Source: Octopus sinensis (lineage: Eukaryota). Taken from it: a DNA stretch of 64,000 bases. The stretch lies in NCBI RefSeq assembly GCF_006345805.1, contig NC_043023.1, positions 16,306,001-16,370,000 of the forward strand, read 5' to 3'. Below, piece by piece: positions 1 through 64,000 of the stretch. The notes below the pieces were generated by a model, which was not told the origin of the DNA, did not search any database, and saw only the letters and a list, made by a program, of their open reading frames with translations. How positions within the stretch are numbered: position 1 is the first letter of the stretch; the number at the start of each line of letters is the position of its first letter. Made by a program: the position numbers and the translations under genes.

Positions 1-500
1 GTGGAATATATGCATCACAGAATGTGCTTCGTGGAATATATGCATCACAGAATGTGCTTTGTGGAATATGTGCATCACAGAATGTGCTTCGTGGAATATA
101 TGCATCACAGAATGTACTTCGTGGAATATGTGCATCGTGGAATATGTGCATCGTGGAATATATGCATCACAGAATGTGCTTTGTGGAATATGTGCATCAC
201 AGAATGTGCTTTGTGGAATATATGTATTGTGGAATATGTGCATCGCAGAATGTGCTTCGTGGAATATATGCATCACAGAATGTACTTCGTGGAATATGTG
301 CATCGTGGAATATGTGCATCGTGGAATATGTGCATCGGGGAATGTGCTTTGTGGAATATATGCATCGGGGGAATGTGCTTTATGGAATATGTGCATCGTG
401 GAATGCACTTCATGGAATATGTGCAACGTGGAATATATGTATTGTGGAATATGTGCATCAGGGAATATGTTCATCGCAGAATGTGCTTCGTGGAATATAA
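1..500. repeat. Minisatellite of ~30-bp units (GTGGAATATATGCATCACAGAATGTGCTTC) built from 14-17-bp subunits
   Basis: Direct tandem reiteration of GTGGAATAT(A/G)TGCATC. The three overlapping ORFs here are repetitive translations of it. Confidence 0.95.
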
Positions 501-1041
501 TAAAATAAGCAATAATAAAATAAGCAAAAATAACAAACTTAGCTGAAAATAGTGTCCTTTGTCTACAGCTGAAAGTGAATAGATGTGCATGCAAATAAAA
601 AGAGTTGCTGAAAGTCTATGTGAGAGACTTACGTCCATGCAAAAGTTCACAAACCATGCAGGCTTTGTACATCAGGATGAGATGAAAAGCGTGTGTGTGC
701 TGAAAAGGTTGCATGTGCGGGCTTCCATATTTTCTTCCAGTTAGTTTCTTGGCATGTAAGCGAATACCTTGTGCGTCGGCTGTGTTGCATTGCAGCGAAG
801 TGCATCGTAGATTGCATTGCAGAATAGTGCTTCCTGTAGCAGATCGATGGACGGTGCATCATGGTGGTGTCGAAGGTTGTCATTCATTTTCCTTTGGGTT
901 AGCGACTGTAGATGGTCCAGTTCTTTAATTCGAATCAGCATCTAGCATGAAAAGGTATTATTTCTCTTTACACGGGTTCACCAAATTGTTGGTAACATAG
1001 GTTCAGAAGGCAGCCAATCTTTTTCCACGGGCTCGCCAGTT

Positions 1042-1295
1042 TCATCATCATCATCATCATCATCATCGTTTAACGTCTGTTTTCCATGCTAGCATGGGTT
1101 GCACCAGGCTCCAGTCTTATCTGGCAATGTTTCTACAGCTGGATGCCCTTCCTAATGCCAACCACTCCGTGAGTGTAGTGGGTGCTTTTTACATGCCACC
1201 TGCACAGGCGCCAGGCGAGGCTGGCAACGGCCACGGTCGTATTGGTGTATTTTACGTGCCACCGGCACGGAAGCCAGTCGAGGCGGCGCTGGCTT
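1042..1295 (-). mobile_element. 3' fragment of a SINE-like retroposon with (GAT)n tail
   Basis: (ATC)n followed by GTTTAACGTC..CCATGCTAGCATGG..GCTGGATGCCCTTCCT. The same family recurs at 5986-6500 and, in the opposite orientation, at 24125-24285. Confidence 0.75.
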
Positions 1296-2455
1296 GCAGT
1301 TAGTCTTTGTGAAGGCTACAATGCTCTTGTTCGGGGCCACAAGTTGTAACGGGTATATTTTTATTAGACTATTTGTAACGATAAAATTTTTAGTTGAAGT
1401 TGAGGGTCAGTAATTGTAACAGTAGAAATTGATTAGTAAACAATATTATGATGTGTCGATGAAAATTTGTTGTTATAATTGCATACTGTTGGATGTGAAA
1501 GAGGAACAATGCATGAAGTTTTAAGGAAATATTTATTTATTGTTACATTACCAATAACTTGCATCGACGAGCAGGTTTTGAAAAATCCAAAAGCATGCGA
1601 AGTAAAGTTTGTGATTGTGTCCTCTTCATTGTTTAGTAGTAAATACAGAGAGAGAGATAGAATGATGTTGTAAGAGAACAGAATTAGAGCTAGAGAGAGT
1701 TGTAGGGTGTGGGACGTTGTCTCACAGTTGCTGACAATAAACTTCATTTCTCCCTCTGAACAAGGTTTTAGCTGGTCAGCCAGACTTTGTTCTCACTGAG
1801 TTATCATTGTAGTGGCTAACTTGTTGAGTTATCACCGAAGTGACTGAACTTGTTGAGTTATCACAGGAGTTGACTTACTGATTTTTGCTTGGGGTGTTCT
1901 TGCTTTTATAACTAACCAGAGGGATAGATATATCATAGATTTAGTTGGTGGTTTTGTTATCTCTATTCTAGCTTTTGGTGAAGTAGAAAAGGTTAGAAAG
2001 GGTCAAGTAGTGAAGACATTATTTCAGCCTAGCTAAAGGCGTCTGGAAAATGTAAAACTGCTGTCAGAGAAAAAAACCCATTGTTCCACCATGGGAAAAG
2101 TTTTGTTGCAGTGTTAATTTAAATTCGGCTATGGTGGATCGAATTCACTTCATGCTAGCAAGATCCACTACAAACATTTACAGCAAAATCTCTTTTATTC
2201 CAACATACCTTGTACTTATGACTTGATGCAATGGAAATTTTCAAGAATCAACTGGGAAATACAAGCAAGAAAAGGAATTTAGTTTCTCTACATAAGCTGA
2301 AATATAAAATTGAAAAACTTTAGTTTTGAATATTTTACTGAAAATGTACTGAATTTTTTTTTTAATTCCAAAAAGTTAAAAAAGGTTATGAGGGGTTATA
2401 TGGGGTTCTTAAACCAGAATTTCACCAAAAATCAAATTTTCAAACCAATTTTTTG

Positions 2456-3533
2456 GGATCTTTTCCTTTTGAACGGCAGATCTCAACACAATTTCTAGTT
2501 AACTAAATTCTTTAAAACTTCGTATACTGGTAGAATGTGTCAAAATAAAACATTTTTTTTTCTTGGCTTTCTTGAGAAAATTGTAATTTGTTGGTTTAAC
2601 GTAGTTTAATTTTTCGAATTTTAACCAATCCTATGCTCTCTAGATTCGAAAATCATTTGCTGCGTCTAAAACTGAGACAACATCATACACACGTTTTCCG
2701 TATACATTCGGAAAGCGTGTGTATAAAATTATAAAATTATTTTGTTTGTTAATTGTTTAAATCACTTTCCATTGCTTTTGGGTTTTTTTACACGCGTAAC
2801 AATTAAATTAATTTAACAATTAAGAAGAAAAAATTTAGGGTTAGGGTTAGTTACAGGATGTTGTCTCAGTTTTAGATGCAGCAAATGATTTTAGTTGAAT
2901 GGAGGTAATCGATTGGTTAAAATTGCCAAAATGCTCGGATTTTCAGACAAAAAATCTTTCAAACCATAGAATTTTCTCAATAAAGCCAAGAGAAAAAGAT
3001 GTTTTATAAACACATTCTACCAGTATACGAAGTTTAAAAGTGTTTAGTTACGTGGAAATTATTTTTAAAAACTGCCGTACAAACCGAAAAGATCCCAAAT
3101 ATCTTACAAACTATAGGATTTTCTCAATAAAGCAAAGAGAAAGAGATGTTTTATAAACACATTCTACCAGTATACGAAGTTTAAAAGTGTTTAGTTACGT
3201 GGAAATTATTTTTAAAAACTGCCGTTCAAACCGAAAAGATCCCAAATATCTTACAAACTATAGAATTTTCTCAATAAAGCCAAGAGAAAAAGATGTCTTA
3301 TAAACACATTCTACCAGTATACGAAGTTTAAAAGTGTTTAGTTACATGGAAATTATTTTTAAAAACTGCCGTTCAAACCGAAAAGATCCCAAATATCTTA
3401 CAAACTATAGAATTTTCTCAATAAAGCCAAGAAAAAATGATGTTTTATAAACACATTCTACCAGTATAAGAAGTTTAAGTGTTTAGTTAACTAGAAATTG
3501 TGTTGACATCTGCCGTTCAAAAGGAAAAGAACC
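2456..3533. mobile_element. Foldback-type TIR element with internal 147-bp tandem repeats
   Basis: Termini GGATCTTTTCCTTTTGAACGGCAG / CTGCCGTTCAAAAGGAAAAGAACC with long inverted arms. CACATTCTAC recurs at 3011, 3158, 3305 and 3452 (147-bp period). Homologous empty sites at ~41515 and ~58185. Confidence 0.8.
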
Positions 3534-3791
3534 ATTTTTTTTTAACAGCATAAATGCTTTTATGGGGACAAAAATATTGAAAAACATGAATACGTTAGAG
3601 TGAGGAAAAAACAAGAAAGATGGTCGTGGGATGTGTTAGAAACAACAGGCAGATCTCCCTTAAATCACACACCTTTCTTTACTCATAACTTTCTGACAAA
3701 TGGATATTAAAGGATATATTGGAATTTGTTGTGAAAAAGTTTTCCGAGGGTGGGGTGAAAAGTTTTGGAAAATTCACATCAGTCGGCTTTA

Positions 3792-4466
3792 TTTACTCTT
3801 TTACTTGTTTCAGTCATTTGACTGCGGCCATGCTGGAGCACCGCCTTTAATCGAGCAACTCGACCCTGGGACTTATTCTTTTGTAAGCCCAGTACTTATT
3901 CTATCGGTCTCTTTTGCCGAACCGCTAGGTTTACTCTTTTTACTCTTTTACTTGTTTCAGTCATTTGACTGCGACCATGCTGGAGCACCGCCTTTAATCG
4001 AGGAAATCGACCCCCAGGACTTATTCTTTGTAAGCCCAGTACTTATTCTATCAGTCTCTTTTGCCGAACCGCTAGGTTTACTCTTTTTACTCTTTTACTT
4101 GTTTCAGTCATTTGACTGCGACCATGCTGGAGCACCGCCTTTAGTCGAGCAAATCGACCCCGAAACTTATTCTTTGTAAGCCCAGTACTTATTCTATCGG
4201 TCTCTTTTGCCGAACTGCTAAGTTACGGGGATGTAAACACACCAGCATCGGTTGTCAAGCAATGCTAGGGGGACAAACACAGACACACAAACACACACAT
4301 ATATACGACAGGCTTCTTTCAGTTTCCGTCTACCAAATCCACTCACAAGGCATTGGTCGGCCCGAGGCTATAGCAGAAGACACTTGCCCAAGATGCCATG
4401 CAGTGGGACTGAACCCGGAACCATGTGGTTAGTAAGCAAGCTACTTACCACACAGCCACTCCTGTG
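3792..4466 (-). mobile_element. tRNA-derived SINE with its 3' ~148 bp triplicated
   Basis: Head has A box TGGCTGTGTGG and B box GGTTCAGTCCC. The 3' segment plus (GAGTAAAA)n tail is present three times (starts ~3792, ~3930, ~4078). Confidence 0.85.
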
Positions 4467-4953
4467 CCCATAAATTTTTTTTTTTTTTTAGAATATATTT
4501 CAATATAATTGTAATCTACAACATCTGAAACATATTTGTTGCAAATTTCGTTTAAAAGAATATTCATTTTTCTGGACGATATGAGGAAAGAAAGGTGTAT
4601 GGACGTGGGGGGGGGGGATGCACTTAAATATAATGAAATTATTGTATACAGTGCTCAGGTGCACCACAACTTGTGTAGATATGCCTTTACTTCTTTCAGC
4701 AATTTGACTGTGGCCATGCTGGAGCGTCATCTCAAAGCGATTTAGTCAAACAAATTGACCCCAGGACTTATTTTTAAGCCTAGAACTAATTGTATTGATA
4801 TCTTTTTGCCAAAACACTAAATTAGGGGGACCTTATCACATCAACACCTGCTGACAAGTGGGGACAGGATGATTAAACAGAGACCAAAGATAAACACACA
4901 CACACACATAGAAACTGAAAAGAGCCTATCGTGTAAATATATATATATATATA

Positions 4954-5345
4954 CTAGCAGTATCGCCTGGCGTTGCTCGGGTTTGTAAGGGAAATAACTA
5001 TATAAGCATTTTTAGAGAGTTATAGCCAAAAAAATAGCCAAAAAATGCATTAAAAATGGAAAAAAAATGATGGTAAATTTTTTTTTAAATCGTTGACTCA
5101 TCGTAGACATTTTTAGAGAGTTACTTCCCTTATATAATAGCGAAAAAAATGCATTAAAATGGAAAAAAATGATGGTAAATTTTTTTTTAAATCGTAGACG
5201 CGTGCTAATACCCAGAAGGGCTTGATATGAATCACGACTATAAGATACCCGGTTTTGGTTAAACTGCACCGCAAAATGTGGGAGTAGTTAGGAATCTAAA
5301 TCATAGGAGACAGACAGCACACAACCTCTCTTTTATATATAAAGA
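4954..5345 (-). mobile_element. Non-autonomous Helitron
   Basis: On the minus strand: 5' TC(TTTATATATAAA), 3' hairpin CCGAGCAACGCCAGG then CTAG, in an A|T context. Confidence 0.8.
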
Positions 5346-5522
5346 TATAGTACAGAGTGAGATAGGGGTTATGAGTGTAACCCACTATGGGATATCATTT
5401 ATCCAATATACTGCCAGTAAAGTACCCAGAAATGCTAAGAATTGCAATGCAATTCATTTATTGTATTATATGGGCGAAGGTAAAATGTTTTACCTGAAAT
5501 TCATAATACAAAATAAGAAAAT

Positions 5523-5983
5523 GGAGGAATAGATTTCTTTCAATCATCAACTTCCAGATAATACCAATTCATATAATTTATTAACTAATTAAATAGGAAC
5601 ATCCAAATCCAACAGAATAAGACAGAATAAAACAATATACATCTATAAGTAAGATAATACCATAAAAATAATACACATAAAATGGATCTTAAAGCTGTTT
5701 CAGCCTAGGCCTTGAGATATATATATATAAGTAACTCATTTTTAACTGCATATTACCTCAATACATCTGACTAATATGGGCATAATGAGATACCCTTATC
5801 TACAGGCTGAAACAGCTGTAAGATCCATTTTATATGTATTATTTTTATGGTATAATCTCATTGATGTATATTATTTTATTCTGTTTTACTCTGTTGGATT
5901 TGGATGTTCCTATTTAATTAGTTAATAAATTATATGAATTGGTATTATCTGTAAGATGATGATTCTAAGGAATCTATTCCTCC
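5523..5983. mobile_element. Palindromic MITE-like element (arms ~190 bp)
   Basis: GGAGGAATAGATT..TAATACCAATTCATATAATTTATTAACTAATTAAATAGGAACATCCAAATCC is inverted at the right end. Left-arm fragments recur at ~29958 and ~35238. Confidence 0.75.
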
Positions 5984-5985
5984 TC

Positions 5986-6500
5986 CTCATCATCATCATC
6001 ATTTAGCGCCCGCTTTCCATGCTGGCATGGGTTGGACGGTGCAACTGGGGTCTGGGAAGCCAGAAGGCTGCACCAGGCCCAGTCTGATCTGGCAATGTTT
6101 CTACAGCTGGATGCCCTTCCTAACGCCAACCACTCTGTGAGTGTAGTGGGTGCTTTTTACGTGCCACTGGCACGGAGGCGAGGCGAGGCTGGCAAACGGC
6201 CATGATCGGATGGTGCTTTTTACGTGCCACCGGCACGGAGGCGAAGTGCGGCTGGCAAACGGCCACGATCGGATGGTGCTTTTTACATGCCACTGGCACG
6301 GAGGCCAGGCGAGGCTGGCAAACGGCCACGATCGGATGGTGCTTTTTACGCGCCACCGGCACAGAGGCCAGGCGAGGCTGGCAAACGGCCACGATCGGAT
6401 GGTGCTTTTTACGTGCCACCAGCACAGAGGCCAGTCGGGACGGCGCTGGCAACAGCCACGTTCGGATGGTTCTCTTATGTGCCACCGGCACTGGTATCAC
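5986..6500 (-). mobile_element. SINE-like retroposon containing a 63-bp VNTR
   Basis: (ATC)n tail. GTGCTTTTTAC recurs at 6150, 6213, 6276, 6339 and 6402. Confidence 0.8.
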
Positions 6501-6979
6501 ATCTACAATTTCCATTCATGTTGATCGATTTTGATTTTTGATTTTGATTTTTCTTATTTTGTATATGTCTATATATATATGTATATACACACATATACTT
6601 GTGACAGGCTTCTTTCATTTTCTTTCTACCAAATCCACTCACAAGGCTTTGAGTGCCCCATGGTTTTAGTAGCAAACACCTGATCTAAGAGCCACGCAGT
6701 GTGACCGAACCAATGTGGCTGGAATGCAAGCTTCTTACCACACAGCCATCCTAAATCGCTTAAAGAAATAAGCTTCAAAATAAACCTAATTAACAATCTT
6801 ATTCTTAATTATTTCAAGCTGTTAAAATTAATGATGATGACTGATTGAAATAACGATAATGAAATACCATAAATATATTTTATAAAACGTTTACATTACT
6901 TAATTAAAATAAGCTAATTAACAGTCTTATTCTTAATTATTTCAAGCGATCCATTCTAAATTAAAACTACATACACGAA

Positions 6980-7548
6980 TAGGTGCAGGGGTGGCTGTGT
7001 GGTAAGTAACTTGTTTACCAGCCACATGGTTCTGGGTTCATTCCCACTGCGTGGCACCTTGGGCAAGTGTCTTCTACTATGGCCTCGGGCTGATCAAAGC
7101 CTTGTGAGTGGATTTGGTAGACGGAAACTGAAAGAAGCCTGTCGTATATATGTAGGTGTAGGAGTGGCTGTGTGGTAAGTAGCTTGTTTACCAACCACAT
7201 GGTTCCGGGTTCAGTCCCACTGTGTGACACCTTGGGCAAGTGGCCCCATGTTGACCAAAGCCTTGTGAGTGGATTTGGTAGACGGAAACTGAAAGAAGCC
7301 CGTCATATATATATATATATATATATATGTGTATGTTTGTGTGTCTGTGTTTGTCCCCCCAACATAGATTGACAACCGATGCTGGTGTGTTTATGTTCCT
7401 GTAACTTAGTGGTTCAGCAAAAGAGACCGATAGAATAAGTACTGTGCTTACGAAGAATAAGTCCAGGGGTCGATTTGCTCAACTGAAGGCAGTGCTCCAG
7501 CATGGCCTCAGTCAAATGACTGAAAGAAGTAAAAGAGTAAAAGAGAAT
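6980..7548 (+). mobile_element. tRNA-derived SINE: 5' fragment followed by a full-length copy
   Basis: Two heads G(T/G)GGCTGTGTGGTAAGTA..GGTTCA. The second runs to CAGTCAAATGACTGAAAGAAGTAAAAGAGTAAAAGAG. Confidence 0.85.
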
Positions 7549-7859
7549 AGATAACATAATATTTGGCCACAAGAATTTTTGGAAGGAAATCTTAGTGGAA
7601 AGTTAGCCTTAAGGTTGAGCGTACACAATGTGTGTATGTGTGTGTGTGTGTGCATGCATACATACATAAAAGCATGCGTACATGAATTCTACACTCTATA
7701 TTAAGTAGGTACAGTTCAAATGTCAAGTGGTATTATTTAGTTCTGGGAAATTTATGATGCTGAAGTGTTCAGACTTCTGACCTTTTATATCGAACAAAGT
7801 AAATAATTTTTTGGCGACTAGCTAGCGCAGATGCGCGTACAGGGTCCAGTCTTCACGAC

Positions 7860-8182
7860 TAGTGCCTGCCTATCATCCTTTCGGGGTCGATAAATTAAGT
7901 ACCAGTTACGCACTGGAGTCGATGTAATCGACTTAATACCTATGTCTGTTCTTGTTTGTCCCCTCTATGTTTAGCCCCTTGTGGGTAATAAAGAAATAGA
8001 TATCATCTTAATTATAGACTAAATAGGTATCATCTTACTTATAGACTAAATAGGTATCATCTTAATTATAGACTAAATAGGTATCATCTTAATTATAGAC
8101 TAAATAGGTATCATCTTAATTATAGACTAAATAGGTATCATCTTAATTATAGACTAAATAGGTATCATCTTAATTATAGACT
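7860..8182 (+). repeat. 3' part of a second SINE family ending in ~6.7 copies of a 27-bp tandem repeat
   Basis: CATCCTTTCGGGGTCGATAAATTAAGTACCAG body. Unit TATCATCTTAATTATAGACTAAATAGG spans 8001-8182. Confidence 0.75.
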
Positions 8183-8364
8183 CAGCCGACAGCTGTACTC
8201 GTCCCAGATGCGATAACACGTATTCTGCGTAACTTATGAAGCTTGACAGCTGCCGACAATGTACAAAAGCGTGCTGGACGGTTTCATCGTCCAAGTAAGT
8301 AGTCGATATATATATATAAATAATGAGGGAGATAAATTAATATATATATATATATATATATATA

Positions 8365-8660
8365 CACTGCAACATAATTTCTTTTCCTCAACAGGCCCTG
8401 CCCTATTTAACATTGTCCCGAGGGAGATCAAAGAGGAAAAGGATCCCATCAACTTTAAACGGAGTCTGGATAGATTCCTTCAAAGAATACCAGATAAGCC
8501 ACCCATAATTGGATACAACTCACCCAACAAGAACTCACTACTTGAACAAAACTTGACTCAAACAGGATTTAGATAATCCTATCAGGTGGTGCTTTAAGTT
8601 AGACATGGCCTGGACCAATCCTTGGTCGAAACATATCTAAGTTTTATCTAAGTTCTAAGT
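8365..8660 (+). mobile_element. 3' end of a CR1/L2-group LINE
   Basis: Peptide FFSSTGPALFNIVPREIKEEKDPINFKRSLDRFLQRIPDKP..GY matches the F(S)..G..LFN.LP..IK....FK..LD.FL C-terminal pattern of CR1-group ORF2. Tail of CTAAGTT repeats. Confidence 0.7.
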
Positions 8661-8679
8661 TTTATATATATATATAATT

Positions 8680-9330
8680 GCAAACATATAAGGAATGGCC
8701 ATAATAGGACATCCGACTCACTAGAAAGAGCAGTTAAACTCCAAACCACTAATAGTTGTAATTCTGAAATGGAAAGAGAGATAAAAGGGTAAACGTTTTG
8801 GCGATCTTTCGTCTCTAGTAGACCTTTCCGTCGATTTCCGTAAAAAATTTTTTTTTTACATATGGGCTTGCGGGAACTTTTGAAGTAATGAGAGCGAAAG
8901 AGACTAAGAGAAAGCGATTGTATGACGAGGGAAGTTCTTTTGAAGTTACCGAAGCATTGATGTACATGTGTGTGTGTGTGTTTGATGGGGTGTGGGAGAC
9001 AGACAGTATGTTGTGTAAGTGAAGTGCTTCTGTTAGTGTGTGTGAAGAGACAGAGTAATGTGTGAAAGAAAGAGATAACTGAAATTTTGTACTCGGTGTA
9101 TGTGTATATGTATGTATATTACTTCAAAAGTTCCCGCAAGCCCATATGTAAAAAAAAAATTTTTTTTACGGAAATCGACGGAAAGGTCTACTAGAGACGA
9201 AAGATCGCCAAAACGTTTACCCTTTTATTTCTCTTTCCATTTCAGAATTACAACTATTAGTGGTTTGGAGTTTAACTGCTCTTTCTAGTGAGTCGGATGT
9301 CCTATTATGACCATCCCTTATATGCTTGAA
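8680..9330. repeat. Large inverted repeat enclosing a GGCG-terminated TIR element (8800-9209) related to the 59800-61099 element
   Basis: 8685-8890 is the reverse complement of ~9120-9326. The inner TTTCCGTCGATTTCCGTAAAAAA and ~230 bp of internal sequence are shared with 59800-60090. Confidence 0.8.
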
Positions 9331-9421
9331 TGTATATTACAGAGTCTATTGACTATGTTTTCTCTCTCACTTGACTGCTGGTAGCGGAGAATTTTTTTCT
9401 AGAATTTTTTGCTACCCTAAA

Positions 9422-9474
<53 letters not shown>

Positions 9475-10490
9475 GGAGTAAACACATAAATGTGAAACAA
9501 GGTGGAAAAAAGGGTAAAATTACAGATTATCACCCCCACGATTTTCACTAAGAAAAAAAAAAAAAAACTCGGATTTTTTGCGTGGAATCAAATACCCTGA
9601 CCTCCTAATATGCTGCAAATCCCATATTTTGGTCCGGAATTGCTCCGAAAAGGGGGGTAACCCCCTCCCCCGGAATTTTCACAAGGAAAAAAAAAATAAC
9701 ATATCAATAATTTAGAAAAGAAGCATTTCTAGAAAATAGTAAATTGAAGTGTGAACAAATTATTGATATATTATTGCGCAAAAGAAGATTTGGCACACTG
9801 TCATCCTATTAGCTGTCAGAAGTGAAAGTCGTCAACTTCGTGTATTTGCGTCAGGTTCGCTGTTAGGTTTATAAAACAATTGAAGTTCAGTTTAAAGTTT
9901 ATAAATAAATACATTTCATTCCATGTTCTGTTTAAACTTTATAAATAAATATATTCTTGCAGTGTGTGTATATGTGGCTATATGTCTGACTAATGTGTGT
10001 GTCTGTATTTATTGTATGTGTGTATAAGTAGTTATATGCTTATATTATCCAGAAAATTCAACAAAATCTGTTACTCTGAGTTTCTCGTTGCCGTTCATGA
10101 GACAGTTTTTGCTAGAATGGAGCAAAAACTGTCTGATGTATATGAAAGATAATGAGTGTAGATGTGTGTTTGGGTGTGATTAACTACAAGTAGATACAGC
10201 TGAATATGGCGTGATTGCGCGTACATCCGTTATCTTTCATAAACAGGGACACACATCTTTCACTTTCTCCTCTCAGAAGCATCGCCTTCCACTCATCATC
10301 AAAATAAAAGAAAAGAAAATAATTTTTTACGGGAATTTACGAACAATCCGCTGATCACATTCGACGCTTCTGCAGCCAAAGCCGAAAGATTTCCAGACGT
10401 AATTCTTCAGTTTTGGTAAACAACGTCAGTCACTGACACAAACTTCTCTTATGGCACAGACGAAGGGGCGGGACTACTTGCGTATAGACG

Positions 10491-10865
10491 TGTAGTGATG
10501 CTACTGTGTAGGGTTCGGCGCGCATGCGCAGAATGGGACTACTTCCCCATGTGCATGTGCGGGAAAACTCTCGAGCTCGCGAACCTCAAATCTCCCTCTT
10601 CGGCTCAAGACAGCACTGCGATCGGTCACGGTTTTCCTGGCTCTGACAGCCACACACCAAATTCAACCAACCGCAACGACCAACACCAGCAGTATATCAG
10701 AGGCTGTCTATTCCCCCATCAGACAACGATGAATCAATAAACCAAGTTGTCTGTTCACCTTTAACCTGAGTTTCGTCTGTTTGTTTTCTGCAAGAGTTTT
10801 GTATGTGACTAGAAAGGATCTCGACACCCTTCCAGTGCTTCGATGGTAGATCCTTTCACGTTACA
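10491..10865 (+). mobile_element. Solo LTR, 375 bp, 4-bp TSD GACG
   Basis: Starts TGTAGTG, ends CGTTACA, has an internal AATAAA. GACG flanks both sides. The paralogous empty site reads TATAGACGTCAC at ~59175. Confidence 0.85.
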
Positions 10866-11193
10866 GACGTCACGGCGCACGCACTTGTGTAGTCATGCAT
10901 CCGCAAAGCTAGTCATGACTAGTCGATCCATACTTTGAGTTTTATTGACTTTGTTTTAAAAACATTCACTAACACTAACCCTGACCCTACTTTTAGCCTT
11001 TCGTCTTTTTTTCTTAATTGATAAATTAATTTAGGCGAAGCCCATAAGTTTCAGTTTTCAGTACGAATTACTTGCTATTTCTATATAAATAAAATACGTA
11101 ATTTTATTTGGCGTAACTCCAGATGCGTGACCTCCTCGACTTTGGTGCGTCGTAACTTCCAGAAAAATGGATGCAACGAATACTGCTTAGATG

Positions 11194-11414
11194 CTGTGGT
11201 TTTCAACCAGGGTTCCGCGGAACCTTAGGCTTCCGTCAGTACAGTCCAGGGTTCCGCAAGCTGTTACAAAACTGCTAAAATCGACAGTAATTTTTAATTC
11301 TCCTGTGCAGATATGTGTGCATAATAAGACAATTAAATTATTGCACAGGGGTTCCTCGAGCCAGTGGAATGCTTCCTTGGGGTTCCGCTCCAGCAAAAAG
11401 GCTGAAAAGCACTG
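11194..11414. mobile_element. hAT/Charlie-like MITE
   Basis: Ends CTGTGGTTTTCAACC / GGCTGAAAAGCACTG. GCTTAGAT(GCTGTGG) is duplicated on both sides. Confidence 0.55.
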
Positions 11415-11624
11415 GCTTAGATGCTGTGGATTCAGAGGGAGTGATAGGGAGATAGAGGGATGGAGAAGGTGAAAGAGAGGGAATATGGGTGTGTGCGTTT
11501 TCTGTATTTACATTATTGGTAAATGAAGTGGAGAGAGAGAGAGAGAGAGAGAGTGTGTGTGTGTGTGTATAATGGGGAATAGAGGGAGGGAGAAGGTGAA
11601 AGAGAGAGAATATGGGTGTGTGTA

Positions 11625-12010
11625 TCTCTCTATATATAAACGGCAGTTTGTCTGTGCGTGTTTCTGTGTGTCTGTTTGCTTGTACCCTCACCCCGACCAC
11701 GGCTTTCAACCGATTCTGATGAAACTTGACACACACATAGCCCAATGTCATAATTCAAAACTAACTTAGCGAAAATTTTGAAAAGTTTCCCCAGTTCTGA
11801 AAAAAATCGATAAATTCGACATGGGGTCGAGAATCGGAAACACGAACCACAAACTGTCTAGGGGACGCAGCTCCATCCTTTTTTGACTCTCAAAAAAATA
11901 TTTACCATCATTTTTTTCCATTTTCTTGCTATTTTTTGGCTATAACTCTCTAAAAATGCTTTATAGTTATTTCCCTTACAAACCTGAGCAACGCCGGGCG
12001 ATACTGCTAG
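11625..12010 (+). mobile_element. Non-autonomous Helitron
   Basis: 5' A|TCTCTCTATATATAAA; 3' CCTGAGCAACGCCGGG hairpin then CTAG|T. Confidence 0.8.
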
Positions 12011-12049
12011 TTTTAAAACACACACACACACCCGAATACAGGCACTCTC

Positions 12050-12388
12050 TCTTTACCTTGTTTCATTTGACTGCGGCCATGCTGGAGCACCGCCTTTAGT
12101 CGAGCAAATCGACCCCGGGACTTATTCTTTGTAAGCCCAGTACTTATTCTATCGGTTTCATTTTTGCCGAACCGCTAAGTGACGGGGACGTAAACACACC
12201 AGCATCGGTTGTCAAGCAATGCTAGGGGGACAAACACAGACACACAAACACACACATATATATATATACATATATACGACAGGCTTCTTTCAGTTTCCGT
12301 CTACCAAATCCACTCACAAGGCATTGGTCGGCCCGGGGCTATAGCAGAAGACACTTGCCCAAGGTGCCACGCAGTGGGACTGAACCCG
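12050..12388 (-). mobile_element. tRNA-derived SINE (5'-truncated)
   Basis: Same family body as 3792-4466. Confidence 0.8.
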
Positions 12389-13394
12389 GTAGAGAAATGC
12401 CGAAGGATCGCCCTTATTTTGATGCAAAATTTGTAAACTTTTCTGTTGACAAATATTTTCTTTTCTCTCAGATGTACAGGCTCACACACACACACACACA
12501 GAGTCCTTTATCAAACCATCCAACCCATGCCAGCATGGAAAGTAGATGTTAAAAGATGATGATGATGTATAATGGTTTTTTGTTTTGACAAGTTGTGGTG
12601 CACCTGAGCACTGTATACAATAATTCCATTATTATTATTGTTGTTCTTGTTGTTGTTATTATTTTGCTGGAGTTTTTTTCCCTCGGTGAAAAGCTTAATA
12701 GGGGTGCGGGTGAAATTTCTGAGGTTTCCACCTCACCCCACCCCGATTTCGGGACTCGAAAAAGGATTTTATAGCATATTAGGAGATCATAGGAATTCAT
12801 AGAAAATGTTGTTCCGATTCAAACCGAAAAGATTCGTTTAATATTTCGAATTACATAATCTTTTACGGAGATACCCAAATCTTTTAAGAGCTTAGGGCCT
12901 CGACGGCCCTGCCCAACATTGGAATTTAAAAACACTTACCCGAGAACAAGTATTGCAGTAACGACGACGTAGCATCTGCTGTCGAAGACTAAAAAGGATG
13001 CAAAGTTCTCCACCAATAGAATTAAACACTGCAGCTTCGACGGTTGGGATGTGAGAGCGAGGGGGTACTATGTTCAAAAATAAACATCATTAGGTCTCGT
13101 ACGACACTCGTATACATACTTATTATACATACGGACCCATACAAGCCTATACATATATACAGAGGTGGGCACGGTTAATCTAAAAGTTAAATTGGCGATG
13201 TTTCGCTTCGCCGTTAACTTCGTTAATTCTTTGAAAATTCAACGAAGGTTACCGTTAAGGTTTATTGAACAAGAGGCATACCTACAGTTTAATACCCCAC
13301 CGACTTTGTTGCATCAAAACCGCCAGAAAAACAGATACTTTTTAACGAAACTTTTACCAAATAATCGCTTATGCCCTGTAGATTGAGCATATAC

Positions 13395-13875
13395 TCTCTT
13401 TACTCTTTTACTTGTTTCAATCATTTGACTGCGGCCATGCTGGAGCACCGCCTTTAATCAAGCAACTCGACCCCGGGACTTATTCTTTTGTAAGCCCAGT
13501 ACTTATTCTATCGGTGTCTTTTGCCGAACCGCTAGGTAACGGGGACAGAAACACACCAGCATCAGTTGTCAAGCGATGTTGGTGGTGGTGGTGGGGGGGG
13601 GGGGACAAACACAGACACACAAACATACATATATACGACGGGCTTCTTTCAGTTTCCGTCTACCAAATCCACTCACAAGGCTTTGGTCGGCCCGAGGCTA
13701 TAGCAGAAGACACTTGCCCAAGGTGCCACGCAGTGGGACTGAACCCTGAACCATGTGGTTGGTAAGCAAGCTACTTACCACACAGCCACTCCTGCACCTA
13801 TCTGAAGATTTTTTGAGAAAAAGAAATTCTTTCAATAATAAATCTCTGAACGAAATTTCTTTCGTTTTCAAAACA

Positions 13876-13940
<65 letters not shown>

Positions 13941-14105
13941 GGCGTAGGAGTGGCTGTGTGGTAAGTAGCTTGCTTACCAACCACATGGTTCCGGGTTCAG
14001 TCCCACTGCGTGGCACCTTGGGCAAGTGTCTTCTACTATAGCCTCAGGCCGACCAAAGCCTTGTGAGTGGATTTGGTAGACGGAAACTGATAGAAGCCCG
14101 TCGTG
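13395..14105. mobile_element. Head-to-head inverted SINE pair separated by ~(AAT)21
   Basis: Minus copy 13395-13797, plus copy from 13940. The paralog at 43645-44320 has a shorter (AAT)n. Confidence 0.85.
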
Positions 14106-14129
14106 TGTGTATATATATATATATAGGGG

Positions 14130-14400
14130 GAAGCTTTATGAAAATAAACAAAAGACGAAGGCAGGTGGAAAACAAACGAACAATTGTATTAGTATGGCGC
14201 TCAGGAAATATAAATAAAACAAGTCTTTAACGTTTCGAGCCTACGCTCTTCAACAGAAAGATACACAGAGAGAGAAAAACACAGAAAGAAGGAGAGAAAA
14301 AAAATGCGTGCAGTAGCTAACCAATCAACAAGGCGATCTGATTTCGGCCAGAGGTCAAAGATCAAACATGAGACGCGAGAGCGAAATAAGGGGAGATAAT
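14130..14400 (-). mobile_element. Penelope-like fragment with a minimal hammerhead-like motif (14225-14262)
   Basis: Minus strand reads TCTTT-CTGTTGA-AGAGcgtaggCTC-GAAA-CGTT-AAAGA. Paralog at 44463-44500; related copy with CTGACGA at 55974-56010. Confidence 0.55.
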
Positions 14401-14439
14401 AGGGTTGATAAACGGGTTGAGGGACCAGCTAAAAGTGCG

Positions 14440-15110
14440 TGGGAGGGGTCTGGATGTGTGTATGTATAGGGTTGGTGTATGTATTAGTATGTATAAGGGT
14501 GTGTGTGTGTGTGTGTATGAGAGAGTATTAGTGCGTAAGATTGGTCTGGACGTGCGTATGTATGGGGTTGGTGTATGTATTAGTATGTATTAGTATGTAT
14601 TAGTACGTATTGGTATGTATAGGTGTGTGTGTGTGTGTGTGAGAGAGTATAAGTGCGTATGCGGGGTCTGGACGTGTGTATGTATAGGGTTGGTGTAAGT
14701 ATTAGTATGTACTAGTATGTATTAGTACGTATTAGTATGTATTAGTTGGTGTGTGTATTAGTATGGCACATCATATGTGATGTGATGTGTAAAGTCATGT
14801 GGTGTAGTGAGGAGAGAGGGGAGGGGAGGGGGAGAAGAGGGGGAGGGGGAGAAGAGGGGGAGAGAAGGGGAGGGGAAGAAGAGGGGGAGGAGAAGGGGGA
14901 AGAGGAGACGATGGGGGAGAAGGAAGGTGAGGAGGGGGATGAAGGAGGAAAGAGGGAGAGAGAGAAGGGGAGAGAGGGAGGGAGAAAGAGGGAAGAAGGG
15001 AAGGGGAGTAGGGGTGAAAGGATGAAGGACTGAAGAAGTAGGGGTCGGGGGGAGAAAGGATAGGTGAGGAGGGGGGTTAGATGAGGAGGGGGGGAGAGTT
15101 GAGACCAAAT
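14440..15110. repeat. Low-complexity tract: (GT)n/TATG/TTAGTATG repeats then a polypurine G/A run
   Basis: Direct inspection. Paralog at 44690-45340. The E/G/R-rich and P/S/L-rich ORFs are artefacts. Confidence 0.9.
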
Positions 15111-15720
15111 GGCGTATAAGAGCGAAGAGAGAAGATTAATTCCTGTTCACGGCGCAAACGGGAATCCGGATGGCCTCTGTATATATATATATATATGTAT
15201 GTGCGTGTGTGTTTGTGTGTCTGTGTTTGTCCCCCTAGCATTGTGTGTTTATCTCCCCGTTACTTAGCGGTTCGGCAAAAAAACCCCGATAGAATAAGTA
15301 CTGGGCTTACAAAGAATAAGTCCCGGGGTCGAGTTGCTCGATTAAAGGCGGTGCTCCAGCATGGCCGCAGTCAAATGACTGAAACAAGTACAGAGTAATA
15401 ATAATAATAAATTGGCATTCCATCACTATAACTCGACAAAATTTGACATTTGATTTCGGGTATTTCCGTGATAATTGCTGAAATGGGAGGACGAGAAGAA
15501 GGCTAATTGGGTTGTGTGTGCGTGCTTGTTCTCGTTTGTGTGTGTGCGTGTCTGTTCTGCTTTTATGTATACATAATTATATATAAAGATATAAGCATCT
15601 ACTGTTAGCCATTATCGTGGCAAACGATACTTAATCAAATACCAGTATTAAATGTTTGAACTACTGTGGGTCTTTACTAGGGTTTTTCTTTTATAAGCGA
15701 GACTTAAACATGTACATTAA

Positions 15721-16235
15721 TCTATATATATAAAACTGTAGTTGTGTGAGTGTCTGTCCCCTTCGATTTAGATTCCTAACTACTCCCACATTTTGCGGTG
15801 CAGTTTAACCAAATTCGGCTATCTTATAGTCGTGATTAATATCGAGCCCGTCTGAGTATTAGCGCGCGTCTACGATGAGTCTACGATTTTAAAAATAATT
15901 TAACATCATTTTTTATTCCATTTTAATGCATATTTTTTCGTGTGTCGATGGCGGCGGAGTTGGCGTCCATGGTCACACCTGCACCTGTGTTTGCTTCTCC
16001 CCCTTCTTCCCTCCCTCGTGAAGCTGTGGGGAAGGGAGTGTAAGGAAATCAACGTCGTAAAGCGTTGTCAAGGAGACCAGCGTTCTTTTAGAACAACGAC
16101 TTCATGGCTTGAAAACACCAAAACAGAAATGGCTAAGAAAGCCCGAATTGGCATCTATAAGGGAAGTAACTCTCTAAAAATGCTTATATAGTTATTTCCC
16201 TTACAAACCCGAGCAACGCCGGGCGATACTGCTAG
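15721..16235 (+). mobile_element. Non-autonomous Helitron flanked by a 143-bp direct duplication
   Basis: 5' A|TCTATATATATAAA; 3' CCCGAGCAACGCCGGG..CTAG|T. 15578-15720 is repeated at 16238-16380. Paralog at 45954-46468. Confidence 0.85.
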
Positions 16236-16975
16236 TATATATATAAAGATATAAGCATCTACTGTTAGCCATTATCGTGGCAAACGATACTTAATCAAAT
16301 ACCAGTATTAAATGTTTGAACTACTGTGGGTCTTTTCTAGGGTTTTTCTTTTATAAGCGAGACTTAAACATGTACATTAATCTCTAATAAACCATTTTAT
16401 ACATTACACGCCCATAAAATGCCTCGTAGATCTTATTCAGCTATGTTTAAACTTTGCTGAAGAGCATGGTAGAAAATTTGATGTGGACGAAAACAATGTT
16501 CAGGTTAGGGAGAAGAAATAAAGCTGAAATGAAACAGATGCCAAAGATAAAGAAGGCAAGAAGGGGGGGGAAAAGCCAAACATCCTGAACTTGAAAAAGA
16601 TTTGCGGATCTTTTCTTTTTGAACGGCATTTGCACATAATTTCTAGGTAACTAAAAAGTTTTAAACTTCGTATACTGAAAAAACTGCTGTTCAAACCGAA
16701 AAGATCCCGATTGCCTATTTATGACAAAACATTTGACAATAAAACTTTGTAAGAGTTTTGTTTAATGTTCATATCTAGACCCGGAACTGAAAATCCAAAA
16801 AATAGAAAAAATATTCGAATAGGTGTAAAACAATGTGTAGGCAACGAACAGGGGGGAAAATGCGCGTAAAGCAACAGGAGGGTGGGGTGAGGACTTGGAA
16901 AAAATCACAAGATCCGAGTTTTTCTCTAAGCTTTTAGGAAATTGGGTTTTTTCAATGAAATTTTATAGAAATACC

Positions 16976-18150
16976 GGATCTTTTCGCTTTGACCGGCAGT
17001 TTTTTAAAATAATTTCCACGTAACTGAACACTTTTAAACTTCGTATACTGGTAGAATGTGTTTATAAAACATCTTTTTCTCTTGGCTTTATTGAGAAAAT
17101 TCTATAGTTTGTAAGATATTTGGGATTTTTTCGGTTTGACCGGCAGTTTTTTAAAATAATTTCCATGTAACTAAACACTTTTAAACTTCGTAAACTGGTA
17201 GAATATGTTTATAAAACATCTTTTTCTCTTGGCTTTATTGAGAAAATTCTATAGTTTGTAAGATATTTGGGATTTTTTCGGTTTGACCGGCAGTTTTTTA
17301 AAATAATTTCCACGTAACTAAACACTTTTAAACTTCGTATACTGGTAGAATGTGTTTATAAAACATCTTTTTCTCTTGGCTTTATTGAAAAAATTCTATA
17401 GTTTGTAAGATATTTGGGATCTTTTCCGTTTGACCGGCAGTTTTTTAAAATAATTTCCACGTAACTAAACACTTTTAAACTTCGTATACTGGTAGAATGT
17501 GTTTATAAAACATCTTTTTCTCTTGGCTTTATTGAGAAAATCCTATAGTTTGTAAGATATTTGGGATCTTTTCCGTTTGACCGGCAGTTTTTTAAAATAA
17601 TTTCCACGTAACTAAACACTTTTAAACTTCGTATACTGGTAGAATGTGTTTATAAAACATCTTTTTCTCTTGGCTTTATTGAAAAAATTCTATAGTTTGT
17701 AAGATATTTGGGATCTTTTCGCTTTGAACGGCAGTTTTTTAAAAATAATTTCCAAGTAACTAAACACTTTTAAACTTCGTATACTGGTAGAATGTGTTTA
17801 TAAAACATCTTTTTCTCTTGGTTTTATTGAGAAAATTCTATAGTTTGTAAGATATTTGGGATCTTTTCCGTTTGACCGGCAGTTTTTTAAAATAATTTCC
17901 ACCTAACTAAACACTTTTTAAACTTCCTATACTGGTAGAATGTGTTTATAAAACATCTTTTTCTCTTGGCTTTATTGAGAAAATTCTATAGTTTGTAAGA
18001 TATTTGGGATCTTTTCCGTTTGACCGGCAGTTTTTTAAAATAATTTCCACGTAACTAAACACTTTTAAACTTCGTATACTGGTAGAATGTGTTTATAAAA
18101 CATCTTTTTCTCTTGGCTTTATTGAGAAAATTCTATAGTTTGTAAGATAT
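16976..18150. repeat. 147-bp tandem array, 8 units, within a foldback-type element
   Basis: GTAAGATATTT recurs at 17111, 17258, 17405, 17552, 17699, 17846, 17995 and 18142. Confidence 0.92.
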
Positions 18151-18664
18151 TTGTTGTTTTTTCCTTCAATTTCTGCAATTTCAACCAATCAATGACGTTT
18201 CTTGAGGTGAAAACATTCTCTGCCGTATGAATATGCCCCTCGTTTAAGAAACAGATTGGGTTTATTAACATTTCTGAAGAAATAAGATACCTTCCCCGCA
18301 CCCCTAACCCTAACCCTAGAGCAGATTGAAATGCAATAGATCGATACTAGGGTCATAATTATGGGTGACATTTTGATATCACACTGCTAGAAAAAAATCC
18401 CATTTTCTGTAGCGGTTTCTTCATTAAAAGAAGAATTTCCTGAAGGCCATGAACAATATTGATACAGTCACTCTTCTCTATGATGAGAAATATATCTGTA
18501 GTTAATTGTCTTTTTTCAGAGAAGGATATACCACAGAATCAGTTACATGGTTTCTCTTCCATATCAATGTGTGTCTGTGTTTATCTAAGAGATTTATTTG
18601 AGAGAACCATTCACCACAGATATCACAATGACATGGTTTCTCTAATTTCCACGTAACTAAACAG

Positions 18665-19340
18665 CCAGGGATACAGGCATCCAGCAACAGGACCTCCGTA
18701 ATGCTATGATGGATCGTGAAGTCTGGCGTAGCATGGTAAATTCCATTGTCTCTACCACGGTCGCGATACCAGAGGGCGCACCCTCTCCTACCCTAACGTA
18801 ATCTCCAGGGATACAGGCATCCAGCAACACGACCTCCGTAATGCTATGATGGACCGTGAAGTCTGGCGTAGCATAGTAAATTCTATTGTCTCAACCACGG
18901 TTGTGATACCAGAGGGCACACACTCTCCTACCCTAATGTAATCTCCAGGGATACAGGCATCCAGCAACAGGACCTCCGTAATGCTATGATGGACCGTGAA
19001 GTCTGGCGTAGCATAGTAAATTCTATTGTCTCAACCACGGTTGTGATACCAGAGGGCACACACTCTCCTACCCTAATGTAATCTCCAGGGATACAGGCAT
19101 CCAGCAACAGGACCTCCGTAATGCTATGATGGACCGTGAAGTCTGGCGTAGCATAGTAAATTCCATTGTCTCGAACACGGTCACGATACCAGAGGGCGCA
19201 CACTCTCCTACCCTGATGTAATCTCCAGGGATACAGGCATCCAGCAACAGGACTTCCGTAATGCTATGATGGACCGTGAAGTCTGGCGTAGCATGGTAAA
19301 TTCCATTGTCTTGACCACGGTCAAACAATGATGATGATGA
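18665..19340 (+). mobile_element. Five tandem copies of the terminal 140 bp of an RTE-clade LINE
   Basis: CCAGGGATACAGG recurs at 18665, 18805, 18945, 19085 and 19225. The unit translates DTRGRTLSYPDVISRDTGIQQQDLRNAMMDREVWRSMVNSIVSTTV (RTE C-terminal RGR..DR..WR pattern). Only the last copy has an (ATG)n tail. Paralog at 48605-49280. Confidence 0.85.
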
Positions 19341-19391
19341 TATCTAATTCTCTCCCAATTTTACCATTTGTCTGTCGTAGTTCACTGTGGT

Positions 19392-19772
19392 GGAAGCACT
19401 CCATCGGTTACGACGTCGAGGGTTCCGGTTGATCCAATCAACGGAACAGCCTGCTTGTGAAATTAACGTGTAAGTGGCTGAGCACTCCACAGACACGTGC
19501 ACCCTTAAGGTAGTTCTCGGGGATATTCAGCGTGACACAGAGAGTGACAAGGCCGGCCCTTTGAAATACAGGTGCAACAGAAACAGGAAGTAAGAGTGAG
19601 AGAAAGTTGTGGTGAAAGAATACAGCAGGGATCACCACCATCCCTGCCGGAACCTCGTGGAGCTTTTAGGTGTTTTCGCTCAATAAACACTCACAACGCC
19701 CGGTCTGGGAATCGAAACTGCGATCCTACGACCGTGAGTCCGCTGCCCTAACCACTGGGTCATTGCACCTCC
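19392..19772 (-). mobile_element. tRNA-derived SINE, third family
   Basis: Minus-strand head GGAGGTGCAATGACCCAGTGGTTAG (A box) ... GTTTCGATTCCC (B box). Paralog at ~49332-49712. Confidence 0.8.
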
Positions 19773-20898
19773 ACAGTTCGCTGTGAACCTGAAAGGAAAG
19801 ATTTTGCACCTTTTATGGCATTCACAACCATCCAATAACACAAAAAAACGTTGGACACTTGACAATAATTTATAATTTTAAGCAAGAAATAATCAGCGTT
19901 TCAGATATAAAAATAAATAAACAATTATACAGAAAAGGAAATAAAATCGCAAAAGGTCCTTGACTTGCTTAAAGAAAACAACTTCCAGGCCAGATTCCCG
20001 AAGCAGTAGGAATTGTGGGGCCAGTGTACAAATCCTAAACCAAAAGAAACACAAACAGGAGGTGCAGCAAGTACCCTTATAGGGATCACCGAACGCATTC
20101 TGTAAGGCGAGGCGCCAACAATGGTAAGAACTTCACTGTGGCAAATGTCACAGGTGGAAGAAATGGGTCACACTTCATTTCCTATGCTTAAGGATTTTGT
20201 TCTCGTTGGCTACGGAAGCAGTGACCCTTTGATTATAATTGAAGATATTTATGCTAAAGCAATGGGTATACATATGCAAATGTACCCCACCGACTTTGTT
20301 TCTTCATAACTTCTGGAAAAATGGGTATTTTTAAATGAAAATTTTGAGAAATACCTTTAAGAAAGTGTAGATTGCAATTATATTGGAATAGCACACGTTG
20401 GTGGGACACCACACACACACATCACACATCATCTCATTCTTTTGCATTCTAAGATTCAGTCAAAATTTTCAAATTTGGAATATTCATGTAATTTTCCATG
20501 CTGAATCTGCTACCGCTCACTTTTTCTGGACATAATTTTTTAAAAAGTGGACCTTTTCTGTTTGTGTTTTTCCCTTCAGCTCCTTCGGTTTCAAATTTAT
20601 TGATTTCAAGTTTAGTGTATTGATGTAGTTTTGTCTGTTAATTATATAAATGAAATTAGTTGTTGTCCTAAATTGATAAATATACAGTTAATAGCTTTTA
20701 AGATTTTTAAATTCCCAGTAAAAGACGGAGCAGAGTTTTGGAAAAAATATTGCTAAAATATGGATATAATTTATTTAAAAAACCAACGATGCCAATGCAG
20801 TCAGTGAAAGTCTTAATCTGATAAATAGAATTATTTTTTTCTTTTAGAGGATAAATATAGATAAAAAAACACAAATTGTAGCGTTCTTATACAAATGT

Positions 20899-21032
20899 TT
20901 ATTTCTTAAAATATTTGCAGCAGAAGAAAGAGTGTCCGACAAGGATTATAGCAAGGCTGAGTATGCCAAGAATGATTCCGACAATCTCGAGTGTTCTGAG
21001 GGGTCTTGATCCATTAGGTTCAGGTTACGGAT
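20899..21032 (-). pseudogene. Gene A terminal exon: (N)P-stop followed by a vestigial stalk/transmembrane/cytoplasmic reading frame
   Basis: Acceptor ttgtcaactgcag|AT CCG TAA CCT GAA.. continues in frame as PEPNGSRPLRTLEIVGIILGILSLAIILVGHSFFCCKYFKK*. AATAAA overlaps the final stop. Confidence 0.75.
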
Positions 21033-23268
21033 CTGCAGTTGACAAACAATAAAATATATACCTTTTGTTTTTAACAAAAAATAGTAATATCTCCCAAGTT
21101 TGACCATTTTCATACTAAACTATTAAAAAATACTTTCGTTTCTGTTATACAAATTCCATTTCAAAGTGATCTAAAGGAAAAGTCCCCATCAAAATTTCCA
21201 GTAACACTATGTTGCACACATAAGCTTGGTTATATAAAGCCTTGTGAGTGGATTTGGTAGACGGATACTGAAGGAAGCCCGTTGTATATATGTATATATA
21301 ATGTATATATATATGTGTGTTTGTGTGTCTGTTTGTCCCCCTAGCATTGCTTGACAACTGATGCTGGGGTGTCTATGTCCCCATCACTTAGCAGTTCAGC
21401 AAGAGAACCGATAGAATAAGTACTAGGCTTACAAAGAATAAATCCTGGGATCGATTTGATCGACAAAAGGCGGTGCTCCAGCATGGCCACAGTCAAATGA
21501 CTGAAACAAGTAAAAAGAGAAAGAGAAAGAGAATATAACCCGCCCCCCCCACACACACCTTGGTATTGACCCCCTCATCCTTTGCCCTTGTGGCAAATAA
21601 AAGAAACCCTTATTATATACAACTATCAGCTGAGTCCATTGTGAAGATGGCCCCTCTACTTTCCCTCAACCAGGAAGGGCAACCAGTTTTTATCTGCTCG
21701 GGGCCCATGGCAAAGGGGATCATACAGTGGACATGTCTGAAAGGGCTGAAGACCAGCAACTGCCATTTTGTCAAAACCCTAATAAACTTTTTCAGGTTTC
21801 ACTTGAAGAGGAAAATCAGGGTGGAGAGGTAAGTACTGGCTTCCAAGCAGTTTGTTGAAAGGTGAGTGAGAGAGGTGAGCATTACCTGAGTGAATGGGCC
21901 TTCTCTTTCAGAGTGTACCTGTATATTGGAGAGGAAAGACTGGGAGAGAGTATCCACCCTGGTGGTCAGGGAGACCTTGGATTTTGTGGGCTTTCTTTAC
22001 GTGTGGCCCTTGAAAGTCCCCCCACTATCAGGGATCTTACTTTGACTTTCTTTTATTCTTTGTATGACTTTTTACATGCTAAAACCCACACTGGACCCTC
22101 CCGAATGTTTTGCTTTGTGTTAGCCCTCTGTGGTTAATAAAGAAATTATTATAAATCATTTCCTTACTCTTTATCTTCAAATCAATTCTTCCAACTTTAA
22201 GGTTGTCGTCTTCAAATCTCCAAGTCAAACATTCCTTAGTTACGTTTTTGATCCAAAGCTTGGAGATACTTGCTATCTGTGTCACTTTATAGTCAGGGCC
22301 ATCAGCGCATGTCCTGTCACATTCATATCTATTATCCTGGCAAATCCAAGCCACCGGTCGTTTCATGTTTGGTACATATATCTCAAGGTTGAGATCTCTA
22401 TAGAGCTCAGCAGTTCCTGAAATAAAGAAATCAAGTTTGCTTCCAAATCATATGGTCCTGGGTTCAGTCCCACTACACAGCACCTTGGGAAAGTGTCTTC
22501 TACTACAGCATCAGCCTTGTGAGTGGATTTTCAAGATGGAAATTGAAAGAAGCCCATTCTATGTATAATTGTGTGTATGTGTGTGTATATATATATATAC
22601 ATACACACTTGTGTCTTTCAAAGCCTTGTGAGTGTATTTGATAGATGGAAACTGAAAGAAGCCCATTGTTTATATATATGTAAATAGAAAATTATTATTT
22701 CTAAGTCTCTGAATGAGAAACATTCAGTAACATTACTCGAGAGTAAAGATTATTTGCCAACATAATATGGCAGTCCTAGTTAGGGTGATTGTTACTGCTA
22801 TTTAGCCCTAGGAAACACTGCCTCCAGCTGCGTATATGACACATTATCTATGTCCTATGGGATGCTAAACTCCCTTGTTTGAAAATATAAGGATGCAGCT
22901 AGTGCGTCATATAGCCAGCTGGAGGCGATGTTTCCTAGGGCTAAGGAACAGTAACAATCGTCCTAACCAGGACTGCAATATTATGTTGGCAAATAATCTC
23001 TACCCTAGAGTACTGTTACTCAATGTCTTTTGTTCAGAGATTTAGAAATAATTTTCTATTTGTTAGATCAGAGACTTTGTGTCACTTTGGAAAGTATATA
23101 TTTTGGACAAGAGTTTAGTGGAGTCATCTCTAGCCGAGCAGTTATTCGGTGCTGATGAAGGGAAATAACCCAGAGACCATTGGTATGCAGATAGTGTGCT
23201 GTATAACCAGCTGGAGATGATGTTTCCTGAGACAACTGCCACATTATGTTGGCAAATAATCTTTACTT

Positions 23269-23303
<35 letters not shown>

Positions 23304-23712
23304 GAGTTCAGCAAAAATTTAGATTCAAGTGAAAATGTTACTTAATTTAGATGCACCAGAATTTTGTATGGTGTTATCCTTAGAAATCCGTGGGGTGATT
23401 ATAATGAAAATAAGCAACAAGAATTACTCCGGTAATTTGGTACGATCGTTTCGTACTACATCATTTTATTAAATGTTGTAAGTATTACAACAGTTTTAAA
23501 ATACTGAGCACTCATCAGCCAATTATAGAGGTTTTCCATTAATACAAAAATGTTCAAGTTAAGTGGCAACATATAGAGAAGAAAGCCTCTATAATTGGCT
23601 GATGAGTACTCAGCATCTTAAATCTGTTGTAATACTTACAGCATTTAATAAAGTGATGTAGTACGAAACGATCGTACCAAATTACCGGAGTCATTCTTGT
23701 TGCTTATTTTGA

Positions 23713-23776
<64 letters not shown>

Positions 23777-26700
23777 GTATATATATGTATATATATATAT
23801 ATATTAAGTGCAGGGCATCACTGGCAAGTTATAAATATATAAACACACAAGAGATAAGCAAGGGACAAAATAACAAAATACTTAACACCCAGTCATAATA
23901 TTGTAAGAGGCAGCTTCTACCTGGCCGGAATCCATGCTAGGTATCAGTCAGCAAGTAATTTTCTTCATGGAACATGATTAGTTTCTTGCAGACTATTCAT
24001 TCCATGACTTTGCTGAAATGTGAGGTCAGAGAGACAGGCCTATAATTTTTAGCACCTGCCCTGCTTCCTCCTTTATGAATACAGCATATTATTCCTTCTT
24101 TCAGTTTGTCTGGGAGCTTACCAATTAAAAGAAGCTGCAGTGGCATTAGGAAGGGCATCCAGCTGTAGAAACACTGCCAGATCAGAGGGCCCTGGTGCAG
24201 CCTCCTGGCTTCCCAGACCCCGGTCGAACCGTCCAACCCGTGCTAGCATGGAAAGCGGACGTTAAACGATGATGATGATGATGAAATAGCAGTAGAAATG
24301 TTTCATCCATTATTTTCTAAGATAGGGCAGGAAGAAAATGTGCCTAATGATTGGAAAGAGGGATTCATTGTGAAATTGCCAAAAAAAGGAGATTTAAGCT
24401 TTTGCGGAAATTATAAACGGATTATGCTATTATCAGCTCCGGAAAAGATTTTAACAGAATACTTTTAGAGATGATGAGGACAGCAGTTTACAAATTGTTG
24501 TGTAAAGAAGAAGCTGGATTTAGGAAGAGATCAAATCGCCACTCTTTGTATCATCGTAGAGCAAAGCGCAGAGTGGAATGCACCGATTTATTGAATTCGA
24601 AAAAGCATTCGATAGTGTAGATAGGGAAGGCTTATTGAAAATTATGCAGCACTATGGCATACCAGACAAGTACATATCTATAATAAGAGCAACTTACCAA
24701 GGAATGTCATGCCGAGTCTTGCAAGGAAACGGAGCTACGGATAAATTCGATATAAAAACAGGAGTTCGACAGGGCTGTATACTTTCTCCCGTTTTATTTC
24801 TATTAGTCATAGATTGGATTATGAAGGAAACTACGATTGAAAGCCAAACAAGCATTGAATGGACGGATGTGGAAGCTGTAGAAGATCTCGACTTTGCAGA
24901 TGATATAGCGCTACTTTCACAAACGTAACCAAATGCAAAATAAAATGTCAAAATTAGAAGCAATAGCTGCCAAACTAGGATTGAAAGTCAACCTCAAATC
25001 AAAAATTATGCACGTTTATGAAGTAAACATTGAATGTATTCAACTAGAAACTGGTGAACTAGAGGATGTAGCCGAGTTTATGTATTCAGGTAGTAAGATA
25101 ACGTTTTCAGGTGGCACCGACGAAGATATTAAGGTGAGAATAAGTAAGGCAAGGACCGTTTTTCACCTGTTAAAGAAAGTATGGAGCGCAAGTGTAATTT
25201 CAATAAACAACAAAGTAACCTCTCGGAAGAGATGTTCTTCACTCCTGCTCCAGAGCATCGGCTGCGGGGTCACTCCGAAAAGCTCTATCTGTGACGATTT
25301 CATCTCAGTCGAAGGAGAGGGGCCTTCTCTGTCCGGGTTGCGGTTCCGTGGAATAAGCTGCCGGACGAGATAATGAAGATGCCAACGACTGCTCGGTTCA
25401 AAGTCTCCATTGACCACAAATGGCCTGAACTCTTTGCATGAACACCACCCTGTACATAACTCCATGTTCCCCTACATGGCCTTGCTTTTTGCTTTTTGAC
25501 CCCAAAAATTAACTTAACATAACTTAAGTTAAGAATTTTTAACACTAACGTAAAAGCAGTGTTATTGTATGGGGCTGAGACATGGCAAACAACAGTCAAG
25601 TCAAATAAGCAAATACAACTATTCATCAACAGATGCTTGCGTAGTATACTTAAAATTAGATGGCCCAAACACATAAGCAATATGGAGCTATGGCAAAGAG
25701 CAAATCAAGTTTCGATTAGGGAGCAAATATTTAAGAAAAGGAGGAAGTGGATTGGTAGCACAATTAGAAAAGACACACTAAATGTAGTGAAAAGTGCTTT
25801 AAAGTGGAAACCGGTTGGATATAGAAAGAAAGGTAGGCCTAAGAACTCGTGGCATAGATCAACACAAAAGGAACTAGAGAAAGGGGGACATTTATGGCAG
25901 AGTATAAGTACAGAGGCGAAATATTATGCAACATGGAATTCAATTATGAGTGGCCTATACTCCACGTTGGAGGGTCAAAGGTAGGAAAGAAGAATATATT
26001 TACCACTTTGGTAGATCTCATAAATGCTATCACTTGAGAAACCTGTAAAAGATGAAAAAAAAAACTTTGGTTTTTAAGATGAAATATTTCAAAACAATGT
26101 GAATAAATGAACATTATATTTCACAGTAATTTGATTGCTAAATGATTAAAGCAGCAATATCTGTTTTATGTTCTAAGTGGCCGGGTCCAGCCCCTCACAC
26201 CTACCCAACAATGTCAGTCTAAAAATAAACAATCACATCAGCAAAATGTCAAAACTACAAAATAAGGAATGATTAATTCAAAAACCAAGACTAAATGAGC
26301 ATTACATTAAACGGAATAAACTGATTGCTAACGAGTTAAAGTAGCCATACCTGGCACAAAGATTCTACCTGTTTCGTGTTTAAACTGGTAATGGGTCATC
26401 CTTTTACACCTGTCTTACAATGTCATTCTAAAAATGAACAGACAAGGACTGCTATGCAAAGAAGTGCTGATCTCTAACTGTGGAGGCAATCTGTGGAAGA
26501 GGTGGACCCTGGAAGGTGCAGGACAAAACGGTGGAACATGAGGGCTTTGGATGTTGAGGCTGACATGTATTGATAAGTGACTGCGATTTCTGGGGATTTG
26601 CTCTTCTACAGAAGATATGTCAAGCTAATGGAAATCAAGGATGTGGCCAGTGTCGGTAATTAGTAAAAGGCACCTGTGCCAGTGACGTGTAATTTATAAA

Positions 26701-29700
26701 TCTTTCATCAAAACTTTATTGAGAATTTTCAAAATGTGCTCCATCGGCACAATGGAAATTTCAAATGTATCTGTAGACTTGTGAAACACATTTGGAAGTA
26801 TTTGAGGAGTTTATCTTCTGCACTGCTAACTGAATGCATTCTTTAAGTTCAGCTAAAAGATTGCTCCATCTGGGGCATTGTGGTAAAGAAATTAATTGCA
26901 ATCGTATTGAAAAAAGCTGTCATGGACAGATAAGGAATGAAAATAAAATTATAAACAAAATTAAAAATTTAATCACTTAACATATATTAAATATGTGAAG
27001 CAGAGGCAAAAAGTACCTTTAAAAAAAAAGGGTCCATTTTCACTGAAATAGATAATTAATTCTGGGACTGTCTGTATTGAAAACACTTAGCCCCACTCCA
27101 ATGACCCTACACTCTGAAATCTTTACCAAGAACAAAGTCCATGGGGTAAAGAGTGGCTATAAGGGGAATCCAGGTGGGCAGATATGGAGATAATGATGTA
27201 AATAAACAAATAAAACTGAGTGGGTAAGATATACATCCATGCGTACACGTTAATAGAGAGGAAGCAAAGACTGAAAAATTTCAGACGGAGAATATTCAAG
27301 CATCAGAAATCTGAATTAAATATTAACAGAGCAAACTTACACAGACTAGAAAGGCACAGAAAATCAAAGGGAAGAATGTATGGTGTTACAGCTCCTTTCT
27401 TGGCAATCGGGGTTACTTCATCTTTGGTAGATGTACCATCCATACTCACAAATAGGTCTCGCTTTTTTTCACCAAAAATTTAGATAAAAATCAGGGGCAC
27501 AACCTATCCAATAGATATTACAGGGATCTGAAGTGGTGTATCGGTAGTCCATGGCATACCCTGGACCTGGGCTTTTCAGTTTTAAAATTGTTATGGAAAC
27601 TTTTCTGCAATGTTTACTAGAAAGCAGAAACTGGAAGTTTGGTATTTGGTATTTTTTTGACATCCAGTCACCCCAATCTTTAGTTTAAAAATTTTAATAA
27701 TTGCAAACCCTACTTACAAAGTTATAGTAAGAGTTATCAATAGGCACAGAAGTGGCTGTGTGGTAAGTAGCTTGCTTACGAACCACATGGTTCCGGGTTC
27801 AGTCTCACTGTGTGGCATGTTGGGCAAGTGTCTTTTACTATAGCCTCGGGCCGACCAAAGCCTTGTGAGTGGATTTGGTAGACAGAAACTGAAAGAAGCC
27901 CGTCGTATATATGTATATATATATATGTGTGTTTGTGTGTCTGTTTGTCCTCCAAATATCGCTTGACAACTGATGCTGGTGTGTCTACGTCCCTATTACT
28001 TAGCAGTTCGGCAAAAGAGAACCGATAGAATAAGTACTAGGCTTACAAAGAATAAATCCTAGAGTCGATTTGATCGACAAAAGGCGGTGCTCCAGCATGG
28101 CCACAGTCAAATGACTGAAACAAGTAAAAAGAGAAAGAGAATATAACCCCACCCACACACACACCTTGGTATTGACCCCCTCATCCTTTGCCCTTGTGGC
28201 AAATAAAAGAAACCCTTATTATATACAACTATCAGCTGAGTCCATTGTGAAGATGGCCCCTCTACTTTCCCTCAACCAGGAAGGGCAACCAGTTTTTATC
28301 TGCTCGGGCCCCATGGCAAAGGGGATCATACGGTGGACATGTCTGAAAGGGCTGAAGACCAGCAACTGCCATTTTGTCAAAACCCTAATAAACTTTTTCA
28401 GGTTTCACTTGAAGAGCAAAATCAGGGTGGAGAGGTAAGTGCTGGCTTCCAAGCAGTTTGTTGAAAGGTGGGTGAGAGAGGTGAGCATTACCTGAGTGAA
28501 TGGGCCTTCTCTCAGAGTGTACCTGTATATTGGAGAGGAAAGACTGGGAGAGGGCATCCACCCTCGTGGTCAGGGAGACCATGGATTTTGTGGGCTTTCT
28601 TTACGTGTAGCCCTTGAAAGTGCCCCCACTATCAGGGGTTTTACTTTGACTTTCTTTTATTCTTTGTATGACTTTTTACATGCTAAAACCCACGCTGGAC
28701 CCTCCCGAATGTTTTCCTTTGTGTTAGCCCTCTGTGGTTAATAAAGAAATTATTATAAATCATTTCCTTACTCTTTATCTCCAAATTAATTTTTCCAACA
28801 TTAAGGTTGTCATCATCAAATTTCCAAGTTGAACATTCCTTAGTTACTTTTTTGATCCAAAGCGTGGAGGTATTTCCATCCTGTGTCACTTTATAGTCAG
28901 GGCCATCAGGGCATGTCTTGTCACATTCATATTTATAATTGTCGCACTTCCAAACCACCGGTCGTTTCATATCAGGTATTGTTATCGAAAGGGTGAGACA
29001 TCCATTGAGCACAGCAATTCCTGAAATAATGAAATCAGTTAAGAAGTTTGCTTCCAAATCATATGGTCCCGGGTTCAGTCCCACTACACTGCACCTTCGG
29101 AAAGTGTCTTCTACTACAGCCTGTGTGGATTTGCTAGATGGAAACTGAAAGAAGCCCATTGTATGTATCTGTGTGTGTGTGTATGTATATGTGTGTGTGT
29201 ATATATGTATATACATACACACTTGTGTGTTTCAAAGCCTTGTGAGTGTATTTGATAGATGGAAACTGAAAGAAGCCCTTTGTTTATATATATGTATATA
29301 TATATGTAAATAGAAAATTATTATTTCTAAGTCACTGAATGAGAAACATTCAGTAACATTACTCGAGAGTAAGGATTATTTGCCAACATAATATGGCAGT
29401 CCTAGTTAGGATGATTGTTACTGTTATCTAGCCCTAGGAAACACTGCCTCCAGCTGGGTATATGACACATTATCTATGTCCTATGGGATGCTAAACTTCC
29501 TTGTTTGAAAATATAAGGATGCAGCTAGTGTGTCATATAGCCAGCTGGAGACGATGTTTCCTAGGGCTAAGGAACAGTAACAATCGTCCAGACCAGGACT
29601 GCCACATTATGTTGGCAAATAATCTTTACCCTAGAGTACTGTTACTCAATGTCTTTTGTTCAGAGATTTAGAAATAATTTTCTATTTTTTAGATCAGTGA

Positions 29701-32700
29701 CTGTGTGTCACTTTGAAAAGTATATATTTTGGACAAGAGTTTAATGGAGTCATCTCAAGCCGAGCAGTTATTCTGTGCTGATGAAGGGAAATAACACAGA
29801 GACCATTGGTATGCAGATAGTGTGCTGTATAACCAGCTGGAGATGATGTTTCCTGAGACTAAATAACAGTACCATTCGTCCTAACCAGGACTGCCACATT
29901 ATGTTGGCAAATAATCTTTATTTTATATATATATATATATATATATGTATACACACAAAATAAGAAAATGGAGGAATAGATTCCTTTCAATCATCAACTT
30001 CCAGATAATACCAATTCATATAATTTATTAACTAATTATTTAGATTTAATAGGACAGGGCTGTATACTTTCTCCCGTTTTATTTCTATTAGTCATAGATT
30101 GGATCATGAAGGAAACTACGATTGAAAGCCAAACAAGCATTGAATGGACGGATGTGGAAGCTGTAGAAGATCTCGACTTTGCAGATGATATAGCGCTACT
30201 TTCACAAACGTAACCAAATGCAAAATAAAATGTCAAAATTAGAAGCAATAGCTGCCAAACTAGGATTGAAAGTCAACCTCAAATCAAAAATTATGCACGT
30301 TTATGAAGTAAACATTGAATGTATTAAACTAGAAACTGGTGAACTAGAGGATGTAGCCGAGTTTATGTATTCAGGTAGTAAGATAACGTTTTCAGGTGGC
30401 ACCGACGAAGATATTAAGGTGAGAATAAGTAAGGCAAGGACCGTTTTTCACCTGTTAAAGAAAGTATGGAGCGCAAGTGTAATTTCAATAAAGAACAAAA
30501 TAACCTCTCGAAAGAGCTGTTCTTCACTCCTGCTCCAGAGCGTCGGCTGCGGGGTCACTCCGAAAAGCTCTATCTGTGACGATTTCATCTCAATCGAAGG
30601 AGAGGGGCCTTCTCTGTCCGGGTTGCGATTCCGTGGAATAAGCTGCCGGACGAGATAGTGAAGATGCCGACGACCGCTCGATTCAAAGTCTCCCTTGACC
30701 ACAAATGGCCTGAACTCTTTGCATGAACACCACCCTGTACATAACTCCATGTTCCCCTACATGGCCTTTTGCTGTTTGCTTTTTGAGCCCAAAAATTAAC
30801 TTAACTTAAGTTAAGAATTTTTAACACTAACGTAAAAGTGGTGTTATTGTATGGGGCTGAGACATGGCAAACAACAGTCAAGTCAAATAAGCAAATACAA
30901 TCATTCATCAACAGATGCTTGCGTAGTATACTTAAAATTAGATGGCCCCAACACATACGCAATATGGAGCTATGGCAATGAACAAATCAAGTTTTGATTA
31001 GGGAGCAAATATTTAAGAAAAGGAGGAAGTGGATTGGTAGCACAATTAGAAAAGACACACTAAATGTAGTGAAAAGTGCTTTAAAGTGGAAACCGGTTGG
31101 ATATAGAAAGAAAGGTAGGCCTAAGAACTCGTGGCATAGATCAACACAAAAGGAACTAGAGAAAGGAGGACATTCATGGCAGAGTATAAGTACAGAGGCG
31201 AAATATTATGCAACATGGAATTCAATTATGAGTGGCCTATACTCCACGTTGGAGGGTCAAATGTAGGAAACAAGAATATATTTACCACTTTGGGTGATCT
31301 TGTAAATGTTTGCACTTGAGAAACCTGTAAAATATGAAAACAAAAATTTTTGATTTTAAGATGAAATAATTCAAAACAATGTGAATAAATGAACACTATA
31401 TTTCACAGTAATTTGATTGCTAAATGATTAAACCAGCAATATCCGTTTTATGTTCTAAGTGGCCGGGTCCAGCCCCTCACACCTACCCTACAATGTCAGT
31501 CTAAAAATAAACAATCACATCAGCAAAATGTCAAAACTACAAAATAAAGAATGATTAATTCAAAAACCAAGACTAAATGAGCACTACATTAAACGAAATA
31601 AACTGATTGCTAACGAGTTAAAGTAGCCATACCTGGCACAAAGATTCTACCTGTTTCGTGTTTAAACTGGTAATGGGTCAGCCTTTTACACCTGTCTTAC
31701 AATGTCATTCTAAAAATGAACGGACAAGGACTGCTATGTAAAGAAGTGCTGATCTCTAACTGTGGAGGCAATCTGTGGAAGAGGTGGACCCTGGAAGGTG
31801 CAGGACAAAACGGTGGAACATGAGGGCTTTGGATGTTGAGGCTGACATGTATTGATAAGTGACTGCGATTTCTGGGGATTTGCTCTTCTACAGAAGATAT
31901 GTCAAGCTAATGGAAATCAAGGATGTGGCCAGTATCGGTAATTAGTAAAAGGCACCTGTGCCAGTGACGTGTAATTTATAAATCTTTCCTCAAAACTTTA
32001 TTGAGAATTTTCAAAATGTGCTCCATCGGCACAATGGAAATTTCAAATGTATCTGTAGACTTGTGAAACACATTTGGAAGTATTTGAGGAGTTTATCTTC
32101 TGCACTGCTAACTGAATGCATTCTTTAAGTTCAGCTAAAAGATTGCTCCATCTGGGGCATTGTGGTAAAGAAATTAATTGCAATCGTATTGAAAAAAGCT
32201 GTCATGGACAGATAAGGAATGAAAATAAAATTATAAACAAAATTAAAAATTTAATCACTTAACATATATTAAATATGTGAAGCAGAGACAAAAAGGGTCT
32301 TTAAAAAAAAAGGTCCAATTTCACTGAAATAGATAATTAATTCTGGGACAGTCTGTATTGAAAACACTTAGCCCTACTCAAATGACCTTACACTCTGAAA
32401 TCTTTACCAAGAACAAAGTCCATGGGGTAAAGAGTGGCTATAAGGGGAATCCAGGTGGGCAGATATGGAGATAACGATGTAAATAAACAAATAAAACTGA
32501 GTGGGTTAGATATACATCCATGCGTACACGTTAATAGAGAGGAAGCAAAGACTGAAAAATTTCAGATGGAGAATATTCAAGCATCAGATATCTGAATTAA
32601 ATATTAACAGAGCAAACTTACACAGACTAGAAAGGCACAGAAAATCAAAGGGAAGAATGTATGGTGTTACAGCTCCTTTCTTGGGGATTGGGCTTATTTC

Positions 32701-35700
32701 ATTGTTGGTAGATGTACCATCCATACTCACAAATAGGTCTCACTTTTTTTTCACCAAAAATTTAGATAAAAATCAGGGGTACAAACTATCCAATAGATAT
32801 CACAGGGATCTGAAGTGGTGCATCGGAGGTCCATGGCATACCCTGGACCTGGGCTTTTCAGTTTTAAAATTGTTATGGAAACTTTTCTGCAATGTTTACT
32901 AGAAAGCAGAAACTGGAAGTTTGGTATTTGGTATTTTTTTGACATCCAGTCACCCCAATCTTTAGTTTAAAAATTTTGATAATTGCAAACCCTACTTACA
33001 AAGTTATAGTAAGAGTTATCAATAGGCGCAGAAGTGGCTGTGTGGTAAGTAGCTTGCTTACGAACCACATGGTTCCGGGTTCAGTCTCACTGTGTGGCAT
33101 GTTGGGCAAGTGTCTTCTACTATAGCCTTGGGCCGACCAAAGCCTTGTGAGTGGATTTGGTAGACAGAAACTGAAAGAAGCCTGTCGTATATATGAATAT
33201 ATATATGTGTGTTTGTGTGTCTGTTTGTCCTCCAAACATCGCTTGACAACTGATGCTGGTGTGTCTATGTCCCCGTTACTTAGCAGTTCGGCAAAGGAGA
33301 ACTGATAGAATAAGTACTAGGCTTACAAGGAATAAATCCTGGGGTCGATTTGATCGACAAAACGCGGTGCTCCTGCATGGCCACAGTCAAATGACTGAAA
33401 CAAGTAAAAAGAGAAAAAGAATATAACCCCCACACACACACACCTTGGTATTGACCCCCTCATCCTTTGCCCTTGTGGCAAATAAAAGAAACCCTTATTA
33501 TATACAACTATCAGCTGAGTCCATTGTGAAGATGGCCCCTCTACTTTCCTTCAACCAGGAAGGGCAACCAGTTTTTATCTGCTCGGGCCCCATGGCAAAG
33601 GGGATCATACGGTGGACATGTCTGAAAGGGCTGAAGACCAGCAATTGCCATTTTGTCAAAACCCTAATAAACTTTTTCAGGTTTCACTTGAAGAGGAAAA
33701 TCAGGGTGGAGAGGTAAGTGCTGGCTTCCAAGCAGTTTGTTGAAAGGTGGGTGAGAGAGGTGAGCATTACCTGAGTGAATGGGCCTTCTCTCAGAGTGTA
33801 CCTGTATATTGGAGAGGAAAGACCGGGAGAGGGCATCCACCCTGGTGGTCAGGGAGACCTTGGATTTACTGGGCTTTCGTAACGCGTAGCCCTTGAAAGT
33901 GCCCCCACTATCAGGGGTTTTACTTTGACTTTCTTTTATTCTTTGTATGACTTTTTACATGCTAAAACCCACGCTGGACCCTCCCGAATGTTTTCCTTTG
34001 TGTTAGCCCTCTGTGGTTAATAAAGAAATTATTATAAATCATTTCTTACTCTTTATCTTCAAATCAATGTCTGCAGCATTAAGGTTGTCATCATCAAATT
34101 TCCAAGTCGAACATTCCTTAGTTACTTTTTTGATCCAAAGCGTGGAGGTATTTCCATCCTGTGTCACTTTATAGTCAGGGCCATCAGCGCATGTCCTGTC
34201 ACATTCATATTTATAATTGTCGCACTTCCAAACCACCGGTCGTTTCATATTAGGTATTGTTATCGAAAGGGTGAGACATCCATTGAGCACAGCAATTCCT
34301 GAAATAATGAAATCAGTTAAGAAGTTTGCTTCCAAATCATATGGTCCCGGGTTCAGTCCCACTACACTGCACCTTCGGAAAGTGTCTTCTACTACAGCCT
34401 GTGTGGATTTGCTAGATGGAAACTGAAAGAAGCCCATTGTATGTATCTGTGTGTGTGTGTATGTATATGTGTGTGTGTATATATGTATATACATACACAC
34501 TTGTGTGTTTCAAAGCCTTGTGAGTGTATTTGATAGATGGAAACTGAAAGAAGCCCTTTGTTTATATATATGTATATATATATGTAAATAGAAAATTATT
34601 ATTTCTAAGTCACTGAATGAGAAACATTCAGTAACATTACTCGAGAGTAAGGATTATTTGCCAACATAATATGGCAGTCCTAGTTAGGATGATTGTTACT
34701 GTTATCTAGCCCTAGGAAACACTGCCTCCAGCTGGGTATATGACACATTATCTATGTCCTATGGGATGCTAAACTTCCTTGTTTGAAAATATAAGGATGC
34801 AGCTAGTGTGTCATATAGCCAGCTGGAGACGATGTTTCCTAGGGCTAAGGAACAGTAACAATCGTCCAGACCAGGACTGCCACATTATGTTGGCAAATAA
34901 TCTTTACCCTAGAGTACTGTTACTCAATGTCTTTTGTTCAGAGATTTAGAAATAATTTTCTATTTTTTAGATCAGTGACTGTGTGTCACTTTGAAAAGTA
35001 TATATTTTGGACAAGAGTTTAGTGGAGTCATCTCTAGCCGAGCAGTTATTCTGTGCTGATGAAGGGAAATAACACAGAGACCATTGGTATGCAGATAGTG
35101 TGCTGTATAACCAGCTGGAGATGATGTTTCCTGAGACTAAATAACAGTACCATTCGTCCTAACCAGGACTGCCACATTATGTTGGCAAATAATCTTTATT
35201 TTATATATATATATATATATATATATGTATACACACAAAATAAGAAAATGGAGGAATAGATTCCTTTCAATCATCAACTTCCAGATAATACCAATTCATA
35301 TAATTTATTAACTAATTATTTAGATTTAATAGGACAGGGCTGTATACTTTCTCCCGTTTTATTTCTATTAGTCATAGATTGGATCATGAAGGAAACTACG
35401 ATTGAAAGCCAAACAAGCATTGAATGGACGGATGTGGAAGCTGTAGAAGATCTCGACTTTGCAGATGATATAGCGCTACTTTCACAAACGTAACCAAATG
35501 CAAAATAAAATGTCAAAATTAGAAGCAATAGCTGCCAAACTAGGATTGAAAGTCAACCTCAAATCAAAAATTATGCACGTTAATGAAGTAAACATTGAAT
35601 GTATTAAACTAGAAACTGGTGAACTAGAGGATGTAGCCAAGTTTATGTATTCAGGTAGTAAGATAACGTTTTCAGGTGTCACCGACGAAGATATTAAGGT

Positions 35701-38366
35701 GAGAATAAGTAAGGCAAGGACCGTTTTTCACCTGTTAAAGAAGGTATGGAGCGCAAGTGTAATTTCAATAAAGAACAAAATAACCTCTCGAAAGAGCTGT
35801 TCTTCACTCCTGCTCCAGAGCGTTGGCTGCGGGGTCACTCCGAAAAGCTCTATCTGTGACGATTTCATCTCAATCGAAGGAGAGGGGCCTTCTCTGTCCG
35901 GGTTGCGGTTCCGTGGAATAAGCTGCCGGACGAGATAGTGAAGATGCCGACGACCGCTCGATTCAAAGTCTCCCTTGACCACAAATGGCCTGAACTCTTT
36001 GCATGAACACCACCCTGTACATAACTCCATGTTCCCCTACATGGCCTTTTGCTGTTTGCTTTTTGAGCCCAAAAATTAACTTAACTTAAGTTAAGAATTT
36101 TTAACACTAACGTAAAAGTGGTGTTATTGTATGGGGCTGAGACATGGCAAACAACAGTCAAGTCAAATAAGCAAATACAATCATTCATCAACAGATGCTT
36201 GCGTAGTATACTTAAAATTAGATGGCCCCAACACATACGCAATATGGAGCTATGGCAATGAACAAATCAAGTTTTGATTAGGGAGCAAATATTTAAGAAA
36301 AGGAGGAAGTGGATTGGTAGCACAATTAGAAAAGACACACTAAATGTAGTGAAAAGTGCTTTAAAGTGGAAACCGGTTGGATATAGAAAGAAAGGTAGGC
36401 CTAAGAACTCGTGGCATAGATCAACACAAAAGGAACTAGAGAAAGGAGGACATTCATGGCAGAGTATAAGTACAGAGGCGAAATATTATGCAACATGGAA
36501 TTCAATTATGAGTGGCCTATACTCCACGTTGGAGGGTCAAATGTAGGAAACAAGAATATATTTACCACTTTGGGTGATCTTGTAAATGTTTGCACTTGAG
36601 AAACCTGTAAAAGATGAAAACAAAAATTTTTGATTTTAAGATGAAATATTTCAAAATAATGTGAATAAATGAACACTATATTTCACAGTAATTTGATTGC
36701 TAAATGATTAAACCAGCAATATCCGTTTTATGTTCGAAATAGCCGGGTCCAGCCCCTCACACCTACCCTACAATGTCAGTCTAAAAATAAACAATCACAT
36801 CAGCAAAATGTCAAAACTACAAAATAAAGAATGATTAATTCAAAAACCAAGACTAAATGAGCACTACATTAAACGAAATAAACTGATTGCTAACGAGTTA
36901 AAGTAGCCATACCTGGCACAAAGATTCTACCTGTTTCGTGTTTAAACTGGTAATGGGTCAGCCTTTTACACCTGTCTTACAATGTCATTCTAAAAATGAA
37001 CGGACAAGGACTGCTATGTAAAGAAGTGCTGATCTCTAACTGTGGAGGCAATCTGTGGAAGAGGTGGACCCTGGAAGGTGCAGGACAAAACGGTGGAACA
37101 TGAGGGCTTTGGATGTTGAGGCTGACATGTATTGATAAGTGACTGTGATTTCTGGGGATTTGCTCTTCTTCAGAAGATATGTCAAGCTAATGGAAATCAA
37201 GGATGTGGCCAGTATCGGTAATTAGTAAAAGGCACCTGTGCCAGTGACGTGTAATTTATAAATCTTTCCTCAAAACTTTATTGAGAATTTTCAAAATGTG
37301 CTCCATCGGCACAATGGAAATTTCAAATGTATCTGTAGACTTGTGAAACACATTTGGAAGTATTTGAGGAGTTTATCTTCTGCACTGCTAACTGAATGCA
37401 TTCTTTAAGTTCAGCTAAAAGATTGCTCCATCTGGGGCATTGTGGTAAAGAAATTAATTGCAATCGTATTGAAAATAGCTGTCATGGACAGATAAGGAAT
37501 GAAAATAAAATTATAAACAAAATTAAAAATTTAATCACTTAACATATATTAAATATGTGAAGCAGAGACAAAAAGGGTCTTTAAAAAAAAGGTCCAATTT
37601 CACTGAAATAGATAATTAATTCTGGGACAGTCTGTATTGAAAACACTTAGCCCTACTCAAATGACCTTACACTCTGAAATCTTTACCAAGAACAAAGTCC
37701 ATGGGGTAAAGAGTGGCTATAAGGGGAATCCAGGTGGGCAGATATGGAGATAACGATGTAAATAAACAAATAAAACTGAGTGGGTTAGATATACATCCAT
37801 GCGTACACGTTAATAGAGAGGAAGCAAAGACTGAAAAATTTCAGACGGAGAATATTCAAGCATCAGAAATCTGAATTAAATATTAACAGAGCAAACTTAC
37901 ACAGACTAGAAAGGTACAGAAAATCAAAGGGGAGAATGTATGGTGTTACAGCTCCTTTTTTGGGGATTGGGCTTACTTCATCGTTGGTAGATGTACCATC
38001 CATACTCACAAATAGGTCTCACTTTTTTTTCACCAAAAATTTAGATAAAAATCAAGGGTACAACATATCCAATAGATATCACAGGGATCTGAAGTGGTGT
38101 ATCGGTAGTCCATGGCATACCCTGGACCTGGGCTTTTCAGTTTTAAAATTGTTATGGAAACTTTTCTGCAATGTTTACTAGAAAGCAGAAACTAGAAGTT
38201 TGGTATTTGGTATTTTTTTGACATCCAGTCACCCCAATCTTTAGTTTAAAAATTTTAATAATTGCAAACCCTACTTACAAGTTATGGAAAGAAATTAAAT
38301 AAAATATAAATAAAACTTACAGACAAATGTTACAAACAGTAAGCAGAACAAGATCCATTTAGCCAT
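21025..38366 (-). CDS. Gene A (predicted, spliced): leader + three tandem [39-nt + 249-nt Ig-like] cassettes + terminal exon; 305 aa if all cassettes are joined, 113 aa with one
   Basis: Exons 38321-38366, 36566-36604, 34050-34298, 31286-31324, 28772-29020, 26004-26042, 22168-22416 and 21025-21032. All introns are GT-AG, phase 1, with strong pyrimidine tracts. Splicing yields MAKWILFCLLFVTFVCFSSA|NIYKITQSGIAVLNG... with no internal stop. No transcript evidence available. Confidence 0.8.
22168..22416 (-). CDS. Gene A Ig-like exon, cassette 1 (most divergent)
   Basis: tttcag|GA..AAG A|gtaagg, 249 nt: GTAELYRDLNLEIYVPNMKRPVAWICQDNRYECDRTCADGPDYKVTQIASISKLWIKNVTKECLTWRFEDDNLKVGRIDLKIK. Confidence 0.82.
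22682..23270. mobile_element. Intronic ~380-bp imperfect palindrome plus extra arm with a degenerate CTGATGAAGGG..CCC motif (Penelope/MITE-like)
   Basis: 22682-23061 is self-complementary. Copies at 29308-29920 and 34586-35200; absent from gene B. Confidence 0.7.
23433..23526 (-). ncRNA. Type I hammerhead ribozyme motif (sense to gene A pre-mRNA)
   Basis: Minus strand: AATTGG-CTGATGA-GTGCT(long stem II)AGTAC-GAAA-CGATCG-TA-CCAAATT. Palindromic stem III ACGATCGT, cleavage triplet GUA. Confidence 0.65.
23591..23684 (+). ncRNA. Type I hammerhead ribozyme motif (inverted partner)
   Basis: CTGATGAG at 23599, CGAAAC at 23664. Stem II GTACT/AGTAC is extended by CATC/GATG, TTAAAT/ATTTAA and TGTAA/TTACA. 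GUA at 23674-23676. Confidence 0.65.
23880..24120 (-). mobile_element. CR1-group LINE reverse transcriptase fragment
   Basis: KLKEGIICCIHKGGSRAGAKNYRPVSLTSHFSKVME followed by a degenerate HGFRPGRSC. Confidence 0.8.
24290..25990 (+). mobile_element. Decayed RTE-clade LINE (RT to 3' end) with nested CR1 3' fragment (~25220-25530)
   Basis: EFEKAFDSVDR, GVRQGCILSPVLF, DFADDIALL, VLLYGAETW, RKKGRPKNSW. The insert reads LRGHSEKLYL..RRRGAFSVRV..WNKLP..FKVSLDHKW with a TAACT-type tail. Confidence 0.9.
26004..26042 (-). CDS. Gene A 39-nt exon, cassette 1 (xFSSDSIYEIYQSG)
   Basis: Acceptor catcttttacag, donor G|gtaaat, phase 1-1. Confidence 0.78.
27745..28135 (+). mobile_element. Full-length tRNA-derived SINE at the cassette junction (copy at 33025-33415)
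   Basis: Head, body and (GAGAAA)n tail. It marks the join between intron-1-derived and intron-3-derived sequence. Confidence 0.85.
28772..29020 (-). CDS. Gene A Ig-like exon, cassette 2
   Basis: 249 nt, phase 1-1: GIAVLNGCLTLSITIPDMKRPVVWKCDNYKYECDKTCPDGPDYKVTQDGNTSTLWIKKVTKECSTWKFDDDNLNVGKINLEIK. Confidence 0.85.
30050..31270 (+). mobile_element. Copy of the decayed RTE + nested CR1 fragment (5'-deleted)
   Basis: Same lesions as 24290-25990. Joined at its 5' end to a MITE arm fragment. Confidence 0.9.
31286..31324 (-). CDS. Gene A 39-nt exon, cassette 2 (xFSSANIYKITQSG)
   Basis: cttttacag|GT..G|gtaaat. Confidence 0.8.
34050..34298 (-). CDS. Gene A Ig-like exon, cassette 3
   Basis: 249 nt, phase 1-1: GIAVLNGCLTLSITIPNMKRPVVWKCDNYKYECDRTCADGPDYKVTQDGNTSTLWIKKVTKECSTWKFDDDNLNAADIDLKIK; donor A|gtaaga. 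Confidence 0.85.
35330..36550 (+). mobile_element. Third copy of the decayed RTE + nested CR1 fragment
   Basis: Near-identical to 30050-31270 at a 5280-bp offset. Confidence 0.9.
36566..36604 (-). CDS. Gene A 39-nt exon, cassette 3 (completes the signal peptide: CFSSA|NIYKITQSG)
   Basis: cttttacag|GT..G|gtaaat. Confidence 0.82.
38321..38366 (-). CDS. Gene A leader exon (signal peptide MAKWILFCLLFVTFV)
   Basis: ttttttcag|ATC ATG GCT AAA TGG..GTC T|gtaagt. The acceptor 3 nt upstream of the ATG implies a further non-coding 5' exon that I did not locate. Confidence 0.82.
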
Positions 38367-38679
38367 GATCTGAAAAAATAATTTTGAAAAGCTGCAAAAT
38401 AACAAAGTTTATAGCCCAGGGTCCGAGGCTGGTCAGGCTGAGAAAAACAAACAGTCACAATATCATCAGTCACTCTTTAATAGATTTATGGTCGAGCCTG
38501 TGGCATTGGAGATCTTATTCTTAACTATTTCGAATACTACAGAACGCTGTACAGTAGAGACAAGTGCAGTTTGAACTTGCACAAACACTTTTTGCTACAG
38601 CATTTTCACGTCAAAATAAACGTTTTCTGAAGAAAATTCTAAATCATTTGAAACTTCTAACTGTGAACATTCTTCTTAC

Positions 38680-39073
38680 TCTTTACTCTTTTACTTGTTT
38701 CAGTCATTTGACTGCGGCCATGCTGGAGCACCGCCTTTAGTCGAGCGAATCGACCCCGGGACTTATTCTTTGTAAACCCAGTACTTATTCTATCGGTCTC
38801 TTTTGCTGAACTGCTAAGTGATGGGGACGTAAACATACCAGCATCGGTTGTGAAGCAATGCTAGGGGGACAAACACAGACACACACATACATATATATAT
38901 ATACATATATATGAAAGGCTTCTTTCAGTTTCCGTCTACCAAATCCACTCACAAGGCATTGGTCGGCCCGGGGCTATAGCAGAAGACACTTGCCCAAGAT
39001 GCCATGCAGTGGGACTGAACCCGGAACCATGTGGTTGGTAAGCAAGCTACTTACCACACAGCCACTCCTGCAC
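38680..39073 (-). mobile_element. Full-length tRNA-derived SINE
   Basis: Same family as 3792-4466. Confidence 0.85.
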
Positions 39074-40098
39074 CTTCTTGTATAGTTTTTGTGAAAATCC
39101 AACAGTTACAGATCATGTCAGGTTCCCTGAAACTCCATGGTATTTCCTCGCATTTACAAACTTTGCTTTTTTCTTGGACTTTTGAATGACAACCCTTGTT
39201 CTAGTTCAATGCACTCAAGCACCATAACTCATGTTGCATTCAAAAATCATGTGTCCCCGAAGTCCATCCCCTCCTCACTGTGGTGGGGACACTGGCAACG
39301 GGTAGTGTCAGAGCTATGCTGTCGGGAACTTTGGTTCCTGGTAGGGCCACCCAAGGCAGATTGGTCTTACACCGAGTGGTATTAGGCCCACAACCCGGCA
39401 GACGGTGCTCTGGTGAAAATCCTCGGAGTGTCTGTTTCGGCAACCGGCGGCTCCTTGGTCGTTTTGCTTTGGGTTGTCTCTCTCTCTCTCCACATCTCCT
39501 AATGAGTTTCCAGTAAGTTACAGATATTGATAGAGTCTTGAATTTACATTTTTAATGCTTAAAATAAGGAATTAGTTTTCACATTTTGTTTGTTCTTTAA
39601 TCTATGTCTACATGTAATTCTGTGAAAGGTACACAGTGTCTGTGTGATATGCAAGACACAACAGCTAAATCTCCCTCATATCACCCATCTTTTCATGTGA
39701 AAATCACTCATCCTTTCATTTCACCAAGAAAAACAAAAAAACAGTAGAAATTACATTTAAATATTTTCAAAAATTCATGGTGACACCTATTTCAAATGGT
39801 ACCCTCTAAATTAAAACTACATACAAAAAAAGATAAAATAACGATTTTTATTGAGGAAAATTTTTGGAATGAAATCTTTTTGGAATGGTGGGTTTATGGT
39901 CGAGTGTGCACATTGGAGACCTCTGGCACCCTAGGGCCCTCAGCTGTATCCCTGCTCACAGCTATCGGGCAGAAATGGCTACCTGCATGTGCAAGCCCTG
40001 TGGGTCTCCATTGCCCTCCTCTAGGGCAACTCCTTTTCTATTTTGTCTGCTGGGACCTTGAGGTGGTCTGAATTACAACAAATTTTACGTTCCATTCC

Positions 40099-40834
40099 TT
40101 AACCCTTTCATTACCATATTTATTTTGAGATGCTCTGTGTTTCTTTCAATTAATTTTAAATATAACAAAGAATTTAGAAAAATAACTTAGTTATCATTAA
40201 GCTAGTGTTAGGAACATAAATTGTGACTAAGGTTTGGTGGAAGATTTTAATTCAAGACTTATGAAAACAAGACATTTGTACTACAGGGTCAGAGGTGGTT
40301 TCAGCCAGGTTGGTATCAAAAGGGTTAAGAATTGTTTCTCTATTATATATTTTTAAGCCTTTTGTTACCATATTTCTGTTGAGATGTTCTGTGTTTCTTT
40401 CAATTAATTTTAAATATAACAAAGAATTTAGTAAAATAACTTAGTTATCATTAAGCTAGTGTTAGGAACATAAATTGTGACTAAGGTTTGGTGGTATATT
40501 TTAATGCAAAACTTATGAAAACAAGACATTTGTACCTCAGAGCCAGGGGTGGTTTCAGCTGGGTTGGTATCAAAAGGGTTAAGAATTGTTTCTCTATTAT
40601 ATATTTTAACCCTTTTGTTACCATATTTCTGTTGAGATGTTCTGTGTTTCTTTCAATTAATTTTAAATATAACAAAGAATTTAGTAAAATAACTTAGTTA
40701 TCATTCAGCTAGTGTTAGGAGCATAAATTGTGATTAAGGTTTGGTGGAAGATTTGAATTCAAAACTTAAGAAAACAAGACATTTGTACTCAGAGCCAGAG
40801 GTGGTTTCGGTCGGGTTGGTAACAAAAGGGTTAA
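40099..40834. mobile_element. Tandem array of three ~254-bp piggyBac-like MITE units
   Basis: TTAA-CCCTTT(C/T)(A/G)TTACCA ... TGGT(A/T)(A/T)CAAAAGGG-TTAA termini. GAGATG recurs at 40127, 40381 and 40634. Confidence 0.75.
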
Positions 40835-42769
40835 TGTAAAATTTGAAGAGACAGATTTAAACTTTGCACTGTTTCCGCCTCCTCCCCCTTTTTTTTTGAG
40901 TTTTATCAATTACTATACAACACTAAAGCAACTGCATTTTTTGTCTCTTTCTTTCTTCTTGCTGAATGAAAACAAATACCAAATTACAGGTATTTGTATA
41001 ATTGTGGCCTTCCAGGTAGAATCCTGGTTTAAACAGTCCTTATAATTTCAGAAAATTTTTGCAACACACACAAATGAATATGATTATTGAAAAGACAGCA
41101 TGGTGTTTCACTTTCTGGATCATAAAATGAAATATCATCTTAATTATTAATTTAAGAGAATCAGTATCAGAAAATAGCATATCGATATATTACTGATGTT
41201 CACCTTAATTTTACGAAATAATCTTTAATATATATCTTGTGTTTTTATTACTATACAATCCAATATTTACAACAGAATCTCTTCTTTTTGGACAAACCTT
41301 ATAGTTGTGGCTTGATGCAATGGGAAGTTTCAAAAACCAACTGGGAAATACAAACAACGAAAAGAACTTAGTTTCTGAAAGAAAAAAATAAAAGATATTT
41401 TTTAGAATTTTACTGAAAATGTACTGAATTTTTTAAAAATTCAAAAAGTAAAAAGGTTATGAGGGGTTATATGGGGTACTTAAACGAAAATTCCACCAAA
41501 AATCAAATTTTCAAACCAGTTTTTTTTAACAGCATAAATGCTTTAATGTGGATAAAAATATTGAAAAACATGAATACATGTTAGAGTGAGGAAGAAACAA
41601 GAAAGGTGGTTGTGGGATGTGTTAGAAACAACAGGCAGATCTCCCTTAAATCACACACCTTTCTTTACTCATAACTTTCTGACAAATGGATATTAATGGA
41701 TATATCGGAATTTGATGTGAAAATGTTTTCCGAAGGTGGAGTGAAAAGTTTTGGAAAATTCACATCAGTTGGCTTTATTTCCTCATAACTTTTGGAAAAA
41801 TGGATATTTTTTAGTGGAATTTCCTACAAATATCATTCGGATTGTGAAGGTAACGATTATATCAGAATTTAATATGTAAACAAAATTTGTGGGCTCACAC
41901 ACATACATAATTACATACACATCGTGAATTCAAACTTGATAGAAAAATGTTATACCTGTCAGTATGTGTGTGTGTGTGTGTGTGTGTGCAAACCTATCAT
42001 ATTTTTTTTTCATAATAGACTTCAATATTACTCTTTACTCTTTTACTTATTTCAGTCATTTGGCTGCGGCCATGCTGGAGCACCGCCTTTAGTCGAGGAA
42101 ATCGACCCCCAGGACTTATTCTTTGTAAGCCCAGTACTTATTCTATCGGTCTATTACGTACATGTATATGAAAGATAATGAGTGTAGATGTGTGTTTGGG
42201 TGTGATTAACTACAAGTAGATACAGCTGAATATGGCGTGATTGCGCGTACATCCGTTATCTTTCATAAACAGGGACACACATCTTTCACTTTCTCCTCTC
42301 AGAAGCAAATATCGCCTTCCACTCATCATCAAAATAAAAGAAAATAAAATAATTTTTTACGGGAATTTACGAACAATCTGCTGATCACATTCGACGCTTC
42401 TGCAGCCAAAGCCGAAAGATTTCCAGACGTAATTCTTCAGTTTTGGTAAACGACCTCATTCACTGACACAAACTTCTCTTATGGCACAAACGAAGAGGCG
42501 ACACTACTTGAGTATAGAGGTCCCGGTGCGCGCACTTGTGTAGTCACGCATCCGCACAAGCTAGTCATGACTAGTCAATCCTTACTTTGTGTTTTTGAGT
42601 TTTATTTACTTTGTTTAAAAAAAATTCACTAACACTGACCCTAACCCTAATTTTAGCCTTTCGTTTTTTTTTCATTAATTAATAAATTAATTTAAATGTT
42701 ACGCGTGTGTCTAAAATTATTCGTTTTGTTTTTGTTTTGAGACACACGTGTATTGTTTAAACTATTGTT

Positions 42770-42900
42770 GGATCTTTTCCTTTTGAAGGCCAGTTTTCAA
42801 CAATGTTTTATTTTGACACATTCTACCAGTATACGAAGTTTAAAAGTATTTAGTTAATTAGAAATTGTGTTGAAAACTGGCCTTCAAAAGGAAAAGATCC
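42770..42900. mobile_element. 131-bp mini-element of the GGATCTTTTCC foldback family (copy at 59431-59561)
   Basis: TIR GGATCTTTTCCTTTTGAAGGCCAGTTTTCAACA with one partial repeat unit inside. Confidence 0.8.
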
Positions 42901-44119
42901 TTATTATTATTTTGCTGGAGTTTTTTTTCCTCGGTGAAAATCGTGCAGGTGAAAAGCTTAATAGGGGTGCGGGTGAAATTCCTGAGGTTTCCACCTCACC
43001 CCACCCCGATTTCGGGACTCGAAAAAGGATTTTATAGCATATTAGGAGATCATAGGAATTCATAGAAAATGTTGTTCCGATTCAAACCGAAAAGATTCGT
43101 TTAATATTTCGAATTACATAATCTTTTACGGAGATACCCAAATCTTTTAAGAGCTTAGGTCCTCGACGGCCCTGCCCAACATTGGAATTTAAAAACACTT
43201 ACCCGAGAACAAGTATTGCAGTAACGACGACGTAGCATCTGCTGTCGAAGACTAAAAAGGATGCAAAGTTCTCCACCAATGGAATTTAAACACTGCAGCT
43301 TCGACGTTTGGGATGTGTGGGCGAGGGGGTACTATGTTCAAAAATAAACATCATTAGGTCTCGTATACTTATTATACATACGGACCCATACAAGCCTATA
43401 CATATATACAGAGGTGGGCACGGTTAATCTAAAAGTTAAATTGGCGATGTTTCGCTTCGCCGTTAAATTCGTTAATTCTTTGAAAATTCAACGAAGGTTA
43501 CCGTTAAGGTTTATTGAACAAGAGGCATACCTACAGTTTAATACCCCACCGACTTTGTTGCATCAAAACCGCCAGAGAAACAGATACTTTTTAACGAAAC
43601 TTTTACCAAATAATCGCTTATGCCCTGTAGATTGAGCATATACTCTCTTTACTCTTTTACTTGTTTTAATCATTTGACTGCGGCCATGCTGGAGCACCGC
43701 CTTTAATCAAGCAACTCGACCCCGGGACTTATTCTTTTGTAAGCCCAGTACTTATTCTATCGGTGTCTTTTGCCGAACCGCTAGGTAACGGGGACAGAAA
43801 CACACCAGCATCAGTTGTCAAGCGATGTTGGTGGTGGTGGTGGGGGGGACAAACACAGACACACAAACATACATATATACGACGGGCTTCTTTCAGTTTC
43901 CGTCTACCAAATCCACTCACAAGGCTTTGGTCGGCCCGAGGCTATAGCAGAAGACACTTGCCCAAGGTGCCACGCAGTGGGACTGAACCCTGAACCATGT
44001 GGTTGGTAAACAAGCTACTTACCACACAGCCACTCCTGCGCCTATCTGAAGATTTTTTGAGAAAAAGAAATTCTTTCAATAATAAATCTCTGAACGAAAT
44101 TTCTTTCGTTTTCAAAACA

Positions 44120-44154
<35 letters not shown>

Positions 44155-44319
44155 GGCGTAGGAGTGGCTGTGTGGTAAGTAGCTTGCTTACCGACCACAT
44201 GGTTCCGGGTTCAGTCCCACTGCGTGGCACCTTGGGCAAGTGTCTTCTACTATAGCCTCGAGCTTACCAAAGCCTTGTGAGTGGATTTGGTAGACGGAAA
44301 CTGATAGAAGCCCGTCGTA

Positions 44320-44366
<47 letters not shown>

Positions 44367-47209
44367 GGAAGCTTTATGAAAATAAACAAAAGACGAAGGC
44401 AGGTGGAAAACAAACGAACAATTGTATTAGTATGGCGCTCAGGAAATATAAATAAAACAAGTCTTTAACGTTTCGAGCCTACGCTCTTCAACAGAAAGAT
44501 ACACAGAGAGAGAAAAACACAGAAAGAAGGAGAGAAAAAAAATGCGTGCAGTAGCTAACCAATCAACATGGTGATCTGATTTCGGCCAGAGGTCAAAGAT
44601 CAAACATGAGACGCGAGAGCGAAATAAGGGGAGATAATAGGGTTGATAAACGGGTTGAGGGACCAGCTAAAAGTGCGTGGGAGGGGTCTGGATGTGTGTA
44701 TGTATAGGGTTGGTGTATGTATTAGTATGTATAAGGGGTGTGTGTGTGTGTGTGTGTGTGTATGAGAGAGTATTAGTGCGTAAGATTGGTCTGGACGTGC
44801 GTATGTATGGGGTTGGTGTATGTATTAGTATGTATTAGTATGTATTAGTACGTATTGGTATGTATAGGTGTGTGTGTGTGTGTGTGAGAGAGTATAAGTG
44901 CGTATGCGGGGTCTGGACGTGTGTATGTATAGGGTTGGTGTAAGTATTAGTATGTACTAGTATGTATTAGTACGTATTAGTATGTATTAGTTGGTGTGTG
45001 TATTAGTATGGCACATCGTATGTGATGTGATGTGTAAAGTCATGTGGTGTAGTGAGGAGAAGAGGGGGAGGGGGAAAAGAGGGGGAGAGAAGGGGAGGGG
45101 AAGAAGAGGGGGAGGAGAAGGGGGAAGAGGAGACGATGGGGGAGAAGGAAGGTGAGGAGGGGGATGAAGGAGGAAAGAGGGAGAGGGGGAGAGAGAGAAG
45201 GGGAGAGAGGGAGGGAGAAAGAGGGAAGAAGGGAAGGGGAGTAGGGGTGAAAGGATGAAGGACTGAAGAAGTAGGGGTCGGGGGGAGAAAGGATAGGTGA
45301 GGAGGGGTGTTAGATGAGGAGGGGGGGAGAGTTGAGACCAAATGGCGTATAAGAGCGAAGAGAGAAGATTAATTCCTGTTCACGGCGCAAACGGGAATCC
45401 GGATGGCCTCTGTATATATATATATATATGTATGTGCGTGTGTGTTTGTGTGTCTGTGTTTGTCCCCCTAGCATTGTGTGTTTATCTCCCCGTTACTTAG
45501 CGGTTCGGCAAAAAAACCCCGATAGAATAAGTACTGGGCTTACAAAGAATAAGTCCCGGGGTCGAGTTGCTCGATTAAAGGCGGTGCTCCAGCATGGCCG
45601 CAGTCAAATGACTGAAACAAGTACAGAGTAATAATAATAATAAATTGGCATTCCATCACTATAACTCGACAAAATTTGACATTTGATTTCGGGTATTTCC
45701 GTGATAATTGCTGAAATGGGAGGACGAGAAGAAGGCTAATTAGGTTGTGTGTGCGTGCTTGTTCTCGTTTGTGTGTGTGCGTGTCTGTTCTGCTTTTATG
45801 TATACATAATTATATATAAAGATATAAGCATCTACTGTTAGCCATTATCGTGGTAAACGATACTTAATCAAACCCCAGTATTAAATGTTTGAACTACTGT
45901 GGGTCTTTGCTAGGGTTTTTCTTTTATAAGCGAGACTTAAACATGTACATTAATCTATATATATAAAACTGTAGTTGTGTGAGTGTCTGTCCCCTTCGAT
46001 TTAGATTCCTAACTACTCCCACATTTTGCGGTGCAGTTTAACCAAATTCGGCTATCTTATAGTCGTGATTAATATCGAGCCCGTCTGAGTATTAGCGCGC
46101 GTCTACGATGAGTCTACGATTTTAAAAATAATTTAACATCATTTTTTATTCCATTTTAATGCATATTTTTTCGTGTGTCGATGGCGGCGGAGTTGGCGTC
46201 CATGGTCACACCTGCACCTGTGTTTGCTTCTCCCCCTTCTTCCCTCCCTCGTGAAGCTGTGGGGAAGGGAGTGTAAGGAAATCAACGTCGTAAAGCGTTG
46301 TCAAGGAGACCAGCGTTCTTTTAGAACAACGACTTCATGGCTTGAAGACACCAAAACAGAAATGGCTAAGAAAGCCCGAATTGGCATCTATAAGGGAAGT
46401 AACTCTCTAAAAATGCTTATATAGTTATTTCCCTTACAAACCCGAGCAACGCCGGGCGATACTGCTAGTATATATATAAAGATATAAGCATCTACTGTTA
46501 GCCATTATCGTGGCAAACGATACTTAATCAAATACCAGTATTAAATGTTTGAACTACTGTGGGTCTTTACTAGGGTTTTTCTTTTATAAGCGAGACTTAA
46601 ACATGTACATTAATCTCTAATAAACCATTTTATACATTACACGCCCATAAAATGCCTCGTAGATCTTATTCAGCTATGTTTAAACTTTGCTGAAGAGCAT
46701 GGTAGAAAATTTGATGTGGACGAAAACAATGTTCAGGTTAGGGAGAAGAAATAAAGCTGAAATGAAACAGATGCCAAAGATAAAGAAGGCAAGAAGGGGG
46801 GGAAAAAGCCAAACATCCTGAACTTGAAAAAGATTTGCGGATCTTTTCTTTTTGAACGGCAGTTTGTAACATAATTTCTAGGTAACTAAAAAGTTTTAAA
46901 CTTCGTATACTGAAAAAACTGCTGTTCAAACCGAAAAGATCCCGATTGCCTATTTATGACAAAACATTTGACAATAAAACTTTTTAAGAGTTTTGTTTAA
47001 TGTTCATATCTAGACCCGGAACTGAAAATCCAAAAAATAGAAAAAATATTCGAATAGGTGTAAAACAATGTGTAGGCAACGAACAGGGGGGAAAATGCGC
47101 GTAAAGCAACAGGAGGGTGGGGTGAGGACTTGGAAAAAATCACAAGATCCGAGTTTTTCTCTAAACTTTTAGGAAAATGGGTTTTTTCAATGAAATTTTA
47201 TAGAAATAC

Positions 47210-48090
47210 CGGATCTTTTCGCTTTGACCGGCAGTTTTTTAAAATAATTTCCACGTAACTGAACACTTTTAAACTTTGTGTACTGGTAGAATATGTTTAT
47301 AAAACATCTTTTTCTCTTGGCTTTATTGAGAAAATTCTATAGTTTGTAAGATATTTGGGATCTTTTCCGTTTGACCGGCAGTTTTTTAAAATAATTTCCA
47401 CGTAACTAAACACTTTTAAACTTCGTATACTGGTAGAATGTGTTTATAAAACATCTTTTTCTCTTGGCTTTATTGAAAAAATTCTATAGTTTGTAAGATA
47501 TTTGGGATCTTTTCGGTTTGACCGGCAGTTTTTAAAAATAATTTCCACGTAACTGAACACTTTTAAACTTCGTATACTGGTAGAAGGTGTTTATAAAACA
47601 TCTTTTTCTCTTGGCTTTATTGAAAAAATTCTATAGTTTGTAAGATATTTGGGATCTTTTCGCTTTGAACGGCAGTTTTTTAAAAATAATTTCCAAGTAA
47701 CTAAACACTTTTAAACTTCGTATACTGGTAGAATGTGTTTATAAAACATCTTTTTCTCTTGGTTTTATTGAGAAAATTCTATAGTTTGTAAGATATTTGG
47801 GATCTTTTCCGTTTGACCGGCAGTTTTTTAAAATAATTTCCACGTAACTAAACACTTTTAAACTTCGTATACTGGTAGAATGTGTTTATAAAACATCTTT
47901 TTCTCTTGGCTTTATTGAGAAAATTCTATAGTTTGTAAGATATTTGGGATCTTTTCCGTTTGACCGGCAGTTTTTTAGAATAATTTCCACGTAACTAAAC
48001 ACTTTTAAACTTCGTATACTGGTAGAATGTGTTTATAAAACATCTTTTTCTCTTGGCTTTATTGAGAAAATTCTATAGTTTGTAAGATAT
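47210..48090. repeat. 147-bp tandem array, 6 units (paralog of the 8-unit array)
   Basis: GTAAGATATTT at 47345, 47493, 47640, 47788, 47935 and 48082. Confidence 0.92.
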
Positions 48091-51083
48091 TTGTTGTTTT
48101 TTCCTTCAATTTCTGCAATTTCAACCAATCAATGACGTCTCTTGAGGTGAAAACATTCTCTGCCGTATGAATATGTCCCTCGTTTAAGAAACAGATTGGG
48201 TTTATTAACATTTCTGAAGAAATAAGATACCTTCCCCGCACCCCTAACCCTAACCCTAGAGCAGATTGAAATGCAATAGATCGATACTAGGGTCATAATT
48301 ATGGGTGACATTTTGATATCACACTGCTAGAAAAAAATCCCATTTTCTGTAGCGGTTTCTTCATTAAAAGAAGAATTTCCTGAAGGCCATGAACAATATT
48401 GATACAGTCACTCTTCTCTATGATGAGAAATATATCTGTAGTTAATTGTCTTTTTTCAGAGAAGGATATACCACAGAATCAGTTACATGGTTTCTCTTCC
48501 ATATCAATGTGTGTCTGTGTTTATCTAAGAGATTTATTTGAGAGAACCATTCACCACAGATATCACAATGACATGGTTTCTCTAATTTCTACGTAACTAA
48601 ACAGCCAGGGATACAGGCATCCAGCAACAGGACCTCCGTAATGCTATGATGGATCGTGAAGTCTGGCGTAGCATGGTAAATTACATTGTCTCTACCACGG
48701 TCGCGATACCAGAGGGCGCACACTCTCTTACCCTGATGTAATCTCCAGGTGTACAGGCATCCAGCAACAGGACATCCGTAATGCTATGATGGACCGTGAA
48801 GTCTGGCGTAGCATAGTAAATTCTATTGTCTCAACCACGGTTGTGATACCAGAGGGCGCACACTCTCCTACCCTAATGTAATCTCCAGGGATACAGGCAT
48901 CCAGCAACACGACCTCCGTAATGCTATGATGGACCGTGAAGTCTGGCGTAGCATAGTAAATTCTATTGTCTCAACCACGGTTGTGATACCAGAGGGCACA
49001 CACTCTCCTACCCTAATGTAATCTCCAGGGATACAGGCATCCAGCAACAGGACCTCCGTAATGCTATGATGGACCGTGAAGTCTGGCGTAGCATAGTAAA
49101 TTCCATTGTCTCGAACACGGTCACGATACCAGAGGACGCACACTCTCCTACCTTGATATAATCTCCAGGGATACAGGCATCCAGCAACAGGACTTCCGTA
49201 ATGCTATGATGGACCGTGAAGTCTGGCGTAACATTGTAAATTCCATTGTCTTGACCACGGTCAAACAATGATGATGATGATATCTAATTCTCTCCCAATT
49301 TTACCATTTGTCTGTCGTAGTTCACTGTGGTGGAAGCACTCCGTCGGTTACGACGACGAGGGTTCCGGTTGATCCGATCAACGGAACAGCCTGCTTGTGA
49401 AATTAACGTGTAAGTGGCTGAGCACTCCACAGACACGTGCACCCTTAAGGTAGTTCTCGGGGATATTCAGCGTGACACAGAGAGTGACAAGGCCGGCCCT
49501 TTGAAATACAGGTGCAACAGAAACAGGAAGTAAGAGTGAGAGAAAGTTGTGGTGAAAGAGTACAGCAGGGATCACCACCATCCCTGCCGGAACCTCGTGG
49601 AGCTTTTAGGTGTTTTCGCTCAATAAACACTCACAACGCCCGGTCTGGGAATCGAAACTGCGATCCTACGACCGTGAGTCCGCTGCCCTAACCACTGGGC
49701 CATTGCACCTCCACAGTTCACTGTGAACCTGAAAGGAAAGATTTTGCACCTTTTATGGCATTCACAACCATCCAATAACACAAAAAAAAGTTGGACACTT
49801 GATAATAATTTATAATTTTAAGCAAGAAATAATCAGCGTTTCAGATATAAAAATAAATAAACAATTATACAGAAAAGGAAATAAAATCGCAAAAGGTCCT
49901 TGACTTGCTTAAAGAAAACAACTTCCAGGCCAGATTCCCGAAGCAGTAGGAATTGTGGGGCCAGTGTATTGCTGTGAAAGGTGAGTATTTCACAGGAGAT
50001 GTTGTTAAAACTTTGGTAAATTAGTAATTTTTATGAAACATAGCTTGTCTGAGAACTTTTTGATACCATCTCATATTTTTCTTGCAAATTCTGTAAAGAG
50101 ATTTTATTTTTTTTAATAAGTAAATATTTTGATTTTGTTGGCTTATTTTTCTGTTGTTTTTATCTTATATAACATGTCTTTACATGATACACGTATAATA
50201 CAATACCACATTAAAATACAAATCCTAAACCAAAAGAAACACAAACAGGAGGTGCAGCAAGTACCCTTATAGGGATCACCGAATGCATTCTGTAAGGCGA
50301 GGCGCCAACAATGGTAAGAACTTCACTGTGGCAAATGTCACAGGTGGAAGAAATGGGTCACACTTCATTTCCTATTCTTAAGGATTTTGTTCTCGTTGGC
50401 TATGGAAGCAGTGACCCTTTGATTATAATTGAAGATATTTATGCTAAAGCAATGGGTATACATATGCAAATGTACCCCACCGACTTTGTTTCTTCATAAC
50501 TTCTGGAAAAATGGGTATTTTTAAATGAAAATTTTGAGAAATACCTTTAAGAAAGTGTAGATTGCAATTATATTGGAATAGCACACGTTGGTGGGACACC
50601 ACACACACGCATACACATCACATTCTTTTGCATTCTAAGATTCAGTCAAAATTTTCAAATTTGGAATATTCATGTAATTTTCCATGCTGAATCTGCTACC
50701 GCTCACTTTTTCTGGACATAATTTTTTAAAAAGTGGACCTTTTCTGTGTGTGTTTTTCCCTTCAGCTCCTTAAGTTTCAAATTTATTGATTTCAAGTTTA
50801 GTGTATTGATGTAGTTTTGTCTGTTAATTATATAAATGAAATTAGTTGTTGTCCTAAATGGATAAATATACAGTTAATAGCTTTTAAGATTTTTAAACTC
50901 CCAGTAAAAGACAGAGCAGAGTTTTGGAAAAAATATTGCTAAAATATGGATATAATTTATTTAAAAACCAACTATGCCAATGCAGTCAGTGAAAGTCTTA
51001 ATCTGATAAATAGAATTATTTTTTCCTTTTAGAGGATAAATATAGATAAAAAAACACAAATTGTAGCGTTCTTATACAAATGT

Positions 51084-51217
51084 TTATTTCTTAAAATATT
51101 TGCAACAGAAGAAAGAGAGTCAGACAAGGATTGCAGCAAGGCTGAGTATGCCAAGAATGATTCCGACAATCTCGAGTGTTCTGAGGGGTCTTGATCCATT
51201 AGGTTCAGGTTACGGAT
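51084..51217 (-). pseudogene. Gene B terminal exon with vestigial TM frame (TAA at 51210-51212, additional TGA at 51120-51122)
   Basis: ttgtcaattacag|AT CCG TAA PEPNGSRPLRTLEIVGIILGILSLAAILV*LSFFCCKYFKK*. Confidence 0.75.
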
Positions 51218-54200
51218 CTGTAATTGACAAACAATAAAATATATACCTTTTGTTTTTAATAAAAAAGCTTGACCATTTTCATACTAAACTATTAAAAAAT
51301 ACTTTCGTTTCTGTTATACAAATTCCATTTCAAAGTGATCTAAAGGAAAAGTCCCCATCAAAATTTCCAGTAACACTATGTTGCACACATGAGCTTGGTT
51401 ATATAAAGCCTTGTGAGTGGATTTGGTAGACGGATACTGAAAGAAGCCCGTCTTATATATGTGTGTGTTTGTGTGTCTGTTTGTCCCCCTAGCATTGCTT
51501 GACAACTGATGCTGGGGTGTCTATGTCCCCGTCACTTAGCAGTTCAGCAAGAGAACCGATAGAATAAGTACTAGGCTTACAAAGAATAAATCCTGGGGTC
51601 GATTTGCTTGACTTAAGGCGGTGCTCCAGCATGGCCACAGTCAAATGACTGAAACAAGTAAAAAGAGAAAGAGAAAGAGAATATAACCCCCCCCCCACAC
51701 ACCTTGGTATTGACCCCCTCATCCTTTGCCCTTGTGGCAAATAAAAGAAACCCTTATTATATACAACTATCAGCTGAGTCCATTGTGAAGATGGCCCCTC
51801 TACTTTCCCTCAACCAGGAAGGGCAACCAGTTTTTATCTGCTCGGGGCCCATGGCAAAGGGGATCATACAGTGGACATGTCTGAAAGGGCTGAAGACCAG
51901 CAACTGCCATTTTGTCAAAACCCTAATAAACTTTTTCAAGTTTCACTTGAAGAGGAAAATCAGGGTGGAGAGGTAAGTGCTGGCTACCAAGCAGTTTGTT
52001 GAAAGGTGGGTGAGAGAGGTGAGCAATACCTGAGTGAATGGGCCTTCTCTTAGAGTGTACCTGTATATTGGAGAGGAAAGACTGGGAGAGGGCATCAACC
52101 CTGGTGGTCAGGGAGACCTTGGATTTTGTGGGCTTTCTTTACGTGTGGCCCTTGAAAGTCCCCCCACTATCAGGGATGTTACTTTGACTTTCTTTTATTC
52201 TTTGTATGACTTTTTACATGCTAAAACCCACACTGGACCCTCCCGAATGTTTTTCCTTTGTGTTAGCCCTCTGTGGTTAATAAAGAAATTATTATAAATC
52301 ATTTCCTTACTCTTTATCTTCAAATTAATTCTTCCAATATTAAGGTTGTCATCTTCGAATTTCCAAGTCGAACATTTCTTAGTTACTTTTTTGATCCAAA
52401 GCGTGGAGGTATCTCCTAAATGAGTCACTTTATAGTCATGGCCATCAGCGCATGTCCTGTCACATTCATATTTATAATTGTGGCACTTCCAAACCACCGG
52501 TCGTTTCATGTTCGGTATTGTTATCGAAAGGGTGAGGTTTCCATTGAGCACAGCAGGTCCTGAAATAAAGAAATCAGTTAAGAAGTTTGCTTCCAAATCA
52601 TACGGTCCTGGGTTCAGTCCCACTACACAGCACCTTGGGAAAGTGTCTTCTACTACAGCATCAACCTTGTGAGTGGATTTTCTAGATGGAAATTGAAAGA
52701 AGCCCATTGTATGTATATGTGTGTGTGTGTATGTGTGAGTGTGTGCGTGTGTATGTATGACTGGCAGTGTGAAGCGGCTGACCTCCCTTGTTCGAAGGTT
52801 ATAATGGACAGTTTGTGTGTCAAATAGCTAGCTTGAGGCGATGGCCTCATGGAGCTAATCAGCGACAGCTTTTAGTCTTATATCTATAAGACTGCCATAT
52901 TAATATGGCGATAACAATTAATTTCCAGTAACGCTGCCGTAATCTCTTTTAGAGAGACTTAGTAATTTTAATATTTCTATTATATATATATATATATAAG
53001 ACCAACTTACCAAGGAATGTCATGCCGAGTCTTGCATGGAAACGGAGCTACAGATAAATTTGAAGTAAAAACAGGAGTTCGACAGGGCTGTATCCTTACT
53101 CCCTTTTTATTTCTATTAGTCATAGATTGGATTATGAAGAAAACTACGATTGAAAGCCAAACAAGCATTGAATGGACGGATGTGGAAGCTGTAGAAGATC
53201 TCGACTTTGCAGATGATATAGCGCTGCTTTCACAAACATAGCCAAATGCAAAATAAAATGTCAAAATTAGAAGCAATAGCTGCCAAACTAGGATTGAAAG
53301 TCAACCTCAAATCAATAATTATGCACGTTAATGAAGTAAACATTGAATGTATTAAACTAGAAACTGGTGAACAAGAGGATGTAGCCAAGTTTATGTATTC
53401 AGGTAGTAAGATAACGTTTTCAGGTGGCACCGACGAAGATATTAAGGTGAGAATAAGTAAGGCAAGGACCGTTTTTCACCTGTTAAAGAAAGTATGGAGC
53501 GCAAGTGTAATTTCAATAAACAACAAAATAACCTCTCGAAAGAGCTGTTCTTCACTCCTGCTCCAGGGTCACTCCGAAAAGCTCTATCTGCGACGATTTC
53601 ATCTCAATCGAAGGAGAGGGGCCTTCTCTGTCTGGGTTGCGGATCCGTGGAATAAGCTGCCGATGACCGCTCGGTTCAAAGTCTCCCTTGATCACAAATG
53701 GCCTGAACTCTTTGCATGAACACCACCTTGTACATAACTCCATGTACCCCTACATGGCCTGGCTTTCTGCTTTTTGAGCCAAAAAATTAACTTAAGATTT
53801 TTTAACACTAACGTAAAAGCGGTGTTATTGTATGGGGCTGAGACATGGCGAACAACAGTTAAATCAAATAAGCAAATACAATCATTCATCAACAGATGCT
53901 TGCGTAGTATACTTAAAATTAGATGGCCCCAACACATAAGCAATATGGAGCTATGGCAAAGAACAAATCAAGTTTCGATTAGGGAGCAAATATTTAAGAA
54001 AAAGTGGAAGTGGATTGGTAGCACAATTAGAAAAGACACACCAAATGTAGTGAAAAGTGCTTTAAAGTGGAAACCGGTTGGATATAGAAAGAGAGGTAGG
54101 CCTAAGAACTCGTGGCGGAGATCAACACAAAAGGAACTGGAAAAAGGGGGACATTCATGGCAGAGTATAAGTACAGAAGTGAAAAATTATGCAACATGGA

Positions 54201-56321
54201 ATTCAATTATGAGTGGCCTATACTCCACGTTGGAGGGTCAAATGTAGGAAAGAAGAATATATTTACCACTTTGGGTGATCTTATACTTTTGTGCCCTTGA
54301 CAAACCTGTAAAAGATGAAAACAAAAATTTTGATTTTAAGAATAAATGAACATTACATTTCACAGTAATTTGATTGCTAAAGGATTAAAGCAGCCATATC
54401 TGTTTTATGTTCTAAGTGGCCGGGTCCAGCCCCTCACACCTACCCTACAATGTCAGTCTAAAAATAAACAATCACATCATCAAAATGTCAAAACTACAAG
54501 ATAATGAATGATTAATTCAAAAACCAAGTCTAAAGGAGCATTACATTAAACGGAATAAACTGATTGCTAACGAGTTAAAGTAGCCATACCTGGCACAAAG
54601 ATTCTACCTGTTTCGTGTTTAAACTGGTAATGGGTCAGCCTTTTGCACCTGTCTTACAATGTCATTCTAAAAATGAACGGACAAGGACTGCTATGTAAAG
54701 TGCTGATCTCTAACTGCGGAGGCAATCTGTGGAAGAGGTGGACCCTGGAAGGTGCAGGACAAAACGGTAGAACATGAGGGCTTTGGATGTTGAGGCTGAC
54801 ATGTATTGATAAGTGACTGCGATTGCCAAAAAAAAACTCATATTGCTCAGAAACTGAAAAAATTTGTTCTGAAGGAGTGTGAAATGTTTGGGTTCTCCCT
54901 AGAAAATATTGGAAACATATATGAAATTCCCACGTATTTCGATAAACCAGGAAACACTACAGCAGACACAGAGGGAAACGAAGCTGTTAAAGTAAAAACA
55001 TCTGAGAATTTATTAAATAATGACGGGTTGTGGTTAAGAAAACGAAGATCATGTCAACAGCAGCCACAACAAACATCAGCATCAAGATCGATAATGAAGA
55101 GATCGAAGTGGTTGATCATTTCATCTTCCTTGGCTCCAAAAGAAATCAAGATGGTGACTGCACTCCAGAAAAAAGACAGCGGATAGTACTAGGCAGAGAG
55201 GCAATGGTCAGCATGAGCAGGGTCTGGAAGAGTAGAGACATCAGACTCGCTACCAAATGCAGATTGGTGAATGCAATTGTCTTCCCAATAGCAACATATG
55301 GATGCGAGACCTGGACACTAAAGAAAGCTGACCAGAAGAGAATTAATGCATTCGAGCTTTGGTGTTGGAGAAGACTTTTATGGATTCCATGGACAGCGAG
55401 GCTCACTAATGGAGAAGTTCTTAAGCAGATCAGGCCGAAACTGTCACTAGAAGCTAGGATCACCAAGCGTAGATTGGCATATTTCGGTCATATTATGCGG
55501 AGAAAATCCCTGGAGAAGGACATCATGCTTGGAATGGTCAGTGGCAAGAGAGGAAGAGGCCGACCAAGAACCCACTGGCTTGACACCATCAAGAGTGATA
55601 CCAGAATGGACATAGCCAATCTGAAAGAAGCGGCCCAGGATTGAACTGACTGGAGGACACTGATCCATCGAGTGACCGAGAGTCGACTTCGACTGAGCGG
55701 ATAGAGAGATAGTGGTTTTGAAAGATAGTGGGTGATTCTCATACACAGTACCAAGATTAGTGTTGTATGGGGTGGGTGATGGGTGTGAGGGCTCACTGTT
55801 AATTAACCAGGGTGGGATATAGGGAATGTTTTGGGACCTGAGGTTCTGTAAATAAGTTGTTAATGAGGCAGATAATTTATAAAGTTAATCCAAACATGAA
55901 AGCACAAAAAAAACACAACACGAGGACATGGAACAAATATAGTATTATTGGACGCTCAGGAAAGAAGGAGGGTCTAACGTTTCGAGCGGAGCTCTTCGTC
56001 AGAAACAAATGAGAAGGAAAGATCCGGAGAAGGGAAGACAGAGAATTTATAAGTGGGATTGTGGTGGAAAATCATGAATTTTCCAAAATTTTCTTCCATA
56101 AAATGCATCATTTCTAAAGCTGTGATGAAAACAAAATTGGGAAACTCCCTACCAAAACAAAGAAAATCCTCCTTATGTGAGTGACCCCATTCCAGACCCC
56201 TGTGCACCTGAGTACGTTTGCCTTAACAAAAATTAGTTATGGAAAGAAATTAAATAAAATATAAATAAAACTTACGGTCAAATGTTACAAACAGTAAGCA
56301 GAACAAGATCCATTTAGCCAT
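51210..56321 (-). CDS. Gene B (predicted, spliced): secreted single Ig-like domain protein, 113 aa
   Basis: Exons 56276-56321, 54267-54305, 52311-52559 and 51210-51217 give MAKWILFCLLFVTFDRLSRAQKYKITQSGPAVLNGNLTLSITIPNMKRPVVWKCHNYKYECDRTCADGHDYKVTHLGDTSTLWIKKVTKKCSTWKFEDDNLNIGRINLKIKNP*. All introns are GT-AG, phase 1. Confidence 0.8.
53000..54250 (+). mobile_element. Fourth copy of the decayed RTE + nested CR1 fragment (gene B intron 2)
   Basis: GVRQGCILTPFLF, DFADDIALL; same nested CR1 insert with extra small deletions. Confidence 0.9.
54825..55025 (+). mobile_element. pogo/Tigger-like transposase fragment
   Basis: LENIGNIYEIPTYFDKPGNTTADTEGNEAVKVKT resembles the pogo DDE motif IGN.DETP.YFD.P.N.T.D..G.K.V.IKT. 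Confidence 0.65.
55030..55710 (+). mobile_element. 5'-truncated BovB-like RTE LINE, ORF open over ~200 codons
   Basis: KTKIM..FIFLGSK..DGDC..LGR.AM..KSRDI.L.TK.RLV.A.VFP...YGCE.WT.KKA...RI.AFELWCWRRLL..PWTAR..YFGH.MRR..LEK..MLG...G.R.RGR.R..WLD. Confidence 0.9.
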
Positions 56322-56530
56322 GATCTGAAAAAATAATTTTGAAAAGCTGCAAAATAACAAAGTTTATAGCCCAGGGTCCGAGGCTGGTCAGGCTGAGAAA
56401 AACAAACAGTCACAATATCATCAGTCACTCTTTAATAGATTTGTGGTCAAGCCTGTGGCATTGGAGATCTTATTCTTAACTATTTCGAATACTATAGAAC
56501 GCTGTACAGTAGAGACAAGTGCAGTTTGAA

Positions 56531-57507
56531 CCAGGTTGGTATCAAAAGGGTTAAGAATTGTTTCTCTATTATATATTTGTCGAGATGCTCTGTGTTTCTT
56601 TCAATTAATTCTAAATATAACAAAGATCTTAGAAAAATAACTTAGTTACCATTTAGCTAGTGTTAGGAACATAAATTGTGACTAAGGTTTGGTTGAAGAT
56701 TTTAATTCAAAACTTATGAAAACAAGACATTTGTACTACAGAGCCAGAGCTGGTTTTAGTCAGGTTGGTAATGAAAGGGTTAAGAATTGTTTCTGTCGAG
56801 ATGCTCTGTGTTTCTTTCAATTATTTTAAATATAACAAAGACTTTAGAAAAAATAACTTAGTTATCATTAAGCTAGTGTTAGGAACATAAATTGTGACTA
56901 ATGTTTGGTGGAAAATTTTAATTCAAAGCTTATGAAAACAAGACATTTGTACTAAAGAGCCAGAGCCGGTTTCAGCTGGGTTGGTAACAAAAGGGTTAAG
57001 AATTGTTTCTCTATTATATATTTTAAAGTCTTTTGTTACCATATTTCTGTCGAGATGCTCTGTGTTTCTTTCAATTATTTTAAATATAACAAAGACTTTA
57101 GAAAAAATAACTTAGTTATCATTAAGCTAGTGTTAGGAACATAAATTGTGACTAATGTTTGGTGGAAGATTTTAATGCAAAACTTAAGAAAACAAGACAT
57201 TTGTACTACAGAGCCAGAGGTGGTTTCAACCAGGTTGGTATCAAAAGGATTAAGAATTGTTTCTCTATTATATATTTTTAAGCCTTTTGTTACCATATTT
57301 CTGTTGAGATTTTCTGTGTTTCTTTCAATTAATTGTAAATATAACAAAGAATTTAGTAAAATAACTTAGTTATCATTAAGCTAGTGTTAGGAACATAAAT
57401 TGTGACTAAGGTTTGGTGGAAGATTTTAATGCAAAACTTAAGAAAACAAAACATTTGTACTACAGGGTCAGAGGTGGTTTCGGTCGGGTTGGTAACAAAA
57501 GGGTTAA
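56531..57507. mobile_element. Tandem array of four (plus a remnant) piggyBac-like MITE units
   Basis: Same unit as 40099-40834. Ends GGTAACAAAAGGGTTAA at 57507. Confidence 0.75.
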
Positions 57508-59799
57508 TGTAAAATTTGAAGAGAGACAGATTTAAACTTTGCACTGTTTCTCCCCCCCCCTTTTAGTTTTATCAATTACTATACAACACTAAAGCAACTG
57601 CATTTTTTGTCTCTTTCTTTCTTCTTGCTGAGTGAAAACAAATACCAAATTACAGGTATTTGTATAATTGTGGCTTTCCAGGTAGAATCCTGGTTTAAAC
57701 AGTCCTTATAATTTCAGAAAATTTTTGCAACACACACAAATGAATATGATTATTGAAAAGACAGCATGGTGTTTCACTTTCTGGATCATAAAATGAAATA
57801 TCATCTTAATTATTAATTTAAGAGAATCAGTATCAGAAAATAGCATATCGATATATTACTGATGTTCACCTTAATTTTACGAAATAATCTTTAATATATA
57901 TCTTGTGTTTTTATTACTATACAATCCAATATTTACAACAGAATCTCTTCTTTTTGGACAAACCTTATAGTTGTGGCTTGATGCAATGGGAAGTTTCAAA
58001 AACCAACTGGGAAATACAAACAACGAAAAGAACTTAGTTTCTGAAAGAAAAAAATAAAAGATATTATTTCAAAAAGTTTTACTGAAAAGGTACTGATTTT
58101 TAAAAAATTCAAAAAGTAAAAAGGTTATGAGGGGTTATATGGGGTACTTAAACGAGAATTCCACCAAAAATCAAAGTTTCAAACCAGTTTTTTTTAATAG
58201 CCTAAATGCTTTAATGTGGATAAAAATATTGAAAAACATGAATACGTTAGAATGAGGAAGAAACAAGAAAGGTGGTTGTGGAATGTGTTAGAAACAACAG
58301 GCAGATCTCCCTTAAATCACACACCTTTCTTTACTCATAACTTTCTGACAAATGGATATTGATGGATATATCGGAATTTGATGTGAAAAAGTTTTCCGAA
58401 GGTGGAGTGAAAAGTTTTGGAAAATTCACATCAGTTGGCTTTATTTCCTCATAACTTTTGGAAAAATGGATATTTTTTTAGTGGAATTTCCTACAAATAT
58501 CATTCGGATTGTGAAGGTAACGATTATATCAGAATTTAATATGTAAACAAAATTTGTGGGCTCACACACATACATAATTACATACACATCGTGAATTCAA
58601 ACTTGATAGAAAAATGTTATATCTGTCAGTATGTGTGTGTGTGTATGTGTGCAAACCTATCATATTTTTTTTTCATAATAGACTTCAATATTACTCTTTA
58701 CTCTTTTACTTATTTCAGTCATTTGGCTGCGGCCATGCTGGAGCACCGCCTTTAGTCGAGGAAATCGACCCCCAGGACTTATTCTTTGTAAGCCCAGTAC
58801 TTATTCTATCGGTCTATTACGTACATGTATATGAAAGATAAGGAGTGTAGATGTGTGTTTGGGTGTGATTAACTACAAGTAGATACAGCTGAATATGGCG
58901 TGATGGCGCGTACATCCGTTATCTTTCATAAACAGGGACACACATCTTTCACTTTCTCCTCTCAGAAGCAAATATCGCCTTCCACTCATCATCAAAATAA
59001 AAGAAAATAAAATAATTTTTTACGGGAATTTACGAACAATCCGCTGATCACATTCGACGCTTCTGCAGCCAAAGCCGAAAGATTTCCAGACGTAATTCTT
59101 CAGTTTGGGTAAACAACGTCAGTCACTGAAACAAACTTCTCTTATGGCACAGACGAAGAGGCGGACTACTGGAGTATAGACGTCACTGTGCGCGCACTTG
59201 TGTAGTCATGCATCCGCAAAGCTAGTCATGACTAGTCAATCCTTACTTTGTGTTTTTGAGTTTTATTTACTTTGTTTAAAAAAAATTCACTAACACTGAC
59301 TCTAACCCTAATTTTAGCCTTTCGTTGTTTTGTCATTAATTAATAAATTAATTTAAATGTTACGCGTGTGTCTAAAATTATTCGTTTTGTTTTTGTTTTG
59401 AGACACACGTGTATTGTTTAAACTATTGTTGGATCTTTTCCTTTTGAAGGCCAGTTTTCAACAATGTTTTATTTTGACACATTCTACCAGTATACGAAGT
59501 TTAAAAGTATTTAGTTAATTAGAAATTGTGTTGAAAACTGGCCTTCAAAAGGAAAAGATCCTTATTATTATTTTGCTGGAGTTTTTTTTCCTCGGTGAAA
59601 ATCGTGCAGGTGAAAAGCTTAATAGGGGTGCGGGTGAAAATTCTGAGGTTTCCACCTCACCTCACCCCGATTTCGGGACTCGAAAAAGGATTTTATAGCA
59701 TATTAGGAGATCATAGGAATTCATAGAAAATTTTTTCCGATTCAAACCGAAAAGATTCGTTTAATATTTCGAATTACATAATCTTTTACGGAGATACCC

Positions 59800-60633
59800 G
59801 GCGAAGTTTCGTATGTCGTAGATCAGATTTCCGTCGATTTCCGTAAAAAATTTTTATTTTTTTACATAAGTAATGAGAGCGAAAGAGACTAAGAGGAAGC
59901 GATTTTACGACGAGAAGGTTTCACTTTGAAGTCGGCCTGTGTGCGTTTGATGGGGTGTGGGAGACAGACAGTATGTTGTGTAAGTGAAGTGCTTCTGTTA
60001 GTGTGTGCGAAGAGACAGAGAGAGTAATGTGTGAAAGAGAGAGATAACTGATTTTTTACTCGGTGTATGTGTATATGTATGTATGCATGTATGTGTGTGT
60101 GTGTGTGTATGTATCTATGTATGTGTGTGTGTTTATGTATGTATGTATGTATGTATGGCCGGCATAGACTTTTCACACAGAACATTACCAATCGGATTTT
60201 GTCACTTTTCCTTACACATTTTGTACTGTTCGTTCCTTTTGCTGCACAACACAATGTTTACACATGCATATATATGCATGCTTGCACCCAGTTTCTGTGC
60301 ACCTCTATAGACTATTAACTTTTTTTTTCCTTTGAATGCAACTCTTTTCTCATGAGAAGAATATCTCCTCATTTTATAACTCTCCCATCTTTTTCTTACC
60401 ATTTCACCATCGTCACATCAACAGAGACATTAAGGCTGCACAGTAGCAGTCGACAAGGCATGTATAACGATTAAATAAAAAAAATTTTGTCTATATCTTC
60501 GATCACTGTCATTATTCCATTGAGTCAACCTCATTATTTTCTACATAGCAGACTGTTACATAAACAGGCGCCGCAAGGTAATCTTTCGTTTTAATTCGAA
60601 ATAATGTAAACACTGAATCGGCCATACATACAT

Positions 60634-60665
<32 letters not shown>

Positions 60666-61099
60666 GTACTTACACACACACACATACATGCAGACATACA
60701 TATTCACATACACCGAGTAAAAAATTACGATGAATCGGCCATACATACATACATACATACATAAACACACACACATACATAGATACATACACACACACAC
60801 ACACATACATGCATACATACATATACACATACACCGAGTAAAAAATCAGTTATCTCTCTCTTTCACACATTACTCTCTCTCTGTCTCTTCACACACACTA
60901 ACAGAAGCACTTCACTTACACAACATACTGTCTGTCTCCCACACCCCATCAAACGCACACAGGCCGACTTCAAAGTGAAACCTTATCGTCGTAAAATCGC
61001 TTCCTCTTAGTCTCTTTCGCTCTCATTACTTATGTAAAAAAATAAAAGTTTTTTACGGAAATCGACGGAAATCTGTGCTACTACAACCGAAACTATGCC
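59800..61099. mobile_element. 1300-bp non-autonomous TIR element, ~360-bp TIRs, 8-bp TSD AGATACCC (Merlin- or MULE-like)
   Basis: TSD at 59792-59799 and 61100-61107. Termini GGCGAAGTTTCG / CGAAACTATGCC. Empty site GGAGATACCCAAATC at ~12868 and ~43131. Confidence 0.88.
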
Positions 61100-61750
61100 A
61101 GATACCCAAATCTTTTAAGAACTTAGGGCCTCGACGGCCCTGCCCAACATTGGAATTAAAAAACACTTACCCGAGAACAAGTATTCCAGTAACGACGACG
61201 TAGCATCTGCTGTCGAAGACTAAAAAGGATGCAAAGTTCTCCACCAATAGAATTAACCACTGCAGCTTCGACGGTTGGGATGTGAGAGCGAGGGGGTACT
61301 ATGTTCAAAAATAAACATTATTTGGTCTCGTACGACACTCGTATACATACATATTGTACATACGGACCCATACAAGCCTATACATATATACAGAGGTGGG
61401 CACGGTTAATCTAAAAGTTCACTTCGTTAATTCTTTGAAAATTCAACGGAAGGTAGGGTTAACGTTTATTGAACTAGAGGCATACCTACAGTTTAATACC
61501 CCACCGACTTCGTTGCATCAAAACTTCCAAGAAGTCGATACATTTTAACGAAACTTTCACCAAAGGCGCATGAGTGGCTGTGTGGTAAGTAGCTTGCTTA
61601 CCAATCACATGGTTCCGGGTTCATTCCCACTGCTTGACACATTGGGCAAGTGTCTTCTACTATAGCCACGGGTCGACCAAAGCCTTGTGAGTGGATTTGG
61701 TAGATAAAAACAGAACAGGCACACACACACTATGGAAGTTACACGGAATC

Positions 61751-63165
61751 GGATCTTTTCCATTTGAACGGCAGTTTTTTAAAAATAATTTCCAAGTAAC
61801 TAAACACTTTTAAGCTTCGTATACTGGTAGAATGTGTTTATAAAACACCATTTTCTCTTGGCTTTATTGAGAAAATTCTATAGGTTGTAAGATATTTCGT
61901 CTTTAATTTCTTGCATTTCGGCAATTTTAACCAATCACTGGCGTCCATTTATGTAAATAACATTCTGTACATAATGAATATGTCCCTTCTTTATGAAACA
62001 GATTGGGTTTATTTACATTTGTGAAGAACAAAGATACCCTTCCCCCACCCCTAAATCTAAAATAGATTGAAATGCTTAGTTTTTTATAGCAGTGTCGTAT
62101 GAAATTGTCACCAATAATTATAACCCTAGTATCGATCTATTGCATTTCAATCTATTTTAGATTTAGAGTTAGAGTTAGGGTTTGGGGTGGGGGAAGAGTA
62201 TCTTTTTTCTTCACAAATGTAAATAAACCCAATCTGTTTCTTAAACGAGGGACATATTCATACAGCACGGAATGTTATTTACGTCAATGGAGGTAATTGA
62301 TTGGTTAAAATTGCCGAAATGCAAGAAATTTTAGACGAAATATGTTACAATATTTATTACGAAATATGTTACAATGTTTTTTACCTCAATAGACGTCCAT
62401 TGATTGGTTGAAATTGCAGAAAGAAAAACAACAAATATCTTCCAAACCATAGACTTTTCTCAATAAAGCCAAGAGAAAAAGATGTTTTATAAACACATTC
62501 TATCAGTATACGAAGTATAAAAGTGTTTAGTTACGTGGAATTTATTTTAAAAAACTGCCGGTCAAACCGAAAAGATCCCAAATATCTTACAAACTATAGA
62601 ATTTTCTCAATAAAGCCAAGAGAAAAAGATGTTTTATAAACACATTCTACCAGTATACGAAGTATAAAAGTGTTTAGTTACGTGGAATTTATTTTAAAAA
62701 ACTGCCGGTCAAACCGAAAAGATCCCAAATATCTTACAAACTATAGAATTTTCTCAATAAAGCCAAGAGAAAAAGATGTTTTATAAACACATTCTACCAG
62801 TATACGAAGTATAAAAGTGTTTAGTTACGTGGAAATTATTTTAAAAAACTGCCGGTCAAACCGAAAAGATCCCAAATATCTTACAAACTATAGAATTTTC
62901 TCAATAAAGCCAAGAGAAAAAGATGTTTTATAAACACATTCTACCAGTATACGAAGTATAAAAGTGTTTAGTTACGTGGAATTTATTTTAAAAAACTGCC
63001 GGTCAAACCGAAAAGATCCCAAATATCTTACAAACTATAGAATTTTTTCAATAAAGCCAAGAGAAAAAGATGTTTTATAAACACATTCTACCAGTATACG
63101 AAGTTTAAAAGTGTTTAGTTAGTTGGAAATTATTTTAAAAAACTGCCGGTAAACGGAAAAGATCC
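61751..63165. mobile_element. Foldback-type element with five 147-bp repeats in the right arm
   Basis: GGATCTTTTCC..GGAAAAGATCC termini. CACATTCTA at 62494, 62641, 62788, 62935 and 63082. Confidence 0.82.
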
Positions 63166-63409
63166 CCCCATTTTCCTAAAAGTTGATGGAAAAACTCGGA
63201 TCTTGTGAATTTTCCCAAGTCCTCTCCCCACCCTCCCGTTGCGTAGCACGCATTTTGTTCCCTATTCGTTGCCTACACATTGTCTTACATCCATTCGAAT
63301 ATTTTTTCTTTTTCTTTTTTTCTCTTTGATTTCCAGTTCCGTGTCAACATATAAACATTAACCAACACTTTTAAAAGTTTTATTGTCGAATGATTTGTCA
63401 TAAATAGGC

Positions 63410-63992
63410 AATCTTTTGTACTTACGTTCCCAGGTACAAAATTATGCTCCACCCACCAAATTTATCTGTTCTAATTTCTGAAAAACAAAACGAAAATAAA
63501 AAGCCTTCTTCTATCATACTCTCAATTTTGGTCAACTTGCGCCGCAGGGTCTCGGAGGAGATAGTGTTAGTTGAAGGCTACCAAATCTACCACACACAGA
63601 CAACTTCAGCTTTATATATATACTAGCAGTTATTGCCCGGGTTTGTTTCGACCCTTTAGAATTGGAATCTTTGAAAAGTAAAAAGTTTGCATTATGTAGC
63701 TTGTTATTCTCTTAAAGGGAACATTTTTCTGGTTGAAATACATGGAAAAATGGCGACACAGCAGTGAAAAAATCGTAAAAAATAGGGATTTTCATAGAAA
63801 AAAGCACCTTTTTGATGTAAATAATTTTTGGTGTTAACATGGTCCGATTTGAATTTTTTCTTCTGCGGAATGAAGAGCGAGCCTTCTTCTATCATACTCT
63901 CAATTTTGGTCAACTTGCGCCTCAGGGTCTCAGTGTTAGTTGAAGCCTACCAAACCTGCCATACACACAGACAAATTCAGCTTTTTGTATAT
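63410..63992 (-). mobile_element. Two head-to-tail Helitron-like copies (one truncated)
   Basis: CTAG 3' end at 63623 preceded by a CCGGG-containing hairpin-like sequence. The TATA..AAAGCTGAA(G/T)TTGTCTGTGT 5' end occurs twice (~63990 and ~63620). Confidence 0.6.
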
Positions 63993-64000
63993 AGTTGGAC

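What the first reader, a model, noticed from the sequence alone, without database searches (positions are those of the whole stretch)
21025..38366. Hidden Ig-like gene: one leader, three tandem diversified domain cassettes, one terminal exon - a candidate variable-exon system
Seen: a single signal-peptide exon (38321-38366) is followed by three cassettes spaced 5.3-6.6 kb apart. Each has a 39-nt exon and a 249-nt exon, all phase 1-1 with intact GT-AG sites and open frames, although the introns are full of decayed TEs. One terminal exon follows. The paralog (gene B) has only one cassette. Known: symmetric phase-1 exons are typical of Ig-superfamily domains, and clustered variable exons joined to shared exons occur in Dscam and clustered protocadherins. 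Inference: the locus makes a 3-domain protein, 1-3-domain skipping isoforms, or combinatorial 39-nt x 249-nt exon choices. Each 39-nt exon still carries the signal-peptide end (FSSA in cassettes 2 and 3, FSSD in cassette 1), so each could serve as the first domain. I do not recognise a named family.
Basis: partly seen in the sequence, partly recalled or inferred. Interest (0 to 1): 0.9.

Follow-up and report, generated by a model that had tools for sequence, protein, structure and literature searches.

The report
Octopus Ig-like surface-protein gene array
The exons are real, but they are a very recent three-fold tandem duplication inside a fast-evolving octopus-only family of small Ig-like surface proteins that NCBI already annotates (uncharacterised), not a Dscam- or protocadherin-style pick-one exon system.

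Summary
All have canonical AG/GT sites, phase 1-1 and open frames. The window is Octopus sinensis chromosome sequence. These exons are not hidden: they lie in NCBI gene LOC115225115 ("uncharacterized protein", 18 protein isoforms).

The 39+249-nt pair encodes a 95-aa unit that folds with high confidence (pLDDT 92.9) as a non-canonical Ig-like V/I-type sandwich.

The three cassettes come from tandem duplication of a 5,278-bp unit, introns and transposon relics included. Cassettes 1 and 2 differ by 1.3% outside the exons.

Twelve of the 18 annotated isoforms carry all three cassettes in series; the other six skip exons. That exon has a TAA at codon 3 in front of a relic membrane anchor.

The surprising part is that exons diverge faster than their introns (16.5% against 3-5% for cassette 1 vs 3; dN/dS about 1-2). 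This points to diversifying selection plus gene conversion.

The family has at least 83 domain exons in this genome and was found only in octopods. No paper in the searched library names these genes.

Verdict: a new member of a known kind, of moderate interest. Function and real splicing remain untested.

The parts
41298..41374 (-). Gene A 77-nt 5'UTR exon. It has its own acceptor, so a further upstream exon must exist.
   Evidence: Identical 77-nt copy in gene B at 58040-57964. Read as upstream exon in NCBI and O. vulgaris models P0005, P0018 and P0019.
38321..38369 (-). Gene A leader exon. CDS 38366-38321 encodes MAKWILFCLLFVTFV plus 1 base (phase 1), with a GTAAGT donor.
   Evidence: The leader peptide is identical in downstream gene C. 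No NCBI isoform starts here.
36566..36604 (-). Cassette 1 39-nt exon. It encodes (C)FSSANIYKITQS: the signal-peptide c-region/linker plus strand A.
34050..34298 (-). Cassette 1 249-nt exon, the body of the Ig-like domain (GIAVLNGC...NAADIDLKIK).
   Evidence: AF2 and Foldseek.
31286..31324 (-). Cassette 2 39-nt exon, identical to that of cassette 1.
28772..29020 (-). Cassette 2 249-nt exon. It has 10 nt and 9 aa differences from cassette 1, six of the nt changes falling in the G strand.
26004..26042 (-). Cassette 3 39-nt exon (FSSDSIYEIYQS). It differs from c1/c2 at 7 of 39 nt, inside introns that differ by about 3%. This variant is unique in the genome.
22168..22416 (-). Cassette 3 249-nt exon, the most diverged. 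It has at least 37 differences from each of the 27 other paralogous exons compared.
20899..21032 (-). Gene A terminal exon. It reads A|AT CCG TAA = N P stop (stop at 21027-21025). A relic in-frame anchor follows: PEPNGSRPLRTLEIVGIILGILSLAIILVGHSFFCCKYFKK*.
   Evidence: Gene C has AAA (Lys) where A and B have TAA. Only isoform X6 uses this exon.
27737..38292 (-). Two tandem copies of a 5,278-bp duplication unit (38292-33015 and 33014-27737). Each holds one 39-nt and one 249-nt exon plus introns and transposon relics. A third, older partial unit extends down to about 21236.
   Evidence: Self-alignment: 24768-33014 matches 30053-38292 at 97.9% over 8,252 nt. Unit-by-unit counts.
51084..58040 (-). 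Paralogue gene B. 5'UTR exon 58040-57964; leader exon 56324-56276; 39-nt exon 54305-54267; 249-nt exon 52559-52311; terminal exon 51217-51084. The terminal exon has the same TAA, plus a TGA inside the anchor relic.
   Evidence: NCBI isoform X10 starts at this leader and runs on through cassettes c1-c3.

Best explanation
The region is part of a tandem array of an octopod-restricted gene family. The family encodes small, N-glycosylated cell-surface or secreted proteins built from a non-canonical Ig-like domain.

Shown here:
- The canonical gene is seen intact 5-11 kb beyond the window start (gene C). It has a leader exon, a 39-nt exon (end of signal peptide plus strand A), a 249-nt exon (rest of the domain) and an anchor exon (TM or GPI-like).
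- Gene A arose when a 5.28-kb piece was duplicated in tandem twice. That piece runs from 28 nt behind the leader exon to about 1 kb behind the 249-nt exon.
- Both exons of the piece are phase 1-1, so the result reads through as three Ig-like domains in series. The domains are joined by the fossil signal-peptide ends (SFSSA).
- A roughly 30-kb segmental duplication made genes B and A.
- Both carry an AAA-to-TAA change at codon 3 of the anchor exon.
- Family exons diverge faster than their introns, dN is at least dS, and exon and intron trees disagree.

Inferred:
- On their own, A and B would give soluble proteins ending in ...KIKNP.
- Alternatively, as in most NCBI models, transcripts read through B, then A, then C and borrow gene C's intact TM exon. 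This gives proteins of 4-6 domains, with occasional frame-neutral exon skipping.
- I read the exon-versus-intron pattern as diversifying selection on a recognition surface (strands A/A'/B, the D-E turn and strand G), combined with gene conversion between paralogues.
- The function is probably extracellular recognition (immune, self/non-self or gamete-type). This was not tested.
For: Organism, annotation and isoforms:
- NCBI names identify the source as Octopus sinensis and the gene as LOC115225115; the isoforms are mapped.
- Twelve of 18 isoforms hold c1+c2+c3.

Duplication structure:
-. The two units are 5,278 bp each. They show 63/4984 non-exon differences, 10/249 in the large exon and 0/39 in the small one.

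Canonical neighbour and the stop:
- Gene C and the AAA versus TAA difference.

Fold:
- AF2 pLDDT 92.9, pTM 0.84.
- 101 PDB matches at E<=0.001. The 50 best-scoring listed are all Ig V-type or I-type domains, or complexes that contain one, with query-normalised TM-scores of 0.51-0.70.
- A profile search reaches giant multi-I-set proteins.
- W36, C45 and C49 are invariant. C38 and C75 co-occur: 22 sequences have both, 18 have neither, 4 are mixed.

Selection:
- 249-nt exon versus 600-nt flanks: c1-c3 16.5% vs 5.3/3.4% (p=2.5e-10); c2-c3 17.3% vs 5.3/2.5%; c1-c2 4.0% vs 0/1.8%.
- dN/dS is 0.9-2.3.
- Family-wide, the exon is more diverged than the intron in 118 of 123 pairs.
- Summed dN/dS is 1.34 and dN/d(intron) is 1.64.
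- By parsimony the exon shows 0.60 and the intron 0.44 changes per site, with codon positions 1 and 2 at least as fast as position 3, and the two trees discordant.
- The c3 variants have no donor elsewhere in the genome.

Family size and range:
- At least 83 domain exons, 81 of them without stops, 37 on this chromosome.
- Named hits come only from Octopus species and Argonauta.
- An intron-less full CDS of a one-cassette relative sits on a 1,067-nt Logan contig of run SRR3401912.
Against: - No RNA reads were available. The isoforms are NCBI computed models and may be distorted by multi-mapping among 90-99% identical paralogues.
- Several models need introns of 225-240 kb that cross an oppositely oriented paralogue. 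The surrounding assembly shows a mirror-image duplication that may be an artefact.
- dN/dS near 1-2 on 95 codons is not significant for any single pair, and the pairs are not independent.
- In the tree-based count the exon excess over the intron is only 1.4-fold.
- Homogenisation of introns by gene conversion could produce part of the exon-over-intron pattern without faster exon change.
- The TAA in both terminal exons, and the absence of any model starting at leader A, also fit partial decay.
- The function is pure inference.
Confidence: 0.7

Rival explanations
1. The cassettes are alternative modules, chosen singly or combinatorially (Dscam- or clustered-protocadherin-like), to give each cell or transcript a different recognition domain.
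For: - All exons are phase 1-1, so every combination stays in frame.
- NCBI models include B39>c1-249 (X12, X16), 39>39 junctions (X8, X9), c2-39>c3-249 (X14), skipping of the B cassette (X11, X15) or of c3 (X2, X4, X5, X13), several alternative first exons and four different tails.
- Similar junctions, including 39>39, occur in the paralogous locus LOC115225116 (P0006).
- Exons are driven apart faster than introns.
Against: - Twelve of 18 models include all three cassettes in series. None uses exactly one, and none joins a leader directly to c2 or c3.
- Cassettes have no leader or promoter of their own; the window holds only two leaders.
- c1 and c2 differ by 9 residues and are a very recent duplicate.
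- Paralogues have 1-3 cassettes with no fixed array.
- The skipping variants may be splicing noise or mapping artefacts.
Confidence: 0.15
2. These are decaying duplicates. Genes A and B are young, non-functional copies on their way to becoming pseudogenes, and the open exons are simply too young to have been broken.
For: - Both anchor exons share a TAA at codon 3, and gene B has an extra TGA.
- dN/dS is about 1 for some pairs.
- No annotated isoform starts at leader A.
- The c1/c2 duplication is only 1.3% diverged.
Against: - Exon divergence exceeds intron divergence 3-5-fold for c3, which relaxed constraint alone cannot give.
- Despite 41 substitutions, c3 keeps its frame, its splice sites and the invariant W and C residues.
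- 81 of 83 family exons have no stop.
- The exons are built into 18 NCBI protein models.
Confidence: 0.1
3. This is an assembly artefact. The extra cassette(s) are two haplotypes, or a mis-resolved repeat, laid down in tandem.
For: - c1 and c2 units differ by about 1.4%, a level that two alleles of one locus could plausibly also show (my judgement, not measured here).
- The wider cluster shows a mirror-image duplication at 98-99.8% identity, and unplaced scaffolds duplicate parts of it.
Against: - The window has no gaps.
- c3 is clearly distinct.
- Three-domain relatives are annotated in a second O. sinensis locus, in O. vulgaris and in O. bimaculoides, so multi-cassette genes are a real feature of the family.
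Confidence: 0.05

Closest known systems
Arthropod Dscam1 and chelicerate sDscam (Ig-exon arrays)
   Same: Clustered, duplicated, diversifying exons encode Ig-type domains. The sDscam Ig1 structure (7y5j) is among the fold matches, with TM 0.59. Several isoforms are annotated.
   Different: Dscam arrays are mutually exclusive, with one exon per cluster per mRNA, and each exon usually encodes half or one domain of a large constant protein. Here the cassettes are in series and mostly all included. The protein is tiny. There is no sequence relationship beyond the fold.
Clustered protocadherins
   Same: Tandem units are joined to shared 3' exon(s) in the annotation. In the NCBI models several alternative 5' starts share gene C's TM exon.
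   Different: Each protocadherin variable exon has its own promoter and encodes a whole ectodomain plus TM. Here only whole genes have leaders, and sharing seems to arise from read-through after a stop mutation in the anchor exons. These are not cadherin domains.
Vertebrate leukocyte-receptor-type Ig clusters (KIR/LILR, fish NITR)
   Same: Fast-evolving tandem clusters of small Ig-domain surface receptors, with one phase-1 exon per domain, copy-number change by unequal crossing-over, gene conversion and diversifying selection. From memory (a lead, not a test): KIR/LILR genes also split the signal peptide over a leader exon and a 36-nt mini-exon.
   Different: No detectable homology. No signalling tail or charged TM residue was seen; tails are 7-12 residues or GPI-like. 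The mini-exon was duplicated together with the domain exon. The disulfide pattern differs.
Invertebrate diversified IgSF immune factors (snail FREPs, amphioxus VCBPs)
   Same: Lineage-restricted, tandemly expanded, diversified Ig-type domains in an animal without antibodies.
   Different: FREPs carry a fibrinogen domain and VCBPs a chitin-binding domain. These octopus proteins have only the Ig-like unit(s) plus an anchor. An immune role is not shown.
Titin/obscurin I-set domains
   Same: These are the best compact structural matches: 2yz8 TM 0.66/0.69 with rmsd 3.0 A, and 2bk8 TM 0.66/0.65. Like many I-set domains, the unit lacks the canonical B-F disulfide. The only PDB sequence hit is titin at E=0.084.
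   Different: Those are intracellular muscle proteins. Here the proteins have signal peptides, N-glycosylation sequons, and extra disulfides (C45-C49 invariant; C38-C75 facultative).

Membership tests
Immunoglobulin superfamily (V/I-type Ig-like domain) | Two-sheet Greek-key beta-sandwich of 7-9 strands | tested here: met
   The AF2 model of the 95-aa unit has pLDDT 92.9. Strands A, A', B, C, C', D, E, F and G are present, with a short helix before F. The 50 best-scoring Foldseek PDB hits listed are all Ig V-type or I-type domains or complexes containing one. This rests on a predicted model, not a solved one.
Immunoglobulin superfamily (V/I-type Ig-like domain) | Conserved core tryptophan in strand C | tested here: met
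   W36 is invariant in 44 family domains.
Immunoglobulin superfamily (V/I-type Ig-like domain) | Canonical disulfide between strands B and F | tested here: not met
   No conserved Cys lies in strand B. Instead C45 and C49 are invariant and C38/C75 co-occur. Many accepted Ig domains (for example titin I-set) also lack it, so this does not exclude membership.
Immunoglobulin superfamily (V/I-type Ig-like domain) | Match to a curated Ig sequence model | tested here: inconclusive
   Pfam I-set scores 24.1 bits against a cut-off of 23.7, but only for the three-domain protein summed. A single domain gives no Ig hit. The family profile reaches multi-I-set giants. Against PDB, only titin at E=0.084.
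Immunoglobulin superfamily (V/I-type Ig-like domain) | Domain encoded by phase 1-1 exon(s) | tested here: met
   The 39-nt and 249-nt exons are both phase 1-1. Twenty-eight of 28 paralogous exons are 249 nt.
Dscam-type mutually exclusive exon array | Exactly one exon of the array is present in each mRNA | tested here: not met
   In the NCBI models 12 of 18 isoforms contain all three cassettes and none contains exactly one. This was tested on computed models only.
Dscam-type mutually exclusive exon array | Docking/selector RNA pairing or an equivalent exclusion mechanism | not tested
   Introns of c1 and c2 are about 99% identical, so no informative search was possible.
Clustered-protocadherin-type locus | Each variable exon has its own promoter and start codon | tested here: not met
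   Only two leader exons (38366, 56321) occur in the window. Cassettes c2 and c3 have none.
Clustered-protocadherin-type locus | Shared constant 3' exons | tested here: inconclusive
   Most NCBI models end in gene C's TM exon at C27:16295572-16295429. Read support could not be checked.

The most novel reading that the evidence does not exclude
The B-A-C array is a single, evolutionarily young transcription unit. In it, Ig-like cassettes that selection is actively driving apart are combined in regulated ways: 1-6 domains, several first exons, and soluble, TM or GPI-like tails. That would make it an octopod-specific, independently evolved recognition-diversity locus, a cephalopod counterpart of Dscam or FREP-type systems, caught at birth.
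Probability: 0.15. Interest if true: 0.8.

Novelty: new member of a known kind. Interest (0 to 1): 0.42.

Why it matters
Cephalopod immune and self/non-self recognition molecules are largely unknown. A large family that is restricted to octopods, surface-exposed, Ig-like, and whose exons change faster than their introns is a concrete candidate set for such roles.

The locus is also a clean snapshot of how multi-domain Ig proteins and alternative cassettes are born:
- a phase-1 exon pair is copied by unequal crossing-over;
- the fossil signal-peptide end is reused as a linker;
- a stop mutation in the anchor exons favours fusion with the next gene.

None of this is new in kind, and function is untested.

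Tried and rejected
- tblastn of the NCBI proteins on the window dropped most repeated hits. I replaced it with exact peptide mapping.
- An IQ-TREE partition-rate run timed out.
- A first parsimony count that included paralogues with non-homologous flanks gave meaningless intron rates. I redid it on 11 paralogues with alignable introns.
- I considered that the excess exon differences were imported by gene conversion from another paralogue. For c3 no donor exists in the assembly. For the c1/c2 G-strand patch, conversion remains likely, because both variants recur in other paralogues.
- I tried to use a putative first exon (window 714-634) as evidence that only gene C has a promoter. It is a dispersed repeat with at least 40 copies, so it says little.
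- A-to-I editing or read-through of the TAA was considered. Editing cannot restore Lys, and there is no evidence for either.
- Five literature searches and one paper check found no paper naming these genes or the family.
- No transcript contigs of this species were retrievable.
Full report
OBSERVATION

The gene lies on the minus strand. I number the cassettes c1 to c3 in transcription order, from high to low coordinates.

- Leader: 38366-38321 reads MAKWILFCLLFVTFV plus one base and ends in a GTAAGT donor.
- 39-nt exons: 36604-36566, 31324-31286 and 26042-26004.
- 249-nt exons: 34298-34050, 29020-28772 and 22416-22168.
- All six cassette exons have a polypyrimidine tract and AG acceptor, a GTAAG/GTAAA donor, phase 1-1 and open frames.
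- Joined, they read as leader plus three 96-residue repeats, followed by N-P-stop.
- A paralogue (gene B) has one cassette: leader 56321-56276, 39-nt exon 54305-54267, 249-nt exon 52559-52311.

The pattern is not chance. Twenty-eight of 28 paralogous exons fetched from the same genome are exactly 249 nt, open and AG/GT-flanked.

The window has no gaps. The introns hold LINE reverse-transcriptase fragments and about 400-bp dispersed repeats.

WHAT IT IS

Protein searches identify the source as Octopus sinensis. The exons are part of NCBI gene LOC115225115, "uncharacterized protein". It has 18 protein isoforms, XP_036369920 to XP_036369945. So the gene is uncharacterised but not hidden.

I mapped all 18 isoforms onto the window:

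- NCBI treats gene B, gene A and the next gene downstream (gene C) as one unit.
- Twelve isoforms contain c1, c2 and c3 in series.
- X8 skips B-249. X9 skips c2-249. X11 and X15 skip the B cassette. X12 and X16 join B-39 to c1-249. X14 joins c2-39 to c3-249. X2, X4, X5 and X13 skip c3.
- X10 starts at leader B. No isoform starts at leader A.
- Only X6 ends at terminal exon A.

Most isoforms end in a TM exon (NPKPEPPKPKTYSILEIVGISFGSLILAAILVGLAFFGYKYFTK). It lies at C27:16295572-16295429, 10.4 kb beyond the window start.

Gene C is a complete canonical gene. It has a 5'UTR exon, a leader identical to A's, a 39-nt exon, a 249-nt exon and a TM exon.

Terminal exons A (21032-20899) and B (51217-51084) read N-P-TAA. 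An in-frame relic anchor follows: PEPNGSRPLRTLEIVGIILGILSLAIILVGHSFFCCKYFKK. Gene C has AAA at that codon. An O. vulgaris relative also has Lys there (P0019).

ORIGIN

Self-alignment shows 24768-33014 matching 30053-38292 at 97.9% over 8,252 nt. This is a tandem repeat of a 5,278-bp unit that includes introns and transposon relics.

- c1 and c2 units differ at 63 of 4,984 non-exon positions (1.26%), at 10 of 249 in the large exon and at 0 of 39 in the small one.
- The upstream breakpoint is 28 nt behind the leader exon.
- Each copy therefore carries the mini-exon that encodes the signal-peptide end. That is why internal linkers read SFSSA.
- A larger duplication (12685-22586 matching 42948-52736, and 40127-43139 matching 56798-59799, at 94-98%) produced B and A.

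THE DOMAIN

With a 44-sequence family alignment, AlphaFold2 gives pLDDT 92.9 and pTM 0.84. The model has strands A to G and a short helix before F.

Foldseek against the PDB gives 101 matches at E<=0.001. These include antibody VL, shark vNAR, nanobodies, obscurin and titin I-set domains and sDscam Ig1. Query-normalised TM-scores for the 50 listed run from 0.51 to 0.70, at 10-19% identity.

At sequence level the domain is barely recognisable as Ig:

- Pfam I-set scores 24.1 bits against a 23.7 cut-off, and only for the three-domain protein.
- The only PDB sequence hit is titin at E=0.084.
- A family profile searched against 1.8 billion proteins finds 53 hits. Beyond the family, those I checked are giant multi-I-set proteins.

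W36, C45 and C49 are invariant. C38 and C75 co-occur (22 both, 18 neither, 4 mixed). A third pair, C81/C86, appears in some domains. The canonical B-F disulfide is absent.

Family tails are either a TM helix plus 7-12 residues or a GPI-like hydrophobic end.

FAMILY

- The genome holds at least 83 domain exons, 81 of them without a stop.
- Thirty-seven lie on this 21-Mb chromosome, and 19 of those fall between 16.11 and 16.63 Mb.
- Named relatives come only from Octopus sinensis, O. vulgaris, O. bimaculoides and Argonauta hians.
- A 1,067-nt Logan contig of run SRR3401912 holds an intron-less full CDS of a one-cassette relative. This indicates that family members are transcribed with this exon structure.

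THE UNEXPECTED PART

Exons are more diverged than their introns. Within the window, the 249-nt exon compared with its 600-nt flanks gives:

| Pair | Exon | Flanks | p |
|---|---|---|---|
| c1-c3 | 16.5% | 5.3% / 3.4% | 2.5e-10 |
| c2-c3 | 17.3% | 5.3% / 2.5% | 2.7e-12 |
| c1-c2 | 4.0% | 0% / 1.8% | 0.0011 |

- The 39-nt exon differs by 18-31% where its flanks differ by 3-9%.
- dN/dS is 0.9-2.3.
- Family-wide, the exon exceeds the intron in 118 of 123 comparable pairs, with means of 13.4% and 7.0%.
- Summed dN/dS is 1.34 and dN/d(intron) is 1.64.
- A parsimony count on 11 paralogues, each partition on its own tree, gives 0.60 changes per site for the exon and 0.44 for the intron. Codon positions 1 and 2 (0.74, 0.60) are at least as fast as position 3 (0.48). 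The exon and intron trees disagree.
- The c3 variants have no donor elsewhere in the assembly.
- Variability concentrates in the mini-exon/strand A, strands A'-B, the D-E turn and strand G. The segment P28-T58 (PNMKRPVVWKC.NYKYECDRTC...) is nearly fixed.

I read this as diversifying selection on one part of the surface, combined with gene conversion. It is not decay.

There are caveats. The pairs are not independent. Single-pair dN/dS values are noisy. Intron homogenisation could contribute to the pattern.

MECHANISM (committed reading, confidence about 0.7)

- This is a young tandem array of a fast-evolving octopod Ig-like surface-protein family.
- Gene A is a three-domain member made by cassette duplication.
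- The shared stop in the anchor exons of A and B makes them either soluble (X6-type) or dependent on read-through splicing into gene C's TM exon.
- Exon skipping is frame-neutral and occurs in the annotation, but series inclusion is the default.
- The function is inferred to be extracellular recognition.

Rivals: a true variable-exon system (0.15), decaying duplicates (0.1) and an assembly artefact (0.05).

LIMITS

- No reads could be examined, so the isoforms are computed models.
- Several models need introns of 225-240 kb across an oppositely oriented paralogue.
- The cluster shows a mirror-image duplication at 98-99.8% identity that may be an assembly artefact.
- No paper in the searched library names these genes.

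Noticed in passing
G000:C27 about 16.11-16.63 Mb (window = 16306001-16370000); loci L009/L010, L019/L020, L018/L021, L024/L025: Family exons are arranged as a mirror image around about 16.367 Mb; paired coordinates sum to about 32.73 million. The twins are 98.3-99.8% identical over 3.2 kb on opposite strands. This is either a giant inverted duplication or an assembly or haplotig artefact. It affects how far the long NCBI gene models can be believed.
   Followed up: partly
window 2950-3530, 16976-18153, 47211-48093, 62432-63166: Arrays of a 147-nt satellite (4-8 copies, 93-97% matches) lie in both orientations downstream of genes A and B and near both window ends.
   Followed up: no
window 18665-19322 and 48605-49262: A 140-nt tandem repeat (4.7 copies) lies at matching positions of the A and B duplication units.
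   Followed up: no
window 40099-40834 and 56790-57507: A 254-nt tandem repeat (about 2.9 copies) sits in the intron between the 5'UTR exon and the leader exon of both gene A and gene B.
   Followed up: no
window 24909-25984, 30194-30658, 35474-35938, 53222-54247, 55024-55644 (+ strand): Open fragments of non-LTR retrotransposon reverse transcriptase lie antisense in the introns. One abuts the 39-nt exon in every cassette and was copied along with it.
   Followed up: no
window 634-714 (- strand): This sequence ends in a GTAAGT donor and closely resembles the first exon of LOC115225116 isoform X6. It lies 4.4 kb upstream of gene C's 5'UTR exon. It belongs to a dispersed repeat with at least 40 genomic copies at 78-98% identity, so it is probably a transposon-derived first exon.
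   Followed up: partly
window about 14000-16000 and 44000-46000: These strongly GC-skewed (+0.41 to +0.43) low-complexity stretches include a 122-nt repeat. They are duplicated with the A and B units.
   Followed up: no
window 34239-34241 and 28961-28963 (codon for Cys20 of c1 and c2): c1 and c2, and one domain of LOC115225116, carry an extra fifth cysteine (LNGC) where 38 of 44 aligned family domains have N or S. An unpaired Cys could allow covalent dimers.
   Followed up: no
protein P0018 (labelled Octopus vulgaris in the database): A one-cassette relative is fused in the annotation to a histone-like N-terminus (precomputed Pfam families PF00808 and PF00125). This is almost certainly a chimeric gene model.
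   Followed up: no
window 1-498: A compound tandem repeat with periods of 16, 30 and 46 nt (GTGGAATATGTGCATC...) sits at the window start.
   Followed up: no

Follow-up and report, generated by a model that had tools for sequence, protein, structure and literature searches.

The CEA family of mammals (CEACAM/PSG) is a tandem, fast-evolving array of immunoglobulin-superfamily genes that has been shaped by gene conversion (PMC5856374). The GPI-linked CEACAMs of primates arose via minimal mutations that include a stop in the transmembrane (TM) exon, a TM-exon stop is also present in three horse CEACAMs, and the PSGs are secreted paralogues (PMC5856374). This family is the closest analogue of the locus described here, where the anchor part of the last exon has probably been disabled in two tandem copies of an octopod gene whose products would then be secreted without an anchor. 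Two other systems are also useful for comparison. The secreted and membrane forms of immunoglobulin mu chains come from alternative last exons, and Thy-1 is a small, single-Ig, GPI-anchored surface protein.

The window, by which we mean the whole 64-kb stretch of Octopus sinensis DNA that was analysed, contains only two last exons of this kind, both on the minus strand, and we refer to the two genes that they close as A and B. The features of these 3' ends are as follows.

21028-21032, minus strand: still-coding part of the copy A last exon (AT CCG), which together with the A of exon 3 gives Asn-Pro; isoform X6 ends ...IDLKIKNP
21025-21027, minus strand: nonsense codon TAA of copy A, where the alignment with O. 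vulgaris has a conserved Lys codon (AAA); the family reads NPK or DPK
20902-21024, minus strand: copy A relic, now 3' UTR, with stalk PEPNGSRPLRT, hydrophobic helix LEIVGIILGILSLAIILVG and Cys/basic tail HSFFCCKYFKK (homology, hydropathy)
20935-20937, minus strand: GGA in copy A, in place of the TGA of copy B and of O. vulgaris unit II (sequence, alignment)
20898-20903, minus strand: AATAAA poly(A) hexamer of copy A, overlapping the ancient stop at 20901-20899 (sequence)
51210-51212, minus strand: TAA nonsense codon of copy B (sequence, O. vulgaris alignment)
51087-51209, minus strand: copy B relic anchor, with a TGA at 51122-51120 that is common to O. vulgaris unit II (sequence, alignment)

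The copy A last exon (21032-20899) reads cag/AT CCG TAA CCT GAA CCT AAT GGA ... AAG AAA TAA on the minus strand, and the copy B last exon (51217-51084) is the same save for a few substitutions. This is the exon that the first-pass annotation had described as AT CCG TAA followed in frame by a stalk, a helix and a tail, and both the sequence and its coordinates are exactly as described. The acceptors of the last exon, which starts at 21032 in copy A and at 51217 in copy B, are intact. The exon upstream of it (22416-22168 in A, 52559-52311 in B) begins after ...tttcag and ends ...ATA AAG A/gtaagg. Because of this ending the intron has phase 1 and the join reads AAT CCG TAA, that is Asn-Pro-stop. 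We tested every AG in and around the last exon as an alternative acceptor, and none of them gives the anchor frame from the phase-1 donor. The TAA is indeed common to both paralogues, at 21027-21025 in A and at 51212-51210 in B. That it could be a sequencing error had been raised as an objection from the start; the copies carry this base in common although their sequences around the exon diverge by 2-4%, which makes a shared error unlikely.

After the TAA of copy A there are 41 open codons (21024-20902; PEPNGSRPLRTLEIVGIILGILSLAIILVGHSFFCCKYFKK), which run to the TAA at 20901-20899. An open run of this length has a probability of P = 0.12 by chance at the base composition of the window and is thus weak evidence alone. 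The identity of the run as a relic of anchor coding sequence is secure because of homology and not because of the length of the open frame. By tblastn it aligns with the TM exon of family members (E = 3e-9 to 5e-9), and at the protein level it is 82% identical to a coding last exon in O. vulgaris. A homologous open exon is found in most family members, which bears out the earlier reading of the run as a real remnant of a stalk, TM and tail coding sequence. The relatives with an open TM exon, for which a search had been proposed, were found: most members end (N/D)P-K-..., followed by a hydrophobic stretch and a short basic tail such as ...GYKYFTK (in general form, (N/D)P-K-...TM...YKYF..). The best 19-residue Kyte-Doolittle hydropathy of the relic is 2.67, and 11 residues, including KYFKK, follow the helix. 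The ancestral state has the features of a type I single-pass protein, namely a signal peptide at the N-terminus, a single hydrophobic helix (of 19 residues here) and a cytosolic side with basic residues, and the homologues with an open last exon share the type I layout of the relic. By inspection, the signal peptide of the window genes is MAKWILFCLLFVTF.. followed by SSA or SRA. A word-index protein search with the 41-residue relic returned no candidate.

The copy B relic differs from that of copy A in having Ala for Ile, TGA for Gly and Leu for His, and its AATAAA hexamer lies at 51088-51083. Overall the A and B relics are 96.0% identical, with 5 differences in 126 nt, four of them nonsynonymous or nonsense. 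The flanks of the two copies are 97.7% identical in intron 3 (2.3% divergence) and 98-99% identical in the 3' flank. These values are consistent with a relic that is drifting at about the neutral rate. A different kind of ending is suggested by the O. vulgaris model P0012 and by copy B up to its TGA, both of which have a GPI-like pattern: NGS or SGS, then RPLRT, then 18-19 hydrophobic residues up to the stop.

The origin of the stop was approached through O. vulgaris DNA from two loci, L002 and L003. The last exon of unit II of L002 (~89086-89217) reads CCG AAA CCT where the window reads CCG TAA CCT and is otherwise nearly identical, and the last exon of unit I of the same locus (23290-23409) also has AAA. 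The P0012 protein runs through the position equivalent to the TAA and ends ...LSLAAILV at its annotated TGA. Since the closest O. vulgaris exons read AAA, the ancestral codon was Lys (AAA), and the change from GAA to TAA that had been proposed earlier has to be replaced by one from AAA, as read in the two closest exons of that species. We call these exons closest copies and not orthologues because the 5' parts, the domain exons and the 3' flanks point to different partners. The O. vulgaris orthologue of the gene A last exon might carry a stop too, because the O. vulgaris model P0063 skips that exon.

Three-way site counts over intron 3 (A, B and O. vulgaris unit II) gave 16 sites private to A, 8 private to B and 27 private to O. 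vulgaris. This pattern fits A and B being sisters relative to the O. vulgaris copy and a single origin of the TAA, as had been suggested at first reading. The shared TAA could nevertheless stem from gene conversion rather than descent. A 3' block of ~10 kb is common to the two genes, with 12653-22586 matching 42901-52736. The TGA of copy B and the Leu codon that follows it are both common to O. vulgaris unit II, and the private changes in the relic are mostly in A (ATA, GGA and CAC). The first-pass annotation had held that the TM frame decayed independently in the two copies. This needs amending, as the TGA of B is also the annotated stop in O. vulgaris and so is not shown to be decay that followed the TAA. 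The TGA may have come first, giving a tail-less and possibly GPI-type anchor, with a later T to G change in A, or it may have arisen twice; each of these histories takes two steps.

That one nonsense change, common to both copies, disabled a membrane-anchor exon is the core of our interpretation and is well supported. All gene units are built alike: an exon for the signal peptide is followed by a linker exon of 39 nt and an exon for the Ig-like domain of 82 residues, and a last exon codes for the stalk, the hydrophobic anchor and the short tail. In this last exon the third codon, AAA (Lys), has become TAA by one A-to-T change, which both copies have and the closest O. vulgaris exons lack. The change presumably arose once, in the O. 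sinensis lineage, and the TAA would have reached both units through the ~10-kb duplication or through gene conversion of their 3' ends. A stop in the last exon normally does not trigger nonsense-mediated decay, and since this TAA is in the last exon no such decay is expected of it. If transcribed, units A and B should give anchorless secreted Ig-like proteins ending ...KIKNP, with predicted lengths of 113 aa for B, up to 305 aa for A and 496 aa for the NCBI model X6. The old anchor would now be 3' UTR, free to drift about neutrally. The soluble product might serve, for example, as a decoy or a soluble ligand, or might be no more than a stage on the way to gene death.

The coding exons upstream are arranged differently in the two genes, and all of them are on the minus strand.

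22168-22416, minus strand: Ig-like domain exon, gene A unit 1, phase 1-1, whose donor joins the last exon; identical to a LOC115225115 isoform segment
26004-26042, minus strand: linker exon, gene A unit 1, 39 nt, phase 1-1
28772-29020, minus strand: Ig-like domain exon, gene A unit 2
31286-31324, minus strand: linker exon, gene A unit 2
34050-34298, minus strand: Ig-like domain exon, gene A unit 3
36566-36604, minus strand: linker exon, gene A unit 3
38321-38366, minus strand: start-codon exon, gene A, with MAKWILFCLLFVTFV as the signal peptide core; in no NCBI isoform
41268-41375, minus strand: gene A counterpart of the conserved upstream exon (tblastn)
52311-52559, minus strand: Ig-like domain exon, gene B; isoforms X1-X7, among others, contain an identical segment
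54267-54305, minus strand: linker exon, gene B, LSRAQKYKITQS, likely signal-peptide cleavage site
56276-56321, minus strand: start-codon exon, gene B, MAKWILFCLLFVTFD; used by NCBI isoform X10 (P0065)
57934-58041, minus strand: conserved upstream exon, gene B, probably 5' UTR (94% identity, tblastn with O. vulgaris models that translate the exon)

Each of the four copies of the 82-codon exon (22416-22168, 29020-28772, 34298-34050 and 52559-52311) has a 39-nt exon 3.6-1.7 kb upstream. The linker and domain exons all have phase 1-1 and intact splice sites, and all ten coding exons are intact, so the earlier statement that the upstream exons are undamaged was confirmed for exons and splice sites in both genes. 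Gene B consists of a start exon, a linker, a domain exon and the last exon and its product as far as the TAA has 113 aa. In gene A a single start exon is followed by three linker and domain units in tandem and then by the last exon, and the product has 305 aa if all the units are included. These units are copies of a 5.3-kb repeat, with 97.9% identity. The product of 113 aa that had been assigned to the locus is therefore that of gene B, while gene A, with its three units, could give up to 305 aa. Neither the 113-aa nor the 305-aa conceptual product has an exact entry in the protein collection.

The domain exons show no purifying selection (dN/dS of about 0.75-5). Values of dN/dS above 1 are found family-wide and include members with intact anchors. 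The domain exon on the gene B branch has 3 nonsynonymous and 0 synonymous changes. Exon 3 of gene A is only 84% identical to that of B, against 97.7% for the flanking intron, and the A branch has 28 nonsynonymous and 4 synonymous changes. We considered positive selection on gene A exon 3 after the duplication as an explanation and dropped it, since the O. vulgaris models P0045 and P0063 share the exon type. Both of them contain the odd exon type of gene A (TAELYRDLNL...), and gene A exon 3 differs from P0063 at 8 of 82 residues. Because the O. vulgaris models contain this same type, exon 3 of gene A is old and its flanks have been homogenised. A similar contrast is seen inside gene A, where units 2 and 3 show 100% identity in the 600 nt that precede the exon and 96% within it. 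Divergence that is confined to the exons is general in the array; gene conversion that acts in patches, diversifying selection or a mixture of the two would account for it. The intact frames are weak evidence for function, because there is no purifying selection and the divergence is only about 2%.

The eight linker and domain exons of the window are identical to segments of the isoforms of O. sinensis LOC115225115, and because of this exon identity we infer that the window comes from the LOC115225115 locus, on chromosome CM016885.1. NCBI has 18 protein isoforms for this gene, which make use of the window as follows.

Isoform X6 only (XP_036369926.1, P0064, 496 aa): ends ...IDLKIKNP at the copy A TAA
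15 isoforms (X1-X3, X7-X18): end in a different, intact TM exon (NPKPEPPKPKTYSILEIVG...GYKYFTK)
2 isoforms (X4 and X5): end in other exons
0 of 18 isoforms: use the copy B last exon
0 of 18 isoforms: use the gene A start exon
Isoform X10: starts at the gene B start exon

The intact TM exon of the 15 isoforms is absent from the window and has an O. vulgaris counterpart at L003 44070-44201. The first-pass annotation had noted that its reading would suffer if transcripts skip the TAA. On paper this is partly the case, as 17 of the 18 isoform models skip both TAA exons, but these models look composite. The LOC115225115 models chain exons from several complete tandem units, span at least 345 kb, enclose histone clusters and overlap LOC115225116 (380 kb) on the opposite strand. 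In O. vulgaris, the models of this array include fusions to histone H2B and run across a zinc-finger fragment. Composite models are expected here because the exons of neighbouring paralogues are nearly identical.

These observations allow several other readings of the locus to be weighed against the loss of the anchor with a secreted product. The TAA could be an early step in gene death, with A and B as decaying members of a birth-and-death array and the stop as a recent loss of function that leaves no role for a soluble product. The domain exons that evolve at or above the neutral rate agree with this, as do the 3:0 ratio of changes on the gene B branch, the 8 of 82 differences from P0063 in gene A exon 3 and the neutral drift of the relic. 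The last exon of B and the start exon of A are used by no NCBI model, and frameshifts occur in other family members such as P0010. Against it, none of the ten coding exons or their splice sites is damaged, dN/dS above 1 is equally a property of members that keep their anchors, and model X6 does use the TAA exon. A stop in the last exon would also leave a stable mRNA with the full signal peptide and Ig-like domain, and hence a secreted protein if the gene is transcribed. We consider gene death unlikely on balance. The reading in which the A and B domain exons are cassettes of the larger read-through gene LOC115225115 seems unlikely to us as well, although it is a live rival. That gene would end in the intact TM exon further downstream, its main product would be membrane-bound and the TAA exon would be a minor alternative last exon for a soluble isoform. 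This is what 15 of the 18 models depict, with their common TM ending outside the window; the uniform phase 1-1 of the linker and domain exons keeps any combination in frame, and P0063 of O. vulgaris also chains several units. However, models of at least 345 kb that enclose histone clusters and overlap a 380-kb gene on the other strand, and O. vulgaris models that are fused to histone H2B, have the features typical of composite models in arrays of near-identical exons. They must also bypass intact acceptors, poly(A) hexamers and the complete promoter-proximal exons of other units. The units also possess a conserved 5' exon and a start exon of their own.

Recoding of the stop would turn the TAA into a conditional, tissue-specific switch: a membrane form would be regained from copy A either by readthrough or by A-to-I editing of both adenosines (UAA to UGG). 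The frame of copy A is open from the TAA to the ancient stop, with GGA where B and O. vulgaris have TGA, and coleoids edit their mRNA heavily. We nevertheless regard a switch of this kind as extremely unlikely. UAA is the least leaky stop, here it is followed by C, and CCG-UAA-CCU fits no known readthrough motif. In the minimum-free-energy fold of the exon the TAA is unpaired (z = -1.08), and a search within 1.1 kb found no inverted-repeat arm that covers it. The downstream frame behaves neutrally, with 4 of the 5 A/B differences nonsynonymous or nonsense, and it is closed by the TGA in B. Finally, editing would yield Trp and not the ancestral Lys. The suggestion of editing or readthrough in copy A thus found no support in the fold of the exon, the sequence within 1.1 kb, the amino acid or the frame of B. 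An assembly or sequencing artefact, with the TAA absent from the animal, is highly improbable too. The TAA is known here from one assembly, and X6 comes from that same assembly and is not independent evidence. But the base recurs in both copies, which diverge by 2-4% in the vicinity and are unlike in their upstream structure (one unit against three), and the change is a substitution in non-repetitive sequence rather than a homopolymer indel. A more likely alternative to the switch is a stepwise loss of the anchor, in which successive nonsense changes in one exon lead from a TM form by way of a tail-less or GPI-like one to a secreted one; the outcome would be soluble decoys in an octopod-only receptor family that diversifies rapidly. 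We put this forward tentatively, as a doubtful extension of the anchor loss proposed above.

The anchor loss has to be seen in the context of the family to which these genes belong. A profile search of 1.84 billion representative proteins with single-exon translations gave 34 clusters at E <= 1e-3. The named members come from Octopus sinensis, O. vulgaris, O. bimaculoides and Argonauta, and as judged from this search the family is restricted to octopods; a few long repeat proteins that scored weakly in it look bacterial from their sequence. The members carry between 1 and 5 Ig-like domains ahead of an anchor, which is of the TM or GPI-like type. In several of them the protein stops with the hydrophobic stretch, as a GPI signal would, and some have frameshifts (P0010, for example). 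An AlphaFold2 model built from 33 family domains has seven strands (pLDDT 95.7, pTM 0.84), and its top Foldseek matches in the PDB are Ig domains of titin, obscurin, MLCK and NCAM2 and an antibody VL, with TM-scores of 0.55-0.72. Single domains have no match in Pfam at E <= 10. For the five-domain P0064 the Pfam I-set model (PF07679) sums to 28.9 bits against a cut-off of 23.7, with no single stretch passing. The canonical Cys(B)-Cys(F) pair is missing in that the B strand (LTLSIT) has no Cys. Cysteines are found at positions 25, 32, 36 and 62 of the domain, of which only C32 is invariant, and Trp23 is in the predicted C strand. From the predicted structure the domain appears to be Ig-like, more precisely I-set-like, and to belong to a lineage-restricted family. 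A literature search on six LOC identifiers found no mention of them.

This locus offers a clean and datable case in which one base change, absent from the closest copies of the sister species, would remove the anchor of a surface protein and spread to a second copy. Among mammals, GPI-linked and secreted CEACAM/PSG proteins came about by the same route. As far as the evidence goes at present, the event is a piece of ordinary birth-and-death evolution, of a kind that is well known in fast-evolving tandem receptor families, and the stop was already implicit in one public isoform (X6). The family around it is uncharacterised, octopod-restricted, Ig-like and expanding in tandem. Its exons diverge much faster than its introns, as one would expect if the proteins served recognition in immunity, reproduction or chemosensation, and to our knowledge few receptor families of such kind have been described in cephalopods. 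The public models across the array (LOC115225115, LOC115225116 and several from O. vulgaris) appear to be composite and need long-read curation.

Comparison with the known systems helps to place these genes. The resemblance to I-set domains (titin M1/I27, obscurin, NCAM2 Ig1) is in the predicted seven-strand beta sandwich, at TM-scores of 0.6-0.72 and E of about 4e-4 to 3e-3. The octopod domain differs from them in having no single-domain Pfam match and no canonical B-strand Cys, and the octopod proteins are predicted to be extracellular, with a signal peptide and an anchor. Thy-1 is resembled by the O. sinensis protein P0001 and the O. vulgaris protein P0012, in which a signal peptide and a single Ig-like domain are followed by a C-terminus that is hydrophobic and lacks cytosolic residues, and which carry small residues (NGS or SGS) 8-9 positions before the hydrophobic stretch. 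There is no homology to Thy-1, however, and GPI attachment of the octopod proteins is suggested by the sequence pattern only. If the NCBI models are real, the locus would also resemble immunoglobulin mu, in that one last exon gives a soluble form (...KIKNP, X6) and another a TM form (X1-X3, X7-X18). Unlike in mu, the soluble exon of the octopod would be a mutated anchor exon, the TM exon is in a distant tandem unit and the models look composite.

The CEA family comes closest, and like it the octopod family appears to mix TM, tail-less or GPI-like and anchorless ends. The two differ in the place of the stop. The octopod TAA is upstream of the stalk, so that the whole anchor would be lost, whereas the CEACAM stop trims the helix into a GPI signal. 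They also differ in ancestry, as the octopod family, found only in octopods and known here from sequence alone, has no sequence relationship to the CEA family, and no vertebrate CEACAM, and thus no sign of CEACAM N/IgC2 homology, was among the named matches of the profile search of 1.84 billion proteins. Because there is no such relationship, the resemblance to CEACAM/PSG is one of mechanism and not of membership.

Gene A carries three in-frame domain units, as follows from three tandem copies of a 5.3-kb unit at 24768-38292 in the window. The copies are 97.9% identical, and each contains the 39-nt linker exon as well as the Ig-like domain exon. Each also holds a reverse-transcriptase fragment on the plus strand, and an RVT_1 match lies at 24560-24925 (+; E = 1.6e-13).

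In all the paralogue pairs, the exons are much more divergent than their surroundings, being 82-96% identical as against 97-100% for the flanking introns, and dN/dS for the exons is 0.75-5. The pairs compared were:

22168-22416 with 52311-52559
28772-29020 with 34050-34298
26004-26042 with 31286-31324

The unusual exon type of gene A is present in O. vulgaris too, and from the sequences it thus seems that the introns were homogenised while the exons remained distinct. The confinement of the divergence to the exons may reflect patchy gene conversion or diversifying selection, or a combination of the two.

Anchor type, judged from sequence, is variable among the members of the array. The last exon of the O. 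sinensis paralogue LOC115225458 (20394-20468 in its locus) is open and encodes GAQGTSSLRTKSILVIGMIIAVII-stop, giving a product with a hydrophobic C-terminal end without cytosolic residues, and isoforms of the adjoining LOC115225109 differ in which of two acceptors they use in the equivalent exon.

At 2179-2286 (-) lies a third, degenerate copy of the upstream 5' exon (ETKFLFLLVFPS*FLKISIASSH..), which suggests that an additional gene unit begins close to the low-coordinate end of the window. Positions 1-9516 of the window are collinear with the O. vulgaris region upstream of the gene units, at 430-8869 in locus L002 and 25856-31979 in locus L003.

Several repeats accompany the units. Satellite arrays of 147 bp flank each gene unit, and in O. 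vulgaris about 9 kb of this satellite, again as an array, lies between the two units (L002 38188-47371). Genes A and B both have 254-bp tandem repeats in the intron that separates their 5' UTR-like upstream exon from the start exon, and LOC115225458 has these repeats too (10086-11641 in its locus). Each last exon is followed, 2 kb further downstream, by tandem repeats of 140 bp and a fragment resembling a C2H2 zinc finger (..EKPCHCDICGEWFSQ..). Both duplicates of the 3' block contain low-complexity purine-rich stretches with GC skew above 0.4 (14001-16000 and 44001-46000). The positions of the first three are:

2950-3530, 16976-18153, 47211-48093 and 62432-63166, 147-bp satellite arrays
40099-40834 and 56790-57507, 254-bp tandem repeats
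18505-18792 (-) and 18665-19322, with copies at 48605-49262, zinc-finger-like fragment and 140-bp repeats

The public gene models over this array, across the whole window and beyond, look composite. The NCBI models LOC115225115 and LOC115225116 span at least 345 kb and 380 kb, overlap on opposite strands and enclose histone clusters, and the O. vulgaris models CAI9743596/97 and CAI9743624 carry a fusion to either histone H2B or a 5' extension derived from a repeat. In the O. vulgaris model P0063, the zinc-finger-like fragment is translated as a coding exon joining two gene units. Tandem repeats of 122 bp and 168 bp occupy window 22-404; on the minus strand they read MHIFH.AHIPRSTF.., and this repeat also supplies the N-terminal extension, probably spurious, of O. 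vulgaris model P0012.

Follow-up and report, generated by a model that had tools for sequence, protein, structure and literature searches.

Replacement-rich divergence of one predicted Ig-like domain exon in a tandemly duplicated octopus gene cluster, a probable case of positive selection

The window analysed here is a stretch of 64,000 nt of the Octopus sinensis genome (NC_043023.1, positions 16,306,001 to 16,370,000 of the forward strand). It contains four copies of a domain exon, referred to as c1, c2, c3 and B, to which segments of the RefSeq isoforms of LOC115225115 are 100% identical. The cluster of this locus is situated on O. sinensis chromosome CM016885.1 and consists of octopod-specific genes with a common layout: a signal peptide, one to five domains of 83-84 aa (non-canonical Ig-like, I-set-like) and a transmembrane (TM) or GPI-like tail. 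Each domain corresponds to a single phase 1-1 exon, which is preceded by a 39-nt linker micro-exon of the same phase, so that duplicated pairs can be spliced serially. Literature searches for the family and its LOC identifiers retrieved no paper mentioning these genes. The features of the locus, in coordinates of the window, are the following:

22168-22416, minus strand: c1 domain exon, the accelerated copy; 249 nt, phase 1-1, encoding (G)TAELYRDLNLEIYVPNMKRPVAWICQDNRYECDRTCADGPDYKVTQIASISKLWIKNVTKECLTWRFEDDNLKVGRIDLKIK; assigned by translation, splice sites and RefSeq identity
26004-26042, minus strand: micro-exon 1, 39 nt, FSSDSIYEIYQS; linker or mature N-terminus before c1, found in isoforms
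28772-29020, minus strand: c2 domain exon
31286-31324, minus strand: micro-exon 2, FSSANIYKITQS
34050-34298, minus strand: c3 domain exon
36566-36604, minus strand: micro-exon 3, FSSANIYKITQS
38321-38366, minus strand: coding part of unit A exon 1, signal peptide MAKWILFCLLFVTFV; once per unit, outside the cassette repeat
20899-21032, minus strand: unit A tail exon with a TM-like segment; in-frame TAA at codon 3 (NP, then stop)
52311-52559, minus strand: domain exon of gene B, with which c1 is compared; part of isoforms X1, X9 and X10
54267-54305, minus strand: micro-exon B, LSRAQKYKITQS
56276-56321, minus strand: coding part of unit B exon 1, MAKWILFCLLFVTFD; agrees with the N-terminus of isoform X10
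51120-51217, minus strand: unit B tail exon; in-frame TAA at codon 3, as in the unit A tail
12653-22586 and 42901-52736: segmental duplication of 94-98% identity, pairing tail region and c1 with tail region and B
24768-38292: tandem repeat of a 5.28-kb cassette with one micro-exon and one domain exon per unit; 24768-33014 corresponds to 30053-38292 at 97.9% identity

The segmental duplication served as the neutral yardstick for c1 versus B. The tail exon was missed by tblastn and blastn searches with the tails of O. sinensis paralogues and was located by scanning for hydrophobic C-termini. At the place of the TAA codon of the unit B tail, the Octopus vulgaris orthologue (P0013) reads NPKPE...; for the unit A tail, isoform X6 (P0064) ends in ...IKNP. 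In some paralogues (P0003, P0004), a single domain is followed by a C-terminus that is short and hydrophobic, like a GPI signal.

The first-pass annotation speaks of cassettes; the copies are not alternatives to one another in the RefSeq isoforms (Gnomon predictions), where B, c3, c2 and c1 are strung together in one polypeptide. Isoforms X1, X3 and X10 are predicted to contain all four domains serially, and X8, X11 and X12 to contain c3, c2 and c1; X2, X4 and X5 skip c1, which most listed isoforms include, and other predicted isoforms skip single exons. Mutually exclusive splicing of the Dscam1 type was rejected, as predicted models carry several exons of the array in series. In most RefSeq models, c1 is the membrane-proximal domain.

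The c1 exon is delimited by an acceptor, cag/GAACTG, at 22416 and a donor, AAAGA/gtaagg, at 22168 (minus strand), and it is free of stops and frameshifts. Compared to the B exon, 29 of the 83 residues and 39 nt are different (84.5% identity), including the multi-nucleotide changes of codons 12 (TCG>GAG), 14 (ACA>TAT) and 25 (AAG>ATT). The Cys residues at 26, 33, 37 and 63 are all retained, and so are the Trp residues, which number three (24, 55 and 66) rather than two as initially annotated. The alternating pattern described earlier, with differences at positions 4, 6, 8, 10, 12, 14, 51 and 53 and with L5, L9, L11, I13, L54 and I56 invariant, was recovered as part of a longer list, which also comprises residues 2, 7, 15, 23, 25, 27-30, 41, 47-50, 58, 62, 64, 67, 74, 75 and 79. 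The sequence clusters specific to c1 are AELYRDLNLEIY and AWICQDNRY, and its changes are grouped at nt 9-41, 66-87 and 144-156; such clusters could also mean a few complex mutational events. Micro-exon 1 differs from micro-exons 2 and 3 in 6 of 39 nt, 5 of these differences being non-synonymous.

As noticed at first reading, the duplicated non-coding flanks are much more alike than the exons. Between c1 and B, the downstream intron is 97.6% identical (873 nt) and the upstream one ~96% (154 alignable columns); between c1 and c2 or c3, identity amounts to 83-84% in the exon versus 95-96% in the flanks. In sliding windows of 100 nt along the 5.3-kb cassette, divergence is highest in the two within the exon (22 and 13 differences), and those in the introns mostly contain 0-5 differences, with 6-10 in a few. 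Substitutions unique to c1 occupy 26 of 249 exon positions versus 14 of 1047 in the flanking introns (9/893 downstream, 5/154 upstream; Fisher p = 1.4e-10), and the nearest 123 nt on the upstream and 55 nt on the downstream side of the exon are free of them. These strict counts were relied on in preference to a crude parsimony ancestor, against which c1 has 39 changes, a figure inflated by 13 ambiguous sites. Replacement sites of c1 changed ~8-10x faster than the neighbouring introns. Equal divergence of the flanking introns, which had been named as the mark of a merely older cassette, was thus not seen: the introns are far less diverged than the c1 exon.

The composition of the exon changes is equally skewed. 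Where the other three copies agree, ~22 of the nucleotide changes unique to c1 are non-synonymous and 1-2 synonymous, and NG86 estimates of ω range from 1.6 to 2.4 for c1 against each other copy, confirming an excess of dN over dS. Codon models (GY94-F3x4, maximum likelihood, own code rather than PAML/HyPhy; five coding sequences, 83 codons) yielded an overall ω of 2.3-2.5 (p = 0.008-0.013 vs 1; five exons) and an ω of 4.7-4.9 on the c1 branch (p = 0.013-0.018 vs ω = 1), the latter under each of three topologies; p-values near 0.015 for c1 are optimistic, because the foreground branch was picked for looking odd and only five sequences of 83 codons entered. On the other copies, ω is ~1.8, and a two-ratio model is no better than a single ratio (p ~0.25). 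The ω > 1 regime is family-wide and not peculiar to c1, which differs in the amount of change. With more copies included, dN/dS accordingly remained above 1, both tree-wide and on c1. Pairwise dS of c1 versus the others is 0.09-0.12, 2-4x the intron divergence (0.024-0.05), so that part of the divergence in the exon may predate the age indicated by the introns or may derive from conversion. Hard-wired A-to-I editing sites were rejected as a source of the changes, since according to the codon table A>G accounts for only ~4 of the 26 changes unique to c1. Judged from these substitution patterns, the data point to positive selection as the likely force acting on c1 after duplication.

In which structural context the replacements occur can be seen from an AlphaFold2 model of the domain (34-sequence run, pLDDT 91.5), which displays an Ig-like Greek-key beta sandwich with strands at 9-14, 22-26, 29-33, 43-48, 51-56, 65-69 and 75-79; it supersedes an earlier run with 8 sequences (pLDDT 68, Foldseek matches non-significant). 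Every top match in a Foldseek search of the PDB is an Ig domain (probability 1.0, TM 0.58-0.76), the best ones being titin M1, twitchin Ig26, neurotrimin and NCAM2 Ig1 (TM 0.66-0.76). At the sequence level, no Pfam match was obtained for single domains, even with the threshold at E <= 10; for the five-domain isoform P0067, Pfam I-set (PF07679) reaches a summed 28.2 bits against a cut-off of 23.7 with no individual stretch passing, and a PDB profile search returned titin alone (E = 0.07). The canonical Ig intersheet disulfide is absent: strand B (LNLEIY or LTLSIT) lacks Cys, the motif of strand F is T-W-x-F, and the Cys residues are located at 26, 33, 37 and 63 instead of the canonical B and F sites, with 26-63 and 33-37 as the expected pairs. 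Strand C retains its Trp (W24), with a conservation of 97%. According to the model, the c1 domain is an I-set-like immunoglobulin sandwich devoid of the canonical disulfide.

Across 33 domains of the family, 20 positions reach a conservation of 80% or more; none of them is changed in c1, versus 24 of the 64 others (Fisher 5e-4). In a simulation with 39 random substitutions, the number obtained against the crude parsimony ancestor and thus above the 26 strictly c1-unique changes, the conserved positions were spared with a probability of ~3e-4. The first-pass annotation had placed the changes on one face of a sheet; in the model, they do occupy exposed alternate positions, but both sheets and loops are involved. 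About 15 of the 24 c1-unique residues map to the A-B-E-D side (2-15, 48-51 and 53) and nine to the C, C', F side and its loops (23, 25, 27-30, 64, 67 and 74). Along strands B, C, E and F of the model, the replacements alternate with positions of the core.

An O. vulgaris orthologue, CAI9743596, carries GTAELYRDLNLVIYIPHMKRPVAWICQDNRYEC... and has 19 of the 24 c1-unique states, which dates most of the change in c1 before the O. sinensis / O. vulgaris split; in the domain tree, c1 and this orthologue share a long stem. The sample comprised one haplotype per species. A protein homologue search with c1 alone gave one match and no c1-type domain. The diversifying selection suggested at first reading holds insofar as the protein change looks adaptive and reflects neither age nor decay; what is observed, however, is divergence between paralogues that mostly predates the split, with ω > 1 extending beyond c1.

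These observations could be accounted for in the following manner: Intragenic duplication would have generated three pairs of micro-exon and domain exon (c3, c2 and c1), and a larger duplication unit B. Once duplicated, the c1 exon gained, together with its micro-exon, ~24 amino acid replacements at solvent-exposed positions, whereas synonymous sites and introns kept the background rate and the folding core (four Cys, three Trp and the inward-facing hydrophobics) was preserved. The presumable cause is positive selection for a new or shifting putative binding surface on the c1 domain. Most of the change precedes the O. sinensis / O. vulgaris split, and some of it (positions 12, 15, 17 and 47-51) took place later. 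The same regime appears to act more weakly on the paralogues, and the whole resembles birth-and-death evolution of a recognition-type cell-surface family. Duplication followed by positive selection on the exposed surface of c1, in a recognition-type family of Ig-like cell-surface proteins, is in our judgement probably the correct account, and the changed surface presumably binds something.

Several other explanations have to be weighed. Exon-limited gene conversion might have transferred the c1 exon, or else its three groups of changes, from older and diverged paralogues (one or several); as only exons of a donor would be similar enough to recombine, the resulting mosaic would have introns that date the cassette and an exon that does not. 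The changes in c1 are indeed clustered and end inside the exon, and conversion-like patches exist in the family: at the 3' end of c3 (NAADIDLK), 6 of 7 codons differ from c2 in spite of 99.8% identity of their upstream introns, and this motif is also present in LOC115225116 and in domains of O. vulgaris; in the orthologue, HFGDT at 47-51 is identical to its own neighbouring domain d3. Moreover, several "unique" states of c1 are widespread among the other paralogues (N58 in 35 and L64 in 41 of 74 domains) or occur in a minority of them (R7, K53 and R67 in 10-13 each, and 8-13 if T2 is counted), and could be retained or converted instead of new. However, the search, which extended to annotated proteins and 94 kb of DNA, showed no donor among 74 further instances of the domain in four octopod species; two c1 states are absent family-wide, and about a dozen more are found in three or fewer of the 74. 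An ordinary constrained donor would also have introduced many synonymous differences, as opposed to the 1-2 on the c1 branch, which is about the intron rate, and a donor differing almost only by replacements merely shifts positive selection to the donor lineage. Conversion is thus considered unlikely, although it is the alternative to which we give the most weight.

Old exon divergence might alternatively have outlived that of the introns, if concerted evolution homogenised the latter and selection against homogenisation of the exon preserved the c1 differences. The excess of pairwise dS over intron divergence, the tandem arrangement of the cassettes, which is prone to unequal exchange, and the age of the c1 type, at least that of the O. 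sinensis / O. vulgaris split, would all fit. The homogenised tracts would nevertheless have to end at the exon on both sides, with respect to B as well as to c2 and c3, and synonymous sites carry c1-unique changes (1-2 in ~51) at a rate in keeping with that of such changes in the introns (1.0-1.3%). Intron divergence between cassettes, at 2.4-5%, is well off zero and presumably older than a recent species split. Since selection would still be needed to keep the exon different, this scenario, distinctly improbable in our view, does not dispense with it.

Relaxed constraint, i.e. neutral drift of a decaying or rarely used exon, might be suspected from the in-frame stop in the tail exon just downstream, found in both units, and from the isoforms lacking c1 (X2, X4 and X5). 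Drift cannot outrun the intron rate, however, and replacement sites evolved ~8x faster; the reading frame and both splice sites of c1 are intact, no conserved position has changed (p = 5e-4), the O. vulgaris orthologue is intact, and c1 is part of most listed isoforms. Decay as a pseudo-exon was therefore rejected, and relaxed constraint in general is very improbable. A chimeric c1 exon created by misassembly or collapse, conceivable in a repeat-rich and tandemly duplicated region, is hardly credible given the same c1 sequence in the RefSeq models, a close orthologue in the independent O. vulgaris assembly GCA_951406725.2 and changes that respect codon structure and fold.

Positive selection on the c1 surface, the preferred reading, finds parallels in known systems. 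The vertebrate KIR/LILR, CEACAM/PSG and SIRP receptors form fast-evolving tandem clusters of the Ig superfamily. The octopus family shares with them tandem duplicate genes, strings of Ig-like domains with one phase 1-1 exon each, replacements on exposed residues of particular domains with introns remaining similar, birth-and-death dynamics together with conversion patches, and membrane-anchored next to truncated or secreted forms (predicted in octopus). Unlike those receptors, it has a compact domain of 83 aa that lacks the B-F disulfide and contains CxxxC and a second Cys pair; the family is octopod-restricted in the databases searched, and its single domain is without a Pfam match. Among invertebrates, arthropod Dscam1 and the FREPs likewise obtain IgSF diversity from internal duplication of Ig exons, with many isoforms per locus. 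The Dscam1 arrays are spliced mutually exclusively, each exon supplying half of an Ig domain or a whole one in a fixed architecture, whereas the predicted RefSeq isoforms of octopus take up the duplicated exons serially with occasional skipping. The octopus data show no sign of the somatic diversification reported for mollusc FREPs.

IgLON, NCAM and titin I-set domains are the best structural matches of the octopus domain (TM 0.66-0.76), from which they are set apart by a sequence identity of 13-20% and by their canonical Cys pair. Those octopus paralogues that combine one domain with a GPI-signal-like C-terminus are reminiscent of Thy-1-type GPI-anchored Ig proteins; a link of the octopod family to the squid glycoprotein Sgp1 (Thy-1-like) may exist, and a search of the Sgp1 literature yielded nothing relevant. 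The genome paper of O. bimaculoides reportedly describes an expansion of clustered protocadherins, whose diversity is generated by gene number and alternative first exons. Both they and the LOC115225115 family represent lineage-specific tandem expansions of adhesion- or recognition-type surface genes in one chromosome region, with the difference that fold and architecture are not the same.

Fast-evolving tandem genes for Ig-like cell-surface proteins usually mark recognition, be it of pathogens, self and non-self, gametes or neuronal identity. A more far-reaching reading, which is speculative and rather unlikely, holds that the CM016885.1 cluster constitutes an octopod-specific combinatorial system of cell-surface recognition: read-through splicing would join adjacent units, inclusion or skipping of phase 1-1 exons would yield dozens of isoforms, alternative signal-peptide exons would be combined with TM, GPI-like or secreted tails, and c1-like domains would be positively selected to new specificities. 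If true, a non-canonical Ig fold would here serve a system that functionally parallels Dscam or the clustered protocadherins. To our knowledge, the molecular understanding of cephalopod immunity and cell recognition is poor. At this locus, an uncharacterised and octopod-restricted family shows a clean signature of adaptive change at the molecular level, the introns of recent duplicates provide a neutral control already in place, and c1 versus c2, c3 or B is a natural pair of domains for asking what the remodelled surface binds.

All relevant exons lie on the minus strand of a window with 31-44% G+C, in which satellites and SINE-like repeats are plentiful, and the coding parts match RefSeq proteins of Octopus sinensis LOC115225115 (chromosome record CM016885.1) at 100% identity. 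Exactly four copies of the 83-residue Ig-like domain exon were found in the window by tblastn: c3, c2 and c1 in gene unit A, and B in unit B. Each unit runs from a single signal-peptide exon through micro-exon/domain-exon pairs to a tail exon:

56276-56321, minus strand, signal-peptide exon, unit B
52311-52559, minus strand, B domain exon
51120-51217, minus strand, tail exon, unit B (in-frame TAA at third codon)
38321-38366, minus strand, signal-peptide exon, unit A
34050-34298, minus strand, c3 domain exon
28772-29020, minus strand, c2 domain exon
26004-26042, minus strand, micro-exon 1 before c1 (39 nt; FSSDSIYEIYQS)
22168-22416, minus strand, c1 domain exon
20899-21032, minus strand, tail exon, unit A (in-frame TAA at third codon)

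In both units, the tail exon follows cag and reads AT CCG TAA ...; after the stop, the same frame encodes an intact transmembrane-like segment (PEPNGSRPLRTLEIVGIILGILSLA...), and the Octopus vulgaris orthologue of unit B (P0013) has Lys at the stop position. RefSeq holds at least 18 isoforms of LOC115225115, which are Gnomon predictions: X1 and X3 have the order D0-B-c3-c2-c1-TM, X10 begins with unit B's own exon 1, X8, X9, X11 and X12 skip one exon, and X2, X4 and X5 skip c1 and read on into the next unit. X6 terminates in ...IKNP at the tail-exon stop and is a putative secreted form; other isoforms skip this exon and take their tail from the next unit. Because B, c3, c2 and c1 are included in series or skipped, the cassettes (repeats holding a micro-exon and a domain exon) are, in these predicted isoforms, tandem domains with optional skipping rather than mutually exclusive alternatives. 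In the same predictions, copy c1 is usually the last domain ahead of the membrane.

Self-comparison shows 12653-22586 to be a duplicate of 42901-52736 (94-98% identity) and the 5.28-kb cassette to be present three times (24768-33014 matching 30053-38292 at 97.9%). The c1-c2 spacing is 6.6 kb instead of 5.28 kb because of ~1.4 kb exclusive to the c1 cassette (23296-24768, in the intron that separates c1 from micro-exon 1), probably a transposable-element insertion. A dispersed ~400-bp repeat lies at cassette junctions, its copies being 80-93% identical and in both orientations (4075-4471, 7145-7541, 12046-12389, 13390-13801, 27740-28145, 33022-33425, 38679-39097, 43641-44045 and others); it is SINE-like, is present many times over at L001, the locus of the paralogue LOC115225458, and could have been the means by which the cassettes duplicated. 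Four places (2950-3533, 16976-18164, 47211-48104, 62432-63166) hold 147-bp satellite arrays, in both orientations, and their unit recurs in an intron of LOC115225458; 140-bp arrays lie in the tail-side introns (18665-19323, 48605-49263) and 254-bp arrays immediately upstream of each unit's exon 1 (40099-40834, 56524-57507). Strongly positive GC skew (0.41-0.43) in both segmental-duplication copies, at 14001-16000 and 44001-46000, coincides with GT-rich 122-bp tandem repeats (14477-14756, 44715-45001).

Single domain exons have no Pfam family match, and literature searches found nothing on this octopus family. An exhaustive profile search yielded 34 cluster representatives; those identified, all annotated "uncharacterized", come from O. 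sinensis, O. vulgaris, O. bimaculoides and Argonauta hians, with a distant multi-Ig protein of the abalone Haliotis rufescens. Some paralogues consist of a signal peptide, one domain and a short hydrophobic tail, others of two to five tandem domains and a transmembrane tail. The AlphaFold2 model (pLDDT 91.5 with the 34-sequence alignment) matches I-set and V-type Ig domains in Foldseek, among them titin M1 (E = 2.8e-4), twitchin, neurotrimin and NCAM2 Ig1 (TM 0.66-0.76). Unlike canonical Ig domains, the octopus domain has no B-F disulfide. C33 and C37 (ECDRTC) are near-invariant, and C26 and C63 are seemingly lost as a pair in the members inspected, which suggests pairing 26-63 and 33-37. At position 8, copies c2 and c3 have an unpaired fifth Cys (GCLTL) in place of the N-L-T glycosylation sequon of B.

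The c1 exon is complete (249 nt, preceded by cag and followed by gtaagg, phase 1 at both ends), and its divergence is real and strongly non-random. The first-pass annotation had counted 29 of 83 residues differing from B, and a recount gives the same figure (39 of 249 nt); the multi-nucleotide codon changes it quoted fall at codons 12, 14 and 25, and the exon is indeed free of stops and indels. All four Cys are invariant as claimed, as are three Trp rather than two. The surrounding non-coding DNA is, as proposed, far more alike: c1 and B are 84.5% identical in the exon versus 97.6% over 873 bases of downstream intron, and c1 versus c2/c3 gives 83-84% in the exon and 95-96% in the flanks (c2 versus c3: 96.0% in the exon, 99.8% upstream). 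In the four-way alignment, c1-unique substitutions number 26/249 in the exon (within nt 9-220), 9/893 downstream and 5/154 upstream (exon versus intron, Fisher p = 1.4e-10); the 123 nt immediately before the exon and the 55 nt immediately after it have none. Along the whole cassette, divergence peaks in the two windows that cover the exon; it is also raised in the one with the micro-exon, although an intron window directly upstream of the domain exon reaches the same level. Micro-exon 1 differs from micro-exons 2 and 3 (FSSANIYKITQS) at 6 of 39 nt, five of them non-synonymous, and the linker was therefore remodelled alongside the domain; micro-exon B (LSRAQKYKITQS) has yet another sequence.

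At codons identical in c2, c3 and B, c1 shows ~22 non-synonymous nucleotide changes versus one clearly synonymous (codon 70) and at most a second, on a multi-step path, so that its synonymous rate (~0.03) comes close to that of the introns (0.010-0.013), which its replacement rate (~0.11) exceeds roughly eightfold. NG86 dN/dS is 1.6-2.4 for c1 versus each copy, 2.4 for c2 versus c3, and 0.8-0.95 for c2 or c3 versus B. The expected dN/dS above 1 holds with more copies: under GY94-F3x4 (own code; c1, c2, c3, B and the LOC115225458 exon), the one-ratio ω is 2.3-2.5 (against ω = 1, p = 0.008-0.013) and the c1-branch ω 4.7-4.9 (p = 0.013-0.018), figures from few short sequences with possible recombination and a branch picked post hoc. 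The two-ratio model does not improve on one ratio for these five exons (p about 0.25), and all results hold across three topologies.

The c1-unique residues were placed by AlphaFold2 strands and alternation with the conserved core, with sheets by standard I-set topology and exposure thus inferred:

Positions 2, 4, 6-8, 15: A-B segment, A-B-E-D side
Positions 10, 12, 14: strand B, exposed, A-B-E-D side
Positions 48-50: end of D and D-E turn, A-B-E-D side
Positions 51, 53: strand E, A-B-E-D side
Positions 23, 25: strand C, opposite sheet and loops
Positions 27-30: C-C' turn and C', opposite sheet and loops
Positions 64, 67: strand F, opposite sheet and loops
Position 74: F-G loop, opposite sheet and loops

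The alternating changes first described (4-14, 51 and 53, with L5, L9, L11, I13, L54 and I56 invariant) are correct, but the list was incomplete. On the predicted model ~15 of 24 lie on the A-B-E-D side and the remainder on the opposite sheet and loops; the "one face" of the first-pass annotation is therefore over-simplified. The modelled B-strand face gains Glu, Tyr, Asp and Arg richness, and glycosylation sequons shift among copies: c1 lacks N8-L-T of B and N50-T-S of c2/c3 and has N58-V-T.

O. vulgaris has an orthologous array (CAI9743596/7) that ends in GTAELYRDLNLVIYIPHMKRPVAWICQDNRYECDRTCADGPDYKVTHFGDTSKLWIKNVTKECLTWRFEDDNLKVGRIDLKIK, preceded by FSSDSIYKIYQS; this orthologue has 19 of 24 c1-unique states and, in a domain tree, clusters with c1 at the end of a long stem. 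The CAI9743596 model (P0074), which joins a histone H2B-like N-terminus, two Ig-like units and a read-through zinc-finger-like stretch over 116 kb, is almost certainly over-merged and useful here for domain sequences only. The two c1 orthologues differ at eight residues (12, 15, 17, 47-51); O. vulgaris residues 47-51 are those of the domain next to it, a hint that one of the lineages acquired a conversion patch. Copies c2 and c3 differ at eight residues, six in codons 75-81 (minus strand, NVGKINLE at 28772-28797 versus NAADIDLK at 34050-34075), and the c3 end looks like a short conversion patch. Since NAADIDLK also occurs in LOC115225116 and O. vulgaris domains, patchy gene conversion clearly appears to operate in the family. 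Exon-limited conversion from an unseen paralogue may contribute to c1. Of the c1 states, N58 and L64 are widespread among the other paralogues and a few more are moderately frequent, most being rare or absent; a search of 94 kb of DNA and the annotated proteins revealed no donor of the c1-specific clusters. Homogenised introns may likewise contribute to the exon/intron contrast. Both, however, still need selection on the protein. Neutral decay is excluded because the 20 positions conserved in at least 80% of the 34 domains are untouched (0/20 versus 24/64 elsewhere, Fisher 5e-4; chance of random sparing ~3e-4).

The data are best read as positive selection acting on the exposed surface of a non-canonical Ig-like domain that was recently duplicated. 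The octopod-specific tandem gene cluster to which it belongs evolves, taken as a whole, with ω > 1; the comparison with immune, allorecognition or gamete-recognition proteins remains an analogy.

Follow-up and report, generated by a model that had tools for sequence, protein, structure and literature searches.

In the MHC, introns that lie beside diverse exons are said to look younger than these exons or to have been homogenised, as Cereb, Hughes & Yang in 1997 and Bergstrom et al. in 1998 reportedly described, and the title of one MHC study (PMC3720538) presents exon 2 as shaped by selection, recombination and gene conversion. Accelerated exons have reportedly been found by Nakashima et al. 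in 1993 and 1995, Conticello et al. in 2001 and Metz et al. in 1998, in snake-venom PLA2, conotoxins and abalone lysin. The FREPs of Biomphalaria are a molluscan IgSF-fibrinogen defence family, the diversity of which is attributed to gene conversion together with point mutation (PMC12074976), and the cassettes of Dscam are mutually exclusive, one being included per cluster (PMC12074976).

The window analysed here, a stretch of 64,000 nucleotides from Octopus sinensis, contains LOC115225115, one gene of an uncharacterised cluster. The family to which this gene belongs is undescribed and octopus-only, and its members are small Ig-domain proteins of the membrane, with one to four domains. As in the vertebrate MHC class I/II peptide-binding exons and the KIR/LILR-type Ig receptor clusters, the exon for the putative recognition domain of this family is more diverse than its introns, and, as in the MHC, old variation is common to copies and species and is re-assorted in short conversion tracts. 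However, there is no homology with the MHC beyond the Ig-like fold, and the octopus variation described here is one among tandem paralogues and modules. The family is like the FREPs in being a molluscan Ig-superfamily multigene family arranged in tandem clusters, but its proteins are membrane-anchored, lack a fibrinogen domain and carry a distinct domain that stays below the Pfam I-set threshold. With arthropod Dscam1-type genes it shares tandemly duplicated Ig-segment exons in one transcription unit, every combination of which is in frame, and many predicted isoforms, whereas its modules are serial in the NCBI models, have a linker microexon each, and number three copies rather than dozens. 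Recent paralogues differ more in the exon than in the introns, without an excess at third codon positions, as in the accelerated-exon families; however, the excess in those families is attributed to new replacement substitutions, while that in the octopus family consists mostly of shared, re-assorted variants. By analogy, the diversification of this family would resemble that of the MHC or FREP type.

The exons from which a gene of this family is built are a leader, a microexon of 39 nt, an Ig-like exon of 249 nt and a transmembrane exon. In LOC115225115 the microexon and the Ig exon have been triplicated in tandem with a 5.28-kb unit, and these copies are what the first-pass annotation of this DNA called cassettes. 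Self-BLAST and a three-way comparison place the tandem repeat, 2.56 units in length, at 24768..38292, where 24768-33014 matches 30053-38292 with 97.9% identity over 8252 bp; the unit contains an intron-1-like segment, the microexon, intron 2, the Ig exon and a portion of 3' intron of about 1 kb. The array ends 28 bp downstream of the donor site of the leader exon, the signal-peptide coding exon (MAKWILFCLLFVTFV) at 38321..38366 on the minus strand, which is the first coding exon in the XP model P0044, has a TATA-like motif and an acceptor site upstream of it, and singly serves the modules c3, c2 and c1. All module exons are likewise on the minus strand. The 39-nt microexons of c3 (36566..36604) and c2 (31286..31324, FSSANIYKITQSG) are identical, and that of c1 (26004..26042, FSSDSIYEIYQSG) differs from both at 7/39 positions, versus 2.6% in the intron around it (Fisher p=8e-5). 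Translation and splice sites delimit the Ig-like exons c3 (cassette 3, 34050..34298) and c2 (cassette 2, 28772..29020), and comparison with c4, c2 and c3 identifies a hyperdivergent Ig-like exon c1 at 22168..22416. A homologue of the transmembrane-type terminal exon at 20899..21032 (minus strand) has an in-frame stop at codon 3 (NP*, AAA to TAA) and is left out by the NCBI models; if spliced, it would lead to a secreted product. As an outgroup we used the neighbouring single-module gene copy, with its Ig-like exon c4 at 52311..52559 (minus strand), a leader exon at 56276-56321, a microexon at 54267-54305 and a stop-containing TM-like exon at about 51084-51217. A single long-read assembly underlies all of our results, and L002, a divergent unplaced copy of the neighbouring gene, shows clear indel errors or haplotigs.

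At least 16 isoforms are predicted for LOC115225115, among which X8, X11, X12 and X16 have c3, c2 and c1 in series, and X9 leaves out c2. Tandem duplicated exons for the same segment, here three modules, all of phase 1-1, are present in one transcription unit as in genes of the Dscam type, but the NCBI predicted models inspected do not show one cassette per mRNA, as the modules are mostly serial in them. Hence the term cassette is apt in so far as it denotes tandem modules, but these are modelled as serial domains behind one leader and not as mutually exclusive alternatives.

For the c3 exon, AlphaFold2 with a 31-sequence alignment returned a seven-stranded model (pLDDT 96.2, pTM 0.85), the best PDB matches of which in Foldseek were titin I-set domains, Ig1 of NCAM2 and antibody VL domains (TM 0.6-0.72). 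The product of the Ig exon is thus predicted to have an Ig-like beta-sandwich fold, similar to that of titin or NCAM. A search of the single exon against Pfam gave no match, and the scores of the four-domain P0004 (23.6 bits, against a cut-off of 23.7) and of P0007 (21.7) with the I-set model are both sub-threshold. W23 and C32 are invariant, C36 is nearly so, and C25 and C62 are other recurring cysteines; since the B strand (residues 8-13) is without a conserved cysteine, the cysteine pattern is non-canonical.

Exons c2 and c3 both have canonical AG/GT splice sites, open frames and phase 1-1 boundaries, and are 100% identical to residues 234-315 and 138-219 of XP_036369928.1, respectively. 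They differ at exactly 10 positions (4.0%), 9 of them replacement and 1 silent, in full agreement with the earlier manual count. These differences are located at exon nt 48, 103, 111, 191, 223, 226, 228, 230, 234 and 240, or window positions 28973, 28918, 28910, 28830, 28798, 28795, 28793, 28791, 28787 and 28781, and result in eight amino-acid differences in the 82-residue translation: the c2 exon (28772) has D16, K34, P37 and VGKINLE at residues 74-80, where the c3 exon (34050) has N16, R34, A37 and AADIDLK. The residue changes listed previously are the same ones, numbered +1 relative to this translation. Six of the ten differences are found inside 18 bp (clustering permutation p=0.0007).

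The upstream intron next to c2 (29021-30052) and that next to c3 (34299-35332) are almost identical, as had been estimated by eye, with 2 substitutions (29744 and 29757) in 1032 bp and a 2-bp length difference at a TA microsatellite. The contrast between the exon and this intron is not due to chance, since it has a Fisher p of 3e-6. However, the near-identity is by no means limited to the roughly 0.9 kb noted earlier. Pairwise alignment and change-point analysis reveal a near-identical tract of 3.59 kb at 28974..32566, with its upper copy in the c3 module at 34252..37845, in which 17 substitutions are found in 3545 bp (0.48%); the lower copy reaches no further than nt 47 into exon c2 and includes, besides intron 2 and the microexon, the greater part of the intron-1-like segment. 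Accordingly, the divergence is about 2.8% in 24768-28973, 0.48% in 28974-32566, and 17/448 in 32567-33014. The maximum-likelihood change point is located after 28973, 47 nt into the exon (LR 48; 2-logL support interval 28830-29049), which bears out the suggestion of a conversion or recombination boundary near the exon, and a second one is located after 32566 (LR 32); both boundaries are sharp. The downstream flank is indeed more diverged, as had been claimed: the 3' intron flank of c2 (27733..28771, minus strand) differs from the c3 copy (33015-34049) at 29/1035 positions, five of which are clustered in 18 bp of non-coding sequence (28589-28606), where the c3 state is common to the O. vulgaris units V1a and V1b. 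The exon (4.0%) does not differ significantly in divergence from its own 3' intron (2.8%, p=0.31), nor from the remainder of the older block (111/3994, p=0.24). Exon versus intron is therefore the wrong contrast; rather, the near-identical tract ends inside the exon or at its 5' edge.

The differences between c2 and c3 are for the most part not unique to them. In 7- and 10-unit alignments, the latter sampling 10 units from five loci, both states are found in other units for 8/10 exon differences, including the AADIDLK/VGKINLE block, and for about 13/17 of the 3'-intron differences, with donors named for some patches only; the eight exon differences recur in other O. sinensis and O. vulgaris copies. 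Within the exon, the copy-unique differences are limited to nt 111 (P37) and nt 191, which is silent. The c3 exon has zero private bases and c3 has no private changes in its flanks either, and c2 has 2 in the exon and 2 in 581 flank columns, a density similar to the 0.5% of the near-identical tract. The unit L2a reads like c2 at nt 48 and 103 but like c3 at nt 111, 191 and 223-240 (identical GCTGCAGACATTGATTTGAAG), a combination that violates the four-gamete test, and its flank is nearest to c4, its exon to c3. The AAD motif of the G strand also occurs in O. vulgaris P0006, P0053 and both L004 modules, as well as in O. sinensis P0009, and is thus older than the c2/c3 split. In the three-way comparison, the near-identical tract groups copies B and C versus A (62 BC|A sites versus 15 others), and over the initial 450 bp of intron 1 all three are equally distant from one another (AB|C 8, AC|B 9, BC|A 8). 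An independent replicate of the pattern is seen between O. sinensis L002 and O. vulgaris L003, which differ at 3 positions over the 3.6 kb from intron 1 through the microexon to intron 2, versus 26/249 in the Ig exon and 18/200 directly downstream. The evidence for recombination comprises change-point likelihood, the clustering permutation and the four-gamete pattern. As 8/10 differences are shared and c3 is without a unique base, c2 and c3 form a mosaic, probably made by ectopic gene conversion or unequal recombination, gene conversion being the dominant process at this pair.

We thus consider it about 60% probable that c2 and c3 are a mosaic of older family variants that were re-assorted after a 5.28-kb tandem module duplication. 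Within a single gene of an octopus-specific cluster, this duplication would have generated the modules of microexon and Ig exon, and a 3.6-kb stretch, which takes in the greater part of intron 1 along with the microexon and intron 2 but no more than 47 nt of the exon, would still reflect very recent common ancestry at about 0.5% divergence. The clustered differences in the remainder of the exon, its 3' intron and the initial 450 bp of intron 1 would then not be new mutations but existing family variants, brought into new combinations by unequal recombination or by ectopic gene conversion between paralogues. For the AADIDLK block, one likely partner is module 1 of LOC115225116, the gene next door. 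An export of variants from c3 to L2a could also have taken place. The first-pass annotation had proposed that conversion homogenised the introns while the exon escaped; it was right about gene conversion, but the reverse direction, in which patches were imported into the exon and its 3' flank, fits at least equally well, and we lean slightly, in a direction that we infer, towards such an import after a recent duplication of the whole module. Since no c2/c3 orthologue was found in O. vulgaris, the age of the duplication is not fixed.

The best surviving alternative, which we nevertheless regard as doubtful, is an old triplication at about 3% divergence ago, followed by a single 3.6-kb conversion that homogenised modules 3 and 2 from intron 1 through the microexon to intron 2 and halted at the exon by chance or through selection against erasing exon differences. 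Outside the tract all pairs of modules are separated by similar distances, 2.5-3.8% over the 3' flanks and the initial 450 bp of intron 1 (for the 3' flanks, c2-c3 2.8%, c1-c2 2.5% and c1-c3 3.5%), which is more simply explained by this history. Moreover, one event would account for the tract, and the recurrence of the exon-anchored boundary in L002/L003 is expected if exon identity is selected against. However, if mutation had driven the exon and 3' flank apart by about 3%, each copy should have roughly 12 private changes in the 830 columns scored, versus 0 seen in c3 and 4 in c2, and since most differences are common to paralogues outside the triplication and to O. vulgaris, extra conversion events are needed anyway.

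We consider it very improbable that uncollapsed haplotypes, a miscounted repeat or homogenisation by short-read polishing has given rise to the pattern, which would then represent allelic variation or polishing. Tandem repeats of 5 kb at 97-99.5% identity are difficult to assemble, a 1-nt deletion in L002 is not seen in the chromosomal gene model, and no protein similar to c2 or c3 is annotated in O. vulgaris. However, the window is without gaps, the two copies have sharp boundaries that correspond in position, mis-polishing would not halt at an exon edge, and the same pattern is found between independent assemblies of two species (L002/L003). In addition, four NCBI models, which depend on the assembly, place c3 and c2 in one transcript, and as the near-identical tract retains 17 differences, the two copies were resolved separately.

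For the c2/c3 pair, dN is 0.047 and dS 0.020 (dN/dS 2.35), and dN is not significantly greater than dS (Fisher p=0.36); with 79.6% replacement sites, the 9:1 ratio is consistent with neutrality (p=0.36). In most pairs dN/dS is not significantly above 1. Across the family, the divergence of the Ig exon exceeds that of the flanks in 44/45 pairs, an excess carried mainly by variants that are shared: parsimony-informative sites amount to 45/249 in the exon versus 46/581 in the flanks (p=5e-5), and exon diversity at the three codon positions is 0.144, 0.126 and 0.088 (27/27/20 variable sites), versus 0.02-0.08 in nearby flanks. The c2/c3 differences are mostly replacements because this standing exon variation is itself replacement-rich, which suggests, as far as a role of selection can be inferred, family-level diversifying selection on old, shared variants. 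Exon c1 alone looks like a burst of private replacement changes. It differs by 15.7-17.3% from c4, c2 and c3 where its flanks differ by 2-4%, and its private changes number 14 (13 of them replacement, one silent), versus 6 in the flank (5.6% versus 1.0%; p=2e-4); between c1 and L1, dN exceeds dS with an uncorrected p of 0.007, and recombination confounds selection tests in this family. Rapid positive selection on new exon point mutations after a very recent duplication, the other explanation put forward originally, is the least credible of all, because despite the dN/dS of 2.35, the family-wide excess of exon divergence, the private changes of c1, and the placement of changes in loops and at alternate, probably solvent-facing positions of the predicted G strand (judging from the strand pattern), the 9:1 ratio does not depart significantly from neutrality, the exon is not significantly more diverged than its 3' intron, 8/10 differences pre-exist in paralogues, only 2/10 are unique to either copy with one of them silent, and an equally tight cluster lies in the non-coding flank.

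A high replacement:silent ratio beside an identical intron can thus mimic positive selection; here it stems from re-assorted older variants and a recombination boundary. While the c2/c3 pair is ordinary, the variable Ig exon of the family is less so: a variable exon, cross-species variants, a recurrent exon-anchored boundary and in-frame modules would, by analogy, be typical of self/non-self recognition. To our knowledge, no diversified immune or recognition receptors are known in cephalopods, and the family is therefore a concrete candidate for a recognition system. It is a speculative and rather unlikely proposal that LOC115225109, LOC115225115, LOC115225116 and their relatives constitute a cephalopod-specific hypervariable recognition-receptor system, an independent counterpart of Dscam-hv, FREPs and the MHC that combines germline exon-anchored conversion with RNA-level diversity. 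In such a system, germline Ig-domain diversity would arise from exon-anchored gene conversion among tandem modules, and further diversity may come from the combinatorial inclusion of phase 1-1 modules across neighbouring transcription units and from the choice of transmembrane versus stop-containing (secreted) terminal exons.

The window is eukaryotic DNA (~38% GC) with abundant microsatellites and transposable elements. The three Ig-like exons c1, c2 and c3 are all contained, at 100% identity, in XP_036369928.1, isoform X8 of the O. sinensis gene LOC115225115, which places the window on O. sinensis chromosome CM016885.1. As seen at the related locus L001, genes of this family have four kinds of coding exons, namely, a leader exon, a 39-nt microexon coding for the last part of the signal peptide or for a linker, a 249-nt domain exon and a transmembrane (TM)/tail exon, and all internal exons are in phase 1-1. 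Leader exons were located by a short-word search, which found a single one (38321-38366, minus strand) ahead of the three modules. We rejected a placement based on homology to intron 1 of the L001 gene, as the match proved to be a 254-bp satellite without positional homology; this tandem repeat is present both in that intron and in the window (40099-40834 and 56790-57507). Each module comprises a microexon and an Ig exon on the minus strand, at 36566-36604 and 34050-34298 for c3, 31286-31324 and 28772-29020 for c2, and 26004-26042 and 22168-22416 for c1. Their source is a tandem repeat with a 5.28-kb unit (24768-38292, 2.56 units), which ends 28 bp past the donor site of the leader exon. A second gene copy with a single module, whose Ig-like exon is c4, occupies 56321-51084 on the minus strand.

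A TM-type exon with a stop as its third codon follows c1 (~20899-21032, minus strand). The L001-type terminal exon (GAQGTSSLRTKSIL...) was not found in the window by fuzzy peptide search, nhmmer, phmmer or a scan for acceptor sites and hydrophobicity, and this different, stop-bearing exon stands in its place. The TM-type exons at 20899-21032 and 51084-51217 (minus strand) have the identical in-frame stop at codon 3 (NP*, AAA to TAA), and the latter contains an additional stop within the TM segment; their O. vulgaris homologue (89086-89217 of locus L003) has an intact DPKPE start and the second stop in common. The NCBI models bypass these exons and splice to a TM exon beyond the window; if the stop-bearing exons were spliced, secreted products lacking the TM segment would result.

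Both c2 and c3 are 249-nt minus-strand exons with canonical acceptor (TTTCAG/GA) and donor (AAAGA/GTAAG) sites and an open frame in phase 1-1. The first-pass annotation had described their differences as mostly non-synonymous and the adjoining intron as nearly identical, and both descriptions were borne out: the exons differ at exactly 10 positions, nine replacement and one silent, giving eight amino-acid differences, and the intron (29021-30052 vs 34299-35332) differs by two substitutions and by 2 bp in the length of a microsatellite. The contrast between exon and upstream intron is not due to chance (10/249 vs 2/1032, Fisher p=3e-6). Self-alignment of the repeat at an offset of one unit divides it into a block that is ~2.8% diverged (24768-28973), a block with 17 substitutions in 3545 bp (0.48%; 28974-32566) and a block with 17 in 448 bp (32567-33014). 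The first change point falls after 28973, 47 nt into the exon (support interval 28830-29049), and the second after 32566; therefore, the near-identical intron lies within a 3.6-kb tract that stops at the 5' edge of the exon. A change point within the exon supports the conversion boundary that had been proposed near it. On the other hand, the positive selection proposed at the same time finds no support, since the divergence of the exon (4.0%) does not exceed that of its own 3' intron (29/1035, p=0.31) and the nine to one ratio is the neutral expectation for an exon with 79.6% replacement sites (p=0.36). Nor does it exceed that of the entire older block (p=0.24), and the dN/dS of 2.35 is non-significant. 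The c2/c3 pair by itself gives no evidence for selection.

We traced the source of these differences in an alignment of ten units: c1 to c4, one unit of L001, two of L002 (an unplaced scaffold, copy or haplotig of the neighbouring gene LOC115225116) and three from O. vulgaris L003. At eight of the ten differing exon positions, both states are found in other units. The L002 unit L2a agrees with c2 at nt 48 and 103 (D16, K34) and with c3 at nt 111, at nt 191 and over the entire 3' end, where GCTGCAGACATTGATTTGAAG, encoding AADIDLK, is identical, and this combination violates the four-gamete test. The AAD variant of the G strand also occurs in several O. vulgaris genes (P0006, P0053 and the two L004 modules) and in P0009 of O. 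sinensis, which indicates that it is old. The differences are clustered as well, six of the ten lying inside 18 bp (p=0.0007). The non-coding flank holds a cluster that is just as tight (28589-28606, five differences in 18 bp), and both O. vulgaris V1 modules share its c3 state. Counting as private those bases at sites where all other units agree, c3 has none in the exon and none in 581 flank columns, and c2 has two in the exon (P37 and the silent change) and two in the 581 columns; this density of ~0.5% equals the divergence of the 3.6-kb tract. These counts of private and shared changes are alignment-based, replacing an alignment-free k-mer sorting that was confounded where differences cluster. 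A search for c2/c3 orthologues in O. vulgaris returned other paralogues only, in L003 (V1, V2) and L004.

A second, independent instance comes from the collinear loci L002 of O. sinensis (10101-14300) and L003 of O. vulgaris (15490-19700). Over the 3.6 kb that span intron 1, the microexon and intron 2, up to the acceptor site of the Ig exon, they differ at three positions; the exon differs at 26/249 positions and the sequence directly downstream at 18/200, so that divergence is ~8-10% over the exon and the next 300 bp, and differences are only patchy farther on. Thus, the exon-anchored boundary recurs, at the same position as in c2/c3, in a different gene and between two assemblies. The second Ig exon of L002 (17530-17777; VCDQ01005272.1) is frameshifted by a 1-nt deletion, and the chromosomal model LOC115225116 has an intact version of this domain, which suggests either that the scaffold is a haplotig carrying an assembly indel or that this copy is pseudogenised.

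Across the family, exon divergence exceeds flank divergence in 44 of the 45 unit pairs (ratio 1.2-7.1). Variable exon sites number 27/27/20 by codon position, with diversities of 0.144, 0.126 and 0.088 at positions 1, 2 and 3, compared with 0.02-0.08 in well-aligned nearby flanks; we relied on pairwise local alignments and gap-free near-flank columns, as ten-unit flank diversity is inflated by misaligned ends bearing transposable elements. The excess sits in shared, parsimony-informative sites (45/249 vs 46/581 in flanks, p=5e-5), not in private changes. The exception is c1, whose exon has 14 private changes, 13 of them replacements, against six in 581 flank columns (p=2e-4) and differs from c4 at 39/249 positions with flanks at ~2%; its microexon is likewise enriched in differences (7/39 vs 2.6%, p=8e-5). 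Either a genuine burst of replacements or import from an unsampled donor may account for this hyperdivergence. Pairwise dN/dS ranges from 0.65 to 2.8 in a second set of pairs, and c1 vs L1 (4.99) is the sole significant pair (p=0.007, uncorrected).

The best reading of these results is that c2 and c3 are mosaics, built up as tandem modules exchanged sequence through ectopic gene conversion or unequal recombination: the exon differences would be re-assorted family variants that existed beforehand, and the 3.6-kb tract would mark the latest shared ancestry. The process could have run in either of two directions. The whole module may have been duplicated recently, with patches then imported into the exon and 3' flank, as favoured by the private-change counts and the L002/L003 replicate; or the triplication may be older, the introns having been homogenised later by a 3.6-kb conversion, as favoured by the three modules being nearly equidistant outside the tract. 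A single unequal crossover fits neither scenario, as the middle module should then match one neighbour exactly to either side of the crossover point, a pattern that is absent. Positive selection on new mutations in the pair is disfavoured. Although haplotig-like copies and indel errors do occur in the assembly (L002), an assembly artefact is unlikely, given that the window is gap-free, the tract holds 17 differences between sharp boundaries and the pattern recurs across assemblies.

Several repeats accompany the modules. A 147-bp satellite forms arrays at 2950-3533, 16976-18153, 47211-48093 and 62432-63166 and has grown to ~9 kb in O. vulgaris (L003 38188-47371), and a 140-bp tandem repeat lies at 18665-19323 and 48605-49263. 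Strong G-over-C skew (~+0.41 to +0.43) at 14001-16000 and 44001-46000 occupies matching positions in the copies of a large segmental duplication (12685-22586 vs 42948-52736). Intron 2 contains a foldback element with 179-nt arms (29304-29482 and 29516-29694, 80% complementary, spaced by 33 nt) and a third partial arm (29815-29920), the equivalent in the c3 intron lying at ~34582-34972; it may be a MITE-like insertion. A ~400-bp dispersed SINE/TE-like repeat (82-93% identity) occurs in both orientations at 4075-4471, 7153-7549, 13390-13805, 27737-28145, 33019-33425, 38679-39097 and 43639-44049, and may have had a role in the duplication, since one copy adjoins the junction of the 5.28-kb units (33014/33019).

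An initial homologue search with a single exon as query returned three O. sinensis proteins only, at no more than 75% identity, and missed LOC115225115, whose protein was recovered only by an exhaustive search of representatives. The latter gave 31 representative relatives, and all those with source looked up are from octopus (O. sinensis, O. vulgaris and O. bimaculoides). Other members have one to four domains per protein, some only ~40% identical to each other, so module duplication is an old and recurrent route to longer proteins. The domain is predicted to be a seven-stranded Ig-like sandwich (pLDDT 96.2), with titin I-set domains, NCAM2 Ig1 and antibody VL domains as nearest structural neighbours; a Pfam search with a single Ig exon gave zero matches, and the I-set score of the four-domain protein P0004 is slightly under threshold. 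Among the NCBI predicted isoforms examined, X8, X11, X12 and X16 have c3, c2 and c1 in series, X9 leaves out c2, and one isoform of the neighbouring gene begins at the window leader exon and omits all three; the predictions depict tandem domains with some exon skipping rather than mutually exclusive alternatives. RefSeq models (P0004, P0035-P0037, P0041 and P0044) join exons of at least three adjacent units (LOC115225109, LOC115225115 and LOC115225116) into 16 or more isoforms, reflecting either true read-through and combinatorial splicing or chimeric models built across a repetitive cluster. P0014, a complete 138-residue single-domain member, is encoded on a 1067-bp Logan contig assembled from a sequencing run; the contig is probably a spliced transcript because the genomic introns of the family exceed 2 kb, and would thus be indirect evidence for expression. 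We found no paper naming these gene identifiers.

The locus belongs to none of the MHC, KIR, FREP or Dscam families. Compared with them, the octopus domain is Ig-like by fold only, with a non-canonical cysteine pattern; unlike FREPs, the proteins are without a fibrinogen domain, and unlike in Dscam, the predicted models do not use the cassettes in a mutually exclusive manner. The comparison takes FREP and Dscam mechanisms from PMC12074976 and extends to MHC introns and to venom or lysin exons. In its workings, the pattern resembles diversification of the MHC, KIR or FREP type: the Ig exon is hypervariable, its variants are old and shared, conversion tracts are short and the introns are younger. 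The family behind the c2/c3 pair merits follow-up.
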